This document shows positions 1 through 64,000 of a stretch of DNA of 64,000 nt, in pieces; within the stretch, counting starts at the first letter, position 1; every line of letters begins with the position of its first letter. The DNA is from Hydrolagus colliei. Its lineage: Eukaryota. The notes beneath the pieces are model-generated. The model was not told the origin of the DNA and did no database searches. It was given only the letters and a program-made list of their open reading frames with translations. A program made the position numbers and the translations under genes. The stretch spans positions 9,486,001-9,550,000 of the forward strand of contig CM068757.1 in NCBI GenBank assembly GCA_035084275.1, given 5' to 3'.

Positions 1-3000
1 GTTGAGAGTGTATAGAGGCCTTGCAAAAACTTGTACAAGGGACTTTTGGGGGAGGGATGGGGGGAGAGAAGAGATTTCCTATTTCAGTTTCACATTAAAC
101 CTCAGTTTACTTTAATCCTATCATTGCCCAGAATGATGGTGAACCATCTGAGCCACAATAAAATCAATAAAATCAAAGTACTGTAATCGCATTAAAAAAA
201 ACAATTAAAGCAAATACATCTTAAATCTATTATTCACCAATCACTAGGATTTTTATGTGATTTTATTTTTGGGAGGGGCAATTCATCCTCCCATTACAGT
301 TTCATGCAGTCCAATGATCTGGCTTCAACCTTCCTTTCTCTTTGCTGGTAACCCTGTTCACGATGTTGATTACAATTTGGGCAAAGGTTCCTTGTTTCTG
401 TCCCTCAGTCTATACACTTCGTCCATCAGAAAATATTGATAGCATCTAGAGTGATGCTCTGTGTCTCCCGAGCTAACAATTCATAAGTGAACCATCAGCT
501 CAATGACTCCATTCTGGCTGATTTCAAAGTGGCAGAAGGAAATTAGGTATTTCTTGCAAAAAGTTTTATACTGTTCTTTTCCATTCTGTGTGAAAGGGAA
601 CTCTTCACGTTGAAAGTCTTTGTAGTATAAAATCGTTAACGCTGCCTCTCAAAGCAGCAGGATTAATGGGGGTCAGGCTGCTGGGAGCTGGAGGGAGATG
701 ATGTGGCATCTTTGTGTGACTCACTTGGTTTGGAAAGGAATCAAGGTGAAGGTGATTGTCCTCAAAACTTTCCCACTGCTCCTTGCAAAAGGTGGAAGTT
801 GCAAATCCTTCATGTCCAATTAATAATTATTGTTGCCGTTCAAAGATTAGCCCGTAAAACATTTAAAACACCTGTAGCTTGACTTTCTGTGGCTATTTAT
901 GATGTGTGTCTTTCACGTTCCCTTCATTCTATTCTTAGCTTCTTTCTTTCCATCATAACGATACTTGTTAATATAATATCGAATAAAAACATCCGCATTT
1001 GATCCTAAGTACCGTACTTTGCAGCTTAATTCTGTAATGTCTAGTGACTGGACAAATGTGGCAGACAATTTGTACACAATGGTTCTTCAAACATCTGCGA
1101 AGTCAATGACCATTTTGCTCTGCCTATTTTTGTTGTATTCTGATGCATTGTGTCCCTCGATGTTCTCTTGATAATAATAATAATCCTTGCATTTCATATA
1201 GGGCATTTCATGTCTTCTAGAATTACTGTCTTTATTTTGTTATAAAAGCAAAGTTCTGTTGATGGTGCTTCTCAGTGGGTTAAAGTCACTGCCTTATGCG
1301 GTGCCAAGCCATAATGGATCAAAGGTTCCCTTGATGCTAAATTGGCTGATCTGAGCTGGAGCAACAGTAGGGGTACTATAAATGATCTGAACAAGCCTGG
1401 GTTGGGTGAAGTATTAATGAGATAGAGTTACCTCAGTTACAACTCATTATCTATTAACTCATATGGATGTGTAGCTATCATCTGAGGACAGCATGGTGGC
1501 TCAGCTGTGATTAAATCCCAGGTGGTTGAATATCCTGCTGAATATCAGTCTAGATTTACAGATTCTTAGTTGCCCAGGTGGAACTGAGTGACATGTGGAG
1601 CTGTCCTAGAGTGACCCTGCGTTAGATTCATGGCCTCTAGATTGGCAGCCTGCAGCAACTGACTCAGTTCCAACCAGTTTGTATGAACCCTTCTGCAGAC
1701 ACATAACAAAGCCTTTACCTGGTAGCATAATTGCAGTGTCAACATCTCTCGTGTTTCCACATTGGTTTAAGAGTATTGTAGTGTCATTCATCACCAAAGT
1801 CTGTTCCACTTGCTCGGCATTTGGCTGCACAGTCAGACTTTTAAAGTATGGGGAAGGGCGATAGTTTATTTTAACCAGACTTGAAGCTTGCCATTTCACA
1901 CACTGGCCTTGTTTCTACACCAGGTGCTGCTGTGTGAGATCCATTGAACAGGGGAAACTCAGCAACTCAGAAAAAAGTGTGACCCCTCAAACAGGCTATG
2001 TCTTTGGGATTACTGACAGCAAAGTCCTGCCTCCCACTGTCCAGCGTTCCCCCGTTCTGGCCTCTGTTTTTGAAACAACTCCAAAGATATGCTCTTGAAA
2101 TTGTTTTTTGAGAATGTGATGATCCCGTCTATAAAACTGATCAGGAATTGTTTGGTATTGCTGGGCCAATATAATTATAATATAGAGGATGCCACAAAGC
2201 GCAGCAAAGGATATGCTGTAAAGTGCAAATATTGCATTTCATGGATGAATAGGACAGCTAATTTGTGCGTAACCTGTCTTTTGCGCCTTATAAACCATTG
2301 CTTTTGTTTGAGATGTTATACTTCATTACCATCAGTAAACCTAAGTGGGAGGAAGGGAGAAACTATTTATCTCAGAATCTCAGCAAAATAGGTGAATAGA
2401 AAGGGAAGACTTTGTGGTAAACTTATTGTATTGAGTACTGTACTGTAATAAGAATCTTCCAACCCAGACCCAACCAGGTGTTCAAATCACATTGTGTGTG
2501 ATAGAAGTGTTTTTTAAGTATTGGGACATGCTCCTGAAGTGAAAGGCGCTCTATAAATGTAATTTTATTGTTGTTTAAGGCTTTACAATACAAAACATAG
2601 TTTGAGTTCTCTCTAGGATAAATTTGTCTCAGTGTGGCTGAGGTTTGTGTGTGTGGTATGTCTTGTTTGCTTATGTTTGCAGGATTAAGTGATTTGGCTT
2701 CCAACAGTGGAGTGGTGTGGATTAGGAGGTCTGATTACTTGCTTGCTTTGAGTGTGAACGAGCTTTATATTGGCCAAGGGAGAGTGGAACCCCATTTGGC
2801 TCCCACTCAGCATATGAATTGCACTGCTTCTAAGCAACCGTGGTGTTGGGAACAATGTGATCTGCATTGTCTCAACCCAGTATGTTTCATGGCCTGGTTA
2901 TTAATAAACGCATTCATGATGAGGTGAAACATTTCTTATTTGCACCAGAAGCTTCCTCACTGCTTTGCCTTGTACTGCCACAACCAACCCCAAAATGTGG

Positions 3001-3034
3001 CCAGCTGTGTATTTGCGTGACTAGCCATCGAATA

Positions 3035-3065
<31 letters not shown>

Positions 3066-3574
3066 CCTTCACTCGCTGACTGAGTTTGGAATGCAATAGT
3101 CGTTTTGAGATAGGACTATATCTTTCCTTATGACATCCAGCGAGAACTGACATAAATAATAAGTGAGTTGGCGGAGCTCCCACAGGGGCTGGCCATTCTT
3201 CATGAATGAAGCTATTTAATTCCAGACCTATTGGGTCCACAAGTTCATGTCTGTCTGCGGCTGCTGGTTATGACTATAAAGCCATTTTACCAAATAAACT
3301 GCTTCCCCCTTCGCAGCTGTGTCATGAGCTGGCTCTGGCTTATGTAGCATTGACCAGTTGATAGTGCTGCTGGCTGCCTTTGCAATACGCTGCCTCCCCC
3401 CGCCATCCCCCCTCCCCCCACCCTTCATTTCCTACCTCATCACTTTAACGGCTTTGGGTGTATAACTGTCACCCACATCGACAATGGATTCCCTGTTCCA
3501 TATTGAGATTTTGAATCCACATTTCAGGCTAACACCCAACTACAAACTGGCAGAGATGTCTTCCTTCAGGTGAG

Positions 3575-3830
3575 ACATTAAACTGAGATCCTGTCTGTCC
3601 CCGTTCAGGTGGCTATGAAAGATTCCATGGCGCTATTCAAAAGAGAAGGGAGTTTCTGCTGGTGTCCTGGCCAACAATCTCCCAGGTAAAAATCACTCCA
3701 TGGCTGTTTGTGGGACATTGCCTTGTGCAAATTGCCTGCCATGTTCACCTACAAAAATGCAATCACTACATGTTACAATAAATTGTTTGCCTATGAATAC
3801 ACCGTTACTATACCAGCAGAAATTAATCTG
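3575..3830 (+). mobile_element. Deu-domain SINE fragment
   Basis: gtgagacattaaactgag..gttcaggtgg..ggctgtttgtgggacattg core. Confidence 0.65.
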
Positions 3831-3935
3831 TGAAATTGAGTTACTTTACTGTATCAAGTTTAATAAGTTATTAACTTACGTTTTGCATTGGTGTTCGCAT
3901 GTTATTACATCGCCCGGTTTTCCCTTTCTCTGCAG

Positions 3936-6900
3936 GACACTGGCTTATATTATGACCGCTACCTCAGGGAAGTGATTGATGTGCTGGAAACGGACAAGCA
4001 TTTTCGGGAGAGGCTTCAGACGGCGGATATAGAAGAGATCAAGGTACGCTGGGCAACAAGCCAGCAGGAGATCCAGGTTACAGGTTCCCAACCATAACAT
4101 GTTGCAGAGTAGATAGAGGTCATTTGTCCCACCTGCTGCTTCTCTCAAACAGTTAGTCCATTTGGTCCCACTCCCATGACAAGTCCTTGTTACCTTTTCT
4201 CATACTATATTTCTATTCAGTGGCGGCTTTGGATATTGAGATATGAGAGATCAAATCCAAAATGTTCCCTGTCTTTCTCTTTAGGTCCTGTTTGATTTTT
4301 AATTAATATTCCCAGCATTTGTCCACCCCTCCCTCTCCCTCTCCCCCCAACACCCCAGCCTTTGTATTTCCACTTGAGAAGAGGAAGGGGAGAAAAACTG
4401 ATGGAGAAAGAGAGGGGAACTATGTTTCTCCTTGCTACCCTGACTCATCCAGCTCAGAGATCGAGTCTTATAATTCCCAGGCAAAGAGTGGGGGAAGTGG
4501 CTGTTTCTTTGGGGATGGGATGGGATGGGGTGGGGGGGGGGGGGGAGAGGATGAGTATCCTCATTTGTGCTCAGTGCCACTGAACATTGGTCAAGTTCAC
4601 CCGAGTTGCTGAGTGTTACCATATTTAGTGGCGTGGCAGAAGGCCACCAGCAAGGCTGTAGTGTTTTGATCGTGTAAGAGGTTTGGTACTGTATAATGTG
4701 CTACATGTGGTCCCTGCTGCTGACAAAGCAAATCGCAGCGTCTTAATATTTCCATATTAGCATTTAAAAAGCTCGTTAAAATTGTATTAAAGCTTTTAAT
4801 GCTCGGATTCACACGATCCAACCTCGAACGTCTAAAGGTCTTGTGTAGTTTGATGAAAGCGCACAGCATGTTGTTACACAGCACAGTTATAATCCTTTTA
4901 TCCTAGATCTCCCACTACTGTGTGTGCGTGTATAGACTGGTAGAGAAACAGAGTTACTTGGCTCCCCCTACAAGTACCATAAAAAGACTAGCACTATTCT
5001 TTTCCAAAGTGAAAATCCCCTCCCCAGTGTCTTTTCTTTACTGAATGTAAAATGGGCTTTGACATCAAGGTAACCAGTTTTCTAAGACCATCTCCTGGCA
5101 GCTGCTGGGACTGTTTTGCAGGGACTCTGTGTCTGGAAGATCGATCCTGTACCAGGATATAGTGGCAGCTGGAAACTACTGTAGCTTGTGCAGGCACGAG
5201 AAAGGGCTTTGGATGAAGAAGGCTTTTCGATCCATTTGATCTCCTTTCAAAATTCCCTCCCTTTTGCTGCCCTATTATAATAATATAGTATAATAATCCT
5301 TGCATTTGAATACTTCATAAAGTGTTGTTTTTGTTTGCTGATAGCCATGCTTCCTTTATGCTGTACACCTCTCCCAGTCAGCGACATCACAGGTCAGATA
5401 CAGAGTAAATCTCCCTCTGCAATACGGTATTCTGTGAGGGGAAACCTTATTCTTGATAAAGGAACATCTAACATTCTCTGATTATTGTGTGTTTATTGTG
5501 AATAACTGTGTCCAGACAGATTACCATGTAAGGTGTAACTCTGAAGCAGATGTGATTACTTTGGTGTGACTCCCATGTTAATATCTCTTATCTGCTTTAT
5601 TTTGTGAAGGCTGGGAAACTGTCTAAAGAGCTGAACTTAGTCAGTCACATGGTGAGAAGTAAACTGGATGAACTGAAACGCCAGGAGGTATCCCGTTTAC
5701 GGATGCTTATTAAAGCCAAGATGGATGCGCATCGCGGTAAAGGTACTGTACAAGAACTAACCTTGGCTTGCTTACTGTGGCTTATTTACTCTGCTTTGGA
5801 GTCCTGTAGCTCAGTAGTTTACAAGCGAGAGACCTGGGTTCAGTTCCAGGTAGGACGAAACCGTGGGCAAGTTTCTTTGCTGCACACGCCTGATAATGAT
5901 CCCTCAAAAAAACAGTAAGAATTTGGTCACTTCAATCCACGAATGTTTGTGGAACATCTCTGTGTGTAATTGGTTGCCATGTTTCGCCCACAAAATGTAG
6001 TCAATTCACTTTACAGTATATTCTGTGAAGCGCTTTAAGACGTCTTGAAGACGTGAATAGCGCTATATCAAATGCAAGGATTATTAGTAGTCAGAGATCG
6101 TTTTGCCCTTCGCATTCAAGTGATGTTTCCTAACCTAAAGCTTTCTTTCACTATCTTGACACTGCTAAAGCATCCTTCCTCTCAGTGCGTGTTCAGAAAG
6201 CAAAAGCATGATAGATGTAACCGCCTGTTTGACTTTGATCCGTATCTATCATGACAGAGCGTTTCAAAGTACTTCACGTGTCTATTCTGTCAATTGAAGT
6301 AAGTGTTTCTGGGCAAATTGGGTACAGTACCACACTTTTCATTCCATATCATGAGCAGAACAAATGTGTACAGGTTAACTTGTCTGCTAAGAGTAATGGC
6401 CTGAAGAGAAAGTAGCCCTCGTGTGGCAGAGATGTGCTACATGAAACGATTATTTTGGGAGCTGACCTGCCCTAGATTTAAATTGTATGCACAGGAGAAT
6501 AGTGCAAGCAAAGATAATTCAGAGACTTTCCCCATTGCTGCCCTAACTTAACACAGCCTCGAGAGGGTATTTTCTACTAAAAAGAAAGAAACCACTTTAT
6601 CTTCAGTCTACTGATCTTGAAATAAGGTATCAGAAAGGTACAGTTCAAACCTGCTTAAAAACATATAGAATCAAAGCATGAGGATGGAGGAAAGAGGAAG
6701 AGATGCGGTTTGGGGAGGTGAAAAGGAAACACAAAGACCACCCCAAAGTTCACCATCCAGTAAGCCATTTCTTCACGGGGGTGGGAAGAGGACAAATTCC
6801 TTCTGGGTCTAGATTTACTCTAATTATCAACCTGGCTCAATTGGTAGCACTCCCAAATCAGAAGGCTGTGGGTTCAAGCCCCATGTCAGGACTTCAAGCT

Positions 6901-9900
6901 CACATAGTCTAGGCTGGCACTCCAGTCCAGTGTGAGTGCCTCATTGACAGATGTGCCATTCTTCGTATGAGAAACTAAGCCCCCTAGTGGGAGGAAAGAG
7001 GGCAAGATGATCGAGTTGTGAACTCATGCTTTGATTCTATATGTTCTTGTTTCTGGTGCCCGGCCTGCAGTGTTAGTCACATTGAGATGCCCTGGCATGA
7101 AAGGACATGTACAAATGTTGCATTTGGATTGTATTGGCTGACCTCTGCTATTTTCCAACCATCCAGACATCAAAGTAGACCACCAAGCTTTGCTGAAGCA
7201 ATTCGACCACCTCAACCATCAAAACCCGCACAGCTTCGAGGCTGAGGACCTGGAGATGTTGATCAAAACTGTGAGTGCTCATTGTGATGTTTCTCACGCA
7301 AACTGGGCACTCTGTCCAGTAACCCAAAATATGTCTGTAGAGAATTTGTGACAATAGAGGCAGCCATTCTGCTCAGTGGCAGCGGGCAGTACAGCCAAAT
7401 CTGTTCTGTCTGATTTTTTTTTGTGCCCAGATGTTTTCAGTTTCTGTGCAATCTATAAATAAGTGGTGGCCAACAAAATACATTTTCTTGATTGATTTAT
7501 ACTGTCAACCGAAAACACACCATTGATTGAACACTTAACCCGCAGGCCACCACTGCTACAAAAATGATCAGGAGATGGACTGAGATCAATTGGCTCAGCC
7601 CAGGCTGAGATCAGCTAACTCGTACAGTAGTGACATGGGACAGAAATAGGCCACTCAACCCAATCTATCCGTGTCACTGTTTAGGCTCCATATGAGCCTC
7701 CACCTCTCCCATTTTCATCTTCTGTGCATCTCTATTCTCCTTGTGTATGCATCAGGTTTTCTCTTATACATTGTTTTTTGCTTTGACTCCAGTTCACAAT
7801 TCTGACCACCCTCTGTGGGATGAAGTATCTCCTAAATTCCATAATTTAACCCTGGTGCTATTTTTAACCCTATATCCCATTAGGGATATTGCGGACTTAA
7901 TTTCAGTGGTTACTGCGCATGAACAATGGAGCGTGCAAATGTTACTGTCTGAGTTTAGTATTGTGTCTAAATTGGAGTCTCATATGTGTGCAGGCCACCA
8001 CTGACCTGGAGAGCTTTGATCGGGAGCGACACGAAGAGTTCAAGCAATACGAGATGCTGAAGGAGCACGAACGGAGGGAATATCTGAAGACACTGGACGA
8101 AGGGCGGAGGAAAGAGGAAGAGGTGCGGTTTGAAGAGATGAAAAGGAAACACAAAGACCACCCCAAAGTTCACCATCCAGTAAGCCATTTCTTCACGGGG
8201 GTGGGAAGAGGACAAATTCTTTCTGGGTCTAGATTTACTCTAATTATCTACCTGCCTCAATTGGTAGCACTCCCAAATCAGAAGGCTGTGGGTTCAAGCC
8301 CCATGTCAGGACTTTGAGCTCACATAGTCTAGGCTGTCACTCTAGTCCAGTGTGAGTGCCTCATTGACAGATGTTCCATCCTTCATATGAGAAGCTAAAC
8401 CCCCTAATAAAGTGATTCCATGGCACTATTTGAAGAGAATGGAGTTTCTTTTGGTGTTCTGACCAACAATCCCCCAGATAAAATTGTTCATTCACTCCAT
8501 GGCTGTTTGTAGGAAATTGGCTACCATGTTAGCCTACAAAAATACACAGCCACTACATTTCTTACTGTGAAACCTTGAGACATCTCTACAAAATAATAAG
8601 GGGCTAGAATTAATTATTGTGTTCCATGTCCAAAGCCCATTCCAGTCAGGAATCTCTATTTGTGTTACCCAGAAAATGCCCTTTATACTTCAGGACCAGT
8701 ATCCCCTTGTTCTGCTGTTTTGCTGTGACTATGTTGAGGGTTTTCTGAAAGGTTATTTCATCCTCCAAGAATTCCACAGTATTATTGCCACAATGACTCT
8801 GACCCTATGTGTGCTTTGTCCTGTTACCAATAGGGAAGCATGGATCAGCTGAAAGAAGTTTGGGAGGAAACTGATGGCCTCGATCCAGATGACTTTGACC
8901 CCAAGACCTTCTTCAAGCTACATGGTGAGGCTGGGAATCAGTGGCTCCTAAATTTGAGACACAACCCTCTGCAGCAAGGACTGGAGTCCTGATCCTAGCA
9001 TGCAGCAAATGCCGTAGAATCACATGGAATAATGTAGCATGGAAACAGGCCATTGGGTTCAACAGTCTGGCATGGGTCATTTACTGAAGGGGGAGAAATT
9101 GTGTGAGGTGGAGGGAAATGGTGAGAGACGGGAGGTAGATTGGTGGGGGCTGGGTTGATTGGATAGTAGGGAACGACGATATATCGGTATATCGCTAAAA
9201 CCCGATATGATTTTCATATCGATATGCCGATACGGACATTTAAAAAATACCGATATATCGAAAAACGATATATCGAGGTAAAAAATCGGGATGCGAGCAC
9301 AATCAACTACAAGACCCAGAATGCTCATTTCTATACACAATGCATAGACGGAGGTGCAAAGCCGCCATCTTGTATTCATAGTCCTCGAATACAACATACA
9401 GGTATGCAAGGGATGGGGGGAGAGAGACGGCAGTGGGTGGGGGGGGTGAGGGGGAGAGAGACTGCTGGGGGTGGTGGGGGGTGAGGGGGAAAGAGACGGC
9501 TGGGGGAGGGGGGGGTGATGGGGAGAGAGACGGCTGGGGGGAGGGGGAGATAGACGGCTGGGGGGGGGAGAGGGGGAGAGAGACGGCTGGGGGGAGGGAG
9601 AGGGGGAGAGAGACGGCTGGGGGGGGGAGAGTGGGAGAGAGATGGCTGGGGGGGAGAGGGGGAGAGAGATGGCTGGGGGTTAGAGGGGGAGAGAGATGGC
9701 TGGGGGGGGGGGGAGAGGGGGAGAGAGACGGCTGGGGGCGGGGGGGAGGAGAGGGGGAGAGAGACGGCTGGGGGCAGGGGGAGAGAGACGGCTGGGGGGG
9801 AGGGAGAGAGAGAGATGGCGGGGGGGGGGAGGAGAGGGGGAGAGAGACGGCTGGGGGGAGGGGGAGAGAGACGGCTGGGGGGGGAGGGAGAGAGAGACGG

Positions 9901-12900
9901 CGGGGTGGTGGGAGGAGAGGGGTAGAGAGACGGCTGGGGGCAGGGGGAGAGAGACGGCTGGGGGGGAGGGAGAGAGAGACGGCGGGGGGGGGGAGGGAGA
10001 AAGAGACGACTGGGGGGGTGGTGTGGGAGAGAGACGATGGGGGTGGGGGGTGCGAGAGAGGGACGGCGGGGGGGGGGGGGGGCGGAGAGACGGGGTGGAT
10101 GTGATAATATACAGATAGATAGAGATGGGGGGGATGTGAGAGAGGAGAGAGGGAGAGAGGCATAGAGAGACACAGACAGAAAAACACAGAGATGGAGAGA
10201 GTGAGAGACACAGAGAGAGAAAGATATTTACCTCCTGAGAAGATAGGCCCCGAATGCGCGCGCACCCGGAATGCGCGCGTGCGCTCCGATGCGCGCACTC
10301 ATGCGCAGTACGAAAAAACCGAAAATACCGATATTTCGGTATACCTCGATATGAGCCAACCGATATATCCATATCCGGAAAATATTCCCATATCGCCGTT
10401 CCCTATTGGATATTTGTGTGTCATGGGGGAGAGGGGTCTTGTTGCTTGGTTTTCGAGATGGATATTAGCTGGTGGAGAGGATTAATGGGGAAGGGGGAGT
10501 TGGTATGTTTGAGAGGGAGGTAGTGGTGTGTGGGTTTTGTTGTTTGGGTTGGTTGAGTGGGTGTGTGGGGAGGGGTTGGGTGAGGGATAAGAGATATCTG
10601 AATGGAGACCACAATCATCTGTGATTCCTGAGTGAATGTTTGGGAAAAATGTTCAAATAATAATAGAAGATGTTGAATGTTTAATTCACTGACACATTTG
10701 CAATCTGGATTTATTTTTGTTTCGCCACCAGATAGCAATGGGGACAGGTTCCTAGATGAGCAGGAATTGGAAGCTCTGTTTACTAAAGAGGTACTGAGTC
10801 TCAGTTGGGATCATTTGCTCACGTCTTTCACCAAACCCAGCTACGGTGGGCTCTGATTCACAAAAAAATGCATAATCTTTGCGGTTGATGTAGCATGTTT
10901 CACCTCGGGAGCATTTCACGGTAGTGTGTCGTGACTGTTTTTTTGTTGGCAAACACAACAGCCAATTTGCACACAGCAATGTTCCACAAACAGCCATGAA
11001 CTGCATTTCTTTCTCTCCTCTAGTGGTACCATGGGATCCTTAACCTGTCTAGCTGCCTTGTCCCTGGTGATTGGGCTCAGTATAAACAATGTACTTCACC
11101 TACAGCAAAGTCTTCTTATATTATATAGAATCCTGTAGCTCAGTGATTAGAGCACTTGCCTTCAAATGAAAGACCTGGGTTCAATTCAAGGCAGGGTGAA
11201 ACTTTGGACACGTTTGCTTACTCCACACGCCTAATAATAATCTTCACCGCCCCCCACCAAATAAACAACAATAATTTGGTCACTCAATCCATGACTGTTC
11301 ATGGGATACTGCTGTGCACAATTGGCTGCCGCATTTCGCCCACAAATATTCAGTCAATTCACTTTACAGTATATTTCTGTGAAGTGCTTTGAGACGTCTA
11401 GAAGACGTGAAAAGCGCCATATCAAATGTAAGGATTATTAGTAGTAGTACAGTATTTCCCCACAAGATGGAGCTGTGGTGTTCTTTATTGTATCAATCTG
11501 ATTACGTGGATGGGTCTTTTTTCATTTCTGTTTGTCATTACAAATCTGCCCACCAGGTGTCACTATTGGCCTGAATATTTCTATGGTTCTAATCCAGCAG
11601 GTTTTGTAATTTGAGTTAATTTAATTTACAAAAATAAATCGCTCAAACAAAACTGGTTATGGCTGTTTATGGGACATTGCTGCACCCTTTTGATTGCATT
11701 ACACCTCAGTACACATTTCACTCACAGAATATACAGTCAATTCACTTTACAGTCTATTCTGTGAAGGCTTTGAGACATCGATAAGATGTGAAAAGCACTA
11801 TATCAAAGGATTATTAATATTATTATTACATGCTGTGAAATGCTTGAAGACATTCTCCCGATGTGAAAAGTTTAATAATAATCCTTGCATTTGATATAGC
11901 GCCTTATCATGTCTTCGAGACATCTCAAAGCTCTTCACAGAATATACTGTAAAGTGAGTTGATGTAAAATGCAAGGATTATTATCATTCTTTGAGGAAAG
12001 AATATGTTTTTTCCTGCTTGCACCTCACTCGGTTCAGTCTTTGCTTCCTGTTAATCTACTTCATCTTCTCTGTTGCTTCAGTTTGAATGCCATAATTCTT
12101 GTTGTTTATAATTATGCTTCCGGTTGAGTTTCACTGGCCATTTCCTGACTTGGCTTTCAGCCTGGAACTCCCTGTGCACAAAATAAACATTCGAAGCAGT
12201 TCAGAAAATGAGATTGTATAGAAATGAAGTGAACGAGTGGAGACAAATTTAGAGGCTAATTTGTGTCTGAGACATTTTGCTAATAATTTAAGGAGGAGGG
12301 AATGCAACTAGGAACAAAAAAAACTCCCATTCTATGCAATGAACAATACAACAGGAGGCCCATTCAGCCCATTTTATTTCACATCAGGACTTGCACTCAC
12401 ATAGTTGAGGATCACACGCCAATGTTGGGTGGATAGGGGTGGGATATGGTATTGCATTGTCCACAGTGCCGTCTTTTAGATGAGATGTTGAACTGAACTT
12501 TGTCTGCTTGTTCAGGAGGACATTAAAGTTCCCGTGGCACTATTTGAAGTGAGAAGGGAATTTCTCCCAGTGTCCTGCCCAATAATTCCGTCACATAAAA
12601 ATGGGTCACTTCTTTCATGGCTGTGTGTGGGATGTGATGACTTTGGTTTCCTACCTCTTGTCCAAACCACAGCTGGAGAAAATCTACGATCCGAACAACG
12701 TGGAAGATGACATGGTGGAGATGGAGGAAGAGCGTCTGAGGATGAGGGAACACGTCATGAACGAGGTAGGCAGGACAGGCTGAGGCGAATATGTGCTGAG
12801 TTAAATATGGTCCCACCTCTACCTCATTCGGGCTGAGTGTGAGTGTCAGATACTAACCCAGTGCCCGACTTTTCTCAGGTCGACGTTAACAAGGACCGGC

Positions 12901-15900
12901 TGATATCTATGGAGGAATTTCTCAAAGCTTCGGAAAAGAAAGATTTTATCGACCCAGAAAATTGGGAGGTGAGTAACAACACGACAACAACTTTGATTTA
13001 TATAGCGCTCTCCGTGCAAAGCCAACTTATTGTACAGTATAGTCCAGCACCTCCTGGTGTGAGCATGGCTTGTTGTGAACTCCATGCGGAGTGTGAGAGC
13101 TTCATTAATAATAATACTCATCCCTGCATTTGATACATAGCCCGATCTGTCTTCGAGATGTTTCGAAGTGCTTCACGGAATATATTTCAAAGTGAATTGA
13201 CTGTGTACTTTGTGGACGAAATCCCGCTTGTGTGACCTTCCATTTCTCACATCAGCTCCCAATGGCAGATTGTGCTATTGATGAGATGTTTTTAAGCTCT
13301 TTTCTCTTTGATTCTGGCAGACTAGTGGCAGAACAGACTAGTCAACAGTCAGACAAAGTGTGGATCAGCACCTTCAGAGCAGTTTTGTGTGAAAGGATTA
13401 AATGAAATCTGCAGCACCAGAGTGGGCCATTTGGACCCACTAGTCTATGCCGGGGTTTATACTACTCCTCACTGGTCCCGCAAAGATTATACTTAATCCT
13501 CACATTTAACATCGAGAAGATGTCTTAAAGCACTTCACAGGATTTATTGGAAAGTCTAGTGACTGTATTTTGCAGGTGAACCCAGCAGCCAGCTTGCGCT
13601 TAGCAAAGTCCTACAAACAGAATTGAAGTCAATGAATGGTTTTATGTTGATAAGAGAGCTGCATTGGAGAAGCTGGCAATGGCATGGGCTCGATGAGATG
13701 CTGCCCTGGTGTGAAGGGCGATGCAAGTTTTTGTTGATGATGAGGATGATAATGACGGGCCATTTGGCTGTAATCCCTGCGACTGACTCTCTTGACTTAA
13801 CGCCTGACGTCCCCGTGCTTTGCGGGTGGTTTGTTCTGCAGACGCTGGACGAGCAGGAGCATTATTCTGAGTCTGAGCTGCGGCAGTTTGAGATCCAGTT
13901 GGCCAAGCAGCAGGACGAGCTCAACAAGAAATCTCACGAATTGATGAAGCAACACGATGAGCTGCGGTCACAGCACGACCAGCTTCAGGCTCAGAAACAT
14001 GAACTATACCAGGTACCTGGCTTGCACGCTCCACGCCTGCCTGGTGTCTCTCCCTCCCCCTGCGAGGCAAGCGCTGCGTTCAAGCTCCGGCTACAAGTAG
14101 AGTTATACCCCGCAGCACTGGATCCCATTTGCCTGTTCCCCTGAAAGTGTTTTCTCCTGAGGTACGCTTCATCACTGGCACCGGCTGCCGTGAGGCCATT
14201 CTGGGTGAGAGCCTTTGAACGATCGCAAATGGCCTGAGATTTAGAGTTTGCCCCCACGCTGTGTCCATTCCTTTCTCTAGAACCGCCGGGTTTCTCGCTG
14301 AGAATAAAAATAAAAAACCGTATTGTAATGATGTACTTTCAGAAACCAGACACATGGTGAAGGTATCCTGTGTCTAGACAATTCACCGCGCCCCCACCAC
14401 CAAGACAAACATGAAAAGACCTGGTCAATAGAATCCCTATGGTTGAGTGAGTGCTTTGTTTGATTGTTACATTAGATAGAATTACACAGACTGGAAAAGC
14501 ATTGAAACAGGCCATTTGGTCCAATTAGTCTGTGCCAGTGTTTATACTCCATGTGAATCTCCGAATGTCCCCTCACCCACTCGTACACCAGCACCACCCC
14601 TCTCCTTTACACACCTCTCTATCACTTCTGCCTCACGTATGCGGAGGGAGCCTCCTCTCTTGCCGAGAACCTGACTGAATGTTTCCAATCATTGTCGACC
14701 CTGACAGGCCATGCAGCAGATGGAGCAGAAAAAACACTTTCAGCAGCAAGGCCAGAACCCGGGGGGTCCGAAAATTGAGCTGAAATTCCACCCAGGTTTG
14801 TGCACTGGTGGGTGGGTGGTGGTGGGTGTGATTGGGGAGGGGGGATGGAGGTGTGGGGCGATGCATGACAATTTTACATCAATTGCAATTTTCTTTTGCC
14901 CCCCCAAAAAAGATCAGTGATGAAACTTCTAATCAACTGGGTGCATTTTACATACGAGTCTTAATTCGAACCATTCAAACCCAGATTTGTGTTGCTTAAT
15001 GAATACCCATGGGCCTGATCTTCCTGTCAGCTCTTGTGGTCCTATTTCCCACATGCAGTCGGAGCTCCATTATGCAGTGCTTCAGTAAACGATGGTTCTG
15101 GATATAAATAACATGGTTGGCCTGGGGTGGTCTCTCCATCGCGTCTGCCCTACTGATAGCATGGTTAGAAGTCCACAGGAGTCGTCAATTGCATCTAGAG
15201 AAAGCCCAATTCATAAGCAAGCAAACCTTGATACATGTAGTTTATAAGGCAGTGGCTGTAGCACATAAAAGGTTCCATGTGACCCAATCCCTCAGAGAAG
15301 CAAGTCAGTTGTCTGTTGAGTGTCTTGTTAGCTACCCTGAAGTTTATCATGCTTGCCAGTTTTATACCTTAAGCTGGGCAATATCAACTTAGCTTGAACT
15401 GGCTTTAGTTGGGACAGCAGAGACCGTGTAGCTCACAATGTTACCAGGAATCTCTGCTGCCTTGATTCTAACCAGAAGGCTCCGCTGGCTAATTGCATTG
15501 GATTTTAAACAGGCTAAATCTAACCCTCCCACCCACCCTTAATTACTGTAGTTTTTTTAAATCTGATGTTATTTTTAATTTGTGCAAAAGGATACAGCAA
15601 TTTACAGCAGTGAGTGGCATCTTTCCTGCACTTGGCGATGTCAGTGGCGACCGGCAGCCAGTTTTATACCCTGAGCCTCTGTAACATGGTGTCTGATTTA
15701 TTGATCTACCGCCTTGTAACAGGGGTGTGACCTCAGCTGTCCAAGCTCAGCGGCTTATTACAGCCTTTTGTTTTTCAGCAGAGCAGCAGTCAAATCCTCC
15801 AGAAAACCTCAAGCCCCCGACATCAGCAAAGGCAAATGCTCTGGATAAAGTTCACGATCTAATTCAAGATAAAGCTCATGATCCAGTTCAGGACTTGAAT

Positions 15901-15945
15901 CTGGCCGCTACGACAGACCCCAGACATGATGGAGCTCTACATTGA
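3936..15945 (+). CDS. NUCB2: Nucleobindin (NUCB2/nesfatin-1 precursor-like), 3' 11 coding exons; the signal-peptide exon was not found in the window
   Basis: AG/GT-bounded, frame-consistent exons: 3936-4043 ([23 protein letters not shown]), 5610-5736 (alternative donor 5742; KLDELKRQE), 7167-7270, 7994-8179, 8834-8924, 10732-10790 (EF1 [12 protein letters not shown]), 12673-12765, 12879-12968 (EF2 [12 protein letters not shown]), 13842-14012 (coiled coil), 14708-14795, 15779-15945 (TGA). NUCB2-type residues ([30 protein letters not shown]) and adjacency to NCR3LG1-like genes favour NUCB2 over NUCB1. Confidence 0.88.
5798..6092 (+). mobile_element. tRNA-headed SINE, same family
   Basis: gagtcctgtagctcag head through aaggattattagtag tail. 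Confidence 0.8.
6681..6985 (+). repeat. Local duplication of the 3' half of NUCB2 exon 7994-8179 plus the following intron start
   Basis: Near-identical to 8101-8405 (offset 1420), including the CCA|GTAAGC donor. Confidence 0.92.
9167..10405. mobile_element. Non-autonomous hAT-type DNA transposon in a NUCB2 intron
   Basis: TIRs TAGGGAACGACGATAT / ATATCGCCGTTCCCTA (15/16 match); 8-bp flanks TTGGATAG (9159-9166) / TTGGATAT (10406-10413); subterminal CGATAT repeats; no transposase. Confidence 0.85.
9411..10100. repeat. G-rich minisatellite (unit approx. GGGGAGAGAGACGGCTGGGG) inside the hAT element
   Basis: Dozens of variant units with extreme purine/G strand bias. Confidence 0.95.
11128..11452 (+). 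mobile_element. tRNA-headed SINE with L2-like tail (abundant family)
   Basis: tcctgtagctcagtgattagagcacttgcc head, box-B-like ggttcaattc, conserved core, tail aaggattattagtagtag. Confidence 0.85.
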
Positions 15946-18900
15946 TGTTGCCTCTCCTCCCACCACCTCCTCCCCTCTTCCCTCCACCTCCACCTCACCA
16001 CCCCCACCCCTCACACCACTCCGCACTCTGCCTCTAGCGCTCAGCCAGTCCCTGAGATACCTGCCAGACCTCTGGGTCCACTTCCTTCATGTTTCCAGTC
16101 CAGTTACTGAGCCACAATCTGTAGCTGTTACCTGTCATGGTCTAATTCGATTTGATAATCACACAGTTTACTGAGCGATCGGGTGAGCAAGCGTTTTGTT
16201 GAAGGAGGTCTCTGAAACTCTTGTGTGCAGATATTTATTTTTGACCGAAAGAGATTTATTAAGCTACCATCTGAAGTACAATTTCATTTCAACCCGCCCC
16301 CTTTCCCATGACCAACCCGTTATTATTCAATCTGAAATTAACAGTTTTATTTAACATTCCTGGGGGGAGTGGAGAGGGGAATTAGTTTTGTTTGACTGGG
16401 TAGGCAGTGTTCAATCACTTCTACGTACATTTAGCTCCATGATTTTTTGGGGAGGGGTTGAGGTATGTGACGGGAGACAAAGGAGTTGTGTGTCTGTTGT
16501 GTGTGTATAAGTGTGTGTTTGGAATCAGAGTTGAAATTATCTTGTGATTCAATCATGTGTTCGTTCCATTGTGATTATTTTGGGTTGAAAAAAAGTCCTC
16601 ATCAAGTTTTTTTTCTTGGTGTGTGGGCTATGGAGTTGGGGATGAGCGGCAGGGGCTGGGGCATCTGAGGTATTGCAGAATGTGGTTTGCCTCAACCTTT
16701 CCGATGTTCCCATGTTCCTTCTCAATCGTTACTCCCAGTCGAGGATCTGTCCAGAATGCAGACTCCACCAGGTCCGACTCTGTCTCCCATCCTCATGGCC
16801 AGTGATGATGGAAATCCATCCATTATCCTACAGCATAATGTTAAGCACGCTCGCCCCACAAGCAAGAGGACCTGGGTTTGATTCCCGGGCACTATGAAAC
16901 CCTAGGCAAGGTTTCCTTACTCCGCACATCTTCGTTTACCTACCAGTAAGTCGGAACCCAGTTGTTGATTGGCGAATTACTTTCCGGGGCTAATAATTCC
17001 CCCACCCAAAGTGGTCACTGAATCCACGATTGCTTATCGTGCTGCGCGCAATTAGCTGCCTCGTCTCGCCCTCATTTTGAGCGCCAGATAAGCTGATTGT
17101 GAACATGATTTGAAATGAATGGAATCTTTGTTCTGAATTACTAATTTACCAAATTGATACCGGATGTTTGGCAGCCATGGCACTTGATGCTTTTTGTTAT
17201 TTTCTGAATAGGGGTTTGGTGGGAAAATTGCCACAAACTAAATCTAATTCAGTATTTTAAAAGTGAGTAAACCATGTGCCTGATCTTTAGAATCTTAAAA
17301 GCATCAGCTAAGAGCACTTACCTTTGTGATTTATTGGTGTATGTTTCATTTTAAACATTGGACAATTGATACACTGGAGTGAGCCCTGTGTGTCTCACAC
17401 TTTGTTACAGCCCGCTGTGTGCAGAGAGTACTGTACACGCACACCATACACACACTGTCTCTGTCCTGTGAATCTCCTGTTAAAAGATGGCATGGTGTGT
17501 ATATGAGGGGGGAAATGGACGGAATGCACCACCTTAAAATATAAAAAGGCACAAAAAACTTATTCAGAGAATACTGTGAATTGTTAATTGTCCTTTGTTT
17601 TTGGGGATTCTTTAAAATATTTTAGCAGTTTGGATATTTGTAAACATGATGTTTTTGTAGATTCTTAGAGATTCACAGAGCAGAAGGAGGCCATTTAGCT
17701 AATTGAGTTATCAGCTATTCACAGAACAAGTCTATTCAATCTCTCTGCCCCTTCGTGTCCTTGACTCCCTTTAAACTACTGCCATATATCTAGGGTCTAC
17801 TTCTCTCTTGAAACACACATGGAATCTGCTCTACCACCTTGCTTTGCCGAATATTCCACATCCTAATAACTGAGGGTATTAAAAATAAATCCTAAACTCC
17901 TCTTTCGTTCTTCTTGTGACTATCCTCTGACTCTCACAGCGGAAATACCTTCTTCCTATTTACGCTGTTTAGTACACTTCTTTCAGGTTCCTCTCTACTC
18001 CCAACGAAAACAGGTTTGTTCCTTCAGAACAGAGGCAGTCATTACAAAACTTATCCCGAGACCTGAAATGACAACTTGTCTGAAACCCAGTGAGACCATT
18101 CTGCCTTAGAATTTAAGATGTGGTTAGAAATGTGCAAAGAAATCCAGTCTGAATTTAGAAGCTGTTTTTCAGGATCTTCCAAAGAAACCAGTTTCCATAT
18201 TATGGGTGGACTTGAAAGGTGCTTCACATTTCTGTGGTATCTTCAATTAAAAAAAAACATTTAACGTGCTGACAGAGACTGAGGAGGAATTTCAGATCTC
18301 TGCTGGAGCTTTGACTTGCATTGAAGCGTAAAGATTTATGTTGTGCAGGAGAACTTTTGTTGGAAACATCAGCTGCTCCTTACAGAGACTCGGCGCCTCC
18401 ATCCTAACACATGGCCTCAAGATAGTGTGATACACAAGCGTAGCTGACTGTGAGAGATAAGCTAACTCTCAGTGGCAGATGCTTACGACAGCTACCTAGT
18501 ACGTAATGCTTCTAGGTCACGAGGATGGAGGATTTGACTGATACTGTTCCTTTCTTTTCTTTGTGTTACCTGGTACTTGACCATAGTTAAAGCCCTTTCC
18601 AACAGATTCTTTCTTTAAGCGAGATCCCGTCTGCCTGTTCAGGTCATTACATGTCCCGTGGCACTATCGGGATTTTCTCCCGATATCCTGGACAACTTAT
18701 TCCCCCCCAAAAATTGACTAATCACTCCATGGCTGTTTGTGGGACATTGCTGTGTGCAAACTGGCTGCTGCATTTCACCCACAAATACACAGTCGATCCA
18801 CTTTACAGCATATCCTGTGAAGCGCTTTGAGATGTCTTGACAATGTGAGAAGGCGCTGTATCAAATGCGAGGATTATTTCAAAACGTGCAGTTTTTCTCC

Positions 18901-19184
18901 TTTGTATGAAACATGTACCGTTTATTTTTGATGTTTTTTTTATTAGTGGTGCAATATTGGTGGATGAAAATGTTTCAGTTAATTTCTGTTGAATTCTTTG
19001 TAAGAATTGGTTTTAAAAAAAATGACATTTGGAACATAAAAGCAGAATATTTAAACTACTGATGGTGTTGTTTTTATTTTGTTTGCATAAAAACCACAGT
19101 TAATCGATCATTACCTTTTCTATAGAAAAGGTTTCATCATTTCATTGACCCAAATCTCCACAGTGTAGTTTGTTACTAAAACAA

Positions 19185-20200
19185 CTTGCATTTATAAGGT
19201 GTCTCTCACGCAGGAATCTGTCCCAGGGCGCTTGACAACGGCAGAGCACAACCCTAAGCCAGAGGAGCGGGGAGGTGATGGTAGGCATGGTTGAAGTGAA
19301 GGTCTTCAGGCACGGCCAAAAGATGGGGAAGGAAGAGGTACGGTGGAGGGATAGAGAAAGAGTATTTCAGAGTTCAGGGCGTAGTAACTGAAAGTGCGAC
19401 CACCGACGGTGGAACAGAGAGCATGAGGGACATGCAGATGCTGGAGCCAGTCAAGCAGAGACATTTGGAAATGAGAGTAAGCAAGTCACAGAGGTAATGA
19501 GGTATCAGACATGAAGGGATTTGAAGACAAGTCTGAGGATCCTGAAATCGATCTGTTGAGCAATAGGGAACCAGTGGAGCTTGGTTAGAACTGGTGTGAT
19601 GGGGGCATGGAGTTAGTATGGGTGAGTATGCAGGTGGTGGAGTTTTGGTTGAACTTTATCCTGTGCGTGGTGGAGCTGGGGAGATCAATGAGGAAGGCAT
19701 TGTGTTGAGGAAGGAGTAGTTGAGGTGACGAATGCATGGACAAGTATTTTGGCTGCGTCTGAGGTAAGGTATGATCGGAGGCGGGCAATATGAGGGAGGT
19801 GGAGGAAGACGTTCCTGGTCAGGGTAGGTAGGAATGACCGCTGTGGGTCATACTTGACTCCTAGGTTGCACACCAGTTTGGTGAGTTTGCGTGATAGGCT
19901 GTGGAGGTTGAGGAGGTCAGAGCCACAGGAGAGAAGGTATGGCCTCCGTCTTGTCGACATTTAGTTGCAAAAAATTTGTGCTCATCCAGGCCCTGATGTT
20001 GGCCAGACAAGCTGACAGAACATCAGCGGAACTGGGAGCTGGAGTCGCAGCTGGTGGAGGAAGATAAGTTGGTTTGTGTGTTATCCGCATATGTGTGGAA
20101 GTTGACCCCATGTCTGTAAATGACGTCGCCAAAGGGAGCATGTAGAATGAGGAAAAGGAAGTGAGCAATTATGGAGTCATGGGGTATGCCACAGATGACC
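19185..20200 (-). mobile_element. Degraded L2 LINE 3' part
   Basis: NFLQLNVDKTE and RSYLTSDAAKILVHAFVTS; L2 tail near 19190. Confidence 0.8.
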
Positions 20201-20859
20201 GGGGAGAGGGTGAGAGATTAAACAGTTTGCAGAGCAAAAGTGTGGGTTATAAGGTCAGTTAGTTAGCTGTTTAAAGTCCAGCAGTACTCCCAACACATTC
20301 TCTGGAGTCCCCAAGCTTTGGCTCTTGCCAACCTATGCCTAATACTTTCCAGAATTAGATAAACAGAGGATATCTCTTCAGGGAGAGGGAGTGCATATTC
20401 CATTCTGGACACAAATGTCCATCTTTAAGTCGCTTACAAACGTGGAAATCGGTATGCTGTTAGCATTCTTATACATTGTGAAGGGTTCTCACATGTTTTT
20501 AGGTCCTGCAATATTTGTGGATTGAAAGGCTTAGTGAGTTTCTTTCAAAAGATGACACTTTACAGCGCCTTGGGACGTCCTCCCGACGTGAAAGTCGCTA
20601 TATAAATGTAATTTTTGATTTGATTTGACTTGGAACAAAAAAGCAGAAATAGTTACTGATGGTGTTTGTTCTGTTGGTCTGAAAGCCACAGTGATACATT
20701 GTGATCACTGAGTGACAAAAAAAATGCCTAGCAGTGCCTTAAAGTGTTGTTTGAGTGTTCAATTTCAATACAAACCCACTTCCTTTGTAAAGTATGAACG
20801 GAAGAGGCCAATATGGGGGAGGTGGAGGAAGACATTCAGGGTAGTTAGGAACGGTTGGG

Positions 20860-21750
20860 TAGGTCAGGGTAGGTAGGAAACCTCCAGTCTGGTTTCTGCC
20901 CTGCCCACAGTTCAGAGACTGTGCTTGTGAAACTCACAAGCGATGACCTCTCTTTCCGTGATCAGTCCTCTATATCTCTATCCCTCTTCCTCCTTGTCCT
21001 CCTGGATCTCTCCCTTTGTTTGACACAGTCGATCACGCCATCCTCCTCCACCGCCTGTCCTCCGTCATCCACCTCAGTGGGACCGCACTCGCCTGGTTCG
21101 AGTCCAACCTCACAAACCAAAAGCAGTATATCACCACAAACGGCTTTTCCTCCCGCTATCACCCGGTTACCTGTTGGGTAACCCAAAGATCCATTCTTGG
21201 CCCCCTTCTCTTCCTCATCTACATGCTCCCTCTTGGTGAGGTCATCCGCAGACATGGGGTACACTTCCACACGGATGACACCCAACTCTATTTCTCCACC
21301 TCACTTTGCGACCCCCAGTCCCCTGATGTTCTGTCATCCTGCCTGTCAGACATCAGGAGCTGGATGAGCGCAAATTTCCTGCAGCTGAATGTTGTCAAGA
21401 CAGAAGCCATAGTCTTTGGCTCCTGTCAATGTCTTCAATCACACGGCTCCTCCACCTACCTGACCTGCCCACAAAACTCTCCGAACCTGTACGCAACTTT
21501 GGCATCAGGTTCAACCCCCAACTGTCCTTCCTCCCCCACATCTGGTCCCTCACCATCACTGCTTTTTTTCATCTCCAATGTATCGCCCGTCTCCGGCAAT
21601 ATCTCACCCCAAAAGCTGCTGAAACTCTGGTCCATGCCTTTGTCACCTCTTGGCTGGATTACTCAAATGCCCTCTGCGCTGGTCTTCCCTCCACCACAAT
21701 CCATAAAATCCAGCTCATACAGAACTCTGAGGGTGCTATATAAACAAAGC
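20860..21750 (+). mobile_element. Degraded L2 RT fragment
   Basis: FDTVDHAILL, SILGPLLF, DDTQLY and NFLQLNV motifs, frameshifted. Confidence 0.85.
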
Positions 21751-22639
21751 TGTTGTTGTTGAATAATGTTTCCATTTGAAGCTGCGTCATGTCTTATCTC
21801 AAAGCATTTTTTGTACAACGAGTATAGTGTGCTGACTTGGGGAGTTGCTATCTGCACCAAAATGAGTGATCGAGTTTTTTTGGGGTGAATTCAGCTGAAT
21901 AATATTTTACAAAATCATCTTAAAATTGCATTCCCTTTCTCTCTCTCTCTCAATTTGTGCATGGTTCATTGTGGAAACAGTTTACATGTAGCACAAATAC
22001 AAGCTTGACTCAATGCCAAATGGCTCTGCCTCTGCTAGCAGCCTATCTACAAAGACTAAGCCCGAGCTGCATGATATCTACTATATACATGCACATTTGT
22101 TTTTTCTTTGCTGACTTTGATAAGGCTTTGGTGGATTCGTTAAACTCTTAAATTGCGGTGCATCTTGAATAATGTTGCAAAACAAAATTGCCCAGAGTAT
22201 TTAACTGAGTAAAGATTCTCTGAGCCACTTTTTCTGTTCTCATCTGCACATGGGTGCAGCTTCTTCAGGGATCACTGTACACTATAAACTAATGACGAAC
22301 AGGAAACTTCCTAATATTGTTACCCCCTACCCCTCCTTCTGCCTATGGATGTTGATGTCACTGCTTGGCTGAATTAATTGAGTCAAGTTCAGGGTTGGAA
22401 CTTGGGACTTTCCCAGAATAAGATCCATGCGAGGGAATTAGGCAGTGTCTCTATTAACAGATTTGTTGAAGAACTCAGTTGTATTCTCTCTGCGCTAACG
22501 GGAGAATCATTCACCGATATAATACATTCGGTACACTTTTGTTCTCCCAATTGTTCTCCCAATTGTCCAGCTGTTTAATGTTCATCTTTTACATATTTTA
22601 GCTGCAGAAATGGGAATTTGAATAATTTCTTCAACAACA

Positions 22640-23000
22640 ACTTGCATTTTTAAAGCGCCCTCCACCCTGAGCGGCGTCTCAGAGCACTTCATAATGGCGG
22701 AGCCTGAGGCCGAGCTAGTGCGAGGGTGAAGCACAGTCGAAGAGAAAGATCTTCAGGCTCATCCCGAAGATGGGGAATAGATGGGGTGAGGCAATGGGGT
22801 TGAGGGAGAGAGTTCCAAAGTTTGGGGGCATAGTGCGGTGACCGCTGGTGGAGCAGAGGATTCGGGGGAACAGGGAGAAGGCTAGACTCAGTAGAACGGT
22901 GGCAGTGGGTACTGCTGTGAGGAGATAGGAGGTTAGAGGTGCTGAGGAGTGGAGGGATTTAAGCACAAGAATCAAAGGGCTTTTTTTCTGTGATTGTGTA
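22640..23000 (-). mobile_element. L2 3' end fragment
   Basis: (AAC)n tail and L2 3' end similarity on the minus strand. Confidence 0.65.
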
Positions 23001-25652
23001 ATAGATATTTCAGAAGTGGCAGTGGATGGGTGGGGTGAGTTGGGGAACGTGGAGACTAAAGCTCGTTGTGTGAAATGTTTCAAAGGGGAAGAGGGTTTAA
23101 TTGCTTGATTCCTCTTTGTAAAAGAGAACTTCAAGGGGAAGCTGCTGTCATGAGGGTGCGGATCATTTCCAGCTCATTTGTCATGAGGCTCCATGCAGAC
23201 TGCCTGGATCTGGCTACATACAGCATGACAGCGAAAATAACTATGCCTGGGAGAAAGAGGGAAATTTTCAGTCTTGAGAGAAGGTCATGACATCTTATGG
23301 GGATGTTTATTCTGGTACTGGTCTACTCCATGACACACGGCCCGCTCGCTCCAGCGCCTTGGGATGACTTCCCGAATCAAGTATAAATGCAATTTGTTGT
23401 TCTTTTAAAATTGTGATTTTAAAAATTAATTTGTTTTAGGAGAGAGCAGAACAAGAGGATATGAATTTAGAGTCACAAAGGGCAATTTTAGGACAGACGA
23501 GAGCAGGCTTTTCTTTACCCAGAGGGTAACTAATAGCTAGAGCAAGTTACCAGGGAAGGTGGTTGAGGCCAGGACACTGGACATCTGTGACCTGAATGGA
23601 CTAAAAAGGCCTTTTTCTTAAAAACCGATCTTGTGAGCGTCCTCCGATGTACTGAATGACACGTGTTTTCTCTGTCGTCAGAGTGAAACTATCAGATATA
23701 GTTGCTGGGATTTCCCCCTTCGAGCTGCCTAACACCAGACAAATAACACTGACAACAAGCAGATTAGGTGATGTGGTAGCATTTCCAGCAAATTGAACAA
23801 TTTGCTCACTTTTATGTTGTTGTTATATATCATGTGAATTGGCTACTATGATACCACCTTCTCATACGTGCTTCTGATTCCTGCCCTAACAGAGTGAGAA
23901 CCAACAATAGCAATAGCACCTTTCCTGGAAGTGTTTTACCGGGACTGTGTGTGTGTCTAGTGGGTGGGTGGGGGGAGTGGACACTGATCCAGGTGGATAA
24001 GGACTAAGGAGGAAGGGGATTGACGGAGTACTCAAGGATGTTGATTTTCTGGAAGGAAGGCAAAACCTTGGGCAAGTTTCCTAACTCCACATGCCTAATA
24101 ATCCCTCAAAAAAATAATAAAATTGGTCATTTCAATCCACGACTATTTGTGGGACACTGCACTGTGCAGTTGGCTGCCACAGTCAATTCACTTTGCAGTA
24201 TAATCTGTGAAGCACTTTGAGACGTCTAGAAGACGTCGAAAGCGCTGAAATGCATGGGATAAGTACAGTATTATTATTTGGAGCTCAGCAGTTAAGCAAG
24301 GTGGCGGTTATATTGACGGTAGCGAGTTGGAGGGTAAGAATTGGTCACAACACCACTTTAAGCGCTTTGAACTGTCTTTGCAAATATGAGAGTGGCTACA
24401 TCAAGGGCAAGATTTCAGTATGATCAACAAGAACAACTTATATAGCACTCTTCACAATAGGTAGTGTCTCAGGGAACACAAGAGTGGTATTATCCACACC
24501 AAAGGGGAGTGCTAAGCACCTCAGCATACCTATGGTCACCTCAAGTCACCTTCAGATGGGACCAGAGCACTTGATAAATGCTCAAAGAGGAAATATACAT
24601 TTACTGCAGATTGTGAAAGTCTATCCTAGTATTGTGCAATGCTATAACTGCAGATGGCTGAGACAATGCTATTTTTCATATTTCATAGATGGTGTTTATA
24701 ACATCTCATGGAAAATAATAATCCTTGCATTTGATATAGCACTTTATTACATCTTTGTGACATCTTAAAGCATTTCGCAGAATATCCTGTAAAGTGAATT
24801 TACAATAAATTTTGTGGGTGAAATTCAACAGCCAATTGTACACAGCAGTCTTCCACAAATAGTTGTGGATTGAGTGACAAAATTATTATTATTATTATTA
24901 CCATTTTTTCGAACTGATTATTACCCTCGGACAAGAAATCCACCAATCACTTAACAACTGGGTTCCTACATACTGCTAGGTAAATAGAGATGTTGATCTC
25001 TTTGGGGGTCTGCTGTCACGTTACAGCTCTTTCATCAGTAGGTTCCCTTTCTCGAGAGCGGTTTGGCTACTGTCAGTTACAGATAGCACTGTCCCATTAA
25101 CAGCCACAAAGTTTATGGTCAATTAACTGGAGAATTATCAGGACGCCAGGGGTTCCTCTATTAGCTTTTCAAACACTGCCATTCCATCTTTATTGTGTAC
25201 CTTAATGGGCTGATGGGACCTCAGTTTAACACCTTGACCTTTCTATAATGTAGAGTCCACCAGCATTGCCCTGCAGTGTCAACCTAGAATGTGAGCACAA
25301 AATTTTACAACAACAAATTATGTTTTGTAGAGCGCCTTTCACATCGGGAGAACATCCCAAGGCGCCGAACAGTCAGGTTGGGACCATTCCACCCCCTATG
25401 TTGGGGAACTCCATGCTATAGGGAAAGGACCTTACATAACATGAGCTTTTCCAAGCATTATTTAACTTTGTGATCCACTGACGATTGTGTAAGTTACTCA
25501 CCCTCTCTCTTCCCCTCATTAATGCTTCAATATATAAAGAGCAATTACCCATTTTGAATTCATGATGATATTCTATATAATCTTACCCTGTAAAAGCGTT
25601 AAAGCCAAGATCGTGGTAAAGTCTTGAATTCGATCTTAATTTGGAGGTTTGT

Positions 25653-25658
25653 TTTATT
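25653..25658 (-). terminator. Candidate polyadenylation signal of the dioxygenase
   Basis: AATAAA on the minus strand about 185 nt downstream of the TGA. Confidence 0.45.
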
Positions 25659-25840
25659 TAAAAGCTGCCGCTGGCTTCCTATTTAAGACAGTATTTAAGA
25701 ATATCTTACAAGTCCCCACTACCTTACATTTTAGTACAAAATGGTTCTTACAGGCTAAGCCAAGGTGGTATTTCAGGGGTTCAGATATTGCCAGTTCTCC
25801 AGGTGTTTGCCAGGTGGTTTGGAATAGATGGCTGTAAATT

Positions 25841-28800
25841 TCAGATCAACTTGGGTTCGTATATACCAGTCAAACGATAATTTAGGTACTGGAGAGAGGT
25901 GATAGGGGGATACTTGTTTGATCCGTCACAACAGCTGATGATGGTTTCGTTGTCAGGATGGACGAAGAATGCCAGTGACTGTCGCTCGCTCTTGTCATCC
26001 AATTTTGGCAACTGGACTCGATGCATCTACAGGGAAAGGTACAAAGGCTTCAGTGTACACTAACACACATACCACTGGTGACGACTTGACGGCGATGCAG
26101 TGTATGTCCAAACTGACCATATTAGCTTTAAAATTCTTGCATTTACACAGTGACACATCACCTTGCCAAATCACTTCCAAGAGCTTCACAGGGGTTAATG
26201 TTGCCTTGGAATTAGTCTCCCAATGGGTATTTTTGAATTTAAAAAAATAATTAAAATCAGCTCACTGTGGATATCAGTGTGTCAGCCGTCCATCTCTGCA
26301 ACATATCTCCCACGTTGACCAGGACAGTGTTTGGAATGTAGGGGGCAGTAACATACTGTCCTGATCTGTTCATGACCTAAAACAGAGAATGTTGTGTAAA
26401 AAAAAGGATCAAGAACATACAGCAGAATTGTTTGGGGGAATTCCAAATGTAAATTACCATGTGTCAGCAAATTGTAAACGTTGATGGGTGTTTCCTCTTT
26501 TTAAGCCTCTTTTGACTTCTTTGGGCCGGGGAATTCAAAATGTTCACCACAATACTGTTTGTTGCATGACAATATTCCAATCCTCTCCCATTAGGTTCTT
26601 CTCTTTCCTATCCTTAAGCCCAGGAATTTCATGCTGGACTTTGGGTGCCCAAGCAATAACACTTGTCATAGGAAAACAGGGATAGGATATTGTTTAATCC
26701 CAATGGCCTATACTTTTTGCTATTCTCATTTAGAGAAGGGAGAGTGATCGTAGGCAAGATCAAAGAGTTATGCTTCCATAAGTCATGACTATGAGTAGAA
26801 GTAGAAATGATCAGTGTATTATAATGTGGTATCTGACATGGTGAGTAGTTAGGCCTATAGATGTAATGTGGCAATGATAATTGGGTGACCATATGTCCCC
26901 AATTTCTAGGGCAATCCTCAGGTGAGGTATTGTGCCCTTCGGGCCAAATTTTCCCCAACTTGAGTTCAGTAACAAACCGAGCAAGAACAATAAAATTGTA
27001 AAATGGATACACTCAACAGAGAATCGCAGCCATTTATCCAACAAGTTTCTCTAGCACTACCAGCATCAGGAATTGTGTTAAGTGAAATTTTCTTTTAAAA
27101 TGTGGACTTTGATTTGGTTTACAAACTATGGTCACCCTAAACACTGAAGTCTTTTCCTGCAGAAAATGAACAGAAAATGTAGACATGAGTAAAATTTAAT
27201 TGCAAGGAACAAACCTCCAGTCCCCCATTCTGATCCTGGAAGAGTAAAGTCAATGTTCCGTAATCCGAATGCTCCCCACATCGAATCTGATCCTCCAGCA
27301 CACTGGATTTTTGTACCGGGGGGTAGTACAGAGTTCTCAGGGTAGTTCGGTTTGAATCACCTGCAAAATATTATATGCTAGGTAACAATACCCTCAATGA
27401 GCACACACCAACATTTCTTTGTTAATTTCACATCATTAAGTTGCCTTTTAGAGAAGATTTGATTATATGCACACTGTTGATTCGTGAGCAATAAAAATAT
27501 CCCAGATAATAAACTATCACCTTGGACAACGTTATCATCCTCTTTAAATACAGGCACTAAAGCCTTACAGCAAGATGTACTTACTGTATATCCCTTTGTG
27601 TTTGTTAATGAAGAAATCTCTCTCGAGTCCAAGGCCCAACTCAAGAAGTTTCATAATTCTCTGAGCCAGGTCCTCACATTGTCTGAAAAATGATTCCATA
27701 CATCCTTTGAACTCTGGGGCCTCTTTAGCAGAAGGCCATTTCTGTATTGAGGAATAAATCATATTTTTGTTTCACCTTGCAGTACTTTAATGAAAACAAT
27801 GACAATGGTAAGTTTCCTATCTGTGTATTTATTATTTAGGCTTTGCGCCTTGGGACGTGCTCGTGAGGTCTGCTAAATTAAGCGCTCCAGGATGCTACCC
27901 TGCATGAATGACACTGTATAAAATGCAAGTTGTTGACCGGACGACCGGACCTAAAACCCACAACCCCAGCCTCGGCCGCAGCCCCGGTCAGGCTTCAGAC
28001 CGCAACGCCTCTGCATCCCCCAGCCGCGGCCTCATATCCGTTGGGATGATGCCGCCCCATTAACCCTCGCTCCTGGTCCCCCGCGTGCGCAATATGGCTG
28101 CCGCCATGACCCGAGCTTCCCTCCCCCTATTCAAGCTTTTCCCCCCAACCCCCCCTCTCCGTTATTTTTTCTCTACCCTTCTTTCTCTTCGCTCTCCTTG
28201 TTTACTGTCTCTGCTCGACCCTCCCACCGCTTCCCTCTGTTCCAGTATTGGAATCCTCCGTCGGGCTCACCGTGGCACTCGGCGCTGGCTGTCCAATAGC
28301 AGTCACACCAAGTGCCCTGTCCCCCACCATCACCGTCAGCCTCACCGGACACAAACCCGGGGGGTCAACCTCTCCTCCCTTATTCAGATCCCCACCCTCC
28401 CCGCCGACCATCCCAGCCCCCCCTCACACCCCTCGGCCAACTGCTTTTTCCGCTTCGGCCTCCAAAATGTCCGCTCTGTCTGCAACAAGGCACTGGCCAT
28501 CAACGATCTCATCCTTGGTGAGAACGTTGACATCATGGCCCTGACGGGAGACTTGGATCATCCCAGGCGACACTTTCCCCCTTGTTGAAGCCACACCACC
28601 CAACTACACATTCCACCATGCTCCTCAACCCAACCGTCGTGGCGGTGGCGTGGCCCTCATCTCAAAGACATCCCTCGCCCTATCCCCCTATTCCTCCGGC
28701 TCCTTCCCCTCTTTTGAACATCTCACCCTTCTCACTCCTCCCACAGTTCTTTCAAAATCCTACTAGTTTATCGCCCCCCAAAACCCTCCCCCACTTTCAT

Positions 28801-31800
28801 TTCAGACTTTTCTTCACTTTTAACTTCCCTTTGTGCCTCCTCTGATCGCCTTATTATTCTTGACGATTTCAACCTCCATTTCACCCCCTCCTGCCCCATT
28901 TCCTCTGAATTTTCCTCTTTACTTTCAACTTCTCCCTTCATATCAACACTGCCACCCACACTCACGGCCATCCTCTCGATCTGGTGTTCACCCGAGGCCT
29001 CAACGTCTCTGGCGTCACCATCACAGACAAGGCCATTTCTGACCATTTTTTCATTTCCTGCAACACCTCTATCCTTCCCCCCTCCACTTCCAAACCCACC
29101 ATCATCTTCTACCGGCCCTGGAAGAAGATTCCCCCTCAAACTTTCACCTCTGCCCTAGAAACCTCCGACCTCCTCCCACAAGGGCATTCTTTTTGTACAG
29201 ACCCATCCTCCGCCTCCACCGCCCTCCACAACACCCTCTCCACTACCCTTGACACCCTGGCCTCCCTCACCTCCAAAACCGTCTCCCATTCCCGATCATC
29301 ACCGTGGTACACATCTCACCTCCGTTCCCTCAAAAGCCAAGTGAGAGCAGTTGAACGCACCTGGCTCAAATCTGGCCTCACGGTCCACCTGCAAATCTGG
29401 CTGGACCGCATCAAATTTTACCGCTCCGCCCTAGCCACCGCCAAATCAGCCTTAATCCTGGAAGCGAAGGACAACCACCGCCACCTCTTCGCCACCACCA
29501 ACCAGCTCCTCCGCCCCCCCCCCCCGCCTCACCTCGCAGATCCTCTCCTCAAACGTTCATTGTGAGGAGATGCTGGATTTCCTCGAGTCCAAAATTGAGA
29601 AAATCCGCTCTGCGGTTTCCTCCCCCCACCACTCCTCCACCTCCGCGCCCTCATCAGCTACCTCAACCCCTACTCACCCCCCATTTCACACTTTCAACCC
29701 CACCACCCTGCTTTCAGTCACAAAACCAATCACCTTCATGAGACCCACCACGTGCTCATTGGACCCCATCCCCACCGCCCTTCTTCGCACCCAGCTCCAT
29801 TTGTTAGCCCCGCTCATTTCTGACACCATTAACCTTTCCCTCTCCTCAGGAACCGTCCGTACCTCCCTTAAAACAGCCACCATCACCCCTATCCTGAAGA
29901 AACCCTCCCTTGATGCGTCGCAACCATCAAGTTATCGACCCATCTCCAACCTCCCGTTTCTATCCAAGGTCCTTGAAAGAGTGGTTGCCTCCCAGCTCTG
30001 CTCTTTCCTTTCAAATCACTCACTTCTTGAACCCCTCCAATCAGGTTTCCGCCCTATCCACAGTACAGAAACTGCCCTGGTTAAGGTCACAAATGACATC
30101 CTAACCGCCTGTGACCAGGGCTCCCTCTGCCTCCTCGTCCTCCTTGACCTGTCTGCTGCGTTCGACACAGTCGATCACACCATCCTCCTTCAACGTCTTT
30201 CCTCCCACCTCAACCTTCAAGGCACAGTCCTTGAATGGATCCACTCTTATTTGACACACCGTTTACGTTTTGTTTCTTCCAATGGCTTTTCTTCAAACCC
30301 CCGCACAGTTTCCCACGGCGTCCCTCAGGGCTCTGTCCTCGGTCCCCTTCTTTTCACCCTTTACACGCTCCCCCTGGGTGACGTCATCCGCAAACATGGG
30401 GTAAATTTCCACATGTATGCGGATGACACTCAGTTGTACCTTTCTGCCTCATCCCTCAACCCCCAGACGATCGATGTTCTGACAGCATGTCTGTCCGACA
30501 TCGAATCGTGGACGAGGGACAACTTTTTGCAATTGAACGTGAATAAGACCGAGGCCCTCCTGATTGGCTCAAGCCAGCGCCTCCGCACATCGGGCGCTGC
30601 CAGCCTCAACATCCAAGGCTGCACTCTCCACCTCACAAAGCCAATCAGGAACCTTGGCATCATGTTCGATCAAAAACTTTCCTTCCTCCCCCACATCCGC
30701 GCCTTGACCGGCACCGCCTATTTCCATCTGCGCAACATTGCCAGGCTCCGCAACTATCTTACCCCCCGCGCTGCCGAAACACTCGTGCACGCATACATCA
30801 CCTCATGGCTGGATTACGGAAATTCTCTCCTAGTCGGCCTCCCCAGTTCCTCCATTCATAGGCTGCAGGCCATCCAAAACTCTGCAGCCCGTGTACTATC
30901 CCGCACCCGCCTCCGCGACCACATAACTCACACCCTCGCCCGTCTCCACTGGCTCCCCATCCTCCAGAGGATCGAATTTAAGATCCTCCTCCTCACCTAC
31001 AAGGCCTTACACGGCCTTGCCCCATCCTACCTAACCGATCTACTCTCCCCCTACACGCCCACCCGGACCCTCCGTTCAACAGGACTTGGCCTGCTCCAAT
31101 CCCCCCGCCCGAACTGCCCCACCATCGGAGGCCGGGCCTTCAGTTTCTCCGCTCCCACCTTATGGAATGCCATCCCTCAATCCCTCCGTTTCGCCTCTTC
31201 CCTTTCCTCTTTCAAGGCCGATTTGAAGACTTTCCTCTTCGATCGTGCCTTTTGTTCCACCCCGAACTCTTTTACCTCCCCTTCGTGTTTCACCCCTTCC
31301 CAAACACTCCCCTCCCAGCTCGGGTCATACGCCTCTTGTTTAGCACCTTGGGACGTCCTCCCGACTTGAAAGGCGCTACGTAAATGTAAATTGTTGTTGT
31401 TGTTGTTGTTGATGTGAAAGGTGCTCCTGAATCATGGGTAGCTTGGAGGTAAGTTGGAGGTGAAATAAGCTTCCATTCTTTGGCACCAAGCCCCAAAAGA
31501 ACACATTCTGCCCCACCAATAATTTTGTGTTACCCAAGGCAGGTTTGAGTGCTTTTTATGTTCAGTCCCAAATTAGGAGTAATTTGCTGTGTTGCCAATA
31601 GCTGCCATAAATATGCCCAACCCTCTACTGTGTTAATAAAAAGTGCTTGTACTTGTCTATCCACCAGCTGGTTCTATTTGTTTAGGTTTATAGCACTGAA
31701 TATTGAAATGTTTTATATTGGAACAAAGAAAACTGAGGAGGAGACTTGATAAGGATGATCAAATCAACAGGGAGAAATTATTTCCACTGATCAGTGAGTC

Positions 31801-34131
31801 AGTGACGAGAGGTATTCAATTTAAGGTAGTTAGTAAATGAGCAGGATGGAAGAGTTTTATTTCACTTTCACTAATAATTTCAGAAACCAGAGGAAGAGCA
31901 TGTTCACACTTCCCATTGAAAAATGAGTCACCAATTGCCAATGCTACAGCTTCCCCAAGGGATCTTAATTTGCGGGTTAACCATATGCAAAGAGGTATAT
32001 ATGGAGAGAAATATGCAATTAATAGCCAATAAATCTGCAGAGCTCCCCACTACAATAATCCTTGCATTTGATGGAGTGCCTCACCAAGTCATTGAGACAT
32101 CTCAAAGCACTTCACAGAATATATTGGGACGTCCTCCCGATGTGAAAAAAAGCTATACAAATGTAATTTGGTTTTGTTATTGTTGTGACGTGGATTAAAC
32201 TGTTATTTTGTGGACGAAACATGGCAGCCATTTGCACACAGCAGTTTCCCAAAAACAGTGGTGGATTAAGTTACTAATTTATTATTTTTTGGGTGGAAAG
32301 ATGATTACCCCTATATAGTAGGGAGGTCCCAGTCCGCGCTCATACTACTTACATCGTTGGGCAAGGTTATGTTGAAGGCTTCCTTCAGGTCTGTAGGGCG
32401 TTTCTGATTCAATCTGTGAAGAATCAATGTGTTTATAAACCATGTCATACTGTTATTCATAATTAATCACCTGGCATAAATCGAGAACTTTGAGGCAGTA
32501 ACAGGAAGCTGTGAGGATCGCCAACTCAGTTTACCTCCACAGAAGTCATACTTGAGCACAATAGTGCTCTGCGCAGGCTGCACGGAAATTACTGCAGACA
32601 GTTCTGGTCTGGTTAGTTCAGGTTCTTTAGCTTTGAAAGGAAATGTCTTAGAGGGGAACTTGTATATGATTTTAAATGGGATTGAAAAATTAAACTAAAA
32701 CAATACTTCGTGGATGCACCAAGATAGCAGAAAATGAAACAGGCTAGGGTTCCACTTGGCAAGTTGAAGGCAGGAATTATTTCTTTACTAAGAGGGTAAT
32801 TAACTGGCATAGTTTATGAGGAAAGGAGGTTGAGGCCAACATGCTGGACTTGTTTTAAAAACAGTTGTGGGATGGGAAGGCAGCACAGTATGTGTTATGG
32901 AAAGAATAGATCAAATGATTAAAAGATTAATATTAAATGGGCTGAAGAGCCTTCTTCATCAGAACCAATGTTACGATCATATTTGTCTACAAAATGCAGT
33001 GTGATCTGCACGGTACTCTGCCAAGTGCTTTGAGATGTCCTCTAGACGTGCACAGTACTGGCTCAAATGTAGTTATTGTTATTATTAGCTATGGAGATTT
33101 CTGTAGGTATAGGTTGTGCCTGATGGAATCATACCTTTCTGCTTCTATTTCAATCCATCCATTATATTGACTGTAATTGTTTAATGTATGGGCAGAGCAA
33201 ATCTTAATCTCTCTAGGAAGCATGAAGAAGTCCTTGGAGATCTCCATTGCTTTGAACACCTGTGGAACAAGATGGTTATGAAAATTGTAATAGATGCATT
33301 CTGTTTTCTAAAGAGTAAAAGTTGACTGAATAAATTGGATGTCCAAGGTCCATTTTCACTTGTTGATTGGAAATAGAGGTCGCAAATATAAGATAAGTCA
33401 GTAGTAGATCCAAAAGGGAGATTAAGCGGAAAGTCAAGTTTGAACATATTTATGACGGGGGAAATAAAGTCTGTGGGGATTCATTGTGCTAATTAACGCA
33501 CCAGTCAGCCTGGTGCACTTGTAGGATACAAATGGAAAGGCTATCTTCTGGTTTATCCTGCAAACCAATGCCCTAATATGTAGGAAGGCTCTGGGCGCAC
33601 CAGCAGGGGGAAGCTTGTGACACAGTGCTCTTAATAGCAAGCTACATGGGTTTAGCTGGTTAATCGCTTGCAGTTAACCTAATACACATTCTGGGGTACT
33701 CGAGCCGTGGCTCTTGCTGATCAGCCCATAATTCTCTCCAGAATCCGGTAAGCAATTTATGTCTCTGGGGAGAATGTGTGTATTCCATGCCACAGTAAGT
33801 GGCCAATATACCTGGCCAACATGTGGAACTCTCAGTCTGGTGAGATGCTTATGTATAGTGATTGGTTACCCAAAAATATTAACACAACAAAATGTATTGA
33901 AACGTTAGAGACTTCAGACAATATGTGTACAACACAGTGTACTATAACCAATGGAGTGTGATATTGAATGGTACCCACATTTTGTTGTTGAAACCCAATG
34001 TTCTTGAGGTACACAAACCCAATGTCCATGAAAGCCCTTGTAATCTCAGAGCTCATTCGTTGCAGTTCATCAGCTGAGGGCTCAGCTTTGCCTAAAGCAA
34101 AAGAGCCAAAGTCTACCACGGCAATGTTCAT
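25841..34131 (-). CDS. 2-oxoglutarate/Fe(II)-dependent dioxygenase, IPNS/plant-like DIOX_N + 2OG-FeII_Oxy type, 7 coding exons, 312 aa
   Basis: Exons (minus strand): 34131-33979 (MNIAVVDF...GFVYLKN), 33259-33135, 32413-32353 (DLKEAFN), 27741-27585 (KWP), 27360-27215 (LRTLYYPP...[15 protein letters not shown]), 26376-26266 ([13 protein letters not shown]), 26026-25841 (HRV...RQSLAFF, TGA). Phases all chain. The HxD...H iron triad and RxS 2OG motif are intact. Confidence 0.9.
27936..31410 (+). mobile_element. L2-type LINE: frameshifted APE endonuclease region, open 599-aa RT segment, (GTT)n tail; antisense within dioxygenase intron 3
   Basis: [11 protein letters not shown] (endonuclease), [25 protein letters not shown] and YADDTQLY in ORF 29570-31369; 3' tail ttgggacgtcctcccga...gttgttgtt. 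The 5' boundary is approximate. Confidence 0.92.
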
Positions 34132-36959
34132 CTCAGCCCCAGAAAGATGATGCCTCGTATATATTTCTGGTAAATAAACACAAGACAATTGTAACAGTAG
34201 AAAAGTGATAATCAGCCCAAGAGAAAATGCTCTCACTTTATTCTTAGGTCTCTTGTCCCAATCATACTCTCCGAATACGGGGGAGTCTTTGGAAGTGACA
34301 GAAAAGGATGTCTGCCCATATGGGAAGTGCATGACCTGTAAAAAACACTGCAAACTGGTCAAGAAGGAAACTAAGAATTACTACTCAAAACTGTTTTTTT
34401 CATTGAAAAATTGTGTACTACGTCCTCCCGACGTGAAAGGCGCTTTATAAGTTTAAGTTGTTGTTGTTGTTGTTGTACTATTCGAAATATCCTCTTTCAC
34501 TGTGAAATATCATCTTATAGGTAAACCTATTCTCTTATATGTGAAATATACATAAGCACTTTGTCTTATACAACAATAAGAACAACTAGCCAAAGTCTAC
34601 CACGGCACATCGCTTAGACTTCAGATATCCTCTTGTAAAGCATCTGGATATACTGTAATAAACAAGAAAAGCAACAAGTGAGGCTATGAACCTCAGAGCT
34701 CCCAACCACACAAAATATTAAATATATTTTAGAAATTTAGCATTTCACCCACAAAATACAGTCAGTTCACTTTACAATGTATTCTGTGAAATTCTTTGAG
34801 ATATCCTAATGACATAATAAGGCGCTATATCAAATACAAGGATTACATAGATTTTAAAGACTTCACCTAAAATTCTCTTCTCTTCTCCCACACCTTTTCT
34901 TCTGTGTTATTTCCCTCAAGCATACTCAGACACTGTGAATTAGATTTGAGTTGCTCCCCGATCTCCTATTTGGTAACTCTGCAGTTGAAACTCTTGACAC
35001 TGCAAGCACTTTTATCAGGTGACTCTTGTTGTTGAAATACTATTTAAATCAGTGACTAAACATTTACTCAGAATGTTGCCTAACTAGAGCCTGTTAGCCA
35101 ATACCTATTACTTTTCTTTAAAATGTGGCCTGTAAACATATTGACGCAGTAAAACAGTTTTTGTGATTTGACACAGGCTATTCTGTCAGTGGCAATCATG
35201 TACACAATTAAAATTTTAGTGCAGTCATGATCTGGGCAAAAAGGTTTTTTAAAAAGCAAAATATTCCACAGGATTTACTGTAGAATGTAGTAACTATTTG
35301 TAGGTGATCACAACAGCCAATTTGCACACTGTAATGTCTCACAAACCACCAATTAGTGACTGACCGATTTTATCTGGAGGCTTGTTGGTCAGGACAACAG
35401 GAAAAACTCCTTTCTTTCTTCAGGTACTGCTACAGGCACTTTAATGTCCACCTGAACAGGCAGACGGGACCTTAGTTTAATATCTCAGGCAAAGAACGGT
35501 CCAGTAACCCCCGCACTGCAACTTTAAAAAAAGAGAGCTGCAGTTCTGCCTTTGCAATATATTGCTTTGAAGTGAAGTTAAAGATAGCAACCATTTACTA
35601 GGGTTTTGGATTCTTCCAGCTGAGCTCCTGTGTGAAAACGGCTGAGCTAATAATTCATTGACTACCGATCTGTAAACAGCCGTTAGATATCTTGTCAACA
35701 GGTCAGGATCCCTAGTTACTTTCAAGGTTGCCCTCATAGGTCATACTTTATAGCAGTAAAATTTGTGACACTTCCCACACTTCTCAACCACATATTTGTA
35801 ACACAATGGATTAATGTGTAATCGTGTGTCAGCCTAACTCGGCGATGGCCTACATTCACACTGATTTAACAGTGTATCAGTTAAAGTACTTTGAGATATC
35901 CTCCCGCCATGAACGGCACTCTATGAATAATTTTTTTAACCAGCTATTTTTTTTTACCAATATGAATGTAATTTGTTTTCATTTGATTCAACTAAATATT
36001 TCATTGTAGATAATTATAACAATACTTTTTTTTATAGCGCCTTTCATGTCGGGAGGACACCTGAAAGCCTCATAGGATAAATGTACTATAAAGTGATGGG
36101 GGAAATAATGAATGCACAACCAATGTGCATAACAGTTCCTGCTTTACTGATAATTCAGCCCCAAAGAACAACCTTCGTTATCTGAATCCTGCAACCAATG
36201 GTCAGGTTGAATGCTCCACAGTAATTTCCACTCTGAACTGAGCACATGTCAAAGAATCCACACTCAGCGGGTAAACAGAGTAGCTCTCTCCCACAGAAGC
36301 TTCTCTTATTTTTAGGCACGTGACATGCCCTGTGTCTTTGAACATGGAGGTCAGTGAAACACAGTTTGCTTAATGTTCCATCGTCCAAAATTGTCATCTC
36401 CCATATGAAGTTTGTTTGGAAAAGTTTCATTTCCAAATATAGGTTGAAACTACAGTACTGTATTTAGAATGACCGAAGGAATGCCCCAAACATACAAGTG
36501 CCTAAAATGTTTTGAATCCGAATAAGCAACCAAACCTATGCCAGTCCCATAGCTCTGTCCATTACTCTATATTCAGATAACTTACAGTTCCCTTCAAACT
36601 ATGTATTCAGAATGCCTTTGTTTTCTGTCAGTCTGCTTACCAGTGCCCAATTCTGGTGAATGCTTATCTTGCAGTGGCTGAATTTGTAACAGACCGAAGT
36701 GGAAAACACATTTAGAAGGCTCTTTGTGAGAATGTGTGTGACTTGGGGAGGGATTGGGAGAGTTGGATGGTTCTCAACACTGATATATTGTTCCCTCATT
36801 CAGCACATTCTTGTGCTTCATTTTGATGCTTTATTCTCAAGACTCAATCTGCTTTGAACACAAACCAGAATTCTTTCCTCCGGCATTTTCCGGAAACAGG
36901 AACCCAATTCACTCTGTCTCCCTCTTTCCCTGGCATCCTTTTTATTAGTAATAAGTGAA

Positions 36960-37345
36960 AGGTTGAGTCTCACAGATTGAGTCACCTCAAAGTCCTTAAG
37001 AGGATATATAAAGTGGATTGACTGTGTATTTTGTGAGTAAAATGTGGCAGCTAATTGCACACAACAATGTTTCATAAACAGGCATGGAGTGAGTGGCCAA
37101 TTATATTTGGGGGATTGTTGGCCAGGATTCTGAGAGAAACCCTCTGCTCTTTCTAATAGCGCTATGGGATCTTTAATGTCCACTTCTACAGGCAGATCAT
37201 CTGAAGGACAGCACCCACGACAATGCAACATACACCTAGCACTATATTGGAGTGTCAGTGTAGACTGTGCAATTCCAAATCCTGACTTGGGGCTTGAACT
37301 CACAACCTTCTGACTCAGAGGTGAGAGTGCTCCCACTGCACCAGG
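36960..37345 (-). mobile_element. Deu-domain SINE
   Basis: Reverse complement gives head tggtgcagtgggagcactctcacctctgagtcagaaggttgtg and the Deu core. Confidence 0.7.
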
Positions 37346-38687
37346 CTAATAACACACAAGAATCCAGAGAACGAATGCAGCGTACAATATAACACTTTAT
37401 TCTGACAGGACATTTTAACAAAGGGCACTGGTACATGGATAGAGTAACAGAGGAACCACATACCGGTAATTGTTCTCCAGAAGCTGAGGTCCAAGTGATT
37501 TCATGCAATCATTGAAAAGAAACTACTGATTTTAATACGATAACATGCATCATAAAAAGATGAATGATTCAGCAAAGGTTTGGTTGACTAACTGAAAATT
37601 GTGCTGGATTGCAGTTTTTTTTTTGAAGGCACGAGATCCCAAATCTACTGTTAGACCGTTCTAAGCAACTCTAAGCAACTGTTAGTTTTAGTGTGAAGGT
37701 TACTTGAGCATATGAAACCCCAAGATAAATCAAGACAGACAATGTTATTCAGGTTAATTTATTTACCAACCTAAAACGGTAAAGCACACCAGTTATAATA
37801 CATTTAATATTGTGGCACATACTGCCAAATTATTAGGTGATTAAGCCTGTGAGTAGGAGGTTTGCTTACAGTAATCCATTTAACCAAATCTGCTTGTTTG
37901 TAATCCGCTCTTCTCCCTTCTAAACAGAAATTCCATCTCCTTTATAATTTTGATCCAGCAAACCAGTCTGATCTTGCAAATCTCAATCTGTCAGACACAG
38001 TGCAGATCCCATGGGACTGAACTCGTCAATTCTGGCTATTTTTATTTGGTCAGTCGAGTGTCTGACACATGTGGAAACCTATCATCATGATTATGAGTAT
38101 CCAAACAGAGCTGAGATTTGCATGCATCCCACCTTCACATGGAAATCCCAGAGATAAGATTGTTGAATTGGAATGTGCACTTTCCCCAAAATCATGTCCA
38201 AACATGTATGATGTGTAACACTGAGCTGTACTCTTGAGATCTTACATGATTTGGTGATATTGTCACATCAAATGCTTCCTTATGGTCAGCAGAATACTTG
38301 GGATTTAACCTGGGAAGCGGAAATATTCTATTTTAACTTTCATACCCCCAAAAAAGCTATCCCGCAATCAATACATTCAGAATTCATGACCTAGAAATTT
38401 CCTGAGAATTGGTAGAGCAACTTTCAGATCAGAGAGAACCTCTTTACTTTGCTGGATTTTATAGTGAAGAGAGGCAAGGGTGAGCTGCTAACATGATGGT
38501 GCAGGAATAATAATACATTGGAAGATATCTGTGGGCAAATGCTGCAGTCCATGTTGTGCGCAGCAGTGTCCCACAAATAACCATGTTATAACCACAAAAC
38601 CATGCATTTACATAGAACCCTTCACACAGAATAGGGTACAGAACGCTTGACAGTTATACCCAAAGGAAGTGCTTCAGTGAATCCTAC

Positions 38688-39263
38688 CTTTCGGCCTCTC
38701 CTGAAACCCACCCATGATTTATTACATTGGAGTCAATTGAATGGGAATACAGGTTTTTTATGTCTCTGGGAAGCAAGAAGAACTTCTTGCAGATCTCCAT
38801 TGTTCTGAGTACCTACAAGAACAACAACAACAGCAGCAGCAAAATTACATTTGTATAGCCTGTTTCACGTTGGGAGGACGTCCCAAGGCGCTGGAGGAAT
38901 CAAATGAAAAAATTATAAAATAAGCAACACTGTGAAATCATCTGTGGATCTTTAAACCCAAACTTTTTTTTTTCCGTTTTAGAATCAGATTTGTCAATTT
39001 TCTTTTGCAATGGCTACACAGCAGCTACTTTATAAAGGAGGAAAGTGACTTCACAGTGACATGTAACAACACAGTAAAGCCGATGGAGGGTGACAATGAA
39101 TGGTACCCACGTTTTGTTGTTCAAACCCAGTGTTCTTGAGGTACACAAATCCAATGCCCGTGAAAGCCCTTATAATCTCAGAGCTCAACCGTTGCATTTC
39201 ATTGGCCGAGGGCTCGGCTTTGCCGAAGCCAAACGAGCCAAAGTCAATCACAGCAATGTTCAT
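38688..39263 (-). CDS. Second copy of dioxygenase coding exons 1 and 2 (alternative 5' cassette or truncated paralog)
   Basis: 39263-39111 (153 nt, MNIAVIDFGSFGFGKAEP...) and 38812-38688 (125 nt, VLRTMEICKKFFLLP...NHGWVSGEAE). Same exon lengths and phases as 34131-33979 and 33259-33135, with intact splice sites. No own exons 3-7 were found between 34400 and 38680. Confidence 0.8.
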
Positions 39264-39669
39264 CTCAGCCCAAGGATGATGGCGCCCTGCACAGATTTCT
39301 AGTAAATAAACACGAACAAAACAGTTATTATCACGGAAAAGGCACAGAAGAGACTGCCACATTGACTCACTGTGTAACCAGTAAAAAAAACAAATGGGTG
39401 GGGGGCGGGTGGAGGGTGGAATCGTTGTCCACGACTCAGGCAACAGGAAGAATCCATATACAGTAATAGGCAGAATAAAGGAGGCAGTCACTTCCGTGCA
39501 TGTGTGCTGTAGTGAGCTGCTAAGGCGATGCTGTGGGAATAGGTATAAGTCGGAAGGTGTTGGGGAAAGACCAGCATCCCAGACCAGGGCGGGGGAGGTG
39601 GGAGGGGGGTCTCAAAGGACATCAGTACCAGGATCCACTGGAGAGAGGGAGAGGGCGAGAGATAACGCA
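39264..39669. promoter_or_regulatory. Candidate bidirectional promoter (dioxygenase upstream cassette / B7-H6-like gene 1)
   Basis: Divergent ATGs about 406 nt apart; Ets-like CACTTCCG (~39490) and CGGAAG (~39551); GC-box-like ggggcgggg. Confidence 0.5.
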
Positions 39670-42600
39670 ATGTGGCTGTTTGTCCTGACAGCCTGTGTCC
39701 TCTCCTCAGGTGAGATACTATTCCGAGTTCAGCATTTCGATCGAGTTACACCCGCCGGCGCGAGACGCCTTCTCCACAATCCGGAAACTTCTGCGTTTTA
39801 TTTTTTAAAGAGAAGAGAGAGAAAAAAAACCTCAGAGAAAAAAAATGCAAATGTAATATCGTTTGAAACTGAATTTGTATTGATTCAAACGGGGGGCAAT
39901 AAACAGCGGGTGGTTCAATGTGTTTCTGGCTGCCAGAGACCTTTGTTCCCGATCCCTATCTCTCTCTCTCTATCTCTCCACCTGAACTTTGTTCTGTTTT
40001 TAACGATCGACTTTTGCAATGATTCTGTTTGATCGACTGTTGCAATGATTAATAGTTCTATTATATATACTGTTTGCAATGACTCTGGGTTCCACTGTGT
40101 TCAGTGTCCAGTCGCCCTTGGGATGACCTCCCAAAGTCAAACGCGCTGCACGAATATGATTTGGTTGTTATTGTTGTTCAAGTCACTAAACTTTACAGTA
40201 AAATGCAGTGATGTGTATCTGTGTTCCTTGGAGCTGAACCGGTTCTGAGGTGCCAAGCTTGACTAGCAAGTCGCAATCCTGTGTGTCAGTCTCAGCGGTT
40301 CAGTTCCTGAGCCAAACTTTGAGCGAAAGGCAGCGTCCAACAAACAGTACTGGATTGAAAAAAAAATGTTGACCAATTTTTTTTTCAGGGATTATTATTA
40401 GGCATGTGGAGTTAAGGTAAACTTGCCCAAGGTTTCGCCCTGCCTGGAAATGAACCCAGGTTTCTCGCTGGTAAAGGCGTGCGCTCTAACCACTGAGCTC
40501 CAGGACTCCACCAATAGCCTTGAGTGTGAAGTGTGTAAATAAGAGTGTAGATAAGCTTGGGTTTGGTTTTGTAATGACACACAAAAAAACAGCTTTATAT
40601 GAAGCTGGAAACTACTGAGAGTTCACTGTTCTCTGAATGCTGTTTGGTTGTGTATGAATGCGGGTGGCGTGCGGAGATCGAACAAATTCTTTGCCTTGTA
40701 GGTGATTTCTCTTGGCTGAATCATTAATGTGACTCAAACCACTACAAGTGCAAACACAACTTCTGCCAATAATAGCAAAAGTCCTTTGATTTGGTATAAC
40801 ACCTTCTTAAACCTAACTCTTCACTGACCGCATTTTCTGATGAACCGCGTAGCATAAAGTGCCCCAGGTCTGAGGTGTATTTTGCTAATGTAATAAGAGA
40901 ACTATTTTTGGACCCTGGGCAGACAAACAACAATGTTTTACTTGTGCTTCTGGTTTACACTTATGTGCATCAGAATAAATCACATTAATGAGGGTTTCTG
41001 TAATGGTTGAAATAATTAGTATTATTCACTCACAAAACACACATTCATATGATATATTAGTTTTTATTATTAATAATCATGGAATGAATGCAGGTGAGGA
41101 TGTGGAATTTGGGATGAGCTGCAGCTTGTTGACTTGCATGAATTATACATGTTGTGGCCAAGGTGAGTTGTATTTCATGTAATCTGGCACGAAGAGAAAG
41201 ATCTGATTAAATAGTTCTATTATATATATTGTAGAACCTCCTGAGCAACACCATAACTAGTTGTTACAGGATTACATGTTTGTTGTGGGTAGGAATCTAT
41301 TCCCTCCCCCTGTGTAGTATAGTTTCATGTTACCTGTAGAGTTGTATCGTCACTTCAGTTGATAGTACTCTGGCTTGGATCAAAGACCTTGAGTTCGCAG
41401 TCCAGCTGACACTCCAATGAAGTCCTGAGGAGTACAGAATTGTTGGAAGCACCATCCTTCAAATGCAATGTCAACCCAATGCACCTATGAAGGTGGATGC
41501 TAAACATCCAGGTGGACATTGAAGTACTACAGTAAAACTTGCGTAAAGTCTTATCTTTTTAAAATTATATAATTGCCCAAGTTGTAGTTCCACTGAGCCC
41601 CATTCGGTTTCCTATTAAAATCACTTAGATTTATTTACAATAATCATGTAGCTCAGTGGTTAGAGCACTTGCCTTACGAGCGTGAGACCTGTGTTCGAAT
41701 CCAGACTGGTCAGGCCAAACCTTGGGCAAGCTTCCTTACTCCACACGCCTAATAATAATCCCTCCAAAGAAAACACAATAATAAAATTGGTCACTTCAAT
41801 CCATGACTGTTTGTGGGACACTGCTGTGCGCAATTGGCTGCCGCGTTTCACCCACAAATATACAGTCGATTCGCTTTACAGAAAATTCTGTGAAGCGATT
41901 TGAGACGCTGATAAGATGTGAAAAGCGCTATGTCAAATGCAAGGATTATTATTATAATTATCATTATTATTAACTATCTCCTAACTGGTAATACTGCTCT
42001 CCTAACCATTACTCCCAGCACTTATTGACTGCACATTGAATCGTGGGAAACATAATCTCGACCTGTCACCACATGCACATTTACCAGTTGCATCAAATTA
42101 CGCATGTGCAGTATAGCTTATGTATTAAATGTGATTTTATATGCTTTACATAGTCTGCAACTCAGACTTCGCGTTAATCATATTCAATGTTAAAGTCCCG
42201 ACTGATATCATTTCTGTTATTTTTAATTAAAAAAAGACACTCTCCCAGAGTCCTGCAAGATTCATTCTTTTTTTGAACAGTAGCATAAGATTGTTCGCGT
42301 CTACTTGAACAGGAACAGAATTTGTGAAATCTATTATCTATTGATAATGCAATAATTATGCGAATATAACTGTTTTTTCCTCCCTTGTTTTGCTGAAGAT
42401 GCTTTCGAGTTGTCTATCTTTAAGAGCCCGTTGGAAGTCTTACAGCATGAAAATGCCCTCCTGGGGTGTAAGATAACCGGCTACAGAAACGAGTCTGAGA
42501 TCGATCCAAGCAATGTCACCGTTCGGTGGTTCTTTGGGCCTGAAGGGAACAGAAAAGAAGTGTTTTCCTTCCATGGGGACAGCTACATTACAGCACGTCC

Positions 42601-45600
42601 TGGAGCCATGATGTCTGAGGGTGCTTTACGGAGAGGAGACGCTTCAATGCATCTCCCGAACGTTAAATTGGATGAAGCAGGAGAGTACACGTGTGTTGTC
42701 CTTTTGGATTCCCGTAAAAAAGAAAGGAGTTCGCGGATGCACGTGTGGGGTAAGAATCAGGGATATTATTTCTCACTATATTGATGCATGCAATATATTT
42801 GAAGCTCTTTGAGATCCCTAGAAGACGTGAAAAACGCAAGAATTATTATTATGCAATTCCGACTAACACTGGATAGTTGGGAAGGATTGAGGGAAGCATT
42901 GATGTGCATGTATACAGTATGAGATCCTGTTGACATTTATACCCTGCGTTTGGTTGCAAAGAAATGGGAGAACCAATGAGAGCTAGCAGAGAAACAGAGA
43001 GCTTCAAAAGTTATCAGGAAGATGGCAGAATAAATGGTGCAGCAGTAAGTATGGATCTTGTGCACATCACTAAAACCTTAAAGTACAATATTGATCTCCC
43101 ACCTGAGGTCTTGTTGGAGGCATGGGTTCTTGGATGAGTATGTATGTGCAAGCCTAGGTATGTGAATGTGGGTGGGTGCCAAGGTGATCTACACAGGAGA
43201 TGAAGGGATGGCATGTTGAAGTTCCTATGTAATCCTGGCTCTATCCTGCGACTGTTTTTACGGGGCTTTTCTATTTATGTTGTGAACAGCTAGACCAAGC
43301 ATCCATTTGTCACCTCTTCACATCTCCGTGGTGTCAGGCAAGGAAGCCTCTGTGCAATGCAACGTGAGTGGATTCTACCTGAGTGGCATTGACATTAGCT
43401 GGGTGGAAGTCTCCCAGGGGAAGAGCAGATCTCTCGTGGAGGGTGTCTGCAGAACAGCTCTAGTTAACAGTAGCGATGGCACGTTTACAACCTACAGCCT
43501 GCTGAAGGTCACACCTACACAGGGGGACGATGGGAATAAATACAGATGTATAGTGAGGTATAAGGCACTTCACCATGATTTCACATTGGAAGCCAGCCTC
43601 CATGTCGAAGGTACGTTCAGTGCTATGAGTTCCACAGGAGCTGTTAATTCAACATAAGCTTGTTGAACCGTGGAGGCAGAGGTGCCTGTGTCAGTGCTGT
43701 GTCACTCAGATCTCCATGACATTAGCCAGACTCAGCTGGTAGCGAACAAGAGCACAAAATTGGTTCAGATGAAGAAGGCCCTTTGGCCCATCCATGCTCA
43801 TCTCTTCAGAATGCCCTCCCATCAAAACATTAAGCTTTTTCTTAAATGAATCCTGTGTTCTGGCCTTAACCACCCTTCCTGGCAACCTGTTCCAGTCATT
43901 AATTATTTCTGAGTGAAGAAACAAATTTTGGTGTTATTCCTGAAATTGCCTTTTGGAAATCTAACCCCATGTCCTGCTGTACTAGTGCCTTGGTACATCC
44001 AAACGTATTGTTCTGGGTTTACTTTTTCAATCCCATTTAAAATGTTGCATAAGATATGTTTCTTGTCTCTGGGTCAAAATTGCCTCCAAAAAAACAGTCA
44101 CTTCACTTGCCAAGGCCCCCTGTAAAGTGGTTTGTGAGGTTCCGATAAGTAAGGAGCCATATTAATGGTTTGGGTAATCTTGGTTTGGGAGGACAGAAAA
44201 AGCTTTTCCATTGGAAGGTAATGTGGTACAAAATATTACTCACCTACGTGTTCTAAAACGGTATTATGTATTGTTTTCTGTGTTTACAAGCTGCACTGAT
44301 ATTTACACTTTCTTGTTTGATTATAGAACCACATCTAACCCCACCGGTGACTGCAATCCTCGGAATTATATTCGGCGTGCTCCTGTTTTGTATGATTTGT
44401 TTGTCTTTTGGCTTTTGTATTCACCTGAAATCATCAGGCAATGGTAAGGAGAGATCATTTTTGCTCACAATTTTCATTTCCTTGCTAACTGCTTGTTACA
44501 GGGTTGATCAATCACATCCTCTCGACAAGGGATGCCAAACCAGACAGATAAGTGCTTCATTGTCAGAGATTCCTTTCTGTGGATGAGACATTAATCCAAG
44601 CTCCTGTTAACCAGTTCAGGTTGATTTAAAAAAAACATCCCAGAGAATGAAGTCTCTCTGTGTGTCCTAGCTGCCAATCCACCAGATATGAGCCCATTCT
44701 GTTCTGCCTGATTGTGAGGCTTTGCTCTGCCTGAATTGGCTACTCCATTTGCCAACAAGTATAGTCACAACACTTTACATGAAAGACTCTGGGAAACACT
44801 TTGAGACATTTTGTTGTTGGAGGCATTGTATAAAACGTAATGATTATGATTATTATCACAACTCAAGTACAACCTTTTAAATTTATGTCCCTTGTCCTGC
44901 TTTCCTGACTTAATCTGGTCCTATATATACTTACATTGAACTCTTGTAACCCTCACATCGCTAAGGGTTATGTTTTATTTGCACACAAACATAGAACAAA
45001 TGTTGAGACTTAGACATTCAGAGGCCTTCTATTCTTGTTTCCAGATGTTTGTCTAAAGGCTAAAATGATCATAGCCCATCCTTATGCACACCTGGAAGAG
45101 GGTAATCCAGATTACTCTAGTTCTAAATACAGACCAAATCAGTCATCTGTGGTGAGGGTGCTCAAGACGGGTTGCAGGCCATTAAGGCACATACTTCATT
45201 GCTGCAGTGAAGATTCTACGCCTCGGAGAAGTGTGCCAGCAGCATCTGATGAAGTTATGATTCCTCTCCGAAGCAAACTAGAGTATTCCTGTAGTGTGGA
45301 TGTGTCCCAATGTAAAGGTAATCCCATCTCCTCCATTGCCTTTGATTCTCTTGTTTTCCAGTGTTCTGCACTGTTGAATAGGCAAATATGCTGCTGTCTC
45401 ATTCGAGGCCTAAATTTCCACCAGGCCTTAGCCTGAAATATCATTAAAAATTCATACTTGTGTGGATGTATGCAAACATTTTAAATCTAGTCTCAATTTG
45501 GCAGTTGTCTTTCCTAAATTCTTTTTTTTTAAAAAAAGTACAGTATTCAAATAAAGAGTTCTGTGTATTTCTATATGATTTTAAATTTGAAGACAAAATA

Positions 45601-47789
45601 GTTCTTACATTATTCCAGTTGGCCTGCTTGGCTGGACTACATGACAGCAGTTCAGAGCAATTTAGCCTGATAAATCATCCTCACTCAGTTTTGTAATTTT
45701 GAAGAGGGGAAGATAGATTTGTAGGAAGATTGAATGTAAATGGATCAGATTGTTCTTTGTGATTTTTTTTTCTGGAGTATAGAGAGCTACCAGCTGCTTG
45801 TAACCTTGTGCGGAGTATATTGGTCATATTTTTAACACTCAATCAATTTTGTTTCCCGAAGTTGCACCCAAGATACCGGAGATTATTGTGCCTCCTCAAG
45901 TCTTTCATCAAGAGCAAACGACTTTGACCTGTCTGGTAAACGAGTTCAAGCCAAGACCATTAGGTATCACGTGGTACCAGGTTGGGCGAGATGGTGCAAG
46001 GCTCGAGATTGCGCAGGTTGATCACCAGAGCAGAGTTGTGGTTGCCGACAACCCAAAGGCACAGAGCGCCAAATACGCTCACAACATCAGCGAGTTTATG
46101 CATGCGGATAACTCGTATATTGTCACCAGTGTGCTCATGCTCACACCGGCTGTGCAAGAAGATGATGGAACAGCTTACATCTGCAAAGTGGAACATGTTG
46201 CTACCGGTTTGGTCATGGAGAGAGCGATTGTGCTGGGCGTTAAAGGTACGAGGGAACAGTGATGCACTGATGTGTGTTGTAAACTGCCACTGGGGAAGAT
46301 ATTAATGGTGATTTAAAAAATGATCCGTTATTTTCACAAGTAGCAAAAATTCTAGTCAGTGGCAGATCTGATGAACTTTGCTGGATATTTGCTTGGCTCA
46401 GTGGTAGCATTCTTGCCTCTGAGTAAGATGGTTATGGGTTCAAATCCCAAATGAGGATTTGGAATCATATAGTCTAAGATGACACTCCAATCGGTGGTGG
46501 GAATGTGTTTCATTGACGGAGATGCTGCCTTTCAGATGAGACATTAAACCGAGGAGCCGTCTGCCTGTTCAGGTGGTTGTTAAAGATCCTATGCGCTATT
46601 TGTAAACAGAAAGGAGTTTCTTCTGGTGTCCTAGTCAACAATCCCCCAAAGAAAATCGGTCACTCGTTTCAGCACTCATTCGTGAGTGCGTGGAGCTCCT
46701 GTGGCTTAGTGGTTAGAGCACTTGTCTTGCAAGCTGGGGAGACCAAGCTGAGGAGACCTGTGTTCGAATCCAGGCAGGTCAGGGCGAAACCTTGGGCAAG
46801 TTTCTTACTCCACACGAATAATAATAATCCCTCCCAAAAAAACACAATAATAAAATTGGTCATTTCAATCCACGACTGTGTGTGGGACACTGCTGTGCGC
46901 AAATTGGCTGCCGCGATTTGCCCACAAATATATACAGTCAATTCACTTTACAGTATATTCTGTGAAGCGCTTTGGGACGTTGATAAGATGTGGAAAGCGC
47001 TATATCAAATGCAAGGATTATCATATATGATTATATATTATATTATTCATAGCCATTTGTGGACCATTACTTTCCTCTTGATATGAACCATTGTATTTAA
47101 GTTCCTAAATTTTGGGTATCACAGCTCAGGGAGAATATGTCATATTTGGAGGATGACCAGCATTGATTGACTAAATTACTGCCAAGGATGAAAGGACCAA
47201 GTGGATGGGTGGTTGTGTGTGTGTATATGTGGATGGATGGGTGAGTGCATGTGTGGATATGTCAGATCAGTCAGTCAGCCAGTCCTGGCAGAATAGACCC
47301 ACCAAATGGGCTAAATAATAAATCGCATACTTGGCATAGGGCATTTTGTGTCAGGAGGGCGCCCCAAAGTGCTTCAAAGGATACACTGTAAAGTGTAGTA
47401 ACTGCATGTTTTGTGCATTGAATGGCCTCCTCCTGTTCCTGATTAACTACAGTGGTGTTTGAAATTGTTTTTCATTCTTAGCCACTCCGAAATTGGATGC
47501 GATCTGGAAAGCATCAGGGCTGGCGATCACCAAGGAGGAACTTGTACTGAACTGCAGAATCCACTCCTTTTCCCCAAACGCTATTGGCGTTGTGTGGTGC
47601 AAGGATGGGGAGGAATTGCCCGAGAGCGTGGAGCTCAGTGATCCCATTTGTGGGAAGGATGGCCTGTATTGCTGCTTGAGCACGTTGAGATTAATGCCCA
47701 TCAAAAATGCTTTTGCCAGCACGTACACGTGCAGAGTTTACCACGAAAGTCTGGCTCAGCCCAAAGAGATGGAGTGGATCCTAGATTGA
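39670..47789 (+). CDS. NCR3LG1: B7-H6 (NCR3LG1)-like gene 1: SP-IgV-IgC1-TM followed by post-TM IgC1-like domains
   Basis: Exons 39670-39709 (signal peptide MWLFVLTACVLSS), 42399-42749 (IgV with the B7-H6-like VFSFHGD..RPGA..GDASMHLP..EAGEYTC), 43290-43610 (C1), 44327-44443 (TM), probable 45045-45317, 45862-46245 (C1), 47482-47789 (C1, TGA). All introns phase 1. About 597 aa with the probable exon. The symbol denotes family likeness, not proven orthology. Confidence 0.8.
41643..41972 (+). mobile_element. tRNA-headed SINE, same family
   Basis: gtagctcagtggttagagcacttgcc head through aaggattattatt tail. Confidence 0.85.
43700..44050 (-). mobile_element. CR1 3' fragment
   Basis: WNRLPGRVVKA..DSFKKKL motif typical of the CR1 ORF2 C-terminus. 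Confidence 0.7.
45045..45317 (+). CDS. Probable post-TM exon of B7-H6-like gene 1 (degenerate Ig-like segment)
   Basis: Polypyrimidine tract + CCAG acceptor and AAAG|GTAATC donor; 273 nt, phase 1-1, open. Contains VCLKAKMIIAHP (resembles VAPKIPEIIVPP) and YSCSV. Confidence 0.5.
45862..46245 (+). CDS. Gene 1 post-TM Ig C1-like domain A (Cys/Trp/Cys retained)
   Basis: TLTCLVNEFKPRPLGITWYQ...YICKVEH; CCGAAG acceptor, AAAG|GTACGA donor, phase 1-1. Confidence 0.85.
46383..46670 (+). mobile_element. Deu-domain SINE (AmnSINE1/SacSINE1-like)
   Basis: ggctcagtggtagc head and Deu core gatgagacattaaaccgagg..ctgcctgttcaggtgg..aaagatcc. Confidence 0.7.
46691..47035 (+). mobile_element. tRNA-headed SINE nested in an older Deu-domain SINE
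   Basis: Same family head and tail; follows directly on the Deu-SINE body at 46383-46670. Confidence 0.8.
47482..47789 (+). CDS. Gene 1 terminal post-TM Ig C1 domain B with stop codon
   Basis: LVLNCRIHSFSPNAIGVVWCKDG...YTCRVYHESLAQP-WILD*; TTCTTAG acceptor. Confidence 0.85.
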
Positions 47790-48551
47790 TTGGGTACGTG
47801 AAACAAATAACAACATTGGTGTGTTCAAGTCCACACTGATGCGTAATCTCACATGAGGCACCTCATCTAATCCCAGTCTTTTATTTACGTTCCGAACCCT
47901 TTAATCTTCCTCTCGATAAAATTGATCATCCACTTTATAGCTATTTGGAGGACTTTGCTTGTGTACATTAGCTACTGTGTTTGGTTATAAATACATAATC
48001 ACTACACTTTAGGTAATATCCTATGGTTATATCCTTTGAGTCATCTTCCTGATGTGAAAGGCCCTCGATCAAATTCAAGAATAATTATTATTTATACCGA
48101 TTACAGTCACTATGCAGAAAGCTCTGGGAGTGCATTTCGTTGCCTTTGGCATTGTTGTAATGCAAATAACTTTTTTTTATCTGTAGTCAAACCTGTTTAA
48201 GCAGCCGACTCTATTCAGCAACCACCGCTGTCAACAACCATACTGTAACAGCCTGGATATACATTCTACATGCAGCCATAATAATAATGTTTGCATGTGA
48301 TATAATGCTTTACTGCATTTTGTCTTTGAGATGTCTCAAAGTGAATTGAGATGAACCCTTACCCAGTCGCCAACAACTTGCATTTACATACTGCCCTCCA
48401 TGCCGGCGGTGTCTCAGAGTGCTTCAGAATGGCGGAGCCTAAGACTTATTTTAAGCTATTTGTTTTTTTTGACCTGCAGATTCATACAGTGAAAGTTCAA
48501 GAATTAGCACGGACTAATCCAGTGAGGGAGCAGGATCAAGAACTCAACAAC

Positions 48552-48925
48552 AACAACAACAAATTACACTTATAAAGCGCCTTTCACGTCGGGAGGACGT
48601 CCCAAGGCACTGCACAGGAGGCGTGTGACCCGAGCTGGGAGGGGAGTGTTCGGGGAGGGGTGAAACACGTAGGGGAGGTTGAAAAATTCTGGGTGGAACA
48701 AAAGGCACGGTCGAAGAGGAAAGTCTTCAAACCGGCCTTGAAAGAGGAAAGGGAAGAAACGAGACGGAGGGATTGAGGGATGGAATTCCACAAGGTGGGA
48801 GCGGAAAAACTGAAGGCCCGGCCTCCGATAGTGGGGCGGTTCGGGCGGGGGGCTTGGAGCAGGCTAAGTCCTGCTGAACGGAGGGTCCGGGTGGGCTTGT
48901 AGGGGGAGAGTAGATTGGTTAAGTA
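48552..48925 (-). mobile_element. Young L2 3' end fragment
   Basis: [30 protein letters not shown], closely matching 31160-31400. Confidence 0.85.
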
Positions 48926-50411
48926 GGGCGGGGCAATGGACTGAATGGGCTACTCTTGGCTCCTTGGTTCCAATGGGTTGCAGTTTTCTAGTTTTCTCTT
49001 TCATCTGTCTTGGAATTTTCCAGCACTTGCTTTCTGGGTGGGTAAAGGAAACTCAATGGGTAGTTTTTGTTACACAGAGAACAATCAACAGCTCTTCTGG
49101 GCCACCAGGAACGGTGGTTAAAGCTGGGATACGGAACTCCTTTAAGAAGTGGGTCTGCTTTGGGATGGGAAGATGATAGTATTTGTTTTCTGGAAAGTTG
49201 TGATCAAATGGTCAGATATTCTCTATTCAAACTTCTTTTCATTTTAAATAGGGAGCTTTGGGGGAAACATAGTTGCAATTGTTACATTTTCAAAGTTCAC
49301 TGTATATACTAATTGACTCAAGATGAGTTTTCTCAGGGGAAAGAGTTGTACATTTTTGGAATGCAAAACATCAGTTTCCATTCACATCTTTTATTTCTTG
49401 TAAATGGTGTGATTTTCTCCACATTCCATAAACAATTCCACCTAAATAACTTTGTTATCGGTCTTAAGAGTTCTAAATATTGGATAGCTAAGAACTAACA
49501 TTCTATGATCTGTATTTTACTTTGTACTCTGAATAAACACCACATGCCTTCAGCTATTACCCCACCAAGGGTCTGGAACTCCCTTCCTCACTCCCTTTGC
49601 CTTGCCTCCTCTTTTCCTACTTTCATGTCTCGGCTAAAGACCTTTCTTTTCGATCACGCTTTTGGTCACCTTCTTTCCCCTCCCCCTGGCTCGGCTATAA
49701 CAATAACGGATCCCCCTGGATCCGTTATTGTGGAGCGCTCTGAAACGCTGTCCGGCATGGAGGGCACAATATAAATTCAAGTTGGTGTTGTTGAACTGTA
49801 CATTGTAAATTTAATACAGATGTGGCGCTTATTTCCAGACCACTGTGAATTTTTTTTATTCCAGGTACATTACTGATTTAGTTCAGTCTCTTGTAATTCA
49901 GGTGAAGATAAAGGGATTGAATAGATCAACTTAAAGGTCCTGCTCTTAAATATAAATCCGTTCTTGCCCTGACACATTCTTTGCCCTCTGATCTGCTCCT
50001 TCTCCACTCCCCCGCCATACACCATACTTTAATTCACTACTCCCCCTAATGTTTGGAATTCCCTGCCGCCATACTTCTGTCTTGCCCCCAAACTAAATTC
50101 CACCTTAAAACCTATCTGCAACTCTGCTGCAGTTCATAGCATTTTTTCCCTCACAATCTTTGCAGTTTTAGGCTTGCATTCTAGGCTGGGACTCCAGTGC
50201 AGTGGTGGTGGGGTTGCAGCACTTTCAGAGGTGATGTCTTTGGAGTAAATATTAAACTTGGGTCCCATCTGAGACAGGCAGGAAGGACCAAAGTTTTACA
50301 TCTTATCTAGGGATGGGAGCTCATCTAAAGGAGAGATGAAAGCCATCCAAAGCCAGATGTACTTCAGAACCACAAAGTGACCTTGCTGTCATAAAAGAAC
50401 AAAGGGAATGA

Positions 50412-50620
50412 CGACAACAACAACAACAACAAATTACATTTATAGAGCGCCTTTCACGTCGGGAAGACGTCCCAAGGCGCTGCACAGGAGGCGTGTGACC
50501 CGAACTGGGAGGGGAGTGTTTGGGAAGGGGTGAAACACGAAGGGGAGGTCGGAAAATATGGGGTGGAACAAAAGGCACGGTCGAAGAGGAAAGTCTTCAA
50601 ACCGGCCTTGAAAGAGGAAA
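50412..50620 (-). mobile_element. Young L2 3' end fragment
   Basis: [20 protein letters not shown] plus (AAC)n tail. Confidence 0.85.
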
Positions 50621-51567
50621 TGACAAACGTGCCATTCACTCAGTGGGGTCCTTCGGGATAGCGGCTCGTACATATTGTAATCATTCAGGTTAACGGATCA
50701 TTCAGGTCATGTTCCTGAGTCTCGGGATTTTCCTGGTACAAATGTTTGCTGCCTTTGACTACAATAACAGCTCATCAAAGATCTCGAAAAGAGAAGGGAG
50801 TTTCTCCCGATCTACTGAACAACAAAATAAATATTTTGGGTGATTTGTTTCACGGCTGTGTGTGGGACATCACTGTGTGCAATTGAGTTGCCATGGCGGC
50901 CTACTTCATAGTAAATCCTGTGACGTCTCTGGAGACAATCTGCAGACGTGATAAGATGCTATGGAGCACTGTAACATATTGGTTAGAACACTCACCCCTC
51001 CCGTGAGGACCTGGGTTTGATTCCTGAGCTGGGCAAAACATTAGGCGAATTTCCTCCCTTCACACGGCTCTGTTTATCCAGCAGTAAGAAGGAACCCAGT
51101 TGCTGGTTGATCAGCGGATTGCTTATTTGGGCGTAATATTCCCCTAAAACGAAATGTGTTCACTCAATCCGTGAATGTTTGTGGGACACTCCGGTGCGCA
51201 ATTGGCTGTTGCGTTTCGCCTGCAAAATATACAGTCGATTCACTGAACAGTGTAAGCGCTCGGAGACGCCGCGCGGCCTGGAGGGCGCTCTGCAGATCAA
51301 AGTTGTTGTTGTTGTAGTCTGCGCAGTGCTTTCAGACATGTCAAAGAGGTGATAGGCTGCTAATATCAAATACAACGATCATTGAATGCATCAAATGCAA
51401 GTATTTTACTTTAACAATCACACAATTAGTCAAGATGACCCGTGAGACGTTATTGGTCCCTTTCCCCAGCCCTCCTGACTTCCCAGAAATGAGGATAACT
51501 CGGGATCCGTGTTCGCAGTTTAAAGCTAATCTGCTGTGAACACAATGATAGCGTTAAACACCATCCC

Positions 51568-51604
51568 TTTCCGAGAAATCATACACGAGAGTGAAAGTGA
51601 AAGC
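51568..51604 (+). promoter_or_regulatory. GAS site plus IRF-E/ISRE upstream of B7-H6-like gene 2
   Basis: TTTCCGAGAAA (51568-51578, TTCN3GAA) and GAGTGAAAGTGAAAGC (51589-51604), about 60-125 nt 5' of the two candidate ATGs. Confidence 0.65.
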
Positions 51605-51691
51605 ACAGCCCCAGTCAGTTCGGCTGGAAGCTGGAGAGAGAGACAGACACAGAGAGAGACAGACATGTTGAGGGGGACAAACTCGGCTATA

Positions 51692-54600
51692 ATGTCCTCA
51701 CCCGGTGGAGCTGCCAGGGCGCTGACCCTCGTCCTGATCCTCGGGGCTTGGATTGCAGGATCAGGTACAGAAAATGCGCAAACGTTAGACTGATTTGCTG
51801 CTGGATCCCACCGCTGAGCGAGACACAGAGACACACCGCTAACTGGAGGCTGCCCTGGGGGAGGGGGGGGGGGCACAGCCTGAAGGGTCTGTGTTTGGGG
51901 TTTAGCTGATAAACAGTGACCGCCGCCCAGCGCATCAATCAGTGAGTGGCCCCTTTTCGGGGGTCTCTCCATTCTCTCCCCACAGTGGGGTTTACTCCCC
52001 CCCCCCCCCCCCCCCCCCGTTATTTCAGGGGCCACCAGCACAAACAGGAAGCGTTTTGGAGCTGGGGCAAGGAACAGACATTTTGTGATCGCAGTTTCAA
52101 ATTTGCTCTATCAGCAGTTGGCTACCAGGTTAACATGGAGGGGAAATCGGGTGGGGTTTTTAACTCAAAGTTCAAGAGAGCTCTCTGCAGCCTGTGTAAA
52201 TTGGGTTGTTGTGATGGATACTGTATAACATGAAGTTTATGTGTTAAGCACCGGGGCAGGTGCATTGGAAAGATTGAAGAGCCCAACCCTGTGAAACGCC
52301 TCCCAGTTTGAGAGAAACTTACATAAGAATTAGGAGCAGGAGTGAGCCATTTGGCCCCTCAAGCCTGCCCTGCCATAACTCTAATTAACTGCCCGATCCC
52401 CATATCCCCTAATCCCTCTAGTTTAAAAAAATCTATCAGTCTCAGCCTTAAAAATGTTCGAGGACTGAGAATCTATACCCTCTGAGTGAAGAAATGTTTC
52501 TAAAAGGCTGATTCATAATTTTAACACTATGACCCCTCTGGTTATAGATTCTCCTACCAGGGGAAACAGTCCCTCATTGTCTACTTTATCCAGCCCTTTA
52601 AGAATCTTATAAGTTTCAATAAGATCTCCCCTAATTCTTCTGTACACTAATATGCCGTTCGCCTTCTTAGTTGCTTGATGTACCTGCAAACTAACTTTTT
52701 GTGACTGATGTACAAGGACACCCAAATCCCTCTGAACACTAACACTGTCTATTCTCTCCCCTTCTAGAAAATAATCTGTTTTTCTATTTTTGCTACCTAG
52801 GTGAATAACTTCACACTTCCCCACATTAAATTCCATCTGCCACCTATTTGCCCACTCCCCTAGTCTATCTATATCCTGTTGCAATCTTTTTGCATCATCC
52901 TTAGAGTTTACTCTCCCACCTAGTTTAGTGTCATCCGCAAATTTAGATACGTTACATTCAATGTCCTCGTCTAGATCATTGATGTAAATTGTAAATAGCT
53001 GAGGCCCAAGCACTGATCCTGGTGGCACTCCACTAGTCACATCCTGCCAATTCAAGAATGACCCATTTATCCCTTCTCTCTGTTTTCTACCCGTTAGCCA
53101 CTCTTTCAATCCATGATAATATGCTCCCATTAATCCCGTGGGCCTTAACCTTGCGCAATAGCCTTTTATGTGGCACTTTGTGAAATGCCTTCTTAAAATC
53201 TAAATATACTACATCTGCTGGTTCTCTCCTATCTAACCTGCTAGATATATCCTCAAAAAAACTCTTAACAGATTAGTTAAGCATGACTTCCCTTTTGTAA
53301 AGCCATATTGACTCAGCCTAATCTTGTTATGGTCTTCCAGGTATCCCATAACGACATCTTTAATTAAGGATTCAAGAATTTTCCCTGTCACTGATGTCAG
53401 AATAACTGGTCTATAATTCCCCATCTTTTCTCTCCCACCCTTCTTAGATAGTGGAGTTATGTTTGCAATCTTCCAATCACTGGGAACCATTCCAGAATCC
53501 AGAGAATTTGGGAAGATCAAAGACAAACCACCCACTATTTCAGTAGCCACCTCTTTTAAAAACCCTAGGATGCAGGCCATCGGGTCCGGGGGATTTATCA
53601 GTTCTTAGACCTGACAATTTACCTAAAACCAATTCTTTACTAATATTAATTTCCCTAAGTTGCTTGCTAACATTGTGTTCTTGGTTCCCCTCTATTCTTG
53701 GTAGGCTTTCGGTGTCTTCTAAGGTGAAGACAGTAGCAAAGTACTTGTTTAATGACTCTGCCATGTCTATGTCCCCTATTACAATTCCCCATGTCTCTAC
53801 CTGTACGGACCCACATTTACCTTTGATAGCTTCTTCCTCTTTATACATTTGTAAAACCTCTTGCAGTCTGTCTTTATATTCCTTGGTAGTTTGCCTTCAT
53901 ATTTCATTTTCTCCCCTTAATCACTTTTTTGGTTCTCCTTTGTTGATCCCTAAAGCTATCCCAATCCTCGGGTTTACTACTCATCTTAGCTGTTTTATAG
54001 GTTGCTTCTTTTAACTTGATAATTTCCCTAACTGCTCTAGTTAGCCATGGCTGGACCACCCGTGGCATTCTTATTCCTCAAAGGAATATGTGCTCACTGG
54101 GAATTTTGCATTATCTCTTTAAGCGTCTGCCATTGTTGATCTACTGTCAAATCCTTAAGTCTAATGTCCCAGTCTATTTTAGCTAAATCATCTCTCAAAT
54201 TTTTCACTCTCTCAGCTGCCACCCAGAGGCCAATTGTTAGTGTGTCCTGGGGCAGTCATGTAAACTTGTACAAGGTGAGGAAAGTCACATGGCAGCCAAG
54301 AAAATAGTGAAAATAACCAATTAAGCATTTATCAACAACAAATTACAATTGTATAAAACCTTTAATGTGGGGAGGATATCACAAAGCACTGGGCAAACAG
54401 GATTTCGACCAAAGTAGGGGTTGGGATCAGTACAACAACAACAATAAAAGTACATTTATAGAGCACCTTTCACGTAGGGTGGACTTCCCAAGGCGCTGAA
54501 CCATCAGATCGGGACCCGAGTAAGGGGGGAAGGGTCAGGGTAGGGGTAAGGGGACAAAGAGTAGCAAAGAGAAGAGAATTAGGAGGGCAGCAGAAGGCAC

Positions 54601-57600
54601 GGTTGAAGTGGAAGGTCTTGAGACCGGCGTTGAAGGAGGAAAGGGAGGAAGCGAGGCGAAGGGATTGCGGGATGGAGTTCCAGAGTGTAGGGGCAGAGAG
54701 GCTGAAAGCCCGGCCACTGATGGTAAGGCGGTTCGAGCGGGGGACATGGAGTAGGGTTGCAAAGCTGTGAATGGCCTTGAAAGTGAGGACGGGGATCTTG
54801 AATTAGATCCCCTGGGGGATGGGGAGCCAGTGGAGGCGGGCGAGGGTGGGAGTGATGTGGTCTTGGAGCTTAGTACGGGAGAGTACATGAGCTGCAGAGC
54901 TCTGAATAGTCTGGATCTTGTGAAGGGAGGAGCTGGGAAGGCTGATGAGGAGAGAGTTCCCGTTGTCAAGCCTTGATGTGATCAACGTGTAAACAAGCGT
55001 TTCAGCAGCTTGGGGGGTGAGGCAGTGGTGGAATCTGGCAATGTTGTGGAGGTGGTGGAAGGCAGTTCCGGTCATGGTGCAGATTTGGGGGAGGAAGGAC
55101 AGTCCAGGATCGAACAAGACGACCAGATTTCTGACTGACTTTGAGAGATGGAGAGTACAGCCTTGGTTGGATGCTTTTGTTGCCAGCGCCTGAGGTGTGG
55201 AGGTGCTGACGCGAGCCAATGAGGAGGGCCTCCGGCTTGTTGACATTTAGTTGGAGGAAGTTGTCCCTCGTCCAGGAATCAATGTCAGACAGACACGCAG
55301 TCAGAAAGCCAGTAGTCCTGGAGTTGAGGGAGGAAGCGGAAAGGTAGAGTTGGGTGTCATCCGCATACATGTGGAAATTTACCTCATGTGTTCGGATGAT
55401 GTCACTGAGGGGGAGAATGTAGAGGGTGAAGAGGAGGGGGGGGGGCAAGGACAGAGCACTGAGGGACGCCACAAGACGTGCGAGGGCTTGTAGAGTGAGT
55501 GAGTTGAGAGGAAAGAGCGGAGCTGGGAGGCAACTACTCTTTCAAGGACAGGGGGAATGGAGGTCAGGGAGGACAGGGGTAAAATGGTGACCACAGGCGT
55601 GGTTGAACAAGGAGGGTCTTGAGTCTTCCCAAAGACAGCCCTGGTCAAAATCTCAAACCACATTCTTAACATCTGATGAGCAAAGTCACATGCGCAGCCA
55701 AGGAAATTGGGGAAAATATCTTATTGAGAGTTTCTCCACAATCACGGCAACTTACCGTGTATGTAACGTGCTTCAGGAGGGTGGCATCTTGGAGCACTTG
55801 ACAGCGGCAAGATTTCACGCCAACCTGGAGAGAGAGGGGGGGTGACCGAAAGTGCGGTCAAAGAGAAAAGTCTTCAATTGCAATTTGAAGACGGACAAAA
55901 AAGAGTTGAAATGAAGGGATTGAGGCAGCAAACTCCAGAGGTTCGGAGTATAATGGCTGAAAACACGGCCACTATATGTTCAGTTGAGGGGATGAGGCCG
56001 TGCAAAGTGATTCAGCTGAGCTATGGCAGTCGGTAGTGGAGTGGGTGGGTGTAAGCAGATCGCAGAGGTCGGGAGGGATCAGGGTCGGAATTGATTTGCA
56101 TGTGAGAGGGAGGATCTTGAAATCGATCTGTTCTGCAATAGGCAGCCAGTGGAGTCTTGCAGGGACTCGGGTAATGGGGGTGCAGAGTCTCAAATGGGTG
56201 AGGACATGGGCGGCAGAGTATTGCCTCAACCCGTTATTCTCTGGATAACCTTCAGGGTACAATTCCATAGGCACTAGCTGTGCACCAGTGCTCTGCCCAA
56301 GGGGTCCATCAATTGCAAATGCACACGAGCATGCTGTTTAACATTCACCCCTTGGTGTTGTCAACAAACGCATGGGTAGGACTAGATTCTCTTTCTACAA
56401 TATTCTTGAAGCAGTAGCTCATCCCAACCTATGAATTTTAACCTGCTTCTAATCTCAGATAATCAAACCTGCTATTCTGGTATTTAAAATGCTCAATAAT
56501 CATCAATGTTTTGGAATGCCTCTTGTTTTTACACAGATGCTTTGGAGATGACAATATTTAAAGAGCCATTGGAGGTCTTATTGAATGAAGATGTTGTCCT
56601 CGAATGTAACGTAACTGGCTTCACTGAGCAGGTTCTCAACCTTGATATCGTTGCTGTTGAGTGGAAATTGGGCTCCAGTCAAGTCTATTCATTTAATGGA
56701 GGGGACATTAGTGCAAACAGAACGGGAGCAAAAATAATGAGAGAAAACTTGAAGAGTGGAGATGCCTCACTACATCTCCCGAAGGTGCAGATTTCCGATG
56801 AGGGCTATTACACGTGCATTGTTTTTGTGACCCCAGAAAAAGTGGAAAAGCGTTCGTCCATTATGGTGCTCGGTAAGTGCAGTGAAGCATCTCGCGGGGT
56901 GTATTGTGCGGCTTGTAATGTAATGTAATTCATAAGATCGGTTGAGATGAATCTGGTTCTTCAGGCCATCTGAGTTTATCCATCCAGACTACCCATCCTT
57001 CCATAAATTCATCAGGCTATTTTAGTGTCCTGGCTGCAAGCACCCTGCCTTGCAAACTGTTCGAGTCATTAATCTTGTGGAGTCCTGTAGCTCAGTGGTT
57101 GGGCCACTTGCCTTGCAAGCAGGAGACCTGGGTTTGATTCCAGGCAGGGTGAACCTTGCGCCAGTTTCTTTACTCCACACGCCTGATAATAATCCCTCAA
57201 AAAAAATTGGTCAATTCAATCTACATCTGTTTGTGAGACACTCCTGTTTGCAATTGGCTTATCACCCACAAAATATACAGACAATTCACTAACAGTATAT
57301 TCTGTGAAGTGCTTTGAGATGCCTGGAAGACGTGAAAAACCACGATATCAAATGCAAGGATTAATCAGACCTTAGATAAAGAAATACTACCTGGTGTCTG
57401 TCCTGAAATTGTCCTTTTCAATTTGTTGTCAGACTCCACAACTGTGAGGCGCTCTGGGTTGCACTCCTCTGTGAAGTGCACTATACTATAAAAAGGCAAG
57501 CTGTTGTTGTTAAACCTATTTCCTCTTGTTCTACCAGCTGGATACATAACATTTAGTTCTGGCTTTATTTTTTCAATCCCATTTGAAATGTTTTCTATAT

Positions 57601-60600
57601 ATTCCGCTCAGCGCAAGTTATTTTGACATCTCTCAAGACGGAAAAGACTTTAGATTGTCTCATCGTTGCTCCTAGCCATGGACAATAGAATATTGCAGAA
57701 TGATGCAATACCCCGCTGTTGTGACTGTGGGTGTCTCTCTCTCTCATCTGAGTGTGTGTCCCTCAGAATTATGATGCAAGGGAATTTGGCAAATTTGTGA
57801 AAAATTGAAAGGATTTTTGCTATTGAGAGGTACATAACAAAAATGTACTGCCAAGCCATTTTGTTCACTTCATTGATTGAAAACTACAGATAAAGAAACA
57901 ACAACAAAAACAATTTGCATTTATACAGTGCCCTTCACACTTGTTAGCATCCCTGAGTAATCCCAACGCAGGCTTGAATGGGGAAATGGGCTTTGCTCAT
58001 TCCCGAGGCCCCGCTGTTGTGACTGTGGGTGTCTCTCTCTCTCATCTGAGTGTGTGTCCCTCTGTGAGTATGCGTCTCAGCGTCTGTGTGTGTCAGTGTG
58101 TGGTGGCGAGCCCCGAGAGGCAGGAGGTGGTGATCTCCTGGAGCCCCCACCCCCAAATCGAGTGGGTCACCCAGGCTTGTTAAAGGAAGCATTTTTTTTG
58201 GCAGCAATTTAACATGTGTTATTTCTTAATGTTTCATTTTCATCAATGAAATGTAATAATGTAGGTTGGCAGTAAAATATGCCTCAATAGCACCAATCAA
58301 TCCCCCGCAGCCCTGCAAATTTCCTCGCAATTTTGGGCAAATATTTGCACAATTTTCTATTGGCCTTGATTATGATAGGGTAAATAGTAACATGTTATTT
58401 CCACTGGTTGGTGAACCAGTAACAAGATAACACAGGTTTAAGCTAACCACAAGAAGAATGCTGGAGATGTATACAATTAGGAGAGGTTTTTGACAGTTCA
58501 AATGGGAAGAAACATTTCCATGAGTTGGGGTGTCAAGTGACTAGGTAGTATAAGTGTCATAAGATGAGTGATAAGAGAGGTTAGGCAAACATTTTTCACT
58601 CCGAGGTGTTGGGATGTGGAATAGACTGCCACGGAAGGTGGTAAGAGTCATAACAAGAGTAAAAAGCAGAGTCCATTGTGTAACCAGATGTTAATATGGG
58701 AGGCTTGAAGGGGTTGGCAGAAAAAGAAAACGCAGTGGAATTCAATGAAAAACATGAGTTGAAAGCTAGAGAGAGACTTGATGGGCCAAATGGCCACCTT
58801 CCGTAATGCAAATTGACACGATTCTGTGAATTGAAAGGGAGGGTAGAAAAAACGTTTCACCAACCAGCTGCTGTAATGTGGAACTCTCTGCCGTTATCCA
58901 TTCTTGAGGCAGAGTCCGTAAATTCTTTCTGATGCGGGATTAGATGCAACAGCTTGTAATTATACAGCACCCCTTGAGCATGGTAGCCCCCCAGAGCGCT
59001 CAAAAAGAGGAAGATTGTGGGAGTGCAAAGGAAAGTGGCATTAGTTGTGTTCATGGTAAGTAAAGCAGCAGTGCATTTGATGGATGATCGACCTGTTTCT
59101 TGCCTGTAACATTCTATCAGACATTTACACAACTTGATAAGGTGCTCTATCAAATGCAAAGATTATTATTTCACAATATTGTCTTCCAGTTTGCACTCAT
59201 GAGCCAAATCATTTTTTGTTTGCCCTTCAATTCCCACTCTCCCACCATCATAATTATCATGTCCAAACAAAATGTTCCTACAGTGTGTTAACCACAAAGC
59301 TCAGTTAAAACACATTGATTAGCGTAATTGTAGTTAACCTCTCTGCTTAAGCAAGCACTGTTACCACTTAAAATTTCATAGATGAACTAGCAATAATTTC
59401 TGGGTCTGCAGTACCCCTGCAGGGATTTCTAAAGATGAGGTGCAATTCCTGGTTTCCCGTTGCTGAGGCTGGAGTTAGTATGTATGTTGTGGGGAGAAGA
59501 TAAAAACGCTGCTCCAATGAGAATATTAATACAGAGCACTTTTGCAATCTCTACAGCTAAGCCAAAGGTTATCTTGTCTCCACATCACATCAAAATCAAC
59601 AATGGTTCAGAGGGCACTTTGATGTGTGATGTTAATGAATTTTACCCTAAGATGCACAACATCAGCTGGGTCAAGGTATCGCGTGGTGCGGAGATGCAAA
59701 TTACAACAGGTATCGTGACACGAGATGTAGTTACCAACAAGGACAGCACGTTTAGTGTTTCCAGCGAGTTGACAATCAGACCAACCGTGGACGACAATGG
59801 TAATCAGTACAAGTGTGTGGTGCAGCACAGAGACATCGTCATCAAGGAGGCAGAGCTGACTGTGGGAGTTGAAAAACCCCAGGAACCTGAAGAACATGGG
59901 CCTGGAGCTGTTATTGGAGGTGTAATCGGTGTCCTGTTGGTGATTGCGATCTTTGCTTTAGCGGCACTTTACGTTTGGAAGAAACTGAATCAAGGTAAGG
60001 ATCTTCACAGCCCTAAACAACAACGGCAGACATGGCAGTGAATTATTGCACATTAAATGCTCTTGTGCACATTTTCTATTGACAGAGAACTGTCAGCTGA
60101 CACAATGATCAACTGGAATAGATAGTGTCCTAATGACAATAATAAAAAGTTAAAATGTTTGTGTCTAGCCCTCCGCCCTCTGGAGCACTTATTCAAATGC
60201 CTTCTAAAGACTTACCGGCTTGATCGTGCTTTTGGTCACTAGCAGCATTCCCTGCTTCCTCTTGCCACCTCACTCAGTGATCCACACTGTAAAGTACTTG
60301 TAAGGTACTTTGAGATGACATCAAAAGATACTGCATGAGGGCAAATTGTTGTTATAACTGTGGTGATCATTACCCAGGTTTCTTGAGAGAATTAGAATAT
60401 TTGATGCTACTTTTTGTATGTTCCACAGCTCCTCCCAAGATCAATGAAATCAGCAAACCCACTCGCTTTATACATGGGCAGCGTGTCGATCGTAGTTGGG
60501 AAGTGACTGGATTCAAACCAAAAGAGATAGAGATCATGATATTACTGACGAGGAAAGGAAAACAGCCACTGGAGCTATTTGTCTGGAAATTCACAAAGAA

Positions 60601-63600
60601 TAAAAACGAACCAGGTCAGGTTGAAGAAGGTTTTCATCTCCTGAAAACAAAAAATGGATCTGACGGGGATAATTCGTTCTCTGCTGACACCCCACAATGT
60701 GATCAGCTCGAAAATGGGACCTTCAGGGTAAAGTGTCACATATGGTTCTGTCCTGATGTATCTGAGGACGATGGAGCTCAAATAACAATGCAAGTTCATC
60801 ACAAGGCTCTGAAACAGCCTCTCAAAAAATCTGTAACTTTATATGTTGAAGGTAAGATTTGCATTGTGCACCTCCCTACCTCCACCTAACCACACCCACA
60901 TGTCAATGTGCAAACAATGGCAAGAAATAAAAACATGGAAATCCGGGGTATTGATCCTTTCTAATAATAAAAAAAAAAAATTTGGTCACTCAATCCAGAA
61001 TTAGAGTGTGAAATTGGCTGACGGGTTACGCCCATAAAATATGCAGTCAATACACTTTACAGTGTATTCTGTTGAGTGCTTTGAGACGTCTCAACAGTGG
61101 GATAAGGCGCGATATCAAACACTAATTATTATTATAATTAGAGGAAACAAGGTTATTCACCCCACCGAGCCTATGCCGGTGGTCACTCATCCACTGGAGC
61201 TATCTCCCCGTATCCCAATTCTCTACTCTTCCCCCTTACCCAATGATGAGCTGCTTCAAAACCACTGCAACATTGTTACTATGTGAGCTCCAAGAGTTAC
61301 CTTATGCCCAGTAACCCTGTGTGGTCAGTTGACGGATTGACTCAGTTGGTGACGCTCTCTCCTATGGGACAAGGTCGTCAGTATTTCAATTGGCATCTGA
61401 AAACCTGCCCTTCACCTCAGGCTATATAGAAGCTACCATAATCTCTGTCACTCTTACTGTGTGTCACTCTCTCTTTCTTTCCCTCTCAGCTTCAGAGAGA
61501 GAAGAGAATAGATTGAGAGGGTAAACAAAAGGGGAGAGAGAAGAGAGAGAGACAGGGAGGGAGAAAGAAGAACACATAAAAACACAGACAGTTTGTGTTC
61601 ATACAACTTTTATATTAACATGGAAGTTCTCAGACAATAATAGCCTTGCACATGACATATCACCTGATCATGCCTTTGAGACTTCACAGAATAAACTGTA
61701 AACAGAGGAATGTGGAGTAAGGAAACTTGCACAATATTTCGCCTGCTGGAAATCGTACCCAGGTCTCTCGCTTATGAGCTACAGGACTCCACGGAATATA
61801 CTGTAAAGCAGATTGATTGTGTAATTTGTGTGCGACGAGCAGCAGCCAATTGTGCACAGCAGTGTCACACAAATAGTCATGGATTAAGTGACCAATTTAT
61901 TATTTTAAAATATTTTTGAAGCAATTATTATCCCTGAAATACAATCTGAGAATCTACTAATAACCAGGTTCCTACATACAGATGGGTAAACAGAGGCGTG
62001 TGGATTAAGATTATTTAAGGCCCACCATTTCCAGGAATCAAACGAAACCTGAGGTTGAAGTGCGAACGGAATCCAGGGGGTCAATGTGAGACCCCAGTGT
62101 GAGCCCCTAGATTGATTTTATGATTTGTAACTGGACACAGTGTGGCCCTTTGTAGAATTACAGCATAATGTTAATAATGTTTGTGGAGTCCTGTAGCTCA
62201 GTGGTTAGAGCACTCGCCTTACAAGCGAGGGACTTGTGTTCAATTCAAGCATGGTGAAACCTTGGGCAAGTTGCCTTGCTCCACATGCCTGATAATAATC
62301 CCTCAAAAAGAAAATTGGTCATTTTAATCCACAATTATTTGTGGGGCACTGCTGTGCGCAATTGGCTGCCACAATTCACCCACAGTTAATTCACTTTACA
62401 GTATATTATGTGCAGTGCTTTGAGATGTCTTGAAGACGTGAGAAGCGCTATATAAAACACAAGGATTATTATTAATAACATGCTACTTGTGTTTTACAGT
62501 TCCTCCCACGATGACTGAAATCAACATACCCTCTGGTATTGTGCACGGTGTCAATGTGCCTCTGACATGGGAGGTTAATGGCTTCAACCCACGGGCCATT
62601 GTAATTGCTGTATTGGTGAAGAGGAAAGTGGATCAGGAAGCAAAGCAACTGTTTCATTGGCAGATCCCAGAGAAAGAAAAGCAGCCAATCCCACATGATA
62701 TTACCCCCAGCATTGCTACACAAGTTAACTCCTTCACTGCTGAGGTGGCAACGATTGAAAAGACAGATAAAGGGACTTTCAGTGTGAAGTGCAGCGTTGC
62801 CATGTGTGCTGATGTAATCAGGGATAATGATGCTGAATTCACTGTTGAAGTTAAACATCAGGCTCTGGATAATCCTCTCACTAAAGCTATAACATTATGT
62901 GTCGCAGGTAAATTCTACCTCTGTATTTTCTCTCTCTCTCTGGTGCTAATATGTGAGTTGAAGTGCAGCATGCTGCTGTGTGTGTCCCTCTATGCTGCAA
63001 TAGTTATTTTTGTTTGTGACAGTGACGTTCTATCACATAGACATCTGTGCCGACAGCCACCCCCCCTTCCCCTCTCTATCCAGGCTCAGTGGATGACTCT
63101 ATCACTTTAAATCGCTCAAACACATTAGCTGAAGTGAACAATGCCATATTAATGCATGTTATTGCTGTTGTGTTTGGGGGCAGCTCTGTTGCAGGTTGAT
63201 GGGGAGGTGATGGGCTCTGTGGTAACGGTCCAGCTCAACATCAGCCTGAAATCTCATCTGTTTTCTTGAGAAACTTAAACAAATCGATTTTGAGATCCTC
63301 AGACTTGCCTACAATTCACCTCTTGCTCTCACACCTCGCTACCTCTCCAATCTGCAAACACCCACTTCTCAACCCACTCCGTTCGCTTGCTCAAACCTTT
63401 GGCATCTTCCTTGAACTGTCCACGAAACTATCGGCAGCCAGGCATTCAACAACGATACCCTGAACCTCTGAAACTCCCTCCCCCAAACTCCAGCTCGCCC
63501 TCCATCTCCATCAATCATTGGATCACACCTGAAGGTTCTACTCTCTGACCATGCCTACCATCACCTCCCCTCTCTCCCCAGCTCAGTATTAAACTACAAT

Positions 63601-64000
63601 ATTGCGAAGCTAATCAAGACGTTACCCTGCATGAAAGTTGCTATGTTAAATGGAAGTTGCTATTGTTGAAAGAGTGTGTAACTCTGTCTGAAACCTTGCT
63701 GCAGATTTACATTGTAAACTGTGTGTGAGGCTGTGTGGTGTGTCCTGTAACTGGATTTAATCTTTACATGATATTTGTGTTTGTGTTATAGCTCCTCCCA
63801 TAATTACTGAATGGCCGGCAACCCCTGATATGACACATGGTGACACCTCCACTCTGAGTTGGGCAGTGACACGGTTCAATCCACGTCCCATTGTAATTGT
63901 TGTATTACTGAAGAGAAAAGGGGAGTCGAGATCAAATAAGCTGTTTTATTGGCAGACAGAGAAAGAACAACCAGCAGGAAATAACATTCCTGTTATCCGT
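51692..64000 (+). CDS. NCR3LG1: B7-H6 (NCR3LG1)-like gene 2: SP-IgV-IgC1-TM-(atypical IgC1-like)x>=3; runs off the window end
   Basis: Exons 51692-51764 (signal peptide; an upstream in-frame ATG at 51665), 56537-56872 (IgV, GDASLHLP..DEGYYTC), 59557-59994 (C1 + TM + KK), 60429-60851, 62500-62907, 63792->64000. All phase 1, AG/GT-bounded, open. The symbol denotes family likeness. Confidence 0.82.
52320..54190 (-). mobile_element. 5'-truncated CR1 LINE (RT) in intron 1 of gene 2
   Basis: GNYRPVILTS, GFTKGKSCLTNL, SGVPPGSVLGPQLF and KFADDTKLGG across ORFs 53540-53848, 53233-53580 and 52513-53130. Confidence 0.9.
54440..55610 (-). mobile_element. Degraded L2 LINE 3' part
   Basis: [22 protein letters not shown] and L2 tail; similar to the 29570-31410 copy. 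Confidence 0.85.
55770..56240 (-). mobile_element. Older L2 3' fragment
   Basis: [17 protein letters not shown]-type sequence on the minus strand. Confidence 0.7.
57079..57365 (+). mobile_element. tRNA-headed SINE, same family
   Basis: ggagtcctgtagctcagtgg head and aaggatta tail. Confidence 0.8.
58380..58960 (+). mobile_element. Degraded CR1 3' fragments
   Basis: CR1 C-terminal-like sequence (tgtggaactctctgcc, atgggccaaatggcc); boundaries approximate. Confidence 0.55.
60429..60851 (+). CDS. Gene 2 post-TM atypical Ig C1-like domain 1 (no canonical Cys)
   Basis: APPKI...RSWEVTGFKPKEIEIMILL...ITMQVHHKALKQPLKKSVTLYVE; 423 nt. Confidence 0.85.
62186..62480 (+). mobile_element. tRNA-headed SINE ending about 20 nt upstream of the 62500 exon
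   Basis: ggagtcctgtagctcagtggttagagc head and aaggattattatt tail. Confidence 0.85.
62500..62907 (+). CDS. Gene 2 post-TM atypical Ig C1-like domain 2
   Basis: VPPTM...LTWEVNGFNPRAIVIAVLV...FTVEVKHQALDNPLTKAITLCVA; 408 nt. Confidence 0.85.
63792..64000 (+). CDS. Gene 2 post-TM atypical Ig C1-like domain 3 (partial, too short for the ORF track)
   Basis: TTATAG acceptor, then APPIITEWPATPDMTHGDTSTLSWAVTRFNPRPIVIVVLLKRKGESRSNKLFYWQTEKEQP..., open to the window end. Confidence 0.85.

Follow-up and report, generated by a model that had tools for sequence, protein, structure and literature searches.

A conserved three-exon N-terminal cassette upstream of a 2OG/Fe(II) oxygenase gene in chimaeras

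The window, a 64,000-nt stretch of the Hydrolagus colliei genome (contig CM068757.1), contains a complete 2OG/Fe(II) oxygenase gene, gene A, and, ~5 kb upstream of it, a further set of N-terminal exons, cassette B. Our comparisons show a tandem duplication of the first three coding exons, together with the exon 1 acceptor and leader, in the chimaera stem lineage. The duplicated exons encode the first ~113 residues, which are the DIOX_N part of the enzyme. Judged from its sequence, B is a selected coding cassette and not a decayed pseudogene, as indicated by its dN/dS, its freedom from indels and stop codons, its short branches and the CpG-rich region upstream.

Gene A and the duplicated exons

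Gene A encodes 312 aa in seven coding exons on the minus strand, as do all features given below, and matches Pfam DIOX_N and 2OG-FeII_Oxy. A 35-nt leader (34166–34132) and coding exon 1 (34131–33979, 153 nt) together occupy 33979–34166. Exon 2 (33135–33259, 125 nt) ends in phase 2 and exon 3 (32353–32413, 61 nt) in phase 0. Exon 4 (27585–27741) starts the core, which is either shared or used by A only, and its phase 0 acceptor fits the A3 donor as well as the B3 donor. Exon 5 (27215–27360) supplies the metal-triad HxD (GEHSDYG), and exon 6 (26266–26376) is followed by exon 7 (25841–26026), which encodes the distal His (MHRV) and the RxS motif (RQS) and contains the stop codon. The seven-coding-exon structure and the NUCB neighbor are common to the sawfish and Callorhinchus milii orthologues.

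Cassette B is composed of three intact coding exons with 114 codons in one open frame. Its exon 1 (39111–39263, 153 nt, ending in phase 0) and exon 2 (38688–38812, 125 nt, ending in phase 2) match the family HMM with E=5e-17 and 2e-12, and tblastn for second copies of exons 1 and 2 gave E=1e-22 and 7e-07. An earlier note had reported this duplication of exons 1 and 2, with equal lengths and phases and open frames, and our analysis confirms it. The note had found no second copies of exons 3–7, which holds for exons 4–7 only. An intact exon 3 (38309–38246, 64 nt, cccag/G…CAT/gtaaga, ending in phase 0) follows in frame with B exon 2 and encodes RLNPKYSADHKEAFDVTISPNH.

A and B share 40 of 51 amino acids in exon 1, as the note had counted, and far fewer in exon 2 (45% amino acid and 66% nucleotide identity, both frames open); exon 3 is 54–61% identical. 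This gap between exons 1 and 2 is largely explained by two features: exon 1 is more conserved than exon 2 across the whole family, and exon 1 bears signs of gene conversion between A and B, with five informative sites grouping by species and three by type. Family-invariant N-terminal residues are retained at 21–22 of 25 positions in B and 24 of 25 in A. Positions 83/84 and 107, at which A and B are unlike, align to Asn87 and Glu122, the two N-terminal substrate contacts of T7H, the closest solved homologue (PMC4787775). The suggestion of a difference in an N-terminal substrate lid is retained for the contact positions but not for the lid, which in T7H is the C-terminal helix α10 (PMC4787775).

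Upstream of each ATG lie a homologous 35-nt leader, an AG acceptor and a polypyrimidine tract, bearing out the acceptors proposed earlier. Upstream paralogy between A and B is confined to the leader and ~45 nt of the acceptor region; the sequence beyond is unrelated. In B, the leader (39298–39264) and a putative 72-nt intron (39370–39299, gtgagt…actag) occupy 39264–39370. The ~70-nt introns proposed earlier upstream of each copy were not confirmed. GT dinucleotides are present at 34236 and 39370, but in C. milii the leader acceptor of B has been lost via a ~43-nt deletion and A1 is linked elsewhere in a RefSeq model. In that older model, XP_007886038, the exon spliced to the A1 acceptor ends 700 nt further upstream, at the equivalent of 34893–34867 of the window. 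This putative mini exon (34867–34893, donor TTTTAG/gtgaag), the probable 3′ end of a non-coding first exon of A, is homologous to 14571–14600 of the C. milii locus. It is positioned within the most conserved non-coding block (0.87–0.92), downstream of a conserved CTGATAAAAGTGCTTGC motif. A non-coding first exon and a separate, non-CpG promoter are probable for gene A.

The region upstream of B (39371–39800) is promoter-like and CpG-rich. Within the B–A locus, CpG enrichment occurs only upstream of B in both species (GC 0.48–0.55 and CpG o/e 0.64–0.68 here; CpG o/e 0.58–0.81 in C. milii). Two motifs are conserved in the C. milii alignment, CGGAAGT(G/C)ACTGCC (ETS-like) and CCAACGATTCC. We infer that this region is the promoter of B.

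Conservation, selection and origin of cassette B

The orthologous C. milii locus has an identical layout, with the three exons of B and without exons 4–7, and the two B cassettes are orthologues of each other. The gtgggt donor of B exon 1 is kept in C. milii, and the cccag acceptor and gtaaga/gtgaga donor of B exon 3 are kept in both. Between the window and C. milii, B has dN 0.093, dS 0.25 and ω 0.36–0.42 (0.18–0.37 for exon 2), for which the core exons provide a comparison value of 0.30–0.41. With 39 substitutions in a single species pair as the basis, dN is lower than dS over the whole cassette (Fisher test, p=0.0034), with p=0.09 for exons 2–3 alone, and Monte-Carlo simulation gives P=0.011 for so few amino acid changes. 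Neutral drift would have placed a stop codon in B in 75% of trials; no stop codon is present, and all six splice sites are retained in the two species. B also lacks indels over 342 nt (P=0.002 under the flanking indel rate). Indels resume 10 nt past the B3 donor, so coding constraint ends at the exon border. Exon 2 is 92% identical in nucleotides between species for B and 82% for A, and for A exon 2 dN is at least equal to dS (dN 0.21, dS 0.15; few sites).

The exon 2 dS is 0.8–1.5 between A and B and 0.15–0.28 between species. In the tree, the A sequences and the B sequences form sister clades inside chondrichthyans (support 97/97), and the branches of B are about half the length of those of the A N-terminus. 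There is no extra cassette within 10 kb upstream at the Pristis locus, nor in the other family members examined.

Searches with tblastn and a 104-sequence family HMM in all frames revealed no exons 4–7 of B in the window or at the C. milii locus. The spacer between B and A (34894–38245) is free of relics of these exons, as family HMM and tblastn signals there do not exceed antisense noise in either species, and is collinear with C. milii (75–90% identity, 18 indels per kb). Thus the hidden decayed exons that, according to the earlier note, would make the upstream cassette a collapsed pseudogene were not found for exons 4–7, and B is intact and constrained. Either B never possessed exons 4–7 or it lost them.

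Possible products of cassette B

Only two junctions give B a full-length enzyme reading frame in both species, B3 to A exon 4 (313 aa) and B2 to A exon 3 (312 aa). Splicing of B3 to the A1 leader or the mini exon, as well as read-through, leads to a stop within 8–20 codons. In our preferred reading, held tentatively and at a little less than an even chance, B serves as an alternative 5′ cassette of three exons that is spliced onto exon 4, giving a second enzyme with a shared core. Transcription would start at the promoter of B, B1–B2–B3 would be spliced to exon 4 (38246→27741, phase 0 to phase 0), and A1–A3 would be skipped. The product would be a second enzyme of 313 aa; two N-terminal cassettes would share a single catalytic core, and the enzymes would differ at the pocket positions equivalent to T7H Asn87 and Glu122. 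As B itself lacks catalytic exons, its simplest productive use would be to share the HxD/H/RxS core of the downstream gene. Against a B3–exon 4 junction, a mechanism is needed for skipping three good internal exons: the A1 acceptor is strong, so a B-initiated transcript is expected to include A1–A3 and terminate early. No complementary selector/docking sequences of at least 9 nt were detected. Among the C. milii annotations and protein entries searched, the former presumably backed by multi-tissue RNA-seq, there was no B+core protein or mRNA; the only forms present were A by itself, B by itself with intron read-through, and two B–A fusions. AlphaFold predicted the B+core chimera and native A with similar confidence (pLDDT 90.1 and 89.4; pTM 0.90 for both), and these models do not discriminate between the hypotheses.

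The absence of a B+core protein from the proteins searched is compatible with B as a stand-alone short gene, a distinctly less probable reading. B would then encode a core-less, DIOX_N-only protein of ~122–134 aa with a new non-catalytic role, e.g. as a modulator of A or a long upstream cistron, and its transcript would be polyadenylated soon after B3 or run into the A leader. In C. milii, the Ensembl-derived protein A0A4W3IX99 (133 aa) corresponds exactly to B1–3 with read-through up to the first stop. The read-through frame is closed by the same TGA in both species, after 17 codons in the window, and an AATAAA lies ~200 nt downstream (~38045), present in both species, although the identity of its surroundings is comparable to background. 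The CpG-rich upstream region belongs to B, and purifying selection on B is compatible with any translated product. However, by our reading of T7H/IPNS-type structures, the first ~113 residues pack on the jelly-roll and do not make up a domain of their own, and the predicted chimera likewise places the N-terminal segment within one globule. B keeps residues that are conserved in complete enzymes and its B3 donor is conserved, whereas every possible C-terminal tail is unlike between species, with the frame shifted by indels. A search for B-like proteins of 63–200 aa also gave no separate cluster.

That exons 4–7 and their remnants are absent would also agree with B as a non-functional relic left by partial or truncated duplication, an unprocessed pseudogene fragment kept intact by slow chimaera evolution, chance and gene conversion from A. 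The 89% identity of the B exons is little above the 75–90% non-coding background, exon 1 shows gene conversion with A, and dN<dS reaches only p=0.09 for exons 2–3 alone. We nevertheless regard a relic as improbable given the cassette-wide ω of ~0.4 (p=0.003), the absence of indels and stops and the six retained splice sites. Conversion cannot maintain exons 2–3, as these are only 66% and 54–61% identical to A, yet exon 2 remains better conserved between species in B than in A, and, since the duplication, the B protein has accumulated less change along its branches than the functional A N-terminus. It is very improbable that B and A form a single gene for a fusion protein composed of B1–3, a linker and complete A, with the DIOX_N segment doubled. 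Two successive C. milii RefSeq models have that form (458 aa, XP_042197507, and 465 aa), and in both species the leader keeps the frame open ahead of the A ATG. These models need read-through of the conserved B3 donor and, by our reconstruction, a non-GT donor. The read-through frame closes at conserved stops, splicing from the canonical B3 donor fails to reach the A ATG in frame in either species, whether through the A1 leader or through the mini exon, the linker is unconserved, and an A-only protein derived from mRNA is known in C. milii (V9KUE8). Hardly any weight falls on the two-exon cassette of the earlier note, with B2 (38688) joined to A exon 3 (32413). The phases match, as claimed, and the frame is full in both species, but as the cassette has three exons, this junction must skip the intact, in-phase B exon 3, which lies only 378 nt downstream between conserved splice sites, as well as A1 and A2; 38246→27741 is the natural junction.

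Relation to known systems

Tandem exon duplications of this kind are known, and the preferred arrangement, with B spliced to exon 4, would count as an N-terminal case of tandem duplicated exon substitution and not as a UGT1A-type array. Such N-terminal homologous substitutions comprise 40 of 236 human tandem exon duplication events, with an N-terminal event in tropomyosin as an example (PMC9741552). As in that class, the locus has tandem homologous exons that agree in length and phase, neither copy has a broken frame, the arrangement is ancient and shared between species, inclusion of both copies breaks the frame, and amino acid changes are concentrated at few functional positions. Unlike that class, the duplicated unit is a three-exon block, the two blocks seemingly have separate upstream regions, an acceptor is kept on the first exon of the proximal block, and any mutually exclusive use is putative.

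The variable units of UGT1A and the clustered protocadherins are single first exons with a donor only, and the constant part of UGT1A carries a shared co-substrate domain. If the preferred explanation holds, the locus would resemble these systems in having alternative promoters and different N-termini on one constant set. It differs in having only two units of three exons each, in the strong A1 acceptor after a probable non-coding exon, and in a constant part that is the whole catalytic jelly-roll. The UGT1A-like design proposed in the earlier note was rejected on these grounds, since the units are multi-exon and an upstream-initiated transcript would be expected to splice into A1 and meet a stop. 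Partial tandem duplicates and unprocessed pseudogenes likewise place a 5′ gene fragment without 3′ exons beside its parent; unlike these, B shows purifying selection, no disabling mutation and splice sites kept in two species.

On sequence grounds, gene A is T7H/IPNS-like and a member of the fish 'si:dkey-10o6.2' family. Its best sequence and fold match is T7H (E=4e-45; TM 0.84 for the predicted model). It shares with Neurospora crassa T7H (PDB 5C3P–5C3S) and IPNS-like oxygenases the DIOX_N and 2OG-FeII_Oxy domains, the HxD…H triad and the RxS motif, although identity to T7H is only ~32%. IPNS-like fish proteins carry the names 'si:dkey-10o6.2 / UPF0676 C1494.01-like / htyE-like'.

Gene A and cassette B

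Gene A, a complete seven-coding-exon gene, was assembled from the sequence of the minus strand, with exons 1 to 7 at 34131–33979, 33259–33135, 32413–32353, 27741–27585, 27360–27215, 26376–26266 and 26026–25841. All seven exons have canonical splice sites, and the product is 312 aa long. Its Pfam matches to DIOX_N (PF14226, 53.2 bits) and 2OG-FeII_Oxy (PF03171, 79.1 bits) both exceed the gathering score. By its domains, motifs and predicted fold, gene A is an IPNS/T7H-like 2OG/Fe(II) oxygenase. The best database match of its protein is from Callorhinchus milii (78% identity), and its relatives are fish proteins labelled 'si:dkey-10o6.2', 'UPF0676 C1494.01-like' and 'htyE-like'. A fish gene of this family is reportedly named in a stickleback QTL mapping study. 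The closest solved structure by sequence is Neurospora thymine-7-hydroxylase (T7H; E=4e-45), which is also the top PDB match of the AlphaFold model (TM 0.84, E=3e-30). AlphaFold models of gene A and of the B+core chimera discussed below (pLDDT 89–90, pTM 0.90) show a double-stranded β-helix with an N-terminal extension. In an alignment of 56 sequences there is no variation at H196, D198, H253 and R266 and little at S268 (conserved in at least 90%); gene A has all five. The first four align to His214, Asp216, His271 and Arg286 of T7H (PMC4787775). The residues of the HxD…H iron triad and of the 2OG-binding RxS motif all fall within exons 5–7.

Upstream of gene A, and in tandem with it on the same strand, lies an extra copy of its first coding exons, cassette B. 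The earlier note reported that coding exons 1 and 2 each occur twice, with lengths of 153 and 125 nt, equal phases and open frames, and they are present as described. Its statement that exons 3–7 occur only once holds for exons 4–7, which are absent from B by tblastn and a family HMM, but not for exon 3, of which an intact copy is found at 38309–38246 on the minus strand (64 nt, cccag acceptor, gtaaga donor, phase 0 end). B is a three-exon cassette of 114 codons, lacking the exons that carry the catalytic motifs, and matches DIOX_N on its own with 52.3 bits. Exon lengths in B and A are 153/153, 125/125 and 64/61 nt, and the phases are identical.

The layout in C. milii is the same, with B1–B3, a spacer of ~4 kb and A1–A7. 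This recurrence in the independent assembly of another species led us to reject an assembly artefact, and it places the duplication before the split of the two chimaeras. Collinearity between the C. milii locus and the window extends beyond 25 kb and takes in a convergent nucleobindin (NUCB) gene, and aligned non-coding positions are 75–90% identical. In the window, exons of NUCB are found on the plus strand, downstream of the oxygenase gene (7919–8317 and 13623–14144). The same neighbour, with Pfam NUCB1_N and EF-hand matches, is found in C. milii (L001, 30795–32731) and in the sawfish Pristis pectinata (L002, 34598–36120), indicating old synteny. The sawfish orthologue adjoining NUCB shares the seven-exon structure, and the extra cassette is absent within 10 kb upstream of it.

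The earlier note had allowed that hidden, decayed exons might expose the upstream copy as a collapsed pseudogene. No exons 4–7 belonging to B were detected by tblastn with stop-to-stop frames and the assembled protein. A 104-sequence family HMM, run unfiltered (--max) on both strands of the window and of C. milii, returned nothing above antisense noise between B3 and A1. The collapsed pseudogene was rejected on these searches, which found no recognisable remains in either species. An unprocessed pseudogene is characterized by disabling mutations, a dN/dS near 1 and decayed remains of its missing exons, whereas B shows neither of the first two, and of the third nothing above antisense noise.

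Age of the duplication and constraint on cassette B

N-terminal trees place the two A sequences in one clade and the two B sequences in another, the two clades being sisters within the chondrichthyans (support 97/97); the same grouping is recovered without exon 1 (86/81). Exon 2 dS is 0.8–1.5 between A and B and 0.15–0.28 between species. The duplication is thus specific to holocephalans, and its age is at least four times that of the species split. Branch lengths of B are about half of those of A. Among 25 N-terminal residues conserved in at least 95% of the family, B keeps 21–22 and A 24. Judged from these sequences, B is the slower-evolving, more ancestral-looking copy.

Between the window and C. 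milii, B has dN=0.093, dS=0.25 and ω=0.36–0.42, about the same as the catalytic exons (ω=0.30–0.41). A count-based test of constraint on B gave p=0.0034. Under random substitution, so few amino-acid changes arose in only 1.1% of trials, and a stop codon appeared in 75%. Indels occur at 18 per kb in the spacer and introns versus none in the 342 nt of B (P=0.002), and the first are found 10 nt past the B3 donor, so that constraint stops at the exon border. All six B splice sites are conserved, and neither species carries a disabling mutation. We therefore conclude with high confidence that an old, conserved three-exon N-terminal cassette, under purifying selection and without catalytic exons, lies upstream of a complete 2OG oxygenase gene. 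Exons 1–3 of A are intact, with weaker constraint (ω 0.6–1.0). In A exon 2 (33135–33259 versus L001 17626–17750), dN exceeds dS between species (0.21 and 0.15), a comparison of 42 codons with small counts; ω of B exon 2 is 0.18–0.37, and the N-terminus of gene A evolves faster than cassette B.

B exons 2 and 3 are 92% and 81% identical between species and only 66% and 54–61% identical to A. Gene conversion cannot explain their conservation, since they are far less like A than like C. milii B. Exon 1 does carry a conversion signal, with five informative sites grouping by species and three by type, and is the more conserved exon family-wide. The contrast between a similar exon 1 and a divergent exon 2, pointed out previously, is largely explained by these two properties of exon 1.

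Possible products of cassette B

Possible joins were enumerated in the window and in C. milii. Only two give a full-length enzyme: B3 to exon 4 (313 aa in the window, 320 aa in C. milii) and B2 to A3 (312 and 319 aa). The latter is the junction of the earlier note, 38688 to 32413; it does yield a full ORF in both species, but it skips the conserved exon 3 of B, and for this reason the shared-core idea is more naturally realised by B3 to exon 4. Joining B3 to A2 keeps the frame and would double a structural segment. Joining B3 to the leader of A1 (the 35 nt before its ATG) meets a stop after 12 codons in the window and 20 in C. milii; this join, B3 to the mini exon at 34893–34867 (the putative first exon of A) and read-through all stop within 8–20 codons, with unconserved tails. 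Either cassette alone thus gives a full ORF, and both together give a broken product. Two apparent regularities were dismissed as coincidence: an AUGA stop-start overlap at the ATG of A (…AGATGA…), found in the window and not in C. milii, and a read-through tail after B3, which is frame-shifted between species.

The tentative reading to which we give most weight, at a little under an even chance, is that B serves as an alternative 5' cassette and is spliced to exon 4. B3 joined to exon 4 would produce a B+core enzyme sharing the catalytic exons of A. The enzyme-like constraint on B speaks for such a product, as do the CpG-rich, promoter-like region just upstream of B and the conserved block that seems to precede the putative first exon of A, both described below. 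AlphaFold predicts the B+core chimera and native A with equal confidence and does not discriminate between the readings. Against this reading, the A1 acceptor is strong, so a B-initiated transcript would be expected by default to take in A1–A3 and end early. The protein collection searched held no B+core protein, and exact look-up of A, B+core, B1–2+A3–7 and the B read-through protein found none of them. The collection's C. milii entries for this locus are one A-only protein derived from mRNA (V9KUE8), one B-only model of Ensembl type that includes read-through (133 aa) and a pair of RefSeq fusion models, of 458 and 465 aa. We found no RNA selector/docking complementarity of at least 9 nt between the sequence after B3 and the region before exon 4, and no complementary sequences that would enforce an exclusive choice of cassette. 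One 9-mer after A3 is complementary to the region before exon 4 in both species and was taken for repeat sequence.

It is rather unlikely, in our assessment, that the B product instead stands alone or is regulatory. A search for short B-like proteins (63–200 aa) gave one candidate, with none scored; this search carries little weight, since the 133-aa C. milii model is concealed within the 458-aa cluster. Slightly less probable again is the specific proposal that B, translated alone, is a ~14-kDa core-less DIOX_N fragment kept by selection since before the Callorhinchus split and has a new non-enzymatic role. The fragment might, for example, bind the adjacent enzyme or regulate it, or might form a conserved upstream cistron in read-through transcripts. 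A selected core-less fragment would be the more interesting outcome if B is not joined to exon 4. That B is a relic without function is improbable given its ω of ~0.4 (p=0.0034), the lack of indels (P=0.002) and stops, and its six retained splice sites. We give very little credence to a true B–A fusion protein: the C. milii models that depict one need read-through of the conserved B3 donor and are irreproducible in the window, where the frame closes. Just as little is given to the two-exon junction of the earlier note, which bypasses B's own conserved third exon.

The two C. milii models concerned, XP_042197507 and XP_007886038 (L001 10001–22731; 458 and 465 aa), contain the N-terminal segment twice; because they read through the B3 donor, they resemble artefacts in which two transcription units were fused. 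The current 458-aa model, with its duplicated N-terminus, is probably such an artefact; the splice junctions of the newer model (…YMC-S-LEIY…) could not be reconstructed from the genome. The same fusion-model problem is to be expected when chimaera genomes are annotated.

The UGT1A-like design suggested earlier does not describe this locus. In UGT1A and protocadherin arrays the variable unit is a single first exon with a donor only, whereas here each unit consists of three coding exons and the acceptor of A1 (tgtgtttatttaccag|A), 35 nt ahead of the ATG, is strong. Those arrays have a promoter per variable unit; here, conserved regions lie upstream of B and of the putative A first exon. A CpG-rich, promoter-like region, the only one at the locus, is found just upstream of B in both species, and what appears to be a separate conserved block for A, containing a GATAAAAG motif, precedes the putative first exon of that gene. 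In an older RefSeq model of C. milii, the acceptor of A is joined to an exon matching the mini exon, 700 nt upstream. Of the matching ~70-nt upstream introns claimed previously, the acceptors at B1 and A1 in the window are confirmed as paralogous, but the copies are alike only over the 35-nt leader and ~45 nt of acceptor region, beyond which the upstream sequences are unrelated. In C. milii B, the acceptor has been lost by deletion. Both ATG frames are open for ~75 codons upstream, through the leader and 70-nt 'introns' (33832–34362 and 39051–39491, minus strand); that of copy A holds an in-frame upstream ATG (MHFPYGQ…), and the two upstream peptides are similar only beside the ATG.

The locus more closely resembles tandem duplicated exon substitution. 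As in that class, the exons are homologous, on the same strand and matched in length and phase; the copies are intact, conserved and under purifying selection, more weakly in A exons 1–3; and including both disrupts the product. Such substitution at the N-terminus is documented (40 of 236 human events, with tropomyosin as an example; PMC9741552), so the B–A locus would be a further case, in an orphan enzyme family. If B joins exon 4, one catalytic core would yield two versions of an orphan vertebrate 2OG oxygenase in chimaeras, and the locus would be a clean, old, multi-exon N-terminal homologous exon substitution in an enzyme.

The N-terminal substrate contacts of T7H are Asn87 and Glu122 (PMC4787775), which fall at family positions 83 and 107 in the profile alignment. 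The pair at 83/84 reads Y-N in A of the window and R-D in A of C. milii, against N-H and H-H, respectively, in B. At position 107, A has N, as in 99% of the family, and B has D. Because A and B differ at positions aligned to these contacts, a difference in the substrate pocket between the two versions is plausible. The N-terminal substrate 'lid' proposed in the earlier note finds no parallel in T7H, in which the lid is the C-terminal helix (PMC4787775). If B joins exon 4, the two versions would be distinguished by residues in contact with substrate in this fungal homologue, and the locus would also offer a handle on the substrate(s) of a fish-wide oxygenase family.

Other features of the window

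A low-complexity tract of ~1 kb at 9300–10370, purine-rich on one strand and with long ORFs in several frames ('PPPSLSP', 'GGGERD'), causes the strong GC skew at 8–10 kb; its probable place is within an intron of NUCB. Fragments of LINE-type retrotransposons, in which reverse-transcriptase ORFs (RVT_1) are present and one ORF reaches 599 aa, are found on the plus strand at 28085–31369 and 21016–21762 and on the minus strand at 52513–53130 and 54535–55472. The largest is antisense within intron 3 of the oxygenase gene and explains the size and GC-rich composition of that intron; C. milii carries a related copy in intron 1 of its gene. Short interspersed repeats with a tRNA-like head and a recurrent '…TTTCACGTCGGGAGGACGTCCCAA…' motif occur in many copies in the introns and spacer (40380–40500, 37200–37340, 34420–34470, 32110–32160, 31370–31400 and elsewhere) and are the source of most spurious self-matches. 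Immunoglobulin-superfamily exons of at least one gene are located on the plus strand at 45849–46262, 56506–56928, 59460–60041, 60335–60889 and 62487–63110, and include C1-set, V-set and C1-set-then-transmembrane types. Two mutually similar ORFs without a Pfam match, …WEVTGFKPKEIEI… and …WEVNGFNPRAIVI…, look like further Ig-like domains.

Follow-up and report, generated by a model that had tools for sequence, protein, structure and literature searches.

A probable shortened copy of long-form NCR3LG1/B7-H6 in Hydrolagus colliei with C1-set Ig exons behind the transmembrane exon

Introduction

C1-set immunoglobulin (Ig) domains are a hallmark of jawed-vertebrate adaptive immunity (Ig, TCR, MHC, beta2-microglobulin (beta2m) and tapasin) and, to our knowledge, are known only extracellularly or in the ER lumen. 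The human NK-cell ligand B7-H6, encoded by NCR3LG1 and bound by the NK receptor NKp30 (NCR3), has a V–C1 ectodomain, one transmembrane segment (TM) after the C1 domain, a non-Ig tail described as gag-like and a nucleobindin gene as neighbor; human NUCB2, NCR3LG1 and KCNJ11 are adjacent. A human NUCB2 SNP that is a cis-eQTL for NUCB2, NCR3LG1 and KCNJ11 likewise indicates that the three are neighbors (PMC7071772).

Here, a gene located at ~39.67–47.79 kb on the + strand of a 64,000-nucleotide window of the Hydrolagus colliei genome (gene 1) was compared with B7-H6 and its relatives. Gene 1 shares the V–C1 ectodomain, the single TM after C1 and the nucleobindin neighbor with human B7-H6 but, like the long-form family described below, carries C1-derived Ig domains 3′ of the TM. 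A post-TM Ig tail was not described in the literature searched; the key papers on B7H6 evolution lay outside that search. Gene 1 is probably a divergent, shortened copy of an ancestral long-form NCR3LG1/B7-H6.

Results

Each of the seven gene 1 exons has an open frame, is in the correct phase and is bounded by good splice sites. The features are as follows (a slash marks the exon–intron boundary):

39670–39709, + strand: candidate leader exon, MWLFVLTACVLSS plus 1 base; donor CAG/gtgaga, phase 1
42399–42749, + strand: V-set exon (D1), B7-H6-like; Pfam V-set E 5e-10, tblastn matches to family members
43290–43610, + strand: ectodomain C1-set exon (D2); Pfam C1-set E 1.4e-12, in the D2 clade of the domain tree
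44327–44443, + strand: TM exon, 117 nt, phase 1-1, no stop; reads EPHLTPPVTAILGIIFGVLLFCMICLSFGFCIHLKSSGN
45045–45317, + strand: D3 relic exon, 273 nt = 91 codons, phase 1-1, in frame
45862–46245, + strand: D4 exon, long C1-set Ig domain, 384 nt, phase 1-1; Pfam C1-set E 6e-11
47482–47789, + strand: D5 exon, C1-set Ig domain; Pfam C1-set E 4.8e-15, TGA at 47787–47789
47790–47799, + strand: ancestral phase-1 donor, now an unused relic (TTG G/GTACGT), two codons past the stop, GT at 47794–95

The candidate leader was found by scanning for an ATG, a hydrophobic core and a phase-1 donor. The same scan recovered the leader of the neighboring gene 2 (51692–51764), and this sequence agrees with the P0178 leader from a Callorhinchus relative. 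The best PDB sequence matches of the V–C1 region are chains of human B7-H6/NCR3LG1 (3pv6, 4zso and 6yjp), with E 6e-29 over both domains, and the ectodomain is presumably a ligand of an NKp30-type receptor. Family-conserved columns are kept below the level of typical members in both the V exon (8/11) and the C1 exon (15/19), and ectodomain motifs are changed, for example C-x-V-x-H to C-I-V-R-Y. Upstream of gene 1, at 5.6–14.1 kb on the + strand, lie nucleobindin exons (Pfam NUCB1_N score 52 bits, cut-off 27, E 9e-14), whose sole PDB match is nucleobindin 1.

The earlier note on this DNA had reported that the TM exon ends in a phase-1 donor with no stop and is followed by two intact C1 exons with canonical Cys-Trp-Cys, and both parts hold. 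The TM exon (acceptor ...gattatag/AA, donor AATG/gtaagg) encodes the single hydrophobic window across gene 1. The D4 exon (acceptor cccgaag/TT, donor AAAG/gtacga) reads ...TLTCLVNEFKPRPLGITWYQ...YICKVEH..., with the triad Cys24-Trp38-Cys108, and the D5 exon (acceptor cattcttag/CC) reads ...LNCRIHSFSPNAIGVVWCK...YTCRVYHESLAQPKEMEWILD before the TGA, with the triad C153, W167 and C212 in the numbering of the two-domain pair. With 43 bits (D4) and 56 bits (D5), both exons pass the Pfam C1-set gathering cut-off of 21 bits. AlphaFold modeled the pair as two beta-sandwiches (mean pLDDT 94.3, pTM 0.85), and the structural neighbors of this model are two-Ig-domain chains, including one from PDB entry 6yjp, a complex of NKp30 with B7-H6 (TMq 0.65, TMt 0.70).

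Together with the database matches below, the Pfam scores and the AlphaFold model place the D4 and D5 exons far above chance level. By tblastn, D4 shares 40–44% identity with its counterparts in coelacanth, chimaera and sharks (E to 4e-30), and its 128 codons equal the D4 exons of S. canicula and C. milii. Family-conserved columns are kept at 13/13 in D4 and 11/12 in D5, the Cys/Trp triads being invariant or nearly so in the alignment. Strict retention of both cysteines in each domain is unexpected for domains that always reside in the reducing cytosol.

When the D4–D5 pair (230 aa) was used as a query, 723 database proteins matched at E<=1e-3, 55 of them with E<=1e-30. The best matches are proteins of ~1,100 aa from chimaera, sharks, rays, bichir, coelacanth, lungfish and frogs, named "uncharacterized" or "NCR3LG1", the latter being the RefSeq name of the frog long form. 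Their layout is signal peptide–V–C1–TM–D3...D9, i.e. seven Ig-like domains 3′ of the TM, with one mid-protein TM at about residue 230–350 in most members and several matches without a TM. Long forms such as Callorhinchus LOC103174895 (V9K7L7), Latimeria LOC102345720, Cetorhinus LOC144684898 and Bombina NCR3LG1 agree with gene 1 in exon order, phases and sizes (V, C1, TM, D4 and D5), although gene 1 is only 33–44% identical to any member. The exon structures of S. canicula and C. milii are identical. The family's separate symmetric TM exon between C1 and the tail domains (39 codons in S. canicula, 40 in C. milii) is present in gene 1, and this exon with its basic C-terminal flank is conserved from chimaera to coelacanth. 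UniProt V9K7L7, presumably mRNA-derived, contains V–C1–TM–D3...D9 in one sequence and differs from the genome-derived models at several residues. We found neither an annotated protein nor a close orthologue for gene 1; the sole match to its spliced model is 27% identical.

Judged from these models, post-TM Ig architecture is a conserved property of the whole gene family, and the downstream exons therefore most likely belong to gene 1. The claim of the earlier note that gene 1 shares with gene 2 a layout of Ig-like exons 3′ of the TM is supported. The long form is an old and apparently undescribed form of B7-H6 whose tail domains probably arose by C1 exon duplication.

Cysteine retention differs among the tail domains. 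D4 and D5 retain the canonical Cys-Trp-Cys in ~30–32 of 33 full-length relatives, and the triad is as conserved in D4, D5 and D9 as in the ectodomain. One canonical Cys is missing from each of D3, D6, D7 and D8, a loss conserved across classes; in D3 the F-strand Cys is absent from most of the 33. N-glycosylation sequon density (observed/expected) does not separate the tail (1.25) from the ectodomain (1.27). Two models lack the TM: Bombina bombina RefSeq NCR3LG1 isoform X2 differs from isoform X1 in lacking precisely the TM block of 34 aa, and Scyliorhinus torazame model P0011 joins C1 straight to D3.

Where the family has an intact, Cys-poor D3 directly after the TM, gene 1 has only the 91-codon relic. 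The end of this exon, which lies between the TM and D4 exons, maps to 45317; this end point, the V exon, the candidate leader exon and the unused D5 donor extend the earlier description. Its N-terminal two thirds are in register, and the E-F-G strand region is gone. A Pfam search of the exon gave no match, and a D3-profile hmmsearch against six frames matched the relic frame only (E 0.0013). In alignment A2, the relic retains both columns invariant in 26/26 rows (H16 and P31) at equal offset from the acceptor, as well as the DEV..PL stretch. This decayed exon is the gene 1 counterpart of the post-TM domains of gene 2 and, if spliced in, would probably serve as a linker.

At the 3′ end, relatives read W-V-L-D-(R/Q)-L and splice to D6, whereas gene 1 reads W-I-L-D-TGA-L-G/gt; with the old donor, the D5 exon would have an ancestral length of 312 nt, that of the S. 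canicula D5 exon. Gene 1 is without D6–D9, the acidic linker and the conserved C-terminus (...KLKLS), and remnants of D6–D9 were not found at E<0.1 in 47790–56500, the 8.7 kb ahead of gene 2. The three breaks relative to the family (D3 decay, stop before a retained donor and missing D6–D9) are also compatible with an incipient pseudogene. Poly(A) hexamers 3′ of the relic exon (at 45443 and at 45550) would permit a shorter transcript missing D4–D5; by our own estimate, their density is about that expected by chance. Open frames continue beyond the TM donor to a stop at 44584–44586 and beyond the relic donor to a stop at 45434–45436.

The earlier note had also suggested that gene 1 and gene 2 may be less and more derived stages in the movement of the same Ig domains toward the cytosol. 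The end-to-end alignment of exon 45862 with gene 2 exon 60430 (E 5e-8) is in line with that idea, as is the sister relationship of the D3 and D4 clades, which makes D3 a Cys-less relative of D4. The C1-domain phylogeny of both genes, a check the note had itself proposed, contradicts it: exons 45862 and 47482 fall in the D4 (support 100/97) and D5 (100/99) clades, and gene 2 exons 60430 and 62501 group as sister copies within the D3 clade. The Cys-less exons of gene 2 are tandem copies of D3, a triplication also found in a Callorhinchus relative; the F-strand Cys of D3 was lost long ago; and the domain positions, D3 and D4 included, separated before the cartilaginous/bony fish split. Both domain types also sit adjacent within single proteins of many species, and gene 1 carries its own decayed D3. 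We consider the two-stage scenario extremely improbable.

Discussion

The ancestral long form is a gene of ~1,100 codons conserved among cartilaginous fishes, bichirs, coelacanth, lungfish and frogs. In gene 1, D3 would have decayed to an in-frame relic, a TGA arisen before the old D5 donor and D6–D9 disappeared. If all exons are joined in one mRNA, the product would be a 597-aa type I membrane protein with a B7-H6-like V–C1 region outside and, behind the membrane, a linker and a pair of well-folded C1-set domains. Skipping of the TM exon would keep the frame and give a soluble form with four Ig domains. The present analysis establishes the exons with their phases, fold, homology and domain identity, as well as the family architecture and the nucleobindin neighbor; the joining of exons in one mRNA, the dominant isoform, the side of the membrane on which the tail lies and binding to a receptor are inferred.

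A decaying or dead long-form duplicate, in which D4–D5 are simply uneroded so far and no functional protein is made, would equally have a D3 without its E-F-G strands, a TGA in place of the relatives' R or Q ahead of a surviving old donor, no trace of D6–D9 over the 8.7 kb that precede gene 2, altered ectodomain motifs, and neither a close homologue nor an annotation of its own. That a gene in this state would still have seven exons with intact frames, phases and splice sites is harder to explain, and a functional short form, too, would be expected to stop where a domain ends. D4 and D5 together keep 24/25 family-conserved columns and all Cys/Trp, which argues for continued constraint, and such uneven decay, with the D3 core lost in the same gene, implies selection on D4–D5 after D3 was relaxed. 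We regard decay as unlikely, and more improbable still is that gene 1 yields solely a conventional short-tailed V–C1–TM protein by read-through past the TM or relic exon, with D4–D5 unused or in another transcript. The open frames past both donors, the poly(A) hexamers after the relic exon and the Ig-free tail of human B7-H6 would fit such a product; the near-chance density of the hexamers and the conservation of D4–D5, in phase and in family order and spacing, speak against it. Neither a start codon nor a leader signal for a separate D4–D5 gene was seen.

A secreted form of gene 1 lacking the TM, the alternative offered by the earlier note, is plausible and has precedents in other species, and the main product might even skip the TM exon (43610 to 45045 or 45862), giving a soluble V–C1–(linker)–C1–C1 decoy or opsonin resembling B7-H6; as the main product we consider it somewhat unlikely. 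Secretion would account for the retained D4–D5 disulfide cysteines. Both the TM and the relic exons are symmetric, the Bombina isoform X2, S. torazame P0011 and several other family matches do without the TM, and D4, D5 and D9 hold Cys-Trp-Cys at ectodomain level. Against this, the TM is present in most models and in V9K7L7; in gene 2 it is fused to the C1 exon and so is not skippable as a cassette; D3, D6, D7 and D8 lack a canonical Cys across classes; conservation of the TM exon and its basic flank extends from chimaera to coelacanth; and sequon density is alike on the two sides. A shortened, divergent long-form copy remains our preferred account of gene 1.

In a wider sense, we tentatively propose that the ancestral vertebrate B7-H6 was two-faced, an NK-receptor ligand outside with a C1-derived Ig chain working in the cytosol behind a conserved TM, that TM-exon skipping could switch the chain to secretion, and that gene 1 is a minimal version with two tail domains. 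If true, C1-set domains would become known for the first time on the cytosolic face of a membrane protein, where they might serve as a scaffold or sensor. The post-TM C1 layout in a B7-family ligand, conserved from chimaeras to frogs, would mean either cytosolic C1 domains, a new setting for the fold, or a membrane/secreted switch through a mid-gene TM exon, and both readings revise the picture of ancestral B7-H6. Gene 1 itself has a narrower meaning, that of a natural deletion variant with D4–D5 under apparent constraint.

Among known systems, D5 aligns over its full length with beta2m and MHC-I alpha3 (PDB phmmer, ~34 bits) and has a similar terminal ...PKxxxW motif. In contrast to beta2m, D5 is encoded within a multi-domain gene, by an internal exon that has clear D5 orthologues in many species, and it does not represent a separate beta2m gene. 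IGSF1, like gene 1, has Ig domains before and after an internal hydrophobic segment, and topology can thus not be read from domain type alone. The IGSF1 linker restarts translocation, cleavage occurs co-translationally, and a further TM lies at the C-terminus. Gene 1 and most of its relatives have one hydrophobic window, without an IGSF1-type second segment and C-terminal TM; the single segment of gene 1, with its basic C-terminal flank and no later TM, makes a cytosolic tail the default reading. Ig heavy chains, shark UrIg/UrIg2 and SIRP, like gene 1, have strings of C1-set domains from phase 1-1 exons, and Ig chains, UrIg2 and SIRP-gamma are among the PDB sequence and fold matches of the gene 1 domains. 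Ig heavy chains also make membrane and secreted forms by alternative splicing. In those multi-C1 proteins, every C1 domain precedes the TM and is extracellular (PMC12227049), whereas the C1 tail of gene 1 follows it.

Ig exons behind the transmembrane segment of gene 1

Downstream of its V and first C1 exons, the B7-H6-like gene 1 carries a transmembrane (TM) exon and further Ig-like exons. Domains are numbered as in long-form NCR3LG1/B7-H6, with D1 the V domain, D2 the ectodomain C1 and D3–D9 the Ig-like domains after the TM.

39670-39709, +, candidate leader exon
42399-42749, +, V exon (D1)
43290-43610, +, first C1 exon (D2)
44327-44443, +, TM exon (117 nt; good acceptor, GTAAGG donor, phase 1 at both ends)
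45045-45317, +, D3 relic exon (273 nt, in phase)
45862-46245, +, D4 exon (384 nt; good splice sites, same phase as the TM exon)
47482-47789, +, D5 exon (good splice sites, same phase as the TM exon)
47790-47799, +, unused phase-1 donor G|GTACGT, well formed, two codons past the stop

The earlier note had described a TM exon without a stop followed by intact C1 exons with Cys-Trp-Cys motifs, and this was confirmed by reading the sequence, ORF listing, Pfam and AlphaFold. The TM exon is stop-free and encodes a 25-residue hydrophobic stretch. Pfam called C1-set for both D4 (43 bits) and D5 (56 bits; cut-off 21). Modeled by AlphaFold from an alignment of 29 homologues, the D4–D5 pair formed two beta-sandwiches (pLDDT 94.3, pTM 0.85), and its structural neighbors were two-Ig-domain chains; among them are SIRP-gamma, light chains of antibodies and one chain from 6yjp, an entry for the NKp30/B7-H6 complex. 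The candidate leader is plausible; the leader scan used here also predicted the leader of gene 2, the second B7-H6-type gene downstream, which matches that of the Callorhinchus relative of gene 2. Frame and splice sites are intact in all seven gene 1 exons, and the spliced model encodes 597 aa (558 aa minus the TM exon; 506 aa minus the relic exon). Assignment of D5 to a beta2-microglobulin gene was rejected, as the exon is internal to the gene and has D5 orthologues elsewhere.

A conserved family with seven post-TM Ig-like domains

The D4–D5 peptide (230 aa) was searched against 1.84 billion representative proteins, giving 723 matches, 55 of them below 1e-30. The best were proteins of ~1,000–1,200 aa, matched over approximately residues 430–660. 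Members from Latimeria, Callorhinchus, Erpetoichthys, Protopterus, Pristis, Cetorhinus, Heterodontus, Amblyraja, Narcine and several frogs are named ‘uncharacterized protein’, and a Bombina member is named ‘natural cytotoxicity triggering receptor 3 ligand 1’. The family layout starts with a signal peptide followed by V and C1, continues with a lone hydrophobic segment that is basic on its C-terminal side, and ends with seven Ig-like domains (D3–D9) and a conserved C-terminus; most matches have just one hydrophobic segment in mid-protein, near residues 230–350. UniProt V9K7L7 (Callorhinchus), which belongs to an mRNA-derived accession series, contains the entire layout including the TM and differs at several residues from genome-derived models. 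In S. canicula and C. milii, each domain is encoded by one exon, with a separate TM exon of 39–40 codons and a D4 exon of 128 codons, the sizes found in gene 1. The proposal that gene 1 shares with gene 2 an architecture of Ig domains after the TM is right, and this architecture is conserved in relatives.

The interest lies mainly in this family-wide architecture, which the exons of gene 1 expose; its members are already in databases as unnamed predictions. Full-text literature searches on Ig, IgSF or C1 domains inside the cell, and on shark and Xenopus B7H6, returned no description of Ig domains that follow the TM in genes of the B7-H6 type, and an earlier one may still exist. Two ‘uncharacterized’ Alligator proteins retrieved with gene 2 have V-V-C1-C1, a mid-protein TM and then more Ig-like domains, from which the theme may extend to amniotes/reptiles.

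Domain identity of the gene 1 and gene 2 exons

Gene 2 runs off the end of the window and differs in exon arrangement.

56537-64000, +, gene 2
59558-59995, +, C1 and TM in a single exon
60430-60853, 62501-62908 and 63793 onward, +, three tandem D3-type exons lacking the cysteines

Its closest relative, Callorhinchus LOC103175084 (629 aa, 68% identical), has the same triple D3, and a structure prediction for the gene 2 D3 still gave an Ig-like sandwich (pLDDT 88).

A maximum-likelihood tree was computed for 66 domains, taken from the window and eight species. Every position from D2 to D9 formed a supported clade spanning cartilaginous and bony fishes. The tail exons of the two genes fell into separate clades, with the 45862 exon in D4 (100/97), the 47482 exon in D5 (100/99) and the gene 2 exons at 60430 and 62501 as sisters within D3. 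Cysteine and tryptophan residues were tabulated for 33 full-length relatives, which are not independent, there being several per species. Cys-Trp-Cys is retained by D4 and D5 in 30–32 of the 33, while the F-strand Cys is missing from D3 in most, from D6 in all 33 and from D7 in 22, and D8 mostly lacks the B-strand Cys. Canonical cysteines are therefore what D4 and D5 normally have; those in the gene 1 exons do not represent a less derived form of the gene 2 domains, and the idea that the two genes capture two stages of moving one Ig domain into the cytosol does not hold. The D3 clade is sister to D4, and the two jointly are sister to D2, a topology suggesting that the tail domains arose by duplication of the C1 exon.

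Departures of gene 1 from the family

The exon at 45045-45317, which has no Pfam match, lies between the TM and D4, where D3 is expected, and within that interval a D3 profile matched only its frame. An alignment to 25 D3 domains shows that the two columns invariant in all rows (His16 and Pro31) are retained, at an unchanged distance from the acceptor, as is a DEV..PL stretch, and that ~50 residues spanning strands E–G are missing. The exon is a D3 relic that would serve as a linker at most. The second departure is at the end of D5, which in gene 1 reads W-I-L-D-TGA-L-G|gtacgt, compared to W-V-L-D-(R/Q)-L followed by a splice to D6 in relatives. A CGA to TGA change is a plausible route to this stop, and the unused donor at 47790-47799 is a trace of the ancestral D5–D6 junction. 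No D6–D9 remnant rose above noise in the 8.7 kb between the stop and gene 2 (tblastn, word size 2, E up to 10).

Such losses could also mark a decaying duplicate. Decay is, however, uneven between domains: family-conserved columns are kept at 13/13 in D4, 11/12 in D5, 8/11 in V and 15/19 in C1. This pattern argues that selection on D4–D5 persisted after D3 was released, and we accordingly rank a short functional variant above a pseudogene.

Locus and remaining features of the window

The match of the V and first C1 exons of gene 1 to human B7-H6/NCR3LG1 crystal-structure sequences spans both domains (E 6e-29). Exons lying upstream on the same strand have nucleobindin 1 as their sole PDB match. 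NUCB2, NCR3LG1 and KCNJ11 are adjacent in the human genome. The nucleobindin exons upstream of gene 1 and gene 2 reproduce the human NUCB2–NCR3LG1 neighborhood and, together with the B7-H6 match, place both genes as B7-H6-type genes at a conserved locus. A human NUCB2 SNP is a cis-eQTL for NUCB2, NCR3LG1 and KCNJ11 (PMC7071772). A search for a close orthologue or annotated protein of gene 1 gave a single match, 27% identical. The Callorhinchus long-form gene, a possible orthologue of gene 1, has the same exon layout and a B7H6-like neighbor, with identities to gene 1 of only 35–44%. On Callorhinchus MU249848.1, a V-like pseudo-exon (7720-8083) upstream and another V-C1 (B7-H6-like) gene (29602-33699) downstream flank the long-form gene, so the cluster is tandem there too.

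5604-14144, +, nucleobindin (NUCB-like) exons (Pfam NUCB1_N E 9e-14, plus an EF-hand piece)
9300-10400, ~1 kb GC-rich, strongly strand-skewed, low-complexity tract
33832-34362 and 39051-39491, -, two exon copies weakly resembling the N-terminal region of 2-oxoglutarate/Fe(II) dioxygenases (sub-threshold Pfam DIOX_N matches, E 5e-4 and 1.5e-3)
21016-21762 (+), 29570-31369 (+), 52513-53848 (-) and 54.5-56.3 kb, LINE-type reverse-transcriptase ORFs or fragments (RVT_1 E 2e-36 for a 599-aa ORF)
57081-57152 (+), with similar copies near 41680-41760, 46690-46790 and 62180-62260, SINE-like repeats of tRNA origin, intronic in both genes

The 39051-39491 exon ends ~180 bp from the candidate leader of gene 1 on the opposite strand, making a shared bidirectional promoter possible. 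An NCBIfam scan of neighboring ORFs was empty, as expected of a prokaryote-oriented library. LINE-type ORFs and fragments occupy much of the interval between the two genes. One SINE-like repeat was called tRNA-Ala by ARAGORN, and these families are common to the window and the Callorhinchus locus at ~80% identity. Given these shared repeats and the 68% identity of gene 2 to LOC103175084, the window probably derives from a chimaera or a near relative. The 9300-10400 tract is probably a simple repeat; its long ORFs are rich in proline/serine on one strand and in glycine/arginine on the other.

Location of the tail

The tail could belong to a membrane-bound protein and lie in the cytosol, be secreted, or do both through regulated use of the TM exon. 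The combination of a signal peptide and a single hydrophobic segment, flanked C-terminally by basic residues, is predictive of a type I protein whose tail lies in the cytosol. Consistent with this, D3, D6, D7 and D8 each lack one disulfide partner and the loss is conserved, the TM exon is itself conserved and, in gene 2, the TM is fused to the C1 exon. A tail that is always cytosolic, however, fits poorly with D4, D5 and D9, in which conservation of both cysteines matches that seen in the ectodomain, with a S. torazame model in which C1 is joined straight to D3, and with Bombina RefSeq isoform X2, which differs from isoform X1 only in lacking precisely the 34-aa TM block. The earlier suggestion that gene 1 may yield a TM-skipped form is reasonable, and the Bombina isoform sets a precedent. 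N-glycosylation sequon density (observed/expected 1.27 in the ectodomain and 1.25 in the tail, seven species) does not discriminate topology. The tyrosine motif YENI in the acidic linker was dropped as an indicator of cytosolic topology, since it is found only in two sharks and is absent from gene 1.

Ig domains flanking a hydrophobic linker can take an unexpected topology, as in IGSF1. Unlike the proteins described here, IGSF1 has a second hydrophobic segment and a C-terminal TM.

Follow-up and report, generated by a model that had tools for sequence, protein, structure and literature searches.

Tandem C1-derived Ig domain exons behind the transmembrane segment of a B7-H6-like gene in Hydrolagus colliei: a candidate cytosolic Ig array

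We analyzed a stretch of 64,000 nucleotides from the Hydrolagus colliei genome (GenBank assembly GCA_035084275.1, contig CM068757.1, positions 9,486,001 to 9,550,000 of the forward strand), referred to as the window. It contains a nucleobindin-like gene and two neighboring B7-H6 (NCR3LG1)-like genes, gene 1 and gene 2. The exons of both genes are listed in Table 1.

Table 1. Features of the locus in window coordinates (TM, transmembrane segment; three-letter codes such as W-I-M give the residues in the columns of the canonical B-strand Cys, C-strand Trp and F-strand Cys).
Feature	Positions	Strand	Remarks
Nucleobindin-like gene, synteny marker upstream of gene 2	5604-14144	+	Pfam NUCB1_N 2.3e-15; PDB nucleobindin 1 EF-hand 5.6e-5
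Gene 1, canonical-type tandem paralogue, truncated	39670-47789	+	Neighbors gene 2
Gene 1 leader exon	39670-39709	+	
Gene 1 IgV exon	42399-42749	+	
Gene 1 C1 exon	43290-43610	+	
Gene 1 separate TM exon	44327-44443	+	
Gene 1 degenerate D1 remnant	45045-45317	+	
Gene 1 canonical C1 (domain 2)	45862-46245	+	C-W-C kept
Gene 1 canonical C1 (domain 3)	47482-47789	+	C-W-C kept; ends in TGA
Gene 2 leader exon	51665-51764	+	MLRGTNSAIMSSPGGAARALTLVLILGAWIAGS; ATG to GT donor, phase 1; aligns to N-terminus of C. milii XP_007886037
Gene 2 IgV exon	56537-56872	+	Pfam V-set 4.3e-8; AG/GT boundaries; 336 nt; 68% identity to C. milii
Gene 2 IgC1, stalk, TM and KKLNQ exon	59557-59994	+	Pfam C1-set PF07654, 3.2e-14
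Gene 2 TM helix, coding part	59904-59978	+	Inside C1 exon 59557-59994
Gene 2 candidate short-tail end	60039-60147	+	TGA 60039-60041, ATTAAA 60052, AATAAA 60141; motifs only
Gene 2 D1 exon, first post-TM Ig domain	60429-60851	+	W-I-M; 65-68% identity to C. milii D1
Gene 2 D2 exon, second post-TM Ig domain	62500-62907	+	W-V-V; 76-77% identity to C. milii
Gene 2 D3 exon, runs into window end	63792-64000	+	W-V-?; 65-69% identity to XP_042197504

The third coding exon of gene 2 translates into a C1-set domain followed by GAVIGGVIGVLLVIAIFALAALYVW and KKLNQ. The TM is a 25-residue hydrophobic segment located between EEHGP and KKLNQ. With a signal peptide leader, one TM after the C1 domain and basic residues on the inner side, gene 2 has the layout of a single-pass type I protein. 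A signal peptide had been claimed in the first-pass annotation, and its exon is the leader listed in Table 1. The same annotation described the TM exon as lacking a stop codon and ending in a phase-1 GT donor at 59995, in agreement with our translation and boundary reading. When this exon was scanned for a cryptic donor in phase ahead of the TM, only weak GTs were seen, and these lie inside the TM itself. Since the TM shares its exon with C1, any gene 2 transcript that contains C1 keeps the TM.

Three further phase-1 exons had been proposed at 60429, 62500 and 63792. All three, here termed D1, D2 and D3, have an AG acceptor with a preceding pyrimidine tract and a stop-free translation. The two complete ones, D1 (423 nt) and D2 (408 nt), end in a GT donor and, with these lengths, are in phase 1 at both ends. 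The reading frames of the D exons are intact (136–141 codons) and their splice sites match the consensus. The spacing between the TM and D1 is 12 residues. Gene 2 has at least three D exons, as the window stops within D3 and the 3' end lies beyond it. If the donor at 59995 were left unused, an in-frame TGA (60039–60041) would follow after 15 codons and the tail would read KKLNQGKDLHSPKQQRQTWQ. Skipping of the C1-TM exon, with V spliced to D1, would remain in frame.

The B7-H6-like label given to gene 2 at first pass is supported. Among solved structures, its V-C1 region matches human NCR3LG1 best (PDB entries 6yjp, 3pv6 and 4zso, 2e-27 to 9e-27), with CD276 behind, and a nucleobindin-like gene (NUCB1 or NUCB2) is located upstream on the same strand. 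In the human genome, NUCB2 adjoins NCR3LG1. As a stress ligand of the NK receptor NKp30, B7-H6 is under clinical study. By homology, the V-C1 ectodomain of gene 2 would be the part that an NKp30-like receptor sees.

The translated D exons start with PPKINE (D1), PPTMTE (D2) and PPIITE (D3). Their B-strand motifs are RSWEV, LTWEV and LSWAV, followed by GFKP, GFNP and RFNP, respectively; D1 further carries VHHKAL and D2 VKHQAL. The C1-set hallmarks noted at first pass (a PP start, x-F-x-P and V-x-H-x-A-L) are thus present. When aligned by profile to canonical C1 domains, the pre-TM C1 domain shows C-W-C in the three diagnostic columns, versus the residues listed for D1 to D3 in Table 1. These columns agree with the earlier reading that the B-strand Cys is replaced by Trp, the C-strand Trp by an aliphatic residue and the F-strand Cys by Met or Val. 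The exchange of Cys for Trp in strand B needs one base change. Each complete D domain retains other cysteines in a CxxxxC motif in strand E, and an extra C' strand holds a new conserved Trp (LFxW). The three domains are mutually paralogous (37–46% identity, tblastn 1e-7 to 1e-28). They are 65–77% identical to Callorhinchus milii proteins, compared with 61–68% for V and C1. Given this paralogy and identity, the pattern of the D exons is far beyond chance.

Pfam gave no C1-set match for D1 to D3 at E ≤ 1 and no match to any other family at E ≤ 0.01. A phmmer search of the D domains against the PDB returned only weak matches to Ig CL domains (E 0.02). D1 matches the canonical C1 exon of gene 1 at 45862–46245 with 1e-5, and D-type domains in other species still have the B-strand Cys. 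Judged from the joint alignment, the iterated profile and the gene 1 match, the D domains are derived from C1-set domains via intermediates. Their proposed Ig fold without the canonical disulfide was checked on D2, for which AlphaFold2 gave a confident Ig sandwich (pLDDT 89.2, pTM 0.84). Every match listed by Foldseek for this model is an Ig domain, in support of an Ig fold. Compared with the seven-strand C-type sandwich, the model contains extra strands in a 40-residue insert between strands C and E; the top Foldseek matches are V-type with TM-scores of 0.5–0.6.

The 169 representatives found in a profile search with the D domains are proteins of chimaera, sharks, rays, bichir, sturgeon, coelacanth, lungfish, amphibians and reptiles. 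They are named either "uncharacterized" or NCR3LG1-like, and NCR3LG1 is the NCBI name of the long relatives from reptiles and the axolotl. Most of them have the order V-C1-TM with one TM at approximately residue 240–290 and a D domain some 10–20 residues later. Gene 2 and 127 relatives share a D-type domain, with the F-strand Cys lost, that starts approximately 10–20 residues past the TM. The tail is not confined to gene 2 but shared with an extensive and ancient NCR3LG1-like family with post-TM C1-type domains, many of which keep both cysteines. No second TM was detected in the orthologues and D-domain relatives of gene 2. The closest relatives, XP_042197504 and XP_042197527, end soon after the last Ig domain. 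The number of D domains in the Callorhinchus relatives ranges from 3 to 8. A second subfamily comprises P0016, P0073, P0080 and others.

Two types of architecture can be distinguished in this family. NCR3LG1-like models of non-mammalian jawed vertebrates, such as C. milii LOC103174895/V9K7L7, Latimeria LOC102345720 and Gavialis NCR3LG1 X1, resemble gene 2 in their V-C1-TM order, the basic juxtamembrane motif and a D-type domain without F-strand Cys. They differ in having 5–7 more C1 domains, several with Cys-Trp-Cys intact, and a separate, skippable TM exon. Gene 2 and its relatives in chimaera and sharks repeat the D-type domain alone, with Trp in strand B (D-only repeats). The TM of gene 2 is fused to the C1 exon, unlike the separate TM exon of the canonical type, to which gene 1 belongs. 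The D domains (~140 residues) probably originated in the first C1-type domain that follows the TM in the NCR3LG1-like proteins of most jawed vertebrates.

The claimed join of the TM to D1 is present in gene models of C. milii (XP_007886037, XP_042197506, XP_042197504 and Ensembl A0A4W3GGV3), which read ...FWKKW[TN]QAPPKITEI... across it. The same TM-plus-tail arrangement is found in the independent C. milii sequence V9K7L7, which differs from the genome model in 15 of 1079 residues. A protein search with the junction of C1 end, TM and D1, aimed at RNA-derived open reading frames, returned a single Ensembl gene model. In every relative that we read, the TM exon has no stop before the donor. The splice from 59994 to 60429 is probably the main one in Hydrolagus colliei.

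D exons spliced behind the C1-TM exon would be placed on the cytosolic side of the membrane. Several statistics of the family bear on this placement. Both canonical cysteines are present in the pre-TM C1 domain of 126 out of 127 proteins, in about half of the post-TM domains and never in the D-only repeats. N-glycosylation sequons occur at 1.59 per 100 amino acids in the pre-TM C1 domains (observed/expected 1.74) versus 0.64–0.65 behind the TM (1.15–1.18). A Cys in strand E was found in 42 of the 62 first domains without F-strand Cys versus 0 of the 93 pre-TM C1 domains. A cytosolic location would fit the lost canonical cysteines, the conserved unpaired strand-E Cys and a sequon frequency at about chance. 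For the D domains of gene 2 we regard a cytosolic tail as the best, albeit unproven, reading. The first-pass annotation had regarded these domains as Ig folds adapted to the reducing cytosol, in which the Trp may fill the core left by the lost disulfide. The cysteine statistics and, as indirect evidence, the sequon statistics fit such an adaptation to the cytosol for the D-only branch with Trp in strand B, which includes gene 2. For the wider family the case is less clean, because many relatives' domains keep both cysteines and at least one TM-skipping isoform is annotated.

This isoform, Hemitrygon (stingray) X6, is of the canonical type and lacks exactly the TM segment by annotated skipping of the TM exon; in three further canonical-type models C1 is joined straight to D. 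The Cys-Trp-Cys of post-TM domains 2 and 3 of this type is preserved in taxa ranging from chimaera to amphibians, that is, the disulfide pair has been held for about 450 million years. This suggests that these domains can see an oxidizing compartment. The D exons of gene 2 might likewise be used mainly in secreted or luminal proteins that lack the TM through a skip of the C1-TM exon from V to D1, with the TM-plus-tail form being minor or non-functional and the D domains representing unusual extracellular Ig domains. Such a skip would keep the frame, as all exons are of phase 1-1, and the D domains retain some cysteines and some NGT sequons. We nevertheless consider this explanation unlikely. 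The TM of gene 2 is not removable without C1, and all D-only models with both ectodomain and D domains retain it. The sequon density behind the TM, the D-only repeats with an unpaired conserved Cys in place of the canonical ones, and a conserved basic juxtamembrane motif that leads directly into VPPK in the relatives also argue against it.

A conventional V-C1-TM protein has to be weighed as well. The stop 15 codons past the donor at 59995, followed by ATTAAA and AATAAA (Table 1), makes a conventional short-tail isoform possible, and it could dominate. Gene 2 would then yield a protein with a 20-residue tail by read-through and polyadenylation, and the D exons would be relics, seldom used or in decay, which gene predictors appended because the phases match. 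Ig exon clusters do tend to give chimeric models, and the neighboring gene 1 shows decay: its D1 remnant is degenerate, and it has a stop at a point where the reading frame of relatives continues. Against these points stand the intact D reading frames with consensus splice sites, which are as conserved toward C. milii as V and C1, the stop-free TM exons of the relatives, and the recurrence of the architecture in a large family that includes V9K7L7. Taken together, we think it rather improbable that the short form is the actual product. Least of all do we expect the D exons to constitute an independent gene downstream, with a promoter and start of its own, encoding a soluble all-Ig protein without signal peptide or TM: the RNA-type contig L001 (SRR10305542, from another species) has a spliced post-TM array preceded, upstream of the D1 boundary, by an in-frame stop and a purine-rich stretch unlike an acceptor tract, with the first Met within D1, but that stretch may be a retained intron, the 434-nt interval 59995–60428 showed, on inspection by eye, no start that resembles a signal peptide and has a phase-1 donor, and the domains of such a gene would still be cytosolic and thus would not rescue an extracellular reading.

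Based on the exon structure and the family comparison, gene 2 probably encodes an NCR3LG1 (B7-H6)-family type I membrane protein with a tandem D-domain array on the cytosolic side. Its tail would then be this array and not a short signaling peptide. One may conjecture that the array serves as a rod-like platform for binding, which tethers or clusters the ligand, or that it reports the intracellular state to the surface, in the manner of the B30.2 domain of butyrophilins. For the family as a whole we put forward, tentatively and with less confidence, that B7-H6/NCR3LG1 was from the outset, and has remained outside mammals, a membrane ligand with a C1-derived Ig array as its cytoplasmic tail, which in the cartilaginous-fish branch including gene 2 has become obligately cytosolic, disulfide-free and tandemly expanded.

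In textbooks, C1-set domains mark a protein as belonging to the secretory pathway, and to our knowledge a cytosolic D array would be the first example of antibody-type C1 domains that function intracellularly. In our literature search, no publication described post-TM Ig domains in B7-H6 or cytoplasmic Ig-like domains in receptors of this kind. One apparent match on cytoplasmic Ig-like domains was set aside, as the text read "non-cytoplasmic". If the proposed topology is correct, C1-set domains can be used in the cytosol. The tail might then provide an inside-out link from cytosolic conditions such as infection or stress to the display of an NK-cell ligand, comparable to sensing by the B30.2 domain of butyrophilins, and possibly an unexplored coupling of intracellular events to this display. 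If the ancestral tail was a cytosolic Ig array, from chimaeras to reptiles, the mammalian tail, Gag-like in humans, would be a replacement. The window pairs both types, with a separate TM exon and Cys-bearing domains in gene 1 and a fused TM and Cys-less domains in gene 2. This contrast between two genes yields a testable prediction that ties exon structure to disulfide loss.

Human B7-H6 (about 454 amino acids) has a poorly understood, foreign-looking (Gag-like) tail with short signaling motifs. Gene 2 resembles it in its IgV and IgC1 ectodomain and its single-pass type I layout, and may share a nucleobindin neighbor with it, but its tail exons encode a tandem array of Ig domains instead of the Gag-like tail. 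Non-rearranging V domains followed by many C1-type domains that arose by exon duplication are also known from UrIg and UrIg2 (PMC12227049), and UrIg2 is among the PDB matches of the gene 2 C1 domain (9dmx, 1e-13). In UrIg2 of elasmobranchs the TM is C-terminal and comes after the VJ-type V domain and the whole set of C1 domains (PMC12227049), so that the Ig domains are extracellular and disulfide-bonded. We rejected an identity of gene 2 with UrIg/UrIg2, as the TM of gene 2 sits between the second and third Ig domains.

Butyrophilins such as BTN3A1 have the order V-C-TM-B30.2, and their B30.2 domain relays the intracellular state outward. They share with the proposed gene 2 product a B7-related ectodomain, one TM and a folded β-sandwich on the cytosolic side, and they provide the analogy for inside-out reporting. 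The tail of gene 2, however, is C1-derived and tandem, and Pfam gave no PRY/SPRY (B30.2) match in the tail exons. Disulfide-free β-sandwiches in the cytosol are known from the Ig domains of titin and filamin and from the FnIII repeats of integrin β4, the latter showing that the tail of a receptor can hold modules of this sort. These modules are of the I-set, filamin or FnIII type with no detectable relation to the C1-set, whereas the D domains are, by their alignment, C1-derived.

The first-pass annotation had described the gene under study (gene 2) as a B7-H6-like receptor whose transmembrane segment (TM) is followed by a tandem array of cytoplasmic, disulfide-less, C1-like Ig domains. Re-reading of the translations showed its sequence observation (exons, TM, absence of a stop codon, post-TM Ig exons D1, D2 and D3) to be right in all details. 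AG/GT is present at all exon boundaries, the internal exons are all multiples of three in length with phase 1 on entry and exit, and the joined exons form an uninterrupted reading frame of 638 codons. The likeness to B7-H6 is also supported: the best solved-structure match of the V-C1 ectodomain is human NCR3LG1/B7-H6 (2e-27), with CD276 and TAPBPR behind. Upstream, also on the + strand, there is a nucleobindin-like gene; NUCB2 adjoins NCR3LG1 in human, so that orthology of the locus would be supported.

Positions of genes, exons and other elements in the window
Feature	Position	Strand	Remarks
Nucleobindin-like gene	5604-14144	+	Pfam NUCB1_N 2.3e-15; PDB nucleobindin EF-hand match; EF-hand and leucine-zipper exons
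Low-complexity block	9300-10370		G+C-rich, strand-skewed
LINE reverse-transcriptase ORFs	21016-21762; 28085-31369	+	longest 599 codons, 29570-31369
Dioxygenase-like exon copies	33832-34362; 39051-39491	-	Pfam DIOX_N 3.7e-4, under gathering score
Gene 1, whole	39670-47789	+
Gene 1 leader	39670-39709	+
Gene 1 IgV	42399-42749	+
Gene 1 C1	43290-43610	+
Gene 1 TM exon	44327-44443	+	separate, 117 nt
Gene 1 degenerate D1-exon remnant	45045-45317	+	273 nt (91 codons); HLEE and YRPNQ still discernible
Gene 1 canonical C1 exons	45862-46245; 47482-47789	+
tRNA-like SINEs (examples)	41640-41760; 46700-46830; 57080-57200; 62183-62300
Gene 2 leader exon	51665-51764	+	ATG to GT donor, phase 1
Gene 2 IgV exon	56537-56872	+	Pfam V-set 4.3e-8
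Gene 2 IgC1, stalk, TM and KKLNQ exon	59557-59994	+	Pfam C1-set 3.2e-14
Gene 2 TM, GAVIGGVIGVLLVIAIFALAALYVW	59904-59978	+	acidic residues on N-terminal side, KK after
Gene 2 D1 exon	60429-60851	+
Gene 2 D2 exon	62500-62907	+
Gene 2 D3 exon	63792 to window end	+	incomplete, window stops inside

Sequence comparison and modeling show that the D domains are C1-set-derived Ig domains. They are mutually paralogous (37-46% identity, tblastn 1e-7 to 1e-28), D1 matches the first canonical C1 exon of gene 1, the tandem paralogue of gene 2 (tblastn 1e-5), and the strand hallmarks of both kinds of domain coincide in a joint alignment. An AlphaFold2 model of D2 (38-sequence alignment, mean pLDDT 89.2, pTM 0.84) is an all-β sandwich. 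The Foldseek matches listed from the PDB are all Ig domains (TM-scores 0.5-0.6), with V-type domains ranking at the top; one MHC class II chain and one IgNAR C domain come lower. The D domains are now outside the C1-set definition, and Pfam returned no Ig family match for D1-D3. When 1,135 domain instances were aligned by an iterated profile, the columns that normally hold Cys (strand B), Trp (strand C) and Cys (strand F) read Trp-Ile-Met in D1, Trp-Val-Val in D2 and Trp-Val in D3 (F strand cut by the window end); they read Cys-Trp-Cys in the pre-TM C1 domain of gene 2 and in both canonical C1 domains of gene 1. Relative to a C1 domain, the D domains have ~40 additional residues between strands C and E, which form extra strands in the D2 model.

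A D-domain profile run on 1.84 billion representative proteins gave 169 matches at E <= 1e-3 (88 at E <= 1e-10). The majority have 600-1200 residues, one TM around residue 240-290 and a D-type domain (without the F-strand Cys) beginning ~10-20 residues past it. No second TM was detected in most of the matches. Named members occur in cartilaginous fishes (Callorhinchus, several sharks and rays), ray-finned fishes (bichir, reedfish, sturgeon), lobe-finned fishes (coelacanth, lungfish), amphibians (caecilians, salamanders, frogs including a large Xenopus cluster) and reptiles (turtles, a gharial, pythons). Their database name is "uncharacterized protein" or "natural cytotoxicity triggering receptor 3 ligand 1", the latter for reptile, axolotl and some frog entries. 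The TM-D junction of the gharial protein (...IYKKYFKK-IPPNV...) is as in fishes.

Two types can be told apart. In the canonical type, found from chimaera to reptiles, a single D-type domain precedes a run of five to seven C1 domains. Its cysteine pattern is strikingly conserved by position, the B/C/F columns of post-TM domains 1 to 7 being C-[F/L/V]-[V/L/F/I], C-W-C, C-W-C, C-W-[V/M], C-W-[F/C], [I/V]-W-C and mostly C-W-C. The D-only type was seen in cartilaginous fishes only and has 3-8 D repeats, invariably W-x-[V/I], which in some sharks are separated by acidic linkers. Gene 2 is of the D-only type. It is 65-77% identical to the Callorhinchus models XP_007886037, XP_042197506 and XP_042197504; the last (1309 aa) has eight D domains, no detected second TM and the C-terminus ...HVTGGESASRQTQHSGRFK. 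A second subfamily (P0016, P0073, P0080, P0072, P0054 and P0084 among the profile matches; 1300-2158 aa) shows V-C1-TM followed by 10-14 C1-type domains, in which Cys-Trp-Cys alternates with Leu-Trp-Val; another possible member is X. tropicalis LOC101734362 (1814 aa).

The predicted splice from TM to D1 is supported indirectly. Neither gene 2 nor any relative read has a stop before the donor of the TM exon, and TM is joined to D1 in three NCBI and one Ensembl model of C. milii; the Ensembl model (A0A4W3GGV3) then continues into the intron after D1. The canonical-type C. milii entry V9K7L7, whose accession series is that of the elephant-shark cDNA project, has the complete V-C1-TM-tail structure. 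Since 15 of its 1079 residues do not agree with the Ensembl model derived from the genome, this entry represents an independent sequence. In another species, the 3.5 kb RNA-type Logan contig L001 (SRR10305542) holds a 778-codon unbroken ORF of the post-TM array, which is hence transcribed and spliced there. Identity between window and C. milii is comparable for D exons (65-77%) and for V and C1 (61-68%). Other products are conceivable. If donor 59995 were ignored, an in-frame stop would follow after 15 codons (60039-60041), with ATTAAA at 60052 and AATAAA at 60141 beyond it, so that a short-tail isoform is possible. Splicing of the IgV exon straight to D1 would preserve the frame. Inspection by eye of the interval from the TM exon to D1 revealed nothing resembling a leader start that has a phase-1 donor. 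In L001, positions 1-131 contain an in-frame stop and a purine-rich stretch just 5' of the D1 exon boundary; the earliest Met falls within D1. Two origins are possible for this part, intron retention or an alternative non-coding first exon; the latter would imply a soluble product without signal peptide and TM.

The topology predicted from a cleavable leader, a single TM and basic juxtamembrane residues has the tail in the cytosol, and the gene 2 array is best read as probably cytoplasmic Ig domains that lack the disulfide. Three statistics agree with this placement. N-X-S/T sequons amount to 1.59 per 100 residues in pre-TM C1 domains (1.74x shuffled expectation; at least one in 85% of domains) and to 0.64-0.65 in post-TM domains (1.15-1.18x). 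The canonical Cys pair occurs in 126 of 127 pre-TM C1 domains; only about half of the post-TM domains have it, and no D-only repeat does. D-type domains have gained a conserved strand-E Cys (42/62 first domains without F-strand Cys vs 0/93 pre-TM C1). It is retained where strand B carries Trp and thus has no obvious partner; gene 2 has a further Cys five residues beyond, predicted by β-strand geometry to lie on the opposite face. The cytosolic reading is complicated by canonical-type domains 2 and 3, which keep Cys-Trp-Cys in all lineages, and by annotated models that skip the TM. In the stingray Hemitrygon akajei, the annotated isoform X6 (XP_072905590, P0175) lacks exactly the 38-residue TM segment of XP_072905587 (P0173) and is otherwise identical save a 15-residue difference near the C-terminus, implying that canonical-type genes carry the TM on a cassette exon. 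C1 is likewise joined straight to D in three other models, so that a secreted form made up of Ig domains alone may be a further product of canonical genes. The window, with two genes only, offers a possible reconciliation: a skippable TM exon goes with Cys-bearing domains (gene 1), a C1-fused TM with Cys-less ones (gene 2).

Gene 1 itself is a truncated canonical-type member. It terminates with TGA where relatives continue (WVLD-R/Q-L...), a splice donor persists directly 3' of this TGA, and no more domain exons occur between its end and gene 2. Gene 1 may thus be a truncated variant or on its way to becoming a pseudogene. The two dioxygenase-like exon copies, similar to the N-terminal region of a 2-oxoglutarate/Fe(II) dioxygenase, map to the minus strand in the interval from the nucleobindin gene to gene 1. 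The window, which is vertebrate sequence, also carries long introns, LINE reverse-transcriptase ORFs and tRNA-derived SINEs; the latter repeat a tRNA-like head (GTAGCTCAGTGGTT...GGTTCGAATCC-like) with a common tail in introns, including the D1-D2 intron of gene 2, and in intergenic DNA. The six frames of the low-complexity block read as Pro/Ser- or Gly/Arg/Glu-rich repeats.

The scaffold or sensor function proposed for the gene 2 array is conjecture. A full-text literature search, whose reach did not extend to the main comparative study (Flajnik et al. 2012), in which the long models may be mentioned, yielded no account of B7-H6 with Ig domains C-terminal to its TM, nor of related receptors with a tail of this kind. 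Gene 2 is one member of an ancient, apparently undescribed NCR3LG1-family architecture, which makes the significance broader, yet gene 2 not unique. The nearest published multi-C1 non-rearranging gene is UrIg2, which differs from gene 2 in that its TM is C-terminal (PMC12227049).
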